Part shown: in pieces, positions 1 to 32,000 of the stretch
Numbering within the stretch: position 1 is the stretch's first letter
Layout of the letters: the number at the start of each line of letters is the position of its first letter
NCBI RefSeq assembly: GCF_910591625.1
Contig: NZ_CAJUXY010000041.1
Length of the DNA stretch: 32,000 nucleotides
Direction: 5' to 3' (one strand)
From: Candidatus Mycobacterium methanotrophicum
GTDB taxonomy: Bacteria > Actinomycetota > Actinomycetes > Mycobacteriales > Mycobacteriaceae
Position numbers and translations under genes: made by a program
The notes under the pieces: model-generated
The model's database searches: none
What the model saw: only the letters and a program-made list of their open reading frames with translations
What the model was told of the DNA's origin: nothing

Positions 1-384
1 GGCGCCGAGGTCACCGGCCCGCTGGGCGGTGGCGGTGGCTTCCAACAACGGCGGCAGCGCTTCACCGGTCAGCGCGCGCTGCTCACCCAGATCGGCGGCG
101 TCGTGGATGCGCCGGGATGCCTCGGCGCGGCTGATCCGCAGCCGATTCGCCAACGCCTGCGCCAGCCTGCCGCCCAGCTCGGCTTCGCTGGCCTGGCGGG
201 CCAGCTGGTTGATCAGGCCATGCCCGGCCGCGGGCAGGCGGCGTATCTCGGTTTCCAGACGTTGCAGCAGGGCCAGGCATTCCGGGGTGGTCAGCACGTC
301 GGCGGGCACGTCGAGCACGTCAGAGACCGCATCGTGCAGCGCGTCATAGCGCTTCACCACGTCCTCACCGCAACTCGAATGCAT
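1..384 (-). CDS. DUF222/HNH-endonuclease family protein (mycobacterial 13E12-repeat type), N-terminal 128 codons; 3' end lies beyond base 1
   Basis: Absent from the ORF track because it is open to the window edge. Reverse-strand ATG at 384..382 reads [128 protein letters not shown] with no stop down to base 1. This matches the N-terminal DUF222 pattern of REP13E12 proteins as I recall it from Rv1148c-like sequences. Confidence 0.6.
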
Positions 385-485
385 GTTCGAACACTATCGC
401 CGCCGCCCGACGAAAACCCAGCCCGCAACACCAATCTGTGGATAAAAACCCAACTGTGGATAAAAGCGTTAGTCGCTACGAGCGG

Positions 486-521
486 TTGACAGTTACTTAC
501 CGTTCGTACATACTTACCGAT
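486..521 (+). promoter_or_regulatory. Candidate promoter/operator of the arsR-like gene (leaderless geometry)
   Basis: TTGACA (486-491), then 17 nt, CATACT (509-514), 7 nt, then ATG 522. A 9-bp direct repeat TACTTACCG lies at 494-502 and 511-519. The region is AT-rich relative to its surroundings. Confidence 0.35.
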
Positions 522-881
522 ATGGCTGCTTCCGTGGACGCCGTATTGGATGCCCTGGGGGACCGCACCCGACGCAGCATTCTGGACAGGCTCTCAGCCG
601 GTCCGGTCGCCGTCGGGGTATTGGCCGATCAGTTACCGGTGTCGCGGCCCGCGGTATCCCAGCACCTACGGGTGCTCAAAGATGCTGAGCTCGTCATCGA
701 ATCGGTGGCCGGCACCCGGCGGCTCTACCGCATCGATAAGTCAGGGTTACGTGTTGTGCGCGAGTATTTCGACCGGTTCTGGGAGACCACTCTCGACAAC
801 TTCGCGATTCTCGCTGAAGCCGAAGCCCGCGACGACACCCGCGAACGCGGCACCAGGCCCCGTCGGGGCAAGAAGGGGTGA
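522..881 (+). CDS. ArsR/SmtB-family transcriptional regulator
   Basis: ORF 438..881 trimmed to ATG 522. Winged-helix signature LGDRTRRSILDRLSAGPVAVGVLADQLPVSRPAVSQHLRVLKDAELV. An SRPBCC gene follows, which is a common ArsR pairing. Confidence 0.85.
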   Translation: MAASVDAVLDALGDRTRRSILDRLSAGPVAVGVLADQLPVSRPAVSQHLRVLKDAELVIESVAGTRRLYRIDKSGLRVVREYFDRFWETTLDNFAILAEAEARDDTRERGTRPRRGKKG

Positions 882-955
882 AGTAGACCGATGGATACCG
901 AATCCGATTCCGCTGTAGAGGTTTTACGGTCAGTGAGTGTGCCGCTGCAGCAGGC

Positions 956-2109
956 TAGTGGTCCGTCTCAGTTTTGGCTAACTACTTGTTCGAGTGTTGT
1001 GCGTGCGCGCTGGACTTTGGCGAGGATGGATTCGGCGGTTGCGGTCCAGACGTAGGGTTTGGGATCGGCGTTGTGCGCGTTGAGGTATTCCTCGATACTG
1101 GCGATCAGGTCCGGCACGCTGCCGAATACTCCACGGCGCAGATTCTTGTCGGTCAGGTCACGAAACCAGCGCTCGACCTGGTTGAGCCACGACGACGAGG
1201 TCGGGATGAAGTGTAGATGAAACCGGTTGTGGCGCTTGAGCCAGCGGTCGACTTCGGCGTGCTTATGGGTGCTGTAATTGTCCAGAATCAAATGGATCTG
1301 CAATCCCTGGGGGACTTCGCGGTCGATGGCGTTCAAGAACTTCAGGAACTCAGTGTGACGGTGCCGCGGCAGGCACTGGCCGATCACCGTGCCGGTCAAC
1401 ACGTCCAGCGCCGCGAACAGCGTGGTGGTGCCGTTGCGCTTGTAGTCATGGGTCATCGTGCCCGCTCGGCCGGCCACCATCGGCAACGAGGCCTGTGTGC
1501 GGTCCAAAGCTTGGATCTGGGACTTCTCGTCCATGCACATCACGATCGCCTTCTCCGGCGGGTTGAGGTAGAGGCCGACCACGTCGACGAGTTTCTCCTC
1601 GAACTTCGGATCGTTGGACACCTTGAACGTGTCGATCAGGTGCGGCTTGAGCCCTAGATCCGACCAAATACGTTGCACCGTTGCAGAACTGACTCCCACC
1701 CGCTTGGCCATCGTGCGACACGACCAGTGCGTAGCTCCAACCGGGGTCGTCGTCGTGGTCAACCGGACGATCTCGGCAATGGTCTGCTCGCTGATCGAGG
1801 GCTTGCGGCCCCGGCCCTCGCGGATCTTCTCCAACCCGGCCAACCCGTCCTGCCCGAATCGCTTGCGCCACGACCGCACCGTCATCGCCGTCACCCCCAC
1901 CTCCTCGGCGATCACCATGTTGGCCACCCCATCGCCAGCCAGCAACAACGCCCTGGCCTGAAGCACCTGACGATGCGGTGCCGACTGCGCCCGCGCCAGC
2001 CTCTCCAACGTTTCCCGCTCACCGGCCGACAACGGCAATGGCACTGCTGGTGCACTCATCCCACCAGAATACCGAACAACTACCTATTTATTTGCGAGAC
2101 ACACCACTA
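956..2109 (-). mobile_element. IS630-family insertion sequence (1150 bp, 958..2107) with duplicated TA target
   Basis: TA at 956-957 and at 2108-2109. The termini GTGGTCCGTCTC (958-969) and GAGACACACCAC (2096-2107) are inverted repeats (10/12). A further matching block TACTTGTTCG/CGAACAACTA lies about 25 nt inside each end. One transposase ORF fills the element. Confidence 0.85.
968..2059 (-). CDS. IS630-family DDE transposase
   Basis: 363 aa. N-terminal HTH region (LSAGERETLERLARAQSAPHRQVLQARALLLAGDG...MTVRSWRKRF). Catalytic-region motifs MDEKSQIQAL, LILDNYSTHKH and SWLNQVERWF are typical of IS630/Tc1-mariner-like bacterial transposases. Confidence 0.9.
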   Translation of the reverse strand: MSAPAVPLPLSAGERETLERLARAQSAPHRQVLQARALLLAGDGVANMVIAEEVGVTAMTVRSWRKRFGQDGLAGLEKIREGRGRKPSISEQTIAEIVRLTTTTTPVGATHWSCRTMAKRVGVSSATVQRIWSDLGLKPHLIDTFKVSNDPKFEEKLVDVVGLYLNPPEKAIVMCMDEKSQIQALDRTQASLPMVAGRAGTMTHDYKRNGTTTLFAALDVLTGTVIGQCLPRHRHTEFLKFLNAIDREVPQGLQIHLILDNYSTHKHAEVDRWLKRHNRFHLHFIPTSSSWLNQVERWFRDLTDKNLRRGVFGSVPDLIASIEEYLNAHNADPKPYVWTATAESILAKVQRARTTLEQVVSQN

Positions 2110-2550
2110 GGGCCTTCGAGTTGTTCACCGCACGGATGACCGAGTTCTGGCCCACCGAACACTCAATCGGTGCATCCGAGTTGGCCGACGTGGTGATCGA
2201 ACCGCGAACCGGCGGACGGTGGTTCGAACGCGGCGTCGACGGCAGCGAATGTCAGTGGGGGCGGGTGGCTGCCTGGGATGATCCGCCGCGAAAAGTGGTG
2301 TTGCTCTGGCAGATTGGAGTCGATTGGCAGTTCGATCCAGAGTTCGAGACCGAGGTTGAGGTGACGTTCAGCGAGGAGGGCCCGGGCCGCTCCCGACTGG
2401 ATCTACGGCATCGCAACCTGCAGCGCTACGGCGACCACACCGACCGGATGCGAGCAATTTTCGACGGTCCCTCGGGCTGGACCGGGGCACCCTGGCCGGA
2501 TTCGTCGACCTCGCAGCGACGCAAGCCACGCCGGGTCACTGAGGCTTCCG

Positions 2551-3111
2551 ATGCAGGACACGTCCACGATGCAGCTGGCGTGCGAGGAACGCCAAGACTT
2601 TGCCGCCTTCCTCGATGAACTGTCGCCGCAGCACTGGGAGCTGCCGAGCTTGTGCGAGTTATGGCGAGTGCGCGACGTCGTCGCGCATGTGATCAGCTAT
2701 GACCAGCTCAGCCGTTGGCAGCTTGCGTGCCGGTTCGCCAAAGGCGGGCTCGTGCCCGCGCGCATTAACGCGCTCGGTGTTGCGGAGTACGCCGGACGCT
2801 CGCCCCGGCAGCTCAGCGAGCTGATGCGCACGTGCATCCCGCCACGCGGACTGACGTCGGCATTCGGCGGCATGATCGCTTTGGTAGACGGGATGGTCCA
2901 CCAGCAAGATATCCGGCGACCCCTGGGCATTGAGCGGGTCATCCCACCGCAGCGCTTGCAGCGGGTGCTCGACCTCGCGTTGCGCGCACCGACAACGCGC
3001 GGCGCCCGGAAAGCCCGCGGCTTGCGGCTGATCGCCACCGACGTGGACTGGGCATACGGCGATGGACTCGAGGCGACCGGCCCGGCAGGCTTACCAGTCG
3101 GCCGGGTCTGA
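2551..3111 (+). CDS. DinB-fold / mycothiol-dependent maleylpyruvate-isomerase-like family protein (possibly C-terminally truncated)
   Basis: 186 aa. The N-terminus ERQDFAAFLDELSPQHWELPSLCELWRVRDVVAHV matches the actinobacterial TIGR03083-type family as I recall it. GAGG lies 6 nt upstream of ATG 2551. The ORF ends 21 nt inside the convergent STAS gene, just after ...DVDWAYGDGLEATGPAG, where family members usually continue for about 25 aa. Confidence 0.6.
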   Translation: MQDTSTMQLACEERQDFAAFLDELSPQHWELPSLCELWRVRDVVAHVISYDQLSRWQLACRFAKGGLVPARINALGVAEYAGRSPRQLSELMRTCIPPRGLTSAFGGMIALVDGMVHQQDIRRPLGIERVIPPQRLQRVLDLALRAPTTRGARKARGLRLIATDVDWAYGDGLEATGPAGLPVGRV

Positions 3112-3534
3112 CAGCGACAGCGCAGCGTCGACGCTCTCATCGACCGCCAGCACTTCGCCCAGCCCGCAGGCGGCGACAATCCGAGAGACAATCGGCTGAT
3201 TGCTCACCACTCGCAGCTGGACTCCGCGCCGACGGCAGCGCTCCGCCTCCTCGGCCAGCGCCGCGTAGGCGCAGCAGCCCATGAAGTCCAGGCCGTTGGC
3301 GTCGACCACCAGCGATCCCGGCGGGTCCGCGGCGGCGGCCGCCTCGCTGAGCAGGCGGCGCCAGGTGCCTTCGTTGGAGGCGTCCAGCTCCCCGCCGGCG
3401 CTGACGACGACTGCCCGGCCGATGCGCTCGGCGGTCGTCCGGAGCGTGCTTTTGGCCTGTGCGAGTTCGGAAACCAGGCGGCTGCTGAGCATGAGGTGAC
3501 TAACAGATGGCTCTGCGATGGCAAATGTGCTCAT
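3091..3534 (-). CDS. STAS-domain anti-sigma-factor antagonist (anti-anti-sigma factor)
   Basis: ORF 3091..3783 trimmed to ATG 3534, which has AGGAGG 6 nt upstream. Sequence AVVVSAGGELDASNEGTWRRLLSEA...LVVDANGLDFMGCCAYAALAEEAERCRRRGVQLRVVSNQPIVSRIVAACGL is the SpoIIAA/RsbV-like STAS pattern. Confidence 0.8.
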   Translation of the reverse strand: MSTFAIAEPSVSHLMLSSRLVSELAQAKSTLRTTAERIGRAVVVSAGGELDASNEGTWRRLLSEAAAAADPPGSLVVDANGLDFMGCCAYAALAEEAERCRRRGVQLRVVSNQPIVSRIVAACGLGEVLAVDESVDAALSLSDPADW

Positions 3535-4029
3535 TTTGGTCCTCCTAGTCGGCGGACGCTGTGCGTCGCGACTTTTGGGATGCCCGCCCTGCAATGCTGA
3601 AGACCGACCTCGATTAGCAGATATCAAATTTATAACAGAGCCCCGTTGGGTTTGTCCATCGAACGGGCCTAAGAATCTGGTAAGGCAAGTAGGACCACGA
3701 CCGCTTGACCCGCTGCTCAGCAAATTTTCAGGTTCGCCATCCGGGGGGCCTGCCCCCAGTGCTGTGGCCTGCAGAAGTGTCACGCACTGTGGCCGCTAAA
3801 AACCTGCTATGGCAACATATTCAGCTGCGCTAGGGTGCGGACGACACCGCCCGGCAACGGTGGTGGACCAGCAATCAGCGCACCCGTAGCGCATGCTTGG
3901 CAAAAGACCAAAAAGGCAGGCGCGGAGTTTTCCCTGACGCCTTTTGACGGGTATCGAAAAATGGGCAGGAATAGTTGTCGCGACGTGCGTTGGCGGCGTC
4001 GATGCGCCTGGAAATAACAACGGCGATGC

Positions 4030-4686
4030 TCAGGCGGTCGGGTGGCCGGTGTCGCTGGGGTGCTCGGCCCCGAGTTCGATGATCGCGCGGGATGCACGCT
4101 CGCGCAGCAAGATTGCGGCGACCCCCCCGCACACGGCAGCGACGAGCAATGCAATCCAGGAGAAGCGGGTGAGCCATCTTTCGGCGGCCACGCCCGCGTA
4201 GTAGACCAACGCGGTGGTGCCGCCCGCCCAACAGATCGCGCCCGAAACGTTGGCGCTAAAAAACTTTGGGTAGCGCATCTTTAGCGCCCCGGCCAGTGGC
4301 CCGGCGAGTATCCGCAGTAACGCGATGAAACGGCCTAAGAACACCGCTCGCGCCCCCCAGCGGTCAAACAGCCGCTCGGCAAACCTCACATGTCCGGGGC
4401 CGAAGTGGTTGGGGAAGCGCCGACCTAACCGGTCGAACAGCGGCAGGCCGAGTCGGCGGCCGATGGCGTAGCCGGTCGAGTCGCCGAGCACCGCTCCGAG
4501 CACCGCGGCGGTCCCGACACCGATCGGGTTGACGGCCAGCTCGTGCCGCGACGACAAAAGTGCTGCGCTGACGAGAACGATCTCGCCCGGCAGCGGAATG
4601 CCCAGGCTCTCGACACCGACCACGACGCCGACCATCGCGTACACCGTGAGCGGGGAGATCGACTGCAACAGGGCATCCACCGTCAT
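4030..4686 (-). CDS. dedA: DedA-family inner-membrane protein
   Basis: 218 aa and multi-TM. Carries the DedA signature ESLGIPLPGEIVLVSAALL ... LGDSTGYAIGRRLG ... FGRFIALLRILAGPLAGALKM. Confidence 0.85.
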   Translation of the reverse strand: MTVDALLQSISPLTVYAMVGVVVGVESLGIPLPGEIVLVSAALLSSRHELAVNPIGVGTAAVLGAVLGDSTGYAIGRRLGLPLFDRLGRRFPNHFGPGHVRFAERLFDRWGARAVFLGRFIALLRILAGPLAGALKMRYPKFFSANVSGAICWAGGTTALVYYAGVAAERWLTRFSWIALLVAAVCGGVAAILLRERASRAIIELGAEHPSDTGHPTA

Positions 4687-4689
4687 GGG

Positions 4690-4878
4690 TTAAGAATGCC
4701 CGACCCCTGGGCAGGGTGCGGCGGTGACTGGCTCCGGCTCGCCCACCCGGCAGGCCCAGCCGACCGCAATGTCGAGGTCCGCGGCGACGATGTGGTCGGG
4801 CGCGGTGATCGTGATCGGCGTCGGCGCCCCGCTGATCGGCTCACATTCGGGCAAGCAGCACGCGGCCGGGAACGTCAA
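4690..4878 (-). CDS. Small Cys-rich hypothetical protein (62 aa) immediately upstream of dedA
   Basis: G/C is very strongly enriched at third codon positions in this frame, by eye. TAA at 4690-4692 ends 3 nt before the dedA ATG (4686). The only start is TTG 4878, which has no SD. No family recognised. Confidence 0.4.
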   Translation of the reverse strand: MTFPAACCLPECEPISGAPTPITITAPDHIVAADLDIAVGWACRVGEPEPVTAAPCPGVGHS

Positions 4879-4909
4879 GGGAGGGTAGGGGTTTCATCCG
4901 CTCACGGCC

Positions 4910-5842
4910 GTGGTGCGGCAATACCGGGGAGTTGCTGGCGGAAGGCAGGAATGGCTGGATCGGCCCAGTTACCGGTTCGAGCACCTGGTGGCGATAGCCT
5001 TCAACACGCTGGGCGGCAGCCGGGATCGCGTCGCCAACGCACTCAACGGGGTATGGCTCGGGCATCCAGTGCACCCACCGTTGGCGTCGTTGACCAGCGG
5101 CGCGGTCGGGACCACGGTCGGTTTGGACGCCATCAACCTGCTGCCGGGCCGGCCGAAGTCGGAATTCCGCGATGCATCGCGATTCGCTTCGCGTGCGCTG
5201 GGCCTGGGGATCCTGGCGAGCTTGGGTTCGGCGGTCACCGGCGTTGCGGATTGGCAGCACACCCACGGAGAAGACCGCCGCGTCGGGTCGGTGCACGGCG
5301 TGTTGAACGGCCTGGCCACCGGCCTCTACATCATGTCGTGGTTGGATCGCCGCCGCGGGCGGCACGGCCGCGGGATCCTCACCAGCGCGCTTGGCTACGG
5401 CATCACCGTCAGCGCGAGTTACCTGGGCGGGGCTTTGGTGTTCGGCTCGGGGATCGGCACCGACCAATCCGGAGCGCGCCTGAGAACTCCGGACTGGACG
5501 CCGGTGCTGGCGGTGGAGTCGCTGAGGAACGGCACGCCGCAGCGCGTCGAGGTCGACGGCGTCGGCCTGGTGGTGTGCCGGACCGGCGACGACGGCGCGG
5601 TTGCGGCGTTCGGTGAGCTCTGCCCGCACCTGGCTGCCCCGATGAGTGACGGTTGGGTCGATCGCGGCCGGTTGGTGTGCCCGTGGCATGGGTCGCGATT
5701 CGATATCGGCTCGGGAGCGGTAGTGCGCGGCCCGTCAGCGGCGCCGTTGCCGCGTTACCAGACGCGTGTCAACGACGGGATGATCGAGTTGCGTGGCGAC
5801 GGTCTCCATGCGCTTGCGGCCGGACGAGCAGTGGCTAAGTGA
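4910..5842 (+). CDS. Membrane-anchored Rieske [2Fe-2S] protein (DUF2231-like N-terminal TM domain + Rieske domain)
   Basis: Rieske motifs CPHLAAPM and CPWHGSRF are separated by 17 aa. The N-terminal half has HPxHP-type TM segments (WLGHPVHPPLASL). The start (GTG 4910/4913) is uncertain. Confidence 0.8.
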   Translation: MVRQYRGVAGGRQEWLDRPSYRFEHLVAIAFNTLGGSRDRVANALNGVWLGHPVHPPLASLTSGAVGTTVGLDAINLLPGRPKSEFRDASRFASRALGLGILASLGSAVTGVADWQHTHGEDRRVGSVHGVLNGLATGLYIMSWLDRRRGRHGRGILTSALGYGITVSASYLGGALVFGSGIGTDQSGARLRTPDWTPVLAVESLRNGTPQRVEVDGVGLVVCRTGDDGAVAAFGELCPHLAAPMSDGWVDRGRLVCPWHGSRFDIGSGAVVRGPSAAPLPRYQTRVNDGMIELRGDGLHALAAGRAVAK

Positions 5843-6054
5843 ACGCCTACACCGTGTTGCAGGATCACCACAAGGTGCTCAAGGGGCTGATCAAAAAAAT
5901 CTCGAACACTCCGGCCGTCGTCCCCGAACGTCAGGCATATCTCGACGACCTGCTGGTTGAACTGGACATCCATTTCCGCATCGAGCAGCTGCGCGAGTCG
6001 ACGGTTCACAAGCTGCGGGTGAAGGGCAGAAAGTCGGTGCTGCGGGCCCTGTAG
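5839..6054 (+). pseudogene. Hemerythrin-like (HHE) protein remnant, 71 codons
   Basis: MNAYTVLQDHHKVLKGLIKKIS...LLVELDIHFRIE resembles the N-terminus of the mycobacterial hemerythrin-like protein (Rv2633c type, from memory). The ORF is less than half the expected length. Confidence 0.5.
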
Positions 6055-6077
6055 AGCCCGCGATCACCGACACCCGT

Positions 6078-6516
6078 TCAGCTGCGGCCGATTCCGGCCA
6101 TCATAAGCGGTGTCTGCACTCGCCTGTCCTCGGCGAATCGGGCGGCCGCCGCACCGGCGTCCTCACCCGAGAGCAGGCCGGCGCCGACCACAGCGTCCGC
6201 AGGCTCTCCAAGGACAGCCTGAAGAAGTCGAAGCCGGGCGAGTGGGAGTCGATGATCGGCGTGCGGCCCTCGCCGCGAACGTTCGACAACGCGGCGGCCG
6301 TACCGTGGCTCGAATCCGGCCTGCTGCATGAAGGTGATGATGGCGTCGACCACCCGGTCGACCATCCGGTCGAACCGCGGGTCGTCGTCCTCGAAGCCGA
6401 AACCGGTCCAGTCGTAGTCTTCGACGACCATCCAGCCGCCGGGACGCAGCGCGGCCGCGAGGCGCTCGAGGATTCGTCGGCGCTCGGTCAGATGCTCGAG
6501 CACCAGCCGGGCCCCG
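6078..6516 (-). pseudogene. Class I SAM-dependent methyltransferase, 3' fragment (SAM-binding N-terminal part missing)
   Basis: (A)RLVLEHLTERRRILERLAAALRPGGWMVVEDYD is the post-motif-II/III part of a class I methyltransferase. Similarity stops at about 6516, exactly where the 58-bp repeat begins. No motif I (xxDxGxGxG) lies upstream. Confidence 0.6.
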
Positions 6517-6574
6517 AGACTTAAGCCTTTGCGACGTGCGTCGGCGTGTCGTCACAACGGTTTACGTGTCGCGG
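6517..6574. repeat. 58-bp direct repeat, copy A (partner 7447..7504; 53/58 identical)
   Basis: AGACTTAAGCCTTTGCGACGTGCGTCGGCGTGTCGTCACAACGGTTTACGTGTCGCGG versus AGACTTAAACCAATGCGACGTGCCTCGGCGTGTCGTCACACCGGTTTACGTGTCGCGG. Copy A comprises the last 23 nt of the DUF559 CDS plus the 35 nt downstream of it. Confidence 0.85.
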
Positions 6575-7409
6575 CACCTCGGGAGATGAGCGCGGCGCGA
6601 ACCCGGCGCAGGACGTCGTGGGGGGAATCCTCGGCGATCACCCGGATGACGATCCAACCCATAGCCTCAAGCTTGCGTAGTCTTCGTTGATCCTTGGCGT
6701 ATTGCCGACGGTTGGTCCGGTGATGATCGCCGTCGTACTCGACCGCCAGTTTGTACTCCGGCCAACCCATATCGAGCACGGCGACCAGCCGCCAATTCTC
6801 GTGTACCGGTATCTGGGTGGTTGGGGCCGGAAGTCCGGCGTTGATCAACAACATCCGCAGCCAGCTCTCTTTTGGTGACGCAGCCCCGCCGTCGACAAGT
6901 GGTAACGCAGCGCGCAGCCGTCGTAGCCCCCGAGCGCCCGGATAACGCTTGGCGAGCAAGAGCACATCCTCGACCGCAAACGGAGCGGCTCGCATCAGTG
7001 CGTCGAGTCGCGCCACCGCCTCGCCACGCGGCAGCCGCCGACCAAAATCGAATGCCGTGCGGGCGGGCGTGGTCACCGGAAGCCGCGCGACATGGGTGAC
7101 CTCATCACTGTCGACCCGTTGGTTTCGAGTCACAACGCCTGCCGGTGGATGCGGGTTGCGCCAGATCAACTCGATGGGTGCGTCGTCGTCGATCCAACTC
7201 GAACCATGCAGTGCCGCCGCGGCGAGTCCGGCCAACACCCCACGCCGCCCCGACCACAGCCACGCCGCTTCTGAGCGCGTTCGCAGCGATGGAGCCGCCC
7301 AGTTCGGCACGTAAACGTCGGGATAGATTGCCCGGAATCGCGACCGGAGCCGATAGGCGGTCAGCTTGCCCTGCCGCACCGCCTCGCTGCCGATGAACAC
7401 ATCGCTCAT
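6552..7409 (-). CDS. DUF559 / Vsr-like endonuclease-domain protein
   Basis: 285 aa. The C-terminus LDMGWPEYKLAVEYDGDHHRTNRRQYAKDQRRLRKLEAMGWIVIRVIAED is the DUF559 restriction-endonuclease-like fold signature common in mycobacteria. Confidence 0.75.
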   Translation of the reverse strand: MSDVFIGSEAVRQGKLTAYRLRSRFRAIYPDVYVPNWAAPSLRTRSEAAWLWSGRRGVLAGLAAAALHGSSWIDDDAPIELIWRNPHPPAGVVTRNQRVDSDEVTHVARLPVTTPARTAFDFGRRLPRGEAVARLDALMRAAPFAVEDVLLLAKRYPGARGLRRLRAALPLVDGGAASPKESWLRMLLINAGLPAPTTQIPVHENWRLVAVLDMGWPEYKLAVEYDGDHHRTNRRQYAKDQRRLRKLEAMGWIVIRVIAEDSPHDVLRRVRAALISRGAATRKPL

Positions 7410-7446
7410 GCATGGACGGTGTTATGGCCGACCCAGATGGTTCCGC

Positions 7447-7504
7447 AGACTTAAACCAATGCGACGTGCCTCGGCGTGTCGTCACACCGGTTTACGTGTC
7501 GCGG
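7447..7504. repeat. 58-bp direct repeat, copy B
   Basis: See copy A. On the minus strand it retains a ghost 3' end, ...SATRKPV*, of a DUF559-like ORF. It lies 38 bp upstream of the DUF559 start and 15 bp downstream of the DUF1990 stop. Confidence 0.85.
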
Positions 7505-7518
7505 ACCAAACGCGGCGG

Positions 7519-8001
7519 TCACACCGCGTGGACGTAGCGTTTGGCGATCATCCGCTGGGCCAGCGACGTGAGCGGGCCGCCGGCTTTGCTCCACCAGATC
7601 ACCGGCCGGGAGAACGACGAAACCTCCGCATACACCGCGGCGGTGACCGGGTCGTGGCGCACCACGAACCGTTGCTCACCGGACTCGGGGTGCCCGGGCA
7701 GGGTGCCATACGCAAAGCCCCGCACGTCGGGTTCGTCGATGACGTACACCACGCGGCACGGGGCTTTCAGGAAAGCCATCTTGACCAGCACCACCGCGCC
7801 GACCTCGACCACGTCGCTGCTGGCCTGGACGCGCAATCCGGCGCCGCGCTGCATACCCCAATGCATGAGCGCGTCAGCGGCCTCCAGGAAACGCTGGTGA
7901 CCGGCGCCGATCTGGGTTACAAAGCCGAGATGGCGGTATCCCGGCGGCGGAGGCCCGGCGGTCGCACCGACTTCGGGATAGGTCAGCGGCATGGTGCCCA
8001 T
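7519..8001 (-). CDS. DUF1990-domain protein
   Basis: ORF 7519..8100 trimmed to ATG 8001 (or 7992, MPLTYPEVGAT). LTYPEVGAT...PPGYRHL...APCRVVYVIDEPDVRGFAYGTLPGHPESGEQRF is the DUF1990 pattern. Confidence 0.7.
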   Translation of the reverse strand: MGTMPLTYPEVGATAGPPPPGYRHLGFVTQIGAGHQRFLEAADALMHWGMQRGAGLRVQASSDVVEVGAVVLVKMAFLKAPCRVVYVIDEPDVRGFAYGTLPGHPESGEQRFVVRHDPVTAAVYAEVSSFSRPVIWWSKAGGPLTSLAQRMIAKRYVHAV

Positions 8002-8045
8002 CGCGTACAAGTCCACCTGCCTGAGCTTGCCACGCCGCGGTCCGG

Positions 8046-8945
8046 GTGTTGCTGCGGCGTACGGTCGTAAGCGTGACCGCCCACACCCCGGCGCAAGCAT
8101 CCGGAACCCTCGCCCTCGGCGAGCTAACGGTCAACCGGCTCGGCTTCGGCGCAATGCGTCTGACCGGTAAGGGCGTCTGGGGCCCGCCGGCCGATCGCGG
8201 CGAGGCTGTGCGGGTGTTGCGCCGCGCCGTCGAACTCGGCGTCACCTTCATCGACACCGCCGACTCGTACGGTCCCTACATCTGCGAGGACATCATCCAC
8301 GAGGCGCTGCACCCTTATGACGGCCTGGTCATCGCGACCAAGGCCGGGCTGCTGCGCACCGGGCCGGACGTGTGGATTCGGCTGGGCAACCCCAGCTATC
8401 TGCGTCAGGAATGCGAAATGAGCCTGCGGCGCCTCGGCGTCGAGACCATCGACCTGTTTCAGCTGCACCGCATTGACCCCAACTTCCCGCTGGCCGACCA
8501 GGTCGGCGAGCTCGCTGCGCTGCAGAAGGAAGGCAAGATCCGGCATATCGGCCTGTCCGAGGTCGACGTCGACCAGCTCACCGCCGCACAGCAGATCGCC
8601 CCGATCGTGTCGGTGCAGAACATGTACAACCTGGCGGCTCGCACCGCCGAACCGGTGCTGGACGCCGCGACCAAGCAGGGCATCGCGTTTATCCCGTGGT
8701 TCCCACTGGCCGCCGGGCCGCTGGCCGCACCCGATGGTCCGCTGCAGAAGGTCGCGGCCGGCCGCCACGCGACGCCCTCGCAGCTGGCGCTGGCCTGGCT
8801 GTTGAGGCGATCGCCGGTGATGCTGCCGATTCCCGGCACGTCCAGCGTCGCCCACCTGGAGCAGAACGTCGCCGCCGCCGAGATCACGCTGTCCGACGAG
8901 GAATTCGAGACGCTGGGCTCCCTCGGCGCCGCACAGGACAACTAG
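8046..8945 (+). CDS. Aldo/keto reductase family oxidoreductase
   Basis: [10 protein letters not shown]...[17 protein letters not shown]...[17 protein letters not shown]...IRHIGLSEV...[13 protein letters not shown] are AKR signatures. The start may instead be in-frame GTG 8073. Confidence 0.85.
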
Positions 8946-8976
8946 CTGCCGCGGCCCGGCGGGCCCCGCCGCGCCG

Positions 8977-9033
8977 CGAGATCTACGTTTTGCAGGTCGC
9001 TTCTCGCGCTTCCTCTGCAAAACGTAGATCTCG
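8977..9033 (+). terminator. Perfect 19-bp inverted repeat (19-nt loop) between the AKR gene and thrS; hairpin terminator or protein-binding palindrome
   Basis: CGAGATCTACGTTTTGCAG (8977-8995) and CTGCAAAACGTAGATCTCG (9015-9033). It starts 32 nt after the AKR stop and has no U-tract. A second 8-bp GC hairpin GGCCTCGG/CCGAGGCC lies at about 9047-9067. Confidence 0.4.
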
Positions 9034-9123
9034 ATGCGTGGCGTCGGCCTCGGGGCCACCGAGGCCCCCCCGATAGCATGGTCGGGTCCGTCTGAACACC
9101 GCAAAGCCATGGAGACCGCGTCG

Positions 9124-11244
9124 ATGACCGCCCTCGCACACCCCGCCCCGGGCCCCGATGGCGGCGACCCGGAGCGCCCGGCTGCGCCGGGCTCCCGATC
9201 GCCGCGAGCCCCGATCCGGGTTCGTGGCGGGACGACCGCGGCCGCCGCGGTTCGCGACGCGGGCCTGCCGGGCCGCGGCGCCCCCGACGCGATCGTGGTG
9301 GTGAAAGACGCCGAGGGCAAGCTGCGCGACTTGAGCTGGATTCCCGCCCAGGACGCCGAGGTCACCCCGGTGGCGGCCAACACCGACGACGGGCGAAGCG
9401 TGATCCGGCACTCGACCGCTCACGTGTTGGCTCAGGCCGTCCAAGGCATGTTCCCGGACGCCAAGCTCGGCATCGGACCGCCGATCACCGACGGCTTCTA
9501 CTACGACTTCGACGTCGCAGAGCCATTCACGCCGGAGGACCTGGAGGCGCTGGAAAAGCGGATGCGTCAGATCCTCAAGGAGGGGCAGCTGTTCTCCCGG
9601 CGGGTCTACGAATCCAAGGAGCAGGCACGCGAGGAGCTGGCAAGCGAGCCCTACAAGCTCGAACTCGTCGACGACAAGTCCGTCGGGGCCGAGTCGATGG
9701 CCGAAATAATGGAGGTCGGCGGCGACGAGCTCACCGCTTACGACAACCTCAATCCCCGTACCCGGGCACGGGTTTGGGGCGATTTGTGCCGCGGACCGCA
9801 CATCCCGACGACCAAGCACATCCCGGCATTCAAGCTGACCAGAAGTTCGGCCGCCTATTGGCGCGGCGATCAGAACAACGCCAGCTTGCAGCGCATCTAC
9901 GGCACCGCGTGGGAGTCGGCCGAGGCGCTTGAGCGCCATCTGCAGTTGGTCGAGGAAGCGACGCGTCGCGATCACCGCAAGCTGGGCGCCGAGCTGGACT
10001 TGTTCAGCTTCCCCGACGAAATTGGTTCTGGGCTAGCGGTTTTCCACCCCCGGGGCGGCATCGTGCGCCGAGAGCTGGAGGAATACTCGCGGCGCAAGCA
10101 CATCGAGGCCGGCTACGAATTCGTCAACACCCCGCACATCACCAAGGCGCAGCTATTCCACACGTCGGGCCACTTGGACTGGTACGCCGACGGCATGTTC
10201 CCGCCGATGCACCTCGACGCCGAGCTGGACGACGACGGGACCGTGCGCAAGCCAGGGCAGGACTACTACCTCAAGCCGATGAACTGCCCGATGCACACGC
10301 TGATCTTCGCCGCGCGGGGCCGGTCGTATCGCGAGCTTCCGTTGCGGCTCTTCGAGTTCGGCACCGTCTACCGCTACGAGAAATCCGGTGTGGTGCACGG
10401 GCTGACCCGGGCGCGCGGCTTCACGATGGACGATTCGCACATCTTCTGCAGCCGCGAGCAGCTTCACGACGAACTGGCATCGCTGCTGCGGTTCGTGCTC
10501 GAGTTGCTGGCCGACTACGGGTTGGAGGACTTCTATCTGGAGCTGTCCACCAAGGATCCGGAGAAGTTCGTCGGCTCCGACGAGATGTGGGAGCAAGCCA
10601 CCGACTCGCTGGCTGACGTGGCGGCGGAGTCCGGGCTGGAATTGGTGCCCGACCCGGGCGGCGCGGCCTTCTACGGCCCGAAGATCTCCGTGCAGGCCCG
10701 CGACGCGCTGGGCCGCAGCTGGCAGATGTCGACCATCCAGGTCGACTTCAACTTCCCGGAGCGTTTCGAGCTGGAATACACCGCCGCCGACGGTTCGCGG
10801 CGGCGGCCGGTGATGATCCACCGTGCGCTGTTCGGCTCGATCGAGCGGTTTTTCGGCGTCCTCACCGAGCACTACGCCGGCGCGTTTCCGGCGTGGCTCG
10901 CGCCCGTCCAGGTGGTCGGCATCCCGGTGGCTGACGGTCATGTGTCGTATTTGGAAGATGTCGCCGCGCAGCTTAAGTCGCAGGGGGTGCGGGCCGAGGT
11001 GGATTCCAGCGACGATCGGATGGCCAAGAAGATCGTCAACCACACCAACCAGAAGGTGCCGTTCATGCTGCTCGCCGGCGACCGCGACGTCGAGGCCGGC
11101 GCGGTGAGCTTCCGATTCGGCGACCGCACGCAAATCAACGGAGTTCCACGAGACGACGCGGTGGCCGCCATTACCCGGTGGATAGCTGATCGTGAAAATG
11201 CCGCTCCCACTGCTGATCTGGTCAAGGCGAAGCGTCGTGGCTGA
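9124..11244 (+). CDS. thrS: Threonine--tRNA ligase
   Basis: Collinear with mycobacterial ThrS (…[21 protein letters not shown]…[12 protein letters not shown]…RDHRKLG…[10 protein letters not shown]…MNCPMH…[11 protein letters not shown]…). ORF 9034 is trimmed to ATG 9124, which has GGAG 8 nt upstream. ATG 9109 is the alternative. Confidence 0.95.
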
Positions 11245-11788
11245 GGGCGACTCGATCATCGACCGAGGTGTCGGTGAATCCGACCACCTGCAGCGGTTGT
11301 GGACGCCCTACCGGATGAGCTACCTGGCCGAGGGGCCGCCGAAGCAGGACATCGGCAGCCGCGAGCAGCCGTTCTCCGACATCCCGCAGCTGCCCGACGA
11401 GGACGGCCTGGTGGTCGCCCGGGGTGAACTGGTCTACGCCGTGCTCAACCTCTACCCGTACAACCCCGGACATTTGATGGTGGTGCCGTATCGGCGGGTA
11501 GCCGAACTGGAAGATCTCACCGACAAGGAGAGCGCGGAGCTGATGGCGTTCGTGCAGAAGGCGATTCGGGTCATCAAGAACGTGTCCCGGCCGCACGGCT
11601 TCAATGTGGGCTTGAACCTGGGGGCGTCGGCGGGCGGTTCACTGGCCGAACATCTGCATGTGCACGTGGTGCCGCGCTGGGGCGGCGACGCCAACTTCAT
11701 CACGATCATCGGCGACTCCAAGGTGATCCCGCAGCTGCTGCGCGACACCCGTCGTCTGCTGGCTGCCGAGTGGGCCCGGCAATCATGA
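11237..11788 (+). CDS. HIT-family nucleotide hydrolase/phosphorylase (Rv2613c-like Ap4A phosphorylase)
   Basis: GTG 11237 overlaps the thrS stop by 8 nt. Contains [15 protein letters not shown] and the histidine-triad [12 protein letters not shown]. Confidence 0.9.
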
Positions 11789-11849
11789 GTGGGCAACCGT
11801 GAGCGCGCCGGCGACGATGCGCAGCGATGAGCAGGGTCGGCGCCATTGA
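11785..11849 (+). repeat. MIRU-like intergenic element made of two chained mini-ORFs
   Basis: The HIT stop overlaps an ATG (ATGA, 11785-11788), opening a 5-codon ORF. Its stop overlaps a GTG (GTGA, 11799-11802), opening a 16-codon ORF, VSAPATMRSDEQGRRH. That ORF's stop overlaps the pgsA1 TTG (TTGA, 11846-11849). The core GCGCCGGCGACGATGCGCAGCGATGAGCAGG resembles the MIRU consensus as I remember it. Confidence 0.5.
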
Positions 11850-12511
11850 GCAAGCTGCTGTCGCGTGAGGGCGTCGCGCGGGTCACCGCACCGGCGGCTC
11901 GGGGGTTCCTGCGGGCCGGCTTCACCGCCAACGGCGTCACGATCGTCGCCGCCGCCGCCGCCGTGCTCGCGGCGCTGACGCTGTTTCCGACCGGCCGGCT
12001 GTTCGCCGGCGCGTTGGTGATCTGGTTTTTCGTGATGTTCGACCTGATCGACGGGGCGATGGCGCGCGAAAGCGGCGGCGGCACCCGGTTCGGCGCCGTG
12101 CTGGACGCCACCTGCGACCGCATCAGCGACGGCGCGGTGTTCTGCGGGCTGGCGTGGTGGGCGGCCTTCGGCATGCGCAGCGCGTCGCTGGTGGTGGCGA
12201 CGTTGATCTGCTTGGTCACCTCGCAGGTGATCTCCTACATCAAGGCCCGCGCCGAAGCCAGCGGGCTGCGCGGCGACGGCGGCTTCATCGAACGGCCGGA
12301 ACGGTTGATCACCGTGCTCGTCGGAGCGGGATTATCGGACCTGCCGGTGTTTCCGTTGCCGTGGGCGCTGCACGTGGCGATGTGGCTGCTCGCGGTGGCC
12401 AGCATGATCACCTGTGCTCAGCGGTTGCACACGGTGCGCCATTCGCCCGGTGCGGCCGATCCGATGCCCCCGGCCGGCCGGGCGCAGGAACCGGGGAAGA
12501 GCGAGCCGTGA
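11846..12511 (+). CDS. pgsA1: Phosphatidylinositol synthase (CDP-alcohol phosphatidyltransferase)
   Basis: CDP-alcohol motif DLIDGAMARESGGGTRFGAVLDATCDRISD. Collinear with M. tuberculosis PgsA1 (...LICLVTSQVISYIKARAEASGLRGDGGFIERPERL...). Confidence 0.9.
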   Translation: MSKLLSREGVARVTAPAARGFLRAGFTANGVTIVAAAAAVLAALTLFPTGRLFAGALVIWFFVMFDLIDGAMARESGGGTRFGAVLDATCDRISDGAVFCGLAWWAAFGMRSASLVVATLICLVTSQVISYIKARAEASGLRGDGGFIERPERLITVLVGAGLSDLPVFPLPWALHVAMWLLAVASMITCAQRLHTVRHSPGAADPMPPAGRAQEPGKSEP

Positions 12512-13437
12512 ATTTAGTCAGCGGCTCCCGGCTCGTCGACTGGGGTTATGCGGCCGGCTGGGTGGCGGTGCGCGCGATGCCGGAATTCGCCGCCCGCAGC
12601 GCTTTTGACGCCGCGGCGCTCGTCGCGTCCCGCAACGGGGGACCGGCTCAACTACGCAAGAATCTGGCCCGCGTCATCGGGGTTGCGCCGATTGACGTGC
12701 CCGACAGGCTCATGCGGGCGTCGCTGGCGTCCTATGCCCGCTACTGGCGCGAGGCGTTCCGGTTGCCGACGATGGACCATCGCGCGATCGGCGAAGACCT
12801 CGCCAAAACGGTTGTCGGCGACGAACATCTGGACGCGGCGCTGGCGGCGGGTCGCGGCGCGGTGCTGGCGTTGCCGCACAGCGGCAACTGGGATATGGCC
12901 GGGGTGTGGTTGGTCCAGACTCGCGGCAAGTTCACCACTGTGGCCGAACGGCTCAAACCCGAGTCGCTCTACCGGCGGTTCACCGGCTATCGGCAGAGTC
13001 TGGGCTTCGAGGTTATCCCGCTGTCCGGCGGGCAGCAGCCACCGTTCGAGCTGCTGCGCCAACGACTGCGGGACAACAAGGTTGTCGGTCTGATAGCCGA
13101 CCGCGACCTCGCCCGCACCGGTGTCCAGGTCGATTTCTTCGGCGAGCCGACCAGGATGCCGGCCGGTCCGGCGAAGCTGGCGGCGTCAACCGGGGCGGCC
13201 CTGCTGCCGGTGCACTGCTGGTATGAGTCCGACCGCACCCGAATCGAGATCTTTTCGCCGCTGGATTGCGGCGGGGACGTCGGCGCCATCACCCAGGCGC
13301 TGGCCGACGTCTTCGCCCGCAACATCGCCGAGTACCCCGCCGACTGGCATATGCTGCAGCCGCAGTGGCTCGCGGATCTGCGCCCGGCGACGATGCGGGC
13401 CGGAACGCCCCGAGGAGAAGCCGGGCGATGGGCCTAG
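12508..13437 (+). CDS. patA: Phosphatidylinositol mannoside acyltransferase (lauroyl/myristoyl acyltransferase family, Rv2611c-like)
   Basis: GTG 12508 overlaps the pgsA1 stop (GTGA). ASYARYWREAFRLPTM...ALPHSGNWDMAG...TVAERLKPESLY...DFFGEPTRMPAGPAKLA...ADWHMLQPQW matches PatA. Confidence 0.85.
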   Translation: MNLVSGSRLVDWGYAAGWVAVRAMPEFAARSAFDAAALVASRNGGPAQLRKNLARVIGVAPIDVPDRLMRASLASYARYWREAFRLPTMDHRAIGEDLAKTVVGDEHLDAALAAGRGAVLALPHSGNWDMAGVWLVQTRGKFTTVAERLKPESLYRRFTGYRQSLGFEVIPLSGGQQPPFELLRQRLRDNKVVGLIADRDLARTGVQVDFFGEPTRMPAGPAKLAASTGAALLPVHCWYESDRTRIEIFSPLDCGGDVGAITQALADVFARNIAEYPADWHMLQPQWLADLRPATMRAGTPRGEAGRWA

Positions 13438-13468
13438 ACGAGCGACCGGGCCGATTGGCGGGGACCTG

Positions 13469-14593
13469 ATGCGAATCGGCATGGTGTGTCCGTACTCGTT
13501 CGATGTGCCGGGCGGGGTGCAGTCGCATGTGTTGCAGCTGGCCGAGGTGATGCGCGCCCGCGGTCACGACGTCAGCGTGCTGGCGCCGTCGTCGCCGCAT
13601 GTCTTACTGCCCGAATACGTCGTCTCCGCCGGCAGGGGCGTGCCGATTCCCTACAACGGCTCGGTGGCCCGGCTGCAGTTCAGCCCGGCCGTACACGGCA
13701 AGGTCAGGCGCTGGCTGGCCGACGGCGACTTCGACGTGCTGCATCTGCACGAGCCCAACGCGCCGAGCCTGTCGATGTGGGCGCTGCGGCTGGCCGAGGG
13801 CCCGATCGTGGCGACCTTTCACACCTCGACCACCAAGTCGCTGACGCTGACGGTCTTCCAGGGTGTGCTGCGGCCCTGGCATGAGAAGATCGTCGGCCGG
13901 ATCGCGGTCTCCGACCTGGCCCGGCGCTGGCAGATGGAAGCGCTGGGTTCGGACGCGGTCGAGATTCCCAACGGCGTCGACGTGGCCTCGTATGCCAACG
14001 CGCCACTGCTCGCCGGGTATCCGCGGCCCGGCAAGACGGTGTTGTTCTTGGGCCGCTACGACGAACCCCGCAAGGGCATGGCGGTGCTGATCCGGGCGCT
14101 GCCCGCCCTGGTCGAACACCTTCGGAGTGTCCAGGTGCTGATCGTGGGCCGCGGCGATGAAGACGAAGTGCGCGGCAAAGCCGGCGGGTTGGCGGGCCAC
14201 CTGCGCTTCCTGGGTCAACTGGACGACGCCGCCAAGGCGTCGGCGCTGCGCAGCGCCGACGCCTACTGTGCGCCGCACACCGGCGGGGAGAGTTTCGGCA
14301 TCGTGCTGGTTGAGGCGATGGCGGCCGGCACGCCGGTGGTGGCCAGCGATCTGCACGCGTTCCGGCGGGTGCTGCTTGACGGTGATGCGGGTCGACTGGT
14401 GCCGGTCGAAGACAGCGCCGCGCTGGCGGCCGGCCTGGTCGCGGTGCTGGGAGACGATCGGCTGGCCAAGCGCTACATCGCGGCGGGCGCCGACGCGGTG
14501 CGCCGCTACGACTGGTCGGTGGTGGCCAACCAGATCATGCGGGTCTACGAGACGGTCGCTGCCGCCGGGAACAAGGTGCAGGTGGCCAGCTGA
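13469..14593 (+). CDS. pimA: GDP-mannose-dependent alpha-(1-2)-phosphatidylinositol mannosyltransferase
   Basis: MRIGMVCPYSFDVPGGVQSHVLQLAEVMRARGH...GESFGIVLVEAMAAGTPVVASDL... is near-identical in pattern to M. tuberculosis PimA (GT4). Confidence 0.95.
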   Translation: MRIGMVCPYSFDVPGGVQSHVLQLAEVMRARGHDVSVLAPSSPHVLLPEYVVSAGRGVPIPYNGSVARLQFSPAVHGKVRRWLADGDFDVLHLHEPNAPSLSMWALRLAEGPIVATFHTSTTKSLTLTVFQGVLRPWHEKIVGRIAVSDLARRWQMEALGSDAVEIPNGVDVASYANAPLLAGYPRPGKTVLFLGRYDEPRKGMAVLIRALPALVEHLRSVQVLIVGRGDEDEVRGKAGGLAGHLRFLGQLDDAAKASALRSADAYCAPHTGGESFGIVLVEAMAAGTPVVASDLHAFRRVLLDGDAGRLVPVEDSAALAAGLVAVLGDDRLAKRYIAAGADAVRRYDWSVVANQIMRVYETVAAAGNKVQVAS

Positions 14594-15606
14594 TGACATT
14601 CCTGCTGGTCGTCGCGCTGGCCGTGCTGCTGGGGCTGCTGGTCGCGTTCGGCGCCTGGGGCTATCAGACCGCGAACCGGCTGGACCGGTTGCATGTGCGC
14701 TACGACCTGTCCTGGCAGGCCCTCGACAGCGCGTTGGCCCGTCGCGCCGTGGTGGCCCGCGCGGTGGCGGCGAGCTCGGGCGGGCGGCAGCTGGCGGTGC
14801 TGGCCGACGCCGCCGAACGCGCGCCCCGGCAGGCTCGCGAGGCCTGCGAGAACGACCTGTCGGCCGCGCTGGCGATGGTCGATCCGGAATCGATGCCGAC
14901 GGGCCTGATCGCCGAGATGGCCGACGCCGAAGCGCGGGTGCTGCTGGCCCGCCGATTCCACAACGACGCGGTCCGCGACACGCTGGCGCTGCGCGAGAGA
15001 CGCCTGGTTCGATTGCTGCGCTTGGGTGGAACCGCTTCGCTGCCAAGCTATTTCGAGATCGCGGAGCGGTCGCAGGCGCTGCGCCGCGGCGATCACTCCG
15101 CGGCCGTCCGGCGCACCTCGGCGCGGGTGGTGTTGCTCGACGAGACGGGAGCCGTGTTGCTGCTGTGCGGGTCTGACCCGTCGCTTCCGGAAGGGGCGCC
15201 GCGATGGTGGTTCACGGTGGGCGGCCAAGTCGGCGACGACGAGCCGTTGGCTTCGGCCGCCGCCCGCGAGCTGGCCGAGGAGACCGGTCTGCGCGTCGAT
15301 CCCGCTGAGCTGATCGGCCCGATCTGGCGGCGCGATGCGGTGTTCGACTTCAACGGCTCGGCGATCGACAGCGAGGAGTTCTTCTTCGTCTACTGCACCC
15401 AGCGGTTCGAGCCGTCCACCGCCGGGCGGACCGAGCTGGAGAACCGCTACATCCACTGCCACCGCTGGTGCGCCGCCGCCGACATCGCCGAGCTGGTGCT
15501 CGCCGGCGAGACGGTGTATCCGCTGCAGCTCGCTGAACTGCTTGCCGAGGCGGTCGCGCTGGCCGGCGCGCCGGATCGGGCCCGCCCGCTGCAATCCATC
15601 CGCTGA
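14593..15606 (+). CDS. Membrane-anchored NUDIX hydrolase (Rv2609c-like)
   Basis: ATG overlaps the pimA stop (TGATG). One N-terminal TM helix. Nudix box GGQVGDDEPLASAAARELAEETGL fits GX5EX7REUXEEXGU. Confidence 0.8.
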   Translation: MTFLLVVALAVLLGLLVAFGAWGYQTANRLDRLHVRYDLSWQALDSALARRAVVARAVAASSGGRQLAVLADAAERAPRQAREACENDLSAALAMVDPESMPTGLIAEMADAEARVLLARRFHNDAVRDTLALRERRLVRLLRLGGTASLPSYFEIAERSQALRRGDHSAAVRRTSARVVLLDETGAVLLLCGSDPSLPEGAPRWWFTVGGQVGDDEPLASAAARELAEETGLRVDPAELIGPIWRRDAVFDFNGSAIDSEEFFFVYCTQRFEPSTAGRTELENRYIHCHRWCAAADIAELVLAGETVYPLQLAELLAEAVALAGAPDRARPLQSIR

Positions 15607-15789
15607 CGGGCCTACTGCTGCATCGCCAGACGTAAGATGACGTCATGCGCACGCTGGGCCGCGGTGACCGGGGACGTGGCCCGCGTCGGTGGACGGCTCG
15701 CCCGGCGATATCGACGGCCCCGTACTGACATTTCTCCGGCGCAGCCGCATCACTAGACTGGGTTGACACCAGCCAAAAGGAGATCAGCA

Positions 15790-16710
15790 GTGGATACCGC
15801 CGCTTCGGCGAACGGCGCGACCGGCAGCCCGCAGACCGGGACGGCGCGGGTCAAGCGCGGGATGGCCGAGATGCTCAAGGGCGGCGTCATCATGGACGTC
15901 GTCACGCCCGAGCAGGCCCGCCTCGCCGAGGGCGCCGGCGCCGTCGCGGTGATGGCGTTGGAGCGGGTGCCCGCCGATATCCGCGTGCAGGGCGGCGTGT
16001 CGCGGATGAGCGACCCGGACATGATCGAGGGCATCGTCTCCGCGGTCACCATCCCGGTGATGGCCAAGGCCCGCATCGGGCATTTCGTCGAGGCGCAGAT
16101 TTTGCAGAGCCTCGGCGTGGACTACATCGACGAATCCGAAGTGCTGACCCCGGCCGACTACACCCACCACATCGACAAGTGGAAGTTCACCGTGCCGTTC
16201 GTCTGCGGCGCCACCAATCTCGGTGAGGCGCTGCGGCGGATCAACGAGGGCGCGGCGATGATCCGCTCCAAAGGTGAAGCCGGCACCGGCGACGTGTCCA
16301 ACGCCACCACCCATATGCGTGCGATCGGTGCAGAGATCCGTCGGCTGGGATCGGTGTCCGACAGCGAATTGTACGTGGCGGCAAAGGAACTCGCGGCGCC
16401 GTACGACCTCGTCGTGGAGGTGGCGCGGGCCGGCAAGCTGCCGGTCACGCTGTTCACCGCCGGCGGCATCGCGACGCCGGCCGACGCCGCGATGATGATG
16501 CAGCTCGGCGCGGAAGGGGTTTTCGTCGGGTCGGGCATCTTCAAATCCGGTGATCCGGCCCGGCGCGCCGCCGCGATCGTCAAGGCCACCACCTTCTTCG
16601 ACGATCCCGATGTGCTGGCCCGGGTGTCGCGGGGGCTCGGTGAGCCGATGGTCGGCATCAACGTCGAGGAGATCGCCGCGCCGCATCGCCTGGCCGAACG
16701 CGGCTGGTAA
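15790..16710 (+). CDS. pdxS: Pyridoxal 5'-phosphate synthase subunit PdxS
   Basis: ORF 15763 is trimmed to GTG 15790, which has AAGGAG 7 nt upstream. ...[46 protein letters not shown]... is near-identical to mycobacterial PdxS. Confidence 0.95.
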
Positions 16711-16712
16711 GT

Positions 16713-17561
16713 GTGTCGATCGAAAAGATCCTCGATCTCGAGCAACTTGAGGCCGACATCTACCGGGGCAGCGTGTTCAGCCCGGATTCCGGTTACTTTC
16801 AACGCACTTTCGGCGGCCATGTGGCCGGCCAGTCGCTGGTGTCGGCGGTGCGCACCGTCGAGCCGCACTTTCTGGTGCACTCGCTGCACGGGTATTTCAT
16901 CCGGCCCGGAGATGCCAAGGCGCCCACCGTTTTTCTCATCGAGCGGCTGCGCGACGGCGGCTCGTTTTGCACCAGGCGGGTCAACGCCGTCCAGCACGGG
17001 GATACCATCTTTTCGATGTCGGCGTCGTTTCAGACCGATCAGGAGGGTATCCGCCATCAGGATGCGATGCCGTCGGCGCCGCCACCGGAGGATCTGCCGG
17101 GCCTGAAATCGATGAAGGTGTTCGAGGACGCCGGATTTCGTCAGTTCGAGGAGTGGGACGTGCGCGTCGTGCCGCCCGACGAGCTGCAGCGGTTGCCCGG
17201 CAAGGCCTCCCAGCAGCAGGTGTGGTTTCGGCACCGCGATCCGCTGCCCGACGACCCGGTGCTGCACATCTGTGCGCTGGCCTACATGAGCGATCTGACC
17301 CTGCTGGGATCGGCGCAGGTGAATCACCTTGGCGAGCGGTCGCATCTGCAAGTGGCGTCGCTGGACCACGCGATGTGGTTCATGCGGGTGTTCCGGACCG
17401 ACGAGTGGTTGCTCTACGACCAGTCTTCGCCGTCGGCGTGCGGCGGCCGGGCGCTGTGCCAGGGCAAGATCTTCAACCAGTCCGGCGACATGGTCGCCGC
17501 CGTCGTGCAGGAGGGGCTGACCCGCTTCGCGCGCGGATATCGGCCGGCTGCTGGCCCGTGA
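16713..17561 (+). CDS. tesB: Acyl-CoA thioesterase II
   Basis: 282 aa, double hot-dog TesB pattern ([13 protein letters not shown]...[12 protein letters not shown]...ERLRDGGSF...YMSDLTLL...DHAMWFM...). Same position as tesB2 (Rv2605c). Confidence 0.9.
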
Positions 17562-18154
17562 GCGCCGTGCGGGTCGGGGTGTTAGCGCTGCAGGGCGACA
17601 CTCGCGAACACCTGGCGGCGCTGCGCGAGGCCGGGGCGTCTGCGGCGCCGGTGCGGCGGCGCTCGGAGCTGGACGCCTGTGACGCGTTGGTCATCCCCGG
17701 TGGCGAGTCCACCACGATGAGTCATCTGCTGCGCGACCTTGGTCTGCTGGAGCCGCTCCGCGAGCGGCTGGCCGACGGGTTGCCGGCTTACGGGGCGTGC
17801 GCAGGCATGATCCTGTTGGCCAGCGAGATCCTGGACGCCGGCGCGGACGGCCGCAAGGCTCTGCCGTTGTCCGGAATCGATATGACTGTGCGGCGCAACG
17901 CTTTTGGGCGTCAGGTCGACTCATTCGAAGGCGACGTGGCGTTCAGCGGGTTCGACGACCCGGTGCACGGGGTGTTCATCCGCGCGCCGTGGGCGGAGCG
18001 CTGTGGCGAGGGTGTGCAGGTGTTGGCGACTGCGGCCGGGCACGCCGTCGCAGTGCGACAGGGTCGGGTGCTCGCCACGGCTTTTCACCCGGAGGTGACG
18101 GGGGATCGGCGCATCCACCGGTTGTTCGTCGACATCGTCACCGGGGCGGCGTGA
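17558..18154 (+). CDS. pdxT: Pyridoxal 5'-phosphate synthase glutaminase subunit PdxT
   Basis: GTG 17558 overlaps the tesB stop (GTGA). [13 protein letters not shown]...[11 protein letters not shown]...[11 protein letters not shown]...[11 protein letters not shown]...TAFHPE matches PdxT. Confidence 0.9.
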
Positions 18155-18298
18155 CCGGCGCCGGGCAGCGCCCATCCGGTCACGTTCGAGACTCTGCGGC
18201 TCCTGGGGAAGCCGAGGCGGCGGCCGGTCAAGGGCCAGCCAGCGTCGACGTAGACTCGTCAGGCGAGCTTTTAGAGCAACAGAAGAGGTAGCCAGCAG

Positions 18299-19057
18299 AT
18301 GAGCGGCCATTCCAAGTGGGCCACCACCAAGCACAAGAAGGCCGTTGTCGACGCGCGTCGCGGCAAGAACTTCGCCAGGTTGATCAAGAACATCGAGGTC
18401 GCGGCCCGGGTCGGCGGCGGCGACCCGGCCGGCAACCCGACGCTCTACGACGCCGTCCAGAAGGCGAAGAAGAGCTCGGTGCCCAACGACAACATCGAGC
18501 GGGCGCGCAAACGCGGCGCCGGCGAGGAGGCCGGCGGCGCCGACTATCAGACCATCACCTACGAGGGCTACGGACCCAACGGTGTCGCGGTGTTGATCGA
18601 GTGCCTGACCGACAACCGCAACCGCGCCGCCAGCGAGGTGCGGGTGGCGATGACCCGCAACGGCGGCGCCATGGCCGACCCGGGCTCGGTGGCCTATCTG
18701 TTCGCCCGCAAGGGCGTGGTGACCTTGGAGAAGGACGGCCTGACGGAGGACGACGTGCTGACCGCCGTGCTGGAGGCCGGTGCCGAGGACGTCAACGACC
18801 TCGGCGACAGCTTCGAGATCATTTCGGAGCCAAGCGATTTGGTGGCGGTGCGGACTGCTTTGCAGGACGCCGGGATTGAGTACGAGTCCGCCGAGGCGGG
18901 TTTTCAGCCGTCGGTGAGCGTTCCGGTGGACGTTGACGGCGCACGAAAGGTGTTCAAGCTGGTCGACGCGCTGGAGGACAGCGATGACGTGCAGAACGTT
19001 TACACCAACATCGACGTCTCCGACGAGGTGCTTGCGGCGCTCGACGACGAGGAATAG
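18299..19057 (+). CDS. YebC/PmpR-family DNA-binding transcriptional regulator
   Basis: [37 protein letters not shown]...[28 protein letters not shown] is the canonical YebC signature (Rv2603c position). Confidence 0.95.
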
Positions 19058-19115
19058 CCGGCCCCTCGGCGTCCCCTCGTGCAGTACCGTTGACGCCCAA
19101 GCGCACGAATCGATC

Positions 19116-19481
19116 TCAACCGCGCTGGCCAGGCTGGCCGGGTTGGCCGGGTTGACCGGGCTGACCGCCTGGTCCGGGCGCGCCGCCGGCGCCGCCTGCG
19201 CCGGGCGCGCCGCCGGCGCCGGGGACCCCGCCATTGCCGCCTTGGCCACCGTGCCCACCGGCTCCACCTTGGCCGCCCGCGCCGCCATTGCCGCCGTTGC
19301 CGCCGCCACCGTTCGGAGAATCGAAGAGGGCCGGGCCATTGACCGTTCTGATGTGGTCGCTCACGCCCGCGTTGGCGGCGGGTGCGGCGGTCAGCGGAAT
19401 CACCGCTGCGGCCACAAACATGCCGGCGGTCGCAGCGACGCTGCGTGACAGGCGGTTTCGCTTACTGTCGGGATGAGCCAT
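19116..19481 (-). CDS. Secreted glycine-rich repeat protein (GGxGG and PGQ repeats; no PE domain)
   Basis: ATG 19481 overlaps the upstream gene's TAA (TAATG). Signal peptide ...MFVAAAVIPLTAAPAANA|GV. The C-terminal half is GGGGNGGNGGAGGQGGAGGHGGQGGNGGVPGAGG...GGQPGQPGQPGQPGQRG, encoded by a 9-bp periodic DNA repeat at 19125-19169. Confidence 0.6.
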   Translation of the reverse strand: MAHPDSKRNRLSRSVAATAGMFVAAAVIPLTAAPAANAGVSDHIRTVNGPALFDSPNGGGGNGGNGGAGGQGGAGGHGGQGGNGGVPGAGGAPGAGGAGGAPGPGGQPGQPGQPGQPGQRG

Positions 19482-20047
19482 TATGCGCACAGCTTGTCGA
19501 GTTGGGCGATTTGCGAGTCCAAGTCGTGGCGTAACGGATCCTGAGCAGCGGCTCCTGCCTGGGTGAGGTAGTTGATGCCCAGCTGTTCGATGGTGTTGGC
19601 AAAGGAATTGGCGGCGCTGGCGAGATCAGCTGGGGCGGCGGCATTTGCCTCCACTCGGTCCTGTAGGTATGCGCCACCGCCGATGAGGGCCAATCGTGCA
19701 TTGGTGGCCACCGAGAGCTCGGCAATGGGGTCGTTGGGGTTGGCGCTTTGCATGTGGGTGTTGATGACGACCGCTTTGTGGGCAGAGGCGTAGGCCGAGC
19801 AGACGTTGGCTTTCGCGTCGCCGCCTTGCTGAGCTATCGAGACCCCTTTGTGCGCCGGGTAGAAGTATGCCAGGCCGGCAACGACCACGGCGACCACCGC
19901 GATTGCCAGGGCCGCGTAGATCAGCCACCGCGACGCATCCGACCAGCTCGGGGTGGGCGCCGGTCTGCTGGTGGAAGACTCTTGGTCGGCGGGGGAATGC
20001 TTCTGGCTTGCCCCGTGGGGCGATTCGGTGACAGGTCGATCAGACAT
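19481..20047 (-). CDS. Single-pass membrane protein with Ala-rich extracytoplasmic domain (hypothetical)
   Basis: ORF 19481..20110 is trimmed to ATG 20047, which has TATCCT + 6 nt upstream (leaderless geometry). Pro/Ser-rich N-terminus, TM helix WLIYAALAIAVVAVVVAGLAYF, then a roughly 110-aa helical domain ending in Cys-Ala. Confidence 0.55.
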   Translation of the reverse strand: MSDRPVTESPHGASQKHSPADQESSTSRPAPTPSWSDASRWLIYAALAIAVVAVVVAGLAYFYPAHKGVSIAQQGGDAKANVCSAYASAHKAVVINTHMQSANPNDPIAELSVATNARLALIGGGAYLQDRVEANAAAPADLASAANSFANTIEQLGINYLTQAGAAAQDPLRHDLDSQIAQLDKLCA

Positions 20048-20220
20048 TGGCTGAGGATATCGCGCAATGTTGGCGTTGGTTGGGCATTGCCCAAATGTTT
20101 TCGGCCACATCGGGTTGCCTCGAGCAGCTCATGACGCCGCGTCCGACCGCGGTTATCCGCGGCTGAAGGCCCGTGGAGATGACACGCCGAGCCGTCAGGT
20201 CCGGCGCGCGAATGACGGCG

Positions 20221-21477
<1,257 letters not shown>

Positions 21478-21734
21478 TCAAGGATGAAACGCTTCGGCCG
21501 AGAGCGTCAGCGGATCCACAGATCGTCTTCTCATCCCCGGAGCGATTATGGGCTACTCCCGTTCCGCCCGCACGCGGGGTCCGGCAACCGCTCCACGTTT
21601 GTTCATACCCGAAGGCGTTCGCATCGAGACCCCGGCGCGCTTTTGTGCGCCGCGGTGAGGTCTGGCGACTGGCGATGCGGTTTACGAACGAACAAAGTAG
21701 ACAAAAGTAGATAATTCGCTGGTATCTTGGCCGC

Positions 21735-21986
21735 ATGAAGTCCATCTCCGTCGGTGAGCTGCGCCAGAATCCTGCTCCAATGATCGCCGGCCTCGAAGGG
21801 GGCGAGCCGTACGCGCTGACCCGCCATAACCGCCGGATCGGCACGATCCTTCCCGCGGTCTCGTCGGCAGCCCTTATTCCCCGGAAGGCAAACGGACCCG
21901 CACGTACCCGCACAATCGCCCGCCACGACCTCACCACGGCATCGACAATCGATGAGCTTCTCAACGAAGAAAAGGGCCTGTGGTGA
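21735..21986 (+). CDS. vapB: Type II antitoxin, Phd/YefM-like VapB
   Basis: 83 aa. MKSISVGELRQNPAPMIAGLEGGEPYALTRHNRRIGTILP is a Phd/YefM N-terminal fold. Overlaps the downstream PIN gene. TATCTT (21723-21728) + 6 nt + ATG. Confidence 0.8.
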   Translation: MKSISVGELRQNPAPMIAGLEGGEPYALTRHNRRIGTILPAVSSAALIPRKANGPARTRTIARHDLTTASTIDELLNEEKGLW

Positions 21987-22381
21987 CTCACCATTACCTC
22001 GACAGCTCGGTCGCGGTGCGCATCATGCTCGCCCATTCGCCGTCAGCGGCCCGATGGTTCGACAGCACGACCGGCAGAGACGCTGATCGCGTCGTTTCCT
22101 CACGCATCCTCCGCACCGAGATCACTCGCGTATTGCGACGGGAGAGCTTGCCGGTCGCCGACCGCGACCAGATTCTGGACTACATCGACACGATCCCGCT
22201 CGACCACGCCGTTTTGCAGGAAGCGGAAGCAATCATCCCTCACATTCGCACGCTCGACGCCATTCACCTCGCGTCGGCGTTGCGTTCCGGCCTCGATGAC
22301 CTTGTTATCACCACGCACGACATGACCATGAAATCGGTGGCTGTGATGCTTGGGTTCCGTATCGCCGATCCGGTGGAATAG
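21980..22381 (+). CDS. vapC: PIN-domain ribonuclease toxin VapC
   Basis: 133 aa. Acidic PIN residues lie in YLDSS, RTEITR, LDAIHLASAL and TTHD. Start GTG 21980/21983 overlaps the vapB stop. Confidence 0.85.
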   Translation: MVTHHYLDSSVAVRIMLAHSPSAARWFDSTTGRDADRVVSSRILRTEITRVLRRESLPVADRDQILDYIDTIPLDHAVLQEAEAIIPHIRTLDAIHLASALRSGLDDLVITTHDMTMKSVAVMLGFRIADPVE

Positions 22382-22452
22382 CGCACCTTGCGGGCCAGTC
22401 GAGTCCGCGCACCGGAGACGCTCGTGGCGAGATCCCGGTAGGCTTTTGCGAC

Positions 22453-22812
22453 ATGACCGAGCCGTCCGGGAACCTCGAATCCCGAATGGATGCGCCGGAG
22501 GCGCGTGTCGATGAGCTCGCCGAACAGCTGCAGGAAGCCAGGCAGGACGAGGTTGCCGCGCGAGTGCTTGCGGGGGGAGCCGATCGGGACGTCGAACAAG
22601 CGCGCAGCGAGATCCGCGGTTTTCGGCAGGCCACGGTTGCGAGCTTCAACGCCATGCGCGACGATCTGATCGACCTGGGGGCCCGGATGGACAGCGGGTT
22701 CGCCGATGTGCGCGGACAACTAGACACGACCGCAGCCGGGCTCGCCCACATCACAGCCCTATTGACCGGGTTGACCGGTGGGCGCGAGGACGACAGCGCC
22801 GGGCCTGCTTGA
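22453..22812 (+). CDS. Hypothetical coiled-coil protein (119 aa)
   Basis: Third-position G/C enrichment favours this frame over the two overlapping minus-strand ORFs. Heptad-like acidic/Arg-rich helix (RVDELAEQLQEARQDEVAARVLAGGADRDVEQARSEIRGFRQ). No family recognised. Confidence 0.45.
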   Translation: MTEPSGNLESRMDAPEARVDELAEQLQEARQDEVAARVLAGGADRDVEQARSEIRGFRQATVASFNAMRDDLIDLGARMDSGFADVRGQLDTTAAGLAHITALLTGLTGGREDDSAGPA

Positions 22813-22940
22813 TCTTTGCCGGTCGTCGGTGGGCGTCGGCAACGCACCTAACGCAGAGGCTTCAGACGACTCTCGCCTCGATTCGCGGCGCCGGTGACGA
22901 GGGGGACCCGAGCGGCTGAGAGCCCTGCGCGCAGGTTGGG

Positions 22941-24509
22941 TCAGATCCCCGATAGCAGGTCCACTAGGTTGACCAGGGTACCGCCGAGGTTCTCCGCGAC
23001 GGGTGGGATCACCGCGTACGCCAGCGCGAACGGGAGCAATCCTGCGGTGATACCGATCCCGTCGGCGAGCCCGGCGAGCGGGTCACCGGCCTGGAGTTGG
23101 TCGGCGAAGACATTGCCAACTTCCGTCGGGAGGCTGGTAAGCAGCGCGTTGATGGTGTCGGCGATGGGGAGCAGCGTCGCGTAGTCGGCCGAGAGCGTGC
23201 CGCTGAGATCGTTGACGATGTCGGACGGCGAGGAGGCCAATGTGGCATTTGACGTCGGGAAACCGGCGAACTCCTCGAGCACGGTGCGCGCCAGCTCCAG
23301 CAGCTCCGACGGATTCGCCAGCAGCTGCGACGGGGTGGTGGCATCGGTGAAACCCAAGGTATGCGCGGCGCCCACCAAGGGCGAGAGAGCGTCCAACGCC
23401 GCGGTCTGGTCGGCGGCCGGATTGTGTAGATCGCCGAGCGCGGTCGTGATGCCTTGCTGTGCCCCGTTGACCAAGTCGGTGAAAAGCTGGCTGAGGTTGA
23501 TATCGGTCGGCAAAAACCCGACCGGGGTAGCCACGTTCGCCGGTCCTTGGTTCCAGCCTTCGGTGAGGCTGCCGTAGCCCAGGTCCACCAGTATGCGGGT
23601 GTCCGGTTCCAACAGGTCATACAACGGTTTCAGGCCGAGCGACAGCAGCGGCTCCAGCAGCGGCAGATGTTGGTCGGGAATCACGTAGTAGTTGGTCAGG
23701 GTGTCGGCCACCGACGTCGGCAGTTGGATTGCGTCTTGGATTTGTTCGGGGGACAGATCTGCATAGGTGAGGTGCTGGAAAGTGATGCCGGAAAGCGCGT
23801 TGAGGGTGGACAGCTCGTCGATTGGGTAGCGCGGCAAGTCGGCGAAGCCGTCGTATTCCAAGGTGTACACGTCGGTGGGGTAGAGGTCGCTGGGTTGGTC
23901 GCCGGTGAAGGTGAGGCCCAGGGCGGGCACCGACGGGTCGGCGCCGACGGGGTCGTCGAAGCTTGAGAGGGAACCCCCGTTGGGCGCGCTTTCGTCGCCC
24001 ACCAGCACGAAATGAACGTCGTCGCTGGGCACGCCTTGCTTGGCGAGCTCCGGCATCAAATCCGACGAGATCACCGAGCTTTGGGAGTAGCCGAACACCA
24101 CGACCGGGTTTTCGGCGTCCACGTGCCCGCCGGCGATCTGATGCAGGATATCGGTGTCGAGGATTTGTTGGCCCTGGGCCTCCGAGGTGTCGAAGGGCAA
24201 GCTCTTGACGCCGGTGATCGGGTACAAGGCCTCGGGAGTGTCCACCGGTTGCAGAGTGCCGTCGAAGCCGCGTGGCGCCAGGTAGAGCTGGTCGACCGCA
24301 TCCACATAACCCTGCGGAGGGATGGGGATGCCGCTGGGGCCGACGACTAACGCCGTGCCGTCGCCCAGCGGCGAATCCGCGGTGTCAATGCTGGTGAGCT
24401 TGACCGCGCGTGCTTGTGGTCCCGGTGACAACGTCGGCGGCACAGCGATCAGGCCGACGCCGGCCATGACGATACCGGTGGTGACATGGGCAAACCGACG
24501 ACCTGACAA
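22941..24509 (-). CDS. Stand-alone PE-PPE-domain (PF08237-like) serine hydrolase with N-terminal signal/TM segment
   Basis: 522 aa. ALVVGPSGIPIPPQGYVDAVDQLYL...ALYPITGVKSLPFDTSEAQG...VVVFGYSQSSVISS...APNGG...YPTDVYTLEYDGFADLPRYP...LVDLGYG matches the PE-PPE domain with its GxSxS/G nucleophile elbow. There is no PE or PPE N-terminal module. TTG 24509 has GAGAGG upstream. Confidence 0.8.
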   Translation of the reverse strand: MSGRRFAHVTTGIVMAGVGLIAVPPTLSPGPQARAVKLTSIDTADSPLGDGTALVVGPSGIPIPPQGYVDAVDQLYLAPRGFDGTLQPVDTPEALYPITGVKSLPFDTSEAQGQQILDTDILHQIAGGHVDAENPVVVFGYSQSSVISSDLMPELAKQGVPSDDVHFVLVGDESAPNGGSLSSFDDPVGADPSVPALGLTFTGDQPSDLYPTDVYTLEYDGFADLPRYPIDELSTLNALSGITFQHLTYADLSPEQIQDAIQLPTSVADTLTNYYVIPDQHLPLLEPLLSLGLKPLYDLLEPDTRILVDLGYGSLTEGWNQGPANVATPVGFLPTDINLSQLFTDLVNGAQQGITTALGDLHNPAADQTAALDALSPLVGAAHTLGFTDATTPSQLLANPSELLELARTVLEEFAGFPTSNATLASSPSDIVNDLSGTLSADYATLLPIADTINALLTSLPTEVGNVFADQLQAGDPLAGLADGIGITAGLLPFALAYAVIPPVAENLGGTLVNLVDLLSGI

Positions 24510-24788
24510 TGACGACCTCTCTGGTCAGAGACGGCGACGGGTCCGCCCGCAGTAGAACACCCCAACCATTGTGAGTCAAACGCACACATTTTGCTAAACC
24601 TGGTGCGCGGGTCGCACCCGGAAAGATGTTGGTGGCCAAGACATCAGGCCGCCGCTACCAACCAGCACGGCGGAACGGCCGACCGCTCGGCGTGGTCTGC
24701 CGTCCGGCCGTAATCGGCGTCGCATGGCCGAAGTGTAGGGGTGGCCGCTGCGGCCGGTTGATCGTCGGTGACCCCACCGTGCCTCTGT

Positions 24789-25094
24789 CTAGGGACCCTG
24801 CTCGCTGCGGTCGACCGCAAGGCGCGCCAGCAGTACGGCCGGCACCGGGTCGGGCATCCCTCGTCGTAGGCGCGAGGGAGCGCGGTCGTGAGTGACCGCG
24901 CTCATCGCCAGCGCGTAGTAGCCCACGACCGTGTCGCCTCGGCGCAGCACGTAGGTGGCTGCGGTGCCAGCTAAGGCGGCGATGTGCGCGGAGTTTCGCA
25001 ACCAGCGATCAAGATCGGCGACTCCGGAGTCGAACCGATCGAGGCGATGCTCGACGGATAGCAGCTCGACGGGTCGAAGCTTCCCGCCGTTCAC
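24789..25094 (-). pseudogene. GNAT-family (TacT-like) acetyltransferase toxin, truncated after 101 codons
   Basis: Start overlaps the antitoxin stop (ATGA). ...FDSGVADLDRWLRNSAHIAALAGTAATYVLRRGDTVVGYYALAMSAV...AVLLARLAVDRSEQG then stops, exactly where the acetyl-CoA motif (Q/R-x-x-G-x-G/A) and the last ~60-70 aa should follow. Confidence 0.65.
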
Positions 25095-25375
25095 CGAAAT
25101 GGGATCGGGCTTGGCTCTTGGGCGTAGCGGCTCAGGGTTGGCATCGGCTCAATCTCGGCATCGAGTGCAGCGACGAACCGTTCGAATGCCGCGCTCTTAA
25201 TGGCGATACGTCCGGCATTTTCGAGGACGTGGGTGGCGCGCTCTCCTGCAGCCGAAAGCATGAAGCCCGTCAGTGTCTCGCCGGCCGCCTCCGCGGCAGC
25301 GCGCAGACGGGCCTCTTGGTTTGCGTCTACCCGCAGGTTGATTCGCCCATGGCTCTTGTGTTCGACGGAAGCCAT
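25091..25375 (-). CDS. DUF1778 (TacA-like, RHH) antitoxin
   Basis: 94 aa. GRINLRVDANQEARLRAAAEAAGETLTGFMLSAAGERATHVLE is the DUF1778 pattern that pairs with GNAT toxins. Confidence 0.8.
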   Translation of the reverse strand: MASVEHKSHGRINLRVDANQEARLRAAAEAAGETLTGFMLSAAGERATHVLENAGRIAIKSAAFERFVAALDAEIEPMPTLSRYAQEPSPIPFR

Positions 25376-25447
25376 CCCGCCGTTGTACTCACTCGGTACG
25401 TACGCATAGACGACCCGGCGGTTTGCCTCCGTTGCGTCGCCTCCCGA

Positions 25448-25919
25448 CCGCTCAAGGCGAAAGAGGCGTGCTAGTGGCCGGTCAACGCATCCAACGAAAA
25501 TTGCATGTCTGTCGGCTGGTGCACCTGGACCCGGTCTCCGTCGAGCGCCGCAACTTGTCGATAGATTTCGCCGTCGAGGCGGTAGACGACAAATCGGTCA
25601 TCAATCGGTGCGTCGGGATCGACGATCCAGTAGTTCGCGATGCGCGCCTTGGCGTACTCGTGCGACTTCATGACGTGGTCTCGCCCACGCGAGCCCGGCG
25701 ATACGATCTCGACGACGAGCACAGCATCGGCTGCCGGAATCCGGGCAAGGCGTCCCTGGAACACGCGATCCGGAACCACCACGATGTCAGGCTCACGGAC
25801 GCTCGGCGGGAACGATGGGCTCGTGATCACCTCGATCTCGGGAACAGCCTCGAAGCCATCCGGCAGGTGATCATCGAGAATGCGGACAAGCCTTTTCGAA
25901 ATGCGCTGATGCCACAGTT
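25448..25919. repeat. 472-bp direct repeat, copy 1 (partner 30327..30798; 471/472 identical)
   Basis: Constant offset of 4879 bp. The single mismatch is T25838 versus C30717. Flanks diverge at both ends (a/t before the repeat, t/c after it). Confidence 0.95.
25471..25919 (-). pseudogene. Uma2-family (DUF820) endonuclease, 5'-truncated duplicate
   Basis: Identical to the C-terminal 149 codons of the 30350..30922 gene (one substitution). The N-terminal ~40 codons are replaced by unrelated sequence (MVHIDGDYARTAEDAAAHRPRPTAAMK...). Confidence 0.7.
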
Positions 25920-26102
25920 TCATCGCTGCTGTGGGGCGTGGGCGGTGAGCGGCCGCATCTTCGGCGGTGCGGGCGTAATCGCCGTCGATGTGCACCACGC
26001 TGAGCCCATGACGGACGGCGTGGGCTCCGCATGGTTGCCCTCGGCTGGGAATCTCGCAGCATCGACGTTGCCTGACTCCCGCCGCGTATCCTTACCTCGA
26101 GC

Positions 26103-26148
26103 GAATAGTAAGGAATAGTAAGGAATAGTAAGGAATAGTAAGGAATAG
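26103..26148. repeat. 10-bp tandem repeat GAATAGTAAG x4 plus a partial unit, ending 2 nt before the antitoxin ATG
   Basis: gaatagtaag gaatagtaag gaatagtaag gaatagtaag gaatag cg ATG(26151). Strongly AT-rich for this genome. Each unit carries an SD-like TAAGGA. Confidence 0.95.
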
Positions 26149-26150
26149 CG

Positions 26151-26411
26151 ATGGACGCTGCGGCCAAGCTGACATCAAAGGGGCAGGTGACCGTCCCGAA
26201 GGCGGTGCGGGATGCGCTCGGCCTCAAGGAGGGCGACGACGTGATCTTCCGGGTGGAAGGCAATCGAGCGGTGCTGGCCCGGACGCCGAACTTCCTCACC
26301 CTGGCCGGAACTGTGCGTGTCCCGGCGGCGAAACGCAACGTCGCGTGGGATGTCGCGTGGGATGAGGTGATCCGCCGCAGCCGGGCCGCTCGAGCTGCAG
26401 ACCGCCGTTGA
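26151..26411 (+). CDS. vapB: AbrB/SpoVT-type antitoxin (VapB/MazE-like)
   Basis: 86 aa. KLTSKGQVTVPKAVRDALGLKEGDDVIFRVEGNRAVL is the swapped-hairpin AbrB/SpoVT motif. The stop overlaps the downstream PIN ORF (TTGA). Confidence 0.8.
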   Translation: MDAAAKLTSKGQVTVPKAVRDALGLKEGDDVIFRVEGNRAVLARTPNFLTLAGTVRVPAAKRNVAWDVAWDEVIRRSRAARAADRR

Positions 26412-26811
26412 CCGCGATCGTTGACACCGACGTCCTTGCGCGTCATCTGGCGGGCGACCCGCCTGAGATCGCGGCCCGCGCGACTGCCTACCTCGGGACC
26501 GGGCAAGAGTTACTGCTCGCTGACCTCGTCGTGGCTGAGACGGTGTAGGTGGTGGAGTCCTTTTACCGAACGCCCCGCGGCCACGTTGCCGAAGCCATGA
26601 GATCGCTGATCGCATTCGACTCCGTTGTGTGTGTGTGGATCCGGCGCTTCTTTTGCGTGCGGTCGAGGTCTACGAGGCTGACCGGATCGATTTCGCGGAG
26701 GCATATCTTGTCGCGTGCGCCGAGAGCGCCGGGGTCATCAAGGTAGCCTCTTTCGACCGGTCCATCGATCGCATCAATACGATCGAACGGATTGAACCGC
26801 CGCCGGTCTGA
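26408..26811 (+). pseudogene. vapC: PIN-domain VapC toxin inactivated by an in-frame TAG and a frameshift in a (TG)6 tract
   Basis: TTG 26408 reads TAIVDTDVLARHL...LLLADLVVAETV, then TAG (26546-26548), then VVESFYRTPRGHVAEAMRSLIAFDSVVCV. The frame shifts at (TG)6 26626-26637, then reads DPALLLRAVEVYEADRIDFAEAYLVACAESAGVIKVASFDRSIDRI. The joined sequence is a full-length PIN domain. Confidence 0.75.
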
Positions 26812-26875
26812 TCCGCAAGCGCCCGCGCGGCAACAGCCGGCAAGACCCGGCGGGACACCACGAACTCCCGCTGAT

Positions 26876-27166
26876 TTGGGGGCCAAAACCTTTGGGGCGC
26901 AACGCTATCGGTGTGGCCGCGCGAGGCGCCGTTCGGCGCCGACGGCGGTGGCCCCCGAGTTGATCTGTGTGCTGGCGTTCACCAGCGTCGAACGCCCCGC
27001 CTGGGCGCGTCGGGTTCGCGTCGCTTCCGGCGGCGGCTGGGCCGTCGCCGAGCAGATCCGCGCCGTGGCCGGCGACCGGTTGCGCCGCTACGCGCCCGAG
27101 ATCCGGCTATCGGCGGCAGAACTCAACGAAGTACGGCACATACTGGGGCAAATGCCGATCGTCTGA
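26876..27166 (+). CDS. MazF/PemK-like toxin, orphan (no adjacent antitoxin); start uncertain
   Basis: The C-terminal part of ORF 26792..27166 has high third-position G/C. ...GAQRYRCG...ELICVLAFTS...WAVAEQIRAVAGDRLRRYAPEIRLSAAELNEVRHILGQM resembles the MazF core and C-terminus (compare MazF4 QVYRCDLG..., from memory). TTG 26876 is the first plausible start. Confidence 0.45.
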   Translation: MGAKTFGAQRYRCGRARRRSAPTAVAPELICVLAFTSVERPAWARRVRVASGGGWAVAEQIRAVAGDRLRRYAPEIRLSAAELNEVRHILGQMPIV

Positions 27167-27534
27167 GTCTCACGCGGTATGCATGCCGTAATGACGAAAG
27201 ACTCTGGGCGGCAAGTGCTTTCGGCAGGTTACAAACATCGGCGCTCAACTGCGTGAATTCTTGACGTGCTCCCCGCCTGAAGGGCGAGGATTCCCGTGGC
27301 GGCTTACGCCGCTGTTGGGTTGCTTCCTGCTTCAACATCCACTGCCGCAACGGGCACAGGCTGAACCACCACTCCTGGTGTGGTCCTGCCCACTGTCGTG
27401 GGAGGCGTTTCGTCTCTCCGCCCGTGGCGCGCCTGGCCGTATCATCGCCCGACTCGATGCCGAGGATTCCGGCCTGCTGCGCGGGTGTGGTGTGCCCGGC
27501 CGGGGCTGCCAGCGTGAATACGGTCGCTACGGGA

Positions 27535-27912
27535 TCAGGCGCTTACTCGCCCGGCGGATAGCTGCGACACCCGTTGCGGTGACACGCCGAGAACCGTTCC
27601 CACGTCTCGGACCGATAAGCCCTTCGCCCTGAGACTAGCGACCAAGCCACGAACATCCTCCGCAGCGCGCCGCTGGGCTGCGTCGGCTTCGGCGGCTTCG
27701 GCACGTACCCGTTCGACGGCGGACTGGATGTCGTCAGGGAGGGCCGGTCGGACTGTCACCTCGACAGCGACATCCGTCAACAAGCGCGCGGCATCTGCGA
27801 CGACGGCAGCAACCTGATCGAGACGGCGTGCCTGCGTGAACAACCCGGGGAGTTCGGGCACCTCGACCGCCCACCACCCCCCGGTGCGTGTGGCAACGGC
27901 GGTGACTCGCAT
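27535..27912 (-). CDS. HicB-like antitoxin (UPF0150 N-domain + C-terminal HTH), no hicA partner present
   Basis: ORF 27535..28053 is trimmed to ATG 27912, which has GGGGAG 7 nt upstream. MRVTAVATRTGGWWAVEVPELPGLFTQARRLDQV is a HicB-type N-terminus. The C-terminal HTH is LSVRDVGTVLGVSPQRVSQL. Confidence 0.7.
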   Translation of the reverse strand: MRVTAVATRTGGWWAVEVPELPGLFTQARRLDQVAAVVADAARLLTDVAVEVTVRPALPDDIQSAVERVRAEAAEADAAQRRAAEDVRGLVASLRAKGLSVRDVGTVLGVSPQRVSQLSAGRVSA

Positions 27913-27976
27913 GACTACTCCCCTTTCTCTCGGAAATACGACAAAAGCCCTGGTCGGCGGTCGCGCCGGATAAGGG

Positions 27977-28048
27977 TATGCGTCGAGTGTGTGGTTCTGT
28001 ACGCCAGCGCGCGGCGTGTCGCGTACAAAACCGCACACTCGACGCATT
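27977..28048. repeat. Inverted repeat with 27-bp arms (25/27 complementary) and 18-nt spacer
   Basis: ATGCGTCGAGTGTGTGGTTCTGTACGC (27977-28003) and GCGTACAAAACCGCACACTCGACGCAT (28022-28048). It lies 65-136 nt upstream of the hicB-like start. Confidence 0.85.
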
Positions 28049-28135
28049 TCCATCCCCCACCCCGGGGCGAAGCCCCCCTGATAGCTGCTCGTTTATCACG
28101 GGTTTCCAGTGTTGTGTTCGGCTGAACCGGTCGGC

Positions 28136-28549
28136 TCAGACTCCGACGATGGTCAGGAGGTGTTCAAGCCCTCGGAAGTCATCGACGTTGCGCGTGTAGA
28201 GCGGGAGGTTGGCGGCCAGGGCGGTGGCGGCGATCAACAGATCGACGGCTCGCGGGCCACGTGCCTTGCGCCCCGTCGCGACGATCGCGGCGTAGACGCG
28301 TCCGTAGGCTCTCGCCGAGTCGTTATCGAACGGCAGGGGATCGAAGCTGGCCTCGGCTCGTTGTAGCCGATCTTGACGTCGTGCTCGCTCGCCGGCGTCG
28401 GCTGTCGCGTGCGGGCCGGCGGCGAGCTCGGCCGTGGTAAGGGCGCTGATGGCGAGTTCCATCGGGAGCTGCTCGGCGTCGATGTGATCCAGATCGATCA
28501 CGACCGAGGTGTCGATGAGCCCGCGCGACGGTCGAGGAGTCTCAGCCAC
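28136..28549 (-). CDS. vapC: PIN-domain toxin VapC
   Basis: ORF 28136..28702 is trimmed to GTG 28549, which overlaps the vapB stop (GTGGCTGA). LIDTSVVIDL...ALTTAELAAGPH...FDNDSARAYG...VDLLIAATALAANLPLYTRNVDDF is a PIN signature. Confidence 0.85.
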   Translation of the reverse strand: MAETPRPSRGLIDTSVVIDLDHIDAEQLPMELAISALTTAELAAGPHATADAGERARRQDRLQRAEASFDPLPFDNDSARAYGRVYAAIVATGRKARGPRAVDLLIAATALAANLPLYTRNVDDFRGLEHLLTIVGV

Positions 28550-28796
28550 GGGGCATGATCTCCTGGCTGGCGGCCCGATCGAGATCTGCTCGGAACCGGT
28601 CGAACCCCACCGGCGGAGCGCCCCTGAACGCGGCGACGGCCGCCTCGGCGCTGACGAATCGATGGCGGCGCAGCGGGGAAAGCTCGCCGACCGGGACTCC
28701 ATTCCTGGTCACGACGAACGACTCGCCTTGGTCGAGCCGGCGCATAATGTCGCCGCTGTTATTGCGCAGCTCCCGCTGGGTGATCTGCTTGGCCAC
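28542..28796 (-). CDS. vapB: Phd/YefM-type antitoxin VapB
   Basis: 84 aa. MAKQITQRELRNNSGDIMRRLDQGESFVVTRNGVPVGEL. Confidence 0.8.
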   Translation of the reverse strand: MAKQITQRELRNNSGDIMRRLDQGESFVVTRNGVPVGELSPLRRHRFVSAEAAVAAFRGAPPVGFDRFRADLDRAASQEIMPRG

Positions 28797-28822
28797 ACCG
28801 GGAGGGTAGCACGCGTGCTACC
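28797..28822 (-). promoter_or_regulatory. Palindromic operator overlapping a leaderless promoter of vapBC (28796..28136)
   Basis: Perfect 18-bp palindrome GGTAGCACGCGTGCTACC (28805-28822). On the minus strand its 3' half supplies TACCCT (28808-28803). That is followed by 6 nt and then the GTG start (28796). Confidence 0.5.
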
Positions 28823-28940
28823 CAGGCTATCCACGGCGCCAATCACCCCAAGGGCCATGGCACGGGCAACGGCGGAACCGATCATCCGCACGCTGCCACA
28901 CGCCGCCTTCCACCGCAGAATCACCCGCTTGTCTCCACCA

Positions 28941-28976
28941 GGCCTTATTTAAGGCCTTATTTAAGGCCTTATTTAA
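28941..28976. repeat. 12-bp tandem repeat GGCCTTATTTAA x3; junctions form the 10-bp palindrome TAAGGCCTTA
   Basis: ggccttatttaa ggccttatttaa ggccttatttaa. AT-rich. The last unit overlaps the TAA stop (28973-28975) of the mazF-like remnant. It lies about 145 bp upstream of the vapB start at 28796. Confidence 0.95.
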
Positions 28977-29297
28977 GCGATTTGGATGTCCAGAATCAGG
29001 GACAGAGCGCGCTCGATCTGGCGCATCGTCTCAGGCGCCAAGCTGCCCATCCGCTGCGATAGGCGGGTACGTGCGACGGCACGGATGGCGCGGCAGACCG
29101 CGACGCTTTCTGTGTCCACACCTTCGCTCGGTGACAGCTGTGGTCGCAACGGGTTGCCGGTCAGCGAGCTCGACACCGGCACGACGACAACGAGTTCGTC
29201 GTCGATGCCGGCGAGTAAGTCGTCGACAGAGACGACGACGGCCGGGCGGTGTTTGCCGGGTTCGCCGGCGCGGACGGCGCCAAGGATTGTCGTTCAC
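28973..29297 (-). pseudogene. MazF/PemK-like toxin remnant (N-terminus out of frame with its start codon)
   Basis: Open frame 29293..28973 reads [53 protein letters not shown]...[40 protein letters not shown], a MazF core. The only start with an SD (GAAGGAG + 9 nt + GTG 29297) is in another frame, and a TGA (29296-29294) precedes the MazF frame. Confidence 0.6.
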
Positions 29298-29407
29298 AGC
29301 TGCGCTGGCTCCTTCGCAGTCAACTGTGATCGCGTAGCGCTCGGCTGGCCGCGAGCATCCTGGATCCGGCGTCGTATTCCCCTCCCATGGCCGCGAGTAT
29401 CAGCGGT

Positions 29408-29435
29408 GTAGCACATTGCGTGCTACGGTAGGTGG
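29408..29435 (+). promoter_or_regulatory. Palindromic operator overlapping a leaderless promoter of vapBC (29436..30124)
   Basis: GTAGCAC-ATTGC-GTGCTAC (29408-29426). TACGGT (29424-29429) + 6 nt + GTG 29436. The half-sites and geometry match those at 28797-28822. Confidence 0.5.
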
Positions 29436-29714
29436 GTGGAGGCAATCGGAGTTCGCGAGTTGCGGCAGCACGCATCGCGATACCTCGCCCGGGTGCAAGC
29501 CGGCGAGGAGATCGGCGTCACCAGCAACGGACGACTCGTAGCCCGACTCGTCCCCGTGCAGGCCCCGGCACGGTCTCGCGAAGCACTGATCGATGCCGGT
29601 GCCCTGATTCCGGCGCGGCACCCGCAAAACCTTCTGGACGTCACGGCCGCACCCGCGCGGGACGGCAAGCGCACCTTGTCCGATGTCCTCAACGAGATAC
29701 GCAACGAGCAGTGA
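29436..29714 (+). CDS. vapB: Phd/YefM-type antitoxin VapB
   Basis: 92 aa. [40 protein letters not shown]. Confidence 0.8.
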
Positions 29715-30124
29715 TCTACCTGGACACCTCGGCCCTGGCCAAGCTGCTCATCGCCGAGCCGGAGACGCCCGAACTGCAGACCTGGCTCACCGCGCAAAGC
29801 GGGCAGGGCGAATACGCGGTGACCAGCGCGCTTGGCCGGGTCGAATTGATGAGAGTTGTTGCCCGATACGGGGAACCGGGCCTGGCTGATCGCGCGCGCT
29901 ATCTGCTCGACGGGCTCGACATCCTTCCGCTCGCCGAACCGGTGATCGCTCTGGCGGAAACAATTGGCCCGCCCACTCTGTGCTCTCTCGATGCCATTCA
30001 TCTCGCAGCCGCCGCCCATATCGAGCGGGAACTTGCCGTGTTCGTCACCTACGATCACCGGCTGTTGGACGGTTGCCGTGAGGTCGGCCTGGCATCCGCA
30101 TCACCCGGTGCCGCAGTTCCCTAA
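29711..30124 (+). CDS. vapC: PIN-domain toxin VapC
   Basis: GTG 29711 overlaps the vapB stop (GTGA). [13 protein letters not shown]...[10 protein letters not shown]...[12 protein letters not shown]...FVTYDHRL is a PIN signature. In frame with ORF-track entry 29432..30124. Confidence 0.85.
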
Positions 30125-30149
30125 CCGCCCGCTCGAGCTCGACGAGCCC

Positions 30150-30329
30150 TCACACGACCTGCAGGCCCTCGGGGACGTTCTTCGGATCGCGCCAGAACGC
30201 GTCGTTGACGAAGCGGTTGAACAGGTCCGGCGGCAGCAGACTCGCGCGCCGCTCCGCCCTGACCCTGGGGGCCACCGTGTGCAGCCCTGGAGTGCCGGCG
30301 CGTTCGTCGAATTCGGTGACGTCGTTCCG
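30150..30329 (-). pseudogene. 3'-terminal 59 codons of an unidentified gene, cut off at the repeat boundary
   Basis: Minus-strand frame RNDVTEFDERAGTPGLHTVAPRVRAERRASLLPPDLFNRFVNDAFWRDPKNVPEGLQVV* has high third-position G/C and no start. Its upstream end coincides with repeat copy 2 (30327). Confidence 0.3.
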
Positions 30330-30798
30330 CTCAAGGCGAAAGAGGCGTGCTAGTGGCCGGTCAACGCATCCAACGAAAATTGCATGTCTGTCGGCTGGTG
30401 CACCTGGACCCGGTCTCCGTCGAGCGCCGCAACTTGTCGATAGATTTCGCCGTCGAGGCGGTAGACGACAAATCGGTCATCAATCGGTGCGTCGGGATCG
30501 ACGATCCAGTAGTTCGCGATGCGCGCCTTGGCGTACTCGTGCGACTTCATGACGTGGTCTCGCCCACGCGAGCCCGGCGATACGATCTCGACGACGAGCA
30601 CAGCATCGGCTGCCGGAATCCGGGCAAGGCGTCCCTGGAACACGCGATCCGGAACCACCACGATGTCAGGCTCACGGACGCTCGGCGGGAACGATGGGCT
30701 CGTGATCACCTCGATCCCGGGAACAGCCTCGAAGCCATCCGGCAGGTGATCATCGAGAATGCGGACAAGCCTTTTCGAAATGCGCTGATGCCACAGTT
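30327..30798. repeat. 472-bp direct repeat, copy 2
   Basis: See copy 1 (25448..25919). Confidence 0.95.
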
Positions 30799-30922
30799 CC
30801 GGAGGCGGCGACATGACGAGTGTCCCCTCACTGAGCTCCCACCGTCGCGTCGCGTCGAGTTCGAGCGCATCCCACTGCTCTAGGCTCAGCAATCCACGTG
30901 GCAGATGGGCAAGCTCGGTCAC
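30350..30922 (-). CDS. Uma2-family (DUF820) putative restriction-endonuclease-like protein, full length
   Basis: 190 aa. GTG 30922 has GGAGGAGG upstream. ...WELSEGTLVMSPPPELWHQRISKRL...REPDIVVVP...AVLVVEIVSPGSRGRDHVMKSHEYAKARIANYWIVDP matches the Uma2 PD-(D/E)xK pattern. Confidence 0.8.
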   Translation of the reverse strand: MTELAHLPRGLLSLEQWDALELDATRRWELSEGTLVMSPPPELWHQRISKRLVRILDDHLPDGFEAVPGIEVITSPSFPPSVREPDIVVVPDRVFQGRLARIPAADAVLVVEIVSPGSRGRDHVMKSHEYAKARIANYWIVDPDAPIDDRFVVYRLDGEIYRQVAALDGDRVQVHQPTDMQFSLDALTGH

Positions 30923-31226
30923 AGCGCACCTCCTCCCGGTGGAACTCGAGTGATTGCAGACTACGCTCGACGGGCGATCGGGATCCGAGTCTGGCGTATC
31001 CCGATGACAAGGGCCGCCAGCTGTCCACAGACCCGTCGTTTCTGGGCGGGCTTCGCGGCCAGAGGGTCGCGGCGCGCATCACCGAGGCGCCAATTGAACT
31101 GAGCCGGAATCGAAACCGCGGTTTTTGTCGCAGCGACGTTTCAGGCATAGCGCCGTACGGATGAGCCAACACTGGGCGCCGGACATGAAAGTGCTTGCCG
31201 GACACAGTGTCGCGACTGCGCCGATT

Positions 31227-31520
31227 TCAATTCCTCGTCAATTGGCTGGCGATGGCGCGCGCGTTGACGTCGGGCAGCTCGTCAAACCGCGCGTGCCGGT
31301 CGGTAGTGAGGATGGTGCGGCCAGTGACGCGGGCAGTGGCGGCCACGATGAGGTCATGGGGGCCTCGTCGCCGGCGTTCGCGTGCGGTGGAGGCCAACAA
31401 AGCGGCATGGTGCTCGGCCACCGATCGGTCATATGCGCAGACCGGTGTGACGGTGAGGACGTCGGCGAGAAATGCCCGCTGTGCCGCGGGGCTGGATGAG
31501 GGACATTTCAGCGATGCGAT
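31227..31520 (-). pseudogene. vapC: PIN-domain VapC toxin, 3' fragment (N-terminal third missing)
   Basis: ...AAQRAFLADVLTVTPVCAYDRSVAEHHAALLASTARERRRRGPHDLIVAATARVTGRTILTTDRHARFDELPDV is the C-terminal two-thirds of a VapC. The first-Asp segment is absent and no antitoxin lies upstream. Confidence 0.6.
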
Positions 31521-31790
31521 GTTCGACGCGCCCGCACCCCCACTTGCGCAGCGCCCGCCAGATCCGCGCCGCAACCGACGCAGGCGCCCGGCTCATGGTG
31601 CACGGTCTCGTCCGGGTCATCCACCAACCGCAACGTCGACCCGGGATGCCCGGGCTGCCCACCCGGCTTGCGGCCGCTCCTTCGACGCAACGACTTCGGC
31701 ACCGGTGGGGCGCAGCAGGATCGAAGATGATCGGGAATGGGTACGAGGCCAGCGCCTCCTCAATCGACTCGTCTGAAATGCGCGCCCGCA
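31521..31790 (-). mobile_element. IS66-family transposase (TnpC) N-terminal fragment, fused to the vapC fragment
   Basis: ORF 31508..31702 reads SLRRRSGRKPGGQPGHPGSTLRLVDDPDETVHHEPGACVGCGADLAGAAQVG. This matches the conserved SGRKxGGQPGHxGxTL...P..C..CG zinc-finger region of IS66 TnpC. Similarity ends at about 31520, and the rest of the transposase (over 350 aa) is absent. Confidence 0.6.
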
Positions 31791-32000
31791 TCAAGATGCG
31801 TTTCGGCAGGCGCTGGGCTCGGCGGCCGCCACCTGGGATTGGGTGTCGGGGATGCCCGCGGCCGCGGCGGCGCGGTCGGCCAGGGCCATCAGCCGGCGCA
31901 GCTGGCCGCTGATGGTGTCTTTGCTCAGCGGCGGATCGGCCAGCCGGCCCAGCTGACCCAGCGGGACCTGCTGGTGTTCGATGCGCAGCCTGGCGGCCTG
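31791..32000 (-). CDS. C-terminal HTH domain of a WhiA-like protein (partial; 5' end beyond the window)
   Basis: The minus-strand frame is open from base 32000 and reads [69 protein letters not shown], with its stop at 31791-31793. It is patterned like the WhiA C-terminus as I recall it (...[53 protein letters not shown]...), but diverges from it. Confidence 0.35.
   Translation of the reverse strand, partial: [69 protein letters not shown]

Follow-up and report, generated by a model that had tools for sequence, protein, structure and literature searches.

Uma2 direct repeats around a toxin–antitoxin patchwork in Candidatus Mycobacterium methanotrophicum: a strain-variable region and probable scar of repeated DNA rearrangement

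How did a 4.4-kb patchwork of mostly dead toxin–antitoxin (TA) genes come to lie between two direct repeats that differ at one base? The initial annotation read the near-identity of the repeats as the mark of a recent duplication or insertion. The window analysed here is a stretch of 32,000 nucleotides from Candidatus Mycobacterium methanotrophicum, a cave Mycobacterium whose genome is a single 4.72-Mb contig (CP097320.1). The region is a TA-rich variable part of the chromosome, located downstream of the pdxS-tesB-pdxT-yebC housekeeping cluster; this position beside the pdxST-tesB-yebC cluster may resemble the site of vapBC41 in M. tuberculosis. On the left flank, tacA (25091–25375, minus strand) encodes 94 aa that match TacA1 (PF08681, E = 8e-20). 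Downstream, in the tacT position, is a shortened ORF of 101 aa (24789–25094, minus strand) with no match in Pfam or NCBIfam; its position and length suggest a truncated GNAT toxin. On the right are a C-terminal remnant of a PIN-domain vapC (31227–31574, minus strand; PIN E = 1e-3, VapC E = 2e-4) and a possible, weakly matching fragment of an IS66 transposase (31508–31702, minus strand; E = 0.016). A 2.76-kb segmental duplication with SIR2-WhiA ends at 31710, and its duplicate, the locus at 4.31 Mb, is 99.93% identical; this is another recent segmental copy nearby, with its edge beside the possible IS66 fragment. An independent inventory of 21.7–31.6 kb agrees with the earlier count of nine TA loci, three of them functional-looking, and finds three intact.

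Comparison of the window with itself, as the initial annotation had advised, reproduces the direct repeats and their sharp edges. R1 (25448–25919, minus strand) and R2 (30327–30798, minus strand) are 472 bp long and identical at 471 positions, as reported; the sole mismatch is T at 25838 in R1 against C at 30717 in R2, and past either edge the similarity falls to random level. The repeated sequence, correctly assigned to the 3′ part of Uma2, is the final 449 bp of a 573-bp gene together with 23 bp beyond the stop codon. R1 is a 5′-truncated pseudogene. Its match to the Uma2 profile covers only positions 28–169 of 172, and the N-terminal ~41 codons, already noticed to be absent, are missing. 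The pseudogene ORF spans 25471–25998, with an ATG at 25924 that sits on the junction between R1 and the block, and R1 is cut off where homology to Uma2 orthologues ends (25917–25919). R2 is the 3′ part, with the 23-bp flank, of a full-length Uma2 gene (30350–30922, minus strand; 190 aa, PF05685, E = 3e-26). This copy had been called intact; it is full length but carries a derived Gly codon at 30717, where R1 retains the ancestral Glu codon and all 18 mycobacterial orthologues with the frame intact there have Glu.

Nucleotide orthologues of Uma2 (75–85% identical) occur in about 20 Mycobacterium genomes, and the homology is confined to 30350–31010 (minus strand), which comprises the gene and a conserved leader/promoter region of ~90 nt. 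Relatives in the PDB are 9y1l and 6okh. The gene with its leader is found in at least eight differing contexts across Mycobacterium species, and one compared locus (L001) holds two Uma2 genes 10 kb apart. The orthologues of ~20 other species lie in unrelated contexts, and the arrangement that preceded the rearrangement was not found among them. Cross-species comparison finds no conserved sequence beyond the Uma2 stop codon, and the block genes do not adjoin Uma2 in the other species examined.

Six TA-type units lie between R1 and R2, and the only intact ones are two vapBC pairs. Next to R1, an intact AbrB/MazE-type vapB (26151–26411, plus strand; 86 aa, PF04014, E = 1e-13) precedes a vapC pseudogene (26408–26811, plus strand) that has an in-frame stop at ~26546 and a frameshift at ~26630 in a three-frame reading. 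The repaired translation matches PIN over positions 2–117 of 120 (E = 1.7e-10), and the proposed combination of a vapB with a dead vapC stands. The orphan mazF-like gene (~26905–27166, plus strand) has no antitoxin partner, as claimed, but is a pseudogene frameshifted near 26957; the unrepaired ORF has no profile match and the repaired translation stays below the threshold for PemK (E = 0.004). The orphan hicB-like gene with an HTH (27535–27912, minus strand; 125 aa) also has no partner, the ORF list holding no hicA-sized ORF upstream, and its family assignment is weak (HicB_lk_antitox E = 0.002, HTH_23 E = 3e-4, both under the gathering threshold). Both vapBC pairs described as intact are confirmed by profile matches. 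One (28136–28796, minus strand) combines a Phd/YefM-type vapB (28542–28796; Phd E = 1.4e-5) with a PIN vapC (28136–28549; PIN E = 6e-9, NCBIfam VapC E = 1e-11), has an orthologue of 85% nucleotide identity in one compared locus (L021) and shows all four acidic PIN residues in its vapC translation. The other (29436–30124, plus strand) combines a Phd/YefM vapB (29436–29714; Phd E = 4e-10) with a PIN vapC (29711–30124; PIN E = 2e-10), the acidic residues again being present in the translation. Antitoxin and toxin genes overlap by 4–8 nt in three intact vapBC pairs. Between the two pairs of the block is the reported mazF remnant (28973–~29290, minus strand), an orphan without mazE that has lost its first ~13 residues and the normal start codon; its 106-aa reading matches the PemK profile at positions 14–109 of 109 (E = 2e-17). 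At its truncation point is a tentative methyltransferase relic of 41 bp (29284–29324, minus strand), 83% identical to 21431–21471, the start and upstream sequence of a methyltransferase gene (self-BLAST E = 1.4e-4); relic and gene each open an ORF with MNDNP. ORFs and profile searches reveal no integrase, IS ends or tRNA within or adjoining the block. Only the two vapBC pairs of the block look functional.

The last unit, abutting R2, had been counted as a seventh TA-related one. It is a C-terminal stump of ~60 codons (30150–30326, minus strand) that ends exactly at the edge of R2. Its 36 homologues (65–84% identity) are named sulfotransferase, and in M. shottsii the homologue comes after a 189-aa Sulfotransfer_3 ORF. 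We rejected the TA assignment because the homologues are sulfotransferase C-termini; six of the seven units stand. The sulfotransferase homology continues right to 30326, so 30326/30327 is a true breakpoint. The block as a whole has no function: it is pieced together from gene fragments, namely the six TA units, the sulfotransferase stump and the 41-bp relic.

Both tandem repeats that had been noticed were found again. One, 4.6 copies of GAATAGTAAG (26103–26148), abuts the vapB start codon and has no further copy in the compared loci; the second assembly of the species, GCA_975650575.1, is one unit short, and the copy number is thus strain-variable. The other, 3.2 copies of AGGCCTTATTTA (28940–28977) with near-palindromic TTAAGGCCTTA(A/T) units inside, is the same in both strains. 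The hairpin-forming inverted repeat (27964–28047), given earlier as 72 bp, is present but measures 70 bp (93% complementary), with 27-nt arms (27978–28004 and 28021–28047), a 16-nt spacer and a predicted fold of -63.6 kcal/mol (z = -7). In GCA_975650575.1, 76 bp (27964–28039) are missing, an indel with 2-nt microhomology.

Comparison with a related genome, also advised at the outset, separates the two edges of the block. Contig 4 of GCA_975650575.1 contains the R1/block junction (25919/25920) and the whole block at 99.1–99.4% identity. Past the equivalent of window position 30277, it runs into a longer, differently damaged sulfotransferase pseudogene, a 135-bp Uma2 3′ remnant (just 93% identity) and a tail resembling PGRS. 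The stump/R2 junction (30326/30327) is absent and is specific to the window genome. Since a second strain, distinguished by SNPs and indels, shares the R1/block junction, this junction predates the strain split and is not an artefact. The inference from near-identity to a recent duplication or insertion is thus not supported in that form, as one junction is older than the split and the other is strain-specific. Contig 110 of the same assembly runs from tacA across the left repeat edge and ends at 25837, a single base short of the SNP; contig 4 ends at 25697, and the two overlap by 141 nt. The contigs appear to fork exactly at the single repeat SNP, and the left repeat edge shows no fork. The contig ends probably mark a fork of a k=141 graph at this SNP and would point to a haplotype whose repeat is joined to something besides the block.

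The alleles give a mixed pattern. Both window copies have AC (25468–9 and 30347–8), where the other strain and its 93% remnant have GT, whereas the T at 25838 is common to both strains. By sequence comparison, the shared AC appears to be derived in the window copies; the dinucleotide could instead have changed in the lineage of the other strain, for example by a short conversion from the 93% remnant. Compared with 12.7 kb of flank and left block, strain differences are 14–18 times denser in 28403–30268, the 1.9 kb by the strain-specific junction (p = 1e-8 to 1e-11). With two strains and one short outgroup, all three polarisable SNPs are derived in the window, and a GC-to-AT bias (21 of 24) suggests the direction of most strain changes.

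We regard the locus as a rearrangement-prone variable region in which several illegitimate joins were made at different times and the copies later exchanged sequence (probability roughly 0.6). An origin in one fresh duplication does not fit. The arrangement is a genuine, strain-variable scar left by repeated rearrangement of DNA and does not represent a novel type of genetic system. The older join, common to both strains, would have linked codon ~42 of Uma2 with the sequence upstream of the AbrB-type vapB (25919/25920). The younger, strain-specific join would have set full-length Uma2 and its 23-bp 3′ flank against the truncated sulfotransferase gene (30326/30327). Its simplest route would be a homologous crossover in or beyond Uma2 with an illegitimate end in the sulfotransferase gene, by Campbell-type reinsertion of a circle or by homology-facilitated illegitimate recombination; the partners would be a chromosome with the truncated-Uma2/TA block and DNA with tacA-Uma2 intact. 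We infer this order of events and the homologous-plus-illegitimate mechanism. The near-identity of R1 and R2 would reflect the recency of the younger join and subsequent exchange between the copies. AC shared by the copies and T shared by the strains point to such later exchange, by gene conversion or recombination, and together with junctions of unlike age they suggest two or more separate events. RecA-dependent deletion of the block may use R1 and R2 as its substrate. Excision by recombination between the repeats had been predicted; their length is sufficient for RecA-type deletion, and the second assembly gives indirect evidence that this very repeat has an alternative linkage. Loss of the block would carry a cost for the cell, imposed by the two live vapBC pairs.

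Could a single recent step have sufficed, as the initial annotation supposed, either the insertion of a copied 472-bp Uma2 piece between tacA and vapB (for example by end-joining capture) or a 4.9-kb insertion that duplicated the Uma2 3′ end? The 471/472 identity and sharp edges would fit, deletion of R1 would leave a plausible 303-bp divergent tacA/vapB promoter region, and captured-looking fragments occur nearby (the methyltransferase relic and the 135-bp Uma2 remnant of the second strain). This is nevertheless distinctly improbable: the second strain has the R1/block junction and the T allele of R1 without the stump/R2 junction, so R1 was not freshly copied in the window genome, and the two repeat edges are junctions that differ in age. 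It also seems unlikely that two old Uma2 paralogues, one long truncated, were homogenised by gene conversion over their shared length, with the edges as ancestral homology ends. Some exchange is needed for the dinucleotide common to the copies and the SNP allele common to the strains, and the 93% remnant attests to older diverged Uma2 copies in the region. However, the absence of the stump/R2 junction in the other strain requires a structural event beyond conversion, the left edge of R2 coincides with the breakpoint that truncates the sulfotransferase gene, and conversion by itself leaves the 14–18-fold excess of differences unexplained.

In two strains, TA blocks are bounded by Uma2 3′ fragments, three in all and equally oriented (R1, R2 and the 135-bp remnant), which could recall a dedicated mobile element: a cassette with site-specific integration into Uma2 and a replacement 3′ end, or a homing-type Uma2 nuclease whose abortive copying leaves 3′ fragments. 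The varied contexts of Uma2 with its leader and the paired genes of locus L001 agree with this. Yet profile searches find no integrase, transposase or recombinase in the block, the lack of cross-species conservation past the Uma2 stop leaves no defined cassette end, the three junctions have no common motif, and the block genes keep no company with Uma2 elsewhere; we hold such an element to be highly improbable. The least probable reading is an assembly artefact, with the duplication or one junction mis-joined in CP097320 from a mixed population. The sequenced DNA was taken from an uncultured or enrichment population (hence Candidatus), the stump/R2 junction is known from the window assembly only, and GCA_975650575.1 hints at mixed haplotypes. 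Against this, the copies, which differ at one base, were assembled separately, an independent assembly reproduces the R1/block junction, and a non-homologous join such as 30326/30327 needs supporting reads in any assembler. Two Uma2 products also occur in the protein collection, the full-length one of 190 aa and a truncated one of 150 aa (MKLWHQ...) that derives from a further 41-kb NCBI contig.

The rearrangement scar is ordinary genome-plasticity biology, and its features recur in known systems. Like mycobacterial type II TA clusters (VapBC, MazEF, HicAB, TacAT), the block has these families and the two-gene architecture, with orphans and pseudogenes side by side in a variable region; unlike them, it lies between long direct repeats of near-identical sequence and differs structurally between two strains of one species. 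Some genomic islands duplicate the 3′ end of the gene they target, at tRNA or protein-gene att sites; there too, direct repeats of a gene 3′ end bound an accessory block, and the third, older Uma2 3′ remnant in the sister strain resembles tandem island accretion. Here, however, there is no integrase or excisionase, and in place of a short core there is a repeat of 472 bp, with no attachment sequence shared across species. Chromosomal TA loci stabilise dispensable DNA, as in superintegron cassettes and SXT mosAT. By analogy, two apparently live vapBC pairs in a repeat-deletable segment may have such an effect, although most modules of the block are dead. Campbell-type insertion and homology-facilitated illegitimate recombination produce the same topology (full gene, inserted DNA and 5′-truncated direct copy) and the same pairing of one homologous with one illegitimate junction. 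The window departs from that model in that its repeat edges appear to date from separate events, and neither a donor molecule nor a circle or a deleted allele was observed directly. RecA-mediated deletion between direct repeats is the reverse of Campbell-type insertion.

The structure at 25448-30798 is a scar left by rearrangement in a variable part of the chromosome; it is not a mobile element and not an artefact. It is bounded by two direct repeats. Self-comparison of the window aligns 25448-25919 (R1) with 30327-30798 (R2) over 472 bp with one mismatch (T at 25838 in R1 vs C at 30717 in R2), in agreement with the initial annotation, and outside both edges the similarity is random at once. 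As was also proposed, the repeat comprises the 3'-terminal 449 bp of a gene of the Uma2 family together with the 23 bp beyond its stop codon. Uma2 (PF05685) is a family of PD-(D/E)XK-like putative endonucleases; the papers found that mention the family give no function for it. Relatives in the PDB are 9y1l and 6okh. R2 is the 3' part of a full-length gene on the minus strand (30350-30922; PF05685, E 3e-26, score 92 bits, cutoff 27), which spans profile positions 2-169 of 172. The copy in R1 lacks the N-terminus, as described, and scores 73 bits over positions 28-169 only. Its first ~41 codons are swapped for unrelated sequence, the N-terminal helix of the Uma2 profile is missing, and an ATG at 25924 sits on the junction with the block of toxin–antitoxin (TA) genes (25919|25920). 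CP097320 is the only record with the exact 190-aa Uma2 protein or with the 64-aa ORF to the right of Uma2; a 41-kb NCBI contig is the source of the truncated 150-aa product (P0039). Copy 2 had been called intact; the reading frame is indeed full-length, but the SNP codon specifies Gly where orthologues have Glu (18/18 mycobacterial orthologues with the frame intact there, and also the truncated copy 1). On this alignment, Gly is the derived state. The Glu/Gly position is not the conserved acidic position of the putative nuclease in the PDB alignment.

Seven TA-related units had been counted between the repeats. The stump abutting R2, listed as an unidentified gene, is the C-terminus of a sulfotransferase; the other units stand as TA-type. 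The wider count of nine TA loci, three of them intact, holds when the flanking loci at 21735-22381, 24789-25375 and 31227-31574 are included. Two intact vapBC pairs are located within the block, at 28136-28796 (PIN gene 28136-28549) and 29436-30124 (PIN gene 29711-30124), each with an overlapping Phd/YefM-type antitoxin gene upstream. The third flanks it (21735-22381; PIN gene 21980-22381, Phd/YefM-type gene upstream). All three show near-complete PIN profiles, four acidic residues are read in the translations, and the pairs are, as judged from sequence, intact VapBC type II TA systems. An 85%-identical vapBC matching 28126-28821 is located 6 kb from Uma2 in one MAG (L021). A 119-aa ORF at 22453-22812 (plus strand) has no family match; homologues at ~50% adjoin vapBC-like pairs in two fetched loci (L011 and L021), and the ORF may be an unrecognised companion of such modules. 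The AbrB/MazE-type vapB at 26151-26411 is intact, and its PIN partner, the vapC at 26408-26811, is a pseudogene, interrupted by one in-frame stop and by one frameshift; once repaired, its translation covers PIN positions 2-117 of 120. The pair (26151-26811) is not an uninterrupted VapBC. The mazF-like gene at ~26905-27166 is frameshifted, with a PemK match below threshold. The unit at 28973-29290 had been described as a mazF remnant; it has no mazE and its start region is gone, but it is otherwise near-complete (PemK profile 14-109 of 109, read from ~29290). Neither mazF unit constitutes a MazEF system. The hicB-like gene with an HTH (27535-27912) has weak family support (HicB_lk_antitox, 18.8 bits against a cutoff of 27), no hicA-sized ORF adjoins it, and it is not assigned to HicAB. 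The left flank carries tacA with a shortened partner (24789-25375), and the right flank a PIN remnant (31227-31574). For annotation, the gain is one Uma2 pseudogene copy, several TA pseudogenes and one sulfotransferase remnant named.

The stump (30150-30326, minus strand) encodes ~60 C-terminal residues of the sulfotransferase; its 36 homologues share 65-84% identity with it. The counterpart in M. shottsii is a 79-aa ORF that comes after a 189-aa Sulfotransfer_3 ORF. The homology reaches the repeat edge exactly; therefore, 30326|30327 is a genuine breakpoint. A putative 41-bp relic (29284-29324) is located at the point where mazF is cut off, with the next vapB on its other side. It shares 83% identity with the start of a 407-aa methyltransferase gene and the sequence upstream of that start (21431-21471), and both relic and gene open an ORF with MNDNP. 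The two AT-rich tandem repeats reported earlier are present: GAATAGTAAG (4.6 units, 26103-26148) and AGGCCTTATTTA (3.2 units, 28940-28977). The former, with a 10-bp unit, abuts the vapB start codon, carries an AAGGA Shine-Dalgarno-like motif in each unit, and is possibly an operator or a VNTR. The inverted repeat given as 72 bp is also present and forms a very stable predicted hairpin, although its length is 70 bp. No other copies of the hairpin or of the two tandem repeats were found in any of the fetched loci. The left part of the window holds a 58-bp direct repeat (6517-6574 vs 7447-7504, 91% identical, 930 bp apart).

A second assembly of the same species, GCA_975650575.1, dates the two junctions relative to each other. 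A 5.8-kb contig (L034), reached through a sulfotransferase search, matches 25697-30277 at 99.1-99.4% identity, with both the R1|block junction and the T allele of R1 present. The truncated-copy junction is therefore older than the strain split. L034 differs from the window at about 20 substitutions and has 3.6 units of the tandem repeat at 26103 vs 4.6. It also lacks the 76 bp that form the hairpin, both arms and the loop (27964-28039). The edges of this indel share 2 nt of microhomology, and the data fit insertion and palindrome deletion equally. Beyond 30277, L034 has no R2, so of the two strains only the sequenced genome has the stump|R2 junction. Instead, L034 carries a sulfotransferase pseudogene that is longer and has an internal deletion of its own, followed by a 135-bp Uma2 3' remnant that is only 93% identical and a Gly-rich PGRS-like tail. 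Equating this remnant with the stump|R2 junction is ruled out, as the sulfotransferase breakpoints differ and the flank homology is at most ~11 nt. The comparison indicates that the common ancestor of both strains had a more complete sulfotransferase gene.

L036, another contig of GCA_975650575.1 (25 kb), aligns with 15091-25837 at 99.94%. It passes from tacA through the left repeat edge and ends one base short of the SNP. L034 ends at 25697, and the two contigs overlap by exactly 141 nt. The overlap and the end at the SNP form the pattern of a de Bruijn assembler (k = 141) at a fork that does not reconverge; a plain SNP bubble would be merged by such an assembler. The sample would accordingly appear to hold both SNP alleles, on branches that part within 141 nt rightward, as R1|block and R2|Uma2-5' do, and the repeat would have tacA as its single left flank. 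The simplest explanation is that two haplotypes were mixed in the sample, tacA-R(T)-block and tacA-R(C)-other, the latter most likely continuing into an intact Uma2 gene. The tacA-R(C) haplotype would then be the single-repeat allele that the initial annotation proposed to look for. For the other branch of the fork, the expected contig would be about 1.3 kb long, with repeats at both ends.

The repeat copies themselves point to exchange. Just beyond the Uma2 stop (25468-9 and 30347-8, Uma2 sense), both window copies read AC, and the same dinucleotide is GT in the GCA_975650575.1 repeat and in the 93% remnant. The dinucleotide thus unites the two copies of one genome, whereas the SNP at 25838 unites R1 of both genomes; a pattern of this kind requires gene conversion or recombination, either between copies or between alleles. 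The 99.8% identity is no clean clock for the duplication. Across the flank and left block (12.7 kb), the strains differ by 5.5e-4 per bp; in the 1.9 kb adjoining the strain-specific junction (28403-30268) the figure is 7.5-9.6e-3 per bp, an excess of 14-18-fold (p 1e-8 to 1e-11). Among GC-changing differences in the compared stretch, the window has A or T at 21 of 24 (p 3e-4), and all three differences that can be polarised with an outgroup (L021) are derived in the window. A complex multi-base change is seen at 28877-28885. The cluster at 28403-30268 could have been imported with the junction from a donor diverged by roughly 1%, or could have mutated in the repair that made the junction; both accounts fit equally.

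Uma2 orthologues (75-85% at the nucleotide level) occur in about 20 Mycobacterium genomes, and the shared part is only the gene and its ~90-nt leader. This leader (~90-95 nt, 30923-31010) is kept in 15 Mycobacterium species (L001-L018), with everything further upstream different. It holds TTGTCG, a GCGTAATCTGCA motif and a GGAGG ribosome-binding site ahead of the GTG start. The flanks vary between species groups; tacA, the sulfotransferase and the right-flank genes (SIR2, WhiA, MerR) were found beside none of the orthologues in the about 20 genomes. Comparison with related genomes, proposed for defining the inserted unit, recovered no pre-rearrangement state among them, and an all-against-all tblastx of the flanks returned only noise in high-GC DNA. 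Several MAG orthologues (L012, L015, L018, L021) read frameshifted and could be pseudogenes or long-read consensus errors. In L001, the end of the fetched locus has a second Uma2 N-terminus (20454-20561, 67% over 36 aa), oriented like the first and 10 kb downstream of it.

Profile searches found no integrase or recombinase gene in the repeat-bounded segment, where each ORF-bearing unit is a TA family member or the sulfotransferase remnant. No attachment sequence is conserved at the repeat edge: in 18 orthologous loci there is no conservation beyond the Uma2 stop, which rules out a conserved cassette end 23 bp past it. No IS copies or terminal inverted repeats of a composite transposon or IS-bounded unit are present, the bounding repeats being direct Uma2 fragments. 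The sole IS trace is outside the unit, a 64-aa ORF (31508-31702, minus strand) with weak likeness to the N-terminus of an IS66-family transposase (NCBIfam E 0.016). In the block and next to it, tRNA and Rfam scans gave no hits, and domain scans gave neither an integrase nor a transposase; a scan for promoters and terminators gave none above shuffled expectation. Megablast of 25000-31200 against a plasmid collection gave no match. A 20-mer of the repeat was not found in JGI metagenomes, from which the species thus appears absent.

The source record, CP097320.1, is a single-contig chromosome of 4.72 Mb. To the left of the block are conserved genes (pdxS, tesB-like, pdxT, yebC), ending near 19 kb. 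To the right, from 31710, begins a 2.76-kb segment with a hypothetical gene, SIR2 and a WhiA-like gene, which the chromosome carries twice at 99.93% (31710-32000 and beyond, L037 6951-9712, vs 4.31 Mb, L040 8301-11062); the two WhiA proteins are identical. The IS66-like ORF, which overlaps the PIN remnant ORF, sits exactly at the edge of this duplication. Further 99% pieces of the 4.31-Mb locus (part of MerR and a 1.18-kb piece) are located beyond, rearranged nearby. With such recent segmental copies beside it, the block belongs to a larger mosaic produced by recent rearrangements. A resolvase gene (serine recombinase, PF00239; L037 1-82) is located at about 41.3-41.4 kb, ~10 kb right of the block; the variable region therefore runs well past the window.

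We propose that an older illegitimate join cut an Uma2 copy short against the vapB upstream region. Later, in this lineage, an intact Uma2 gene, still with 23 bp of its original flank on the tacA side, would have been joined to the sulfotransferase gene through one illegitimate end and one homologous crossover, by Campbell-type reinsertion or homology-facilitated illegitimate recombination. Exchange between the copies would have followed the joins. The near-identity of the repeats had been taken to imply a recent duplication or insertion; that interpretation is supported only in part. A single fresh duplication is weakened by the second strain, as the R1|block junction predates the strain split and the copies probably exchanged sequence later. 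The second-strain data likewise weaken pure gene conversion of old paralogues, which would explain the likeness of the copies by exchange alone, and mis-assembly, which would make the duplication an artefact. A dedicated element targeting Uma2 is weakened by the missing recombinase genes and the missing conserved ends.

The repeats of the scar would allow deletion of the block by RecA. TA loci are established as stabilising dispensable DNA, and by analogy loss of the block would be expected to be penalised by its two live vapBC pairs. A more ambitious joint reading would make the block a naturally polymorphic, excisable and re-insertable TA cassette on Uma2 repeats and the cluster at 28403-30268 a mutation shower from error-prone break repair. 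It would explain the recurrence of Uma2 3' fragments at junctions by rearrangements that start from the Uma2 nuclease or from breakage of its gene. We regard this combination as improbable. If true, a mycobacterium would provide the first in-genome footprint that ties a Uma2 nuclease gene to break repair and to the turnover of TA islands.

The findings leave knowledge of how the Uma2, TA and sulfotransferase families work unchanged, and they caution that near-identical repeats are not proof of a single recent duplication. The two strains of one species represent different states of the same process. The region is a new example of known genome plasticity, a well-resolved case in which mycobacterial chromosomal TA arrays grow and decay by repeated illegitimate joins, gene-fragment capture and later homologous exchange.
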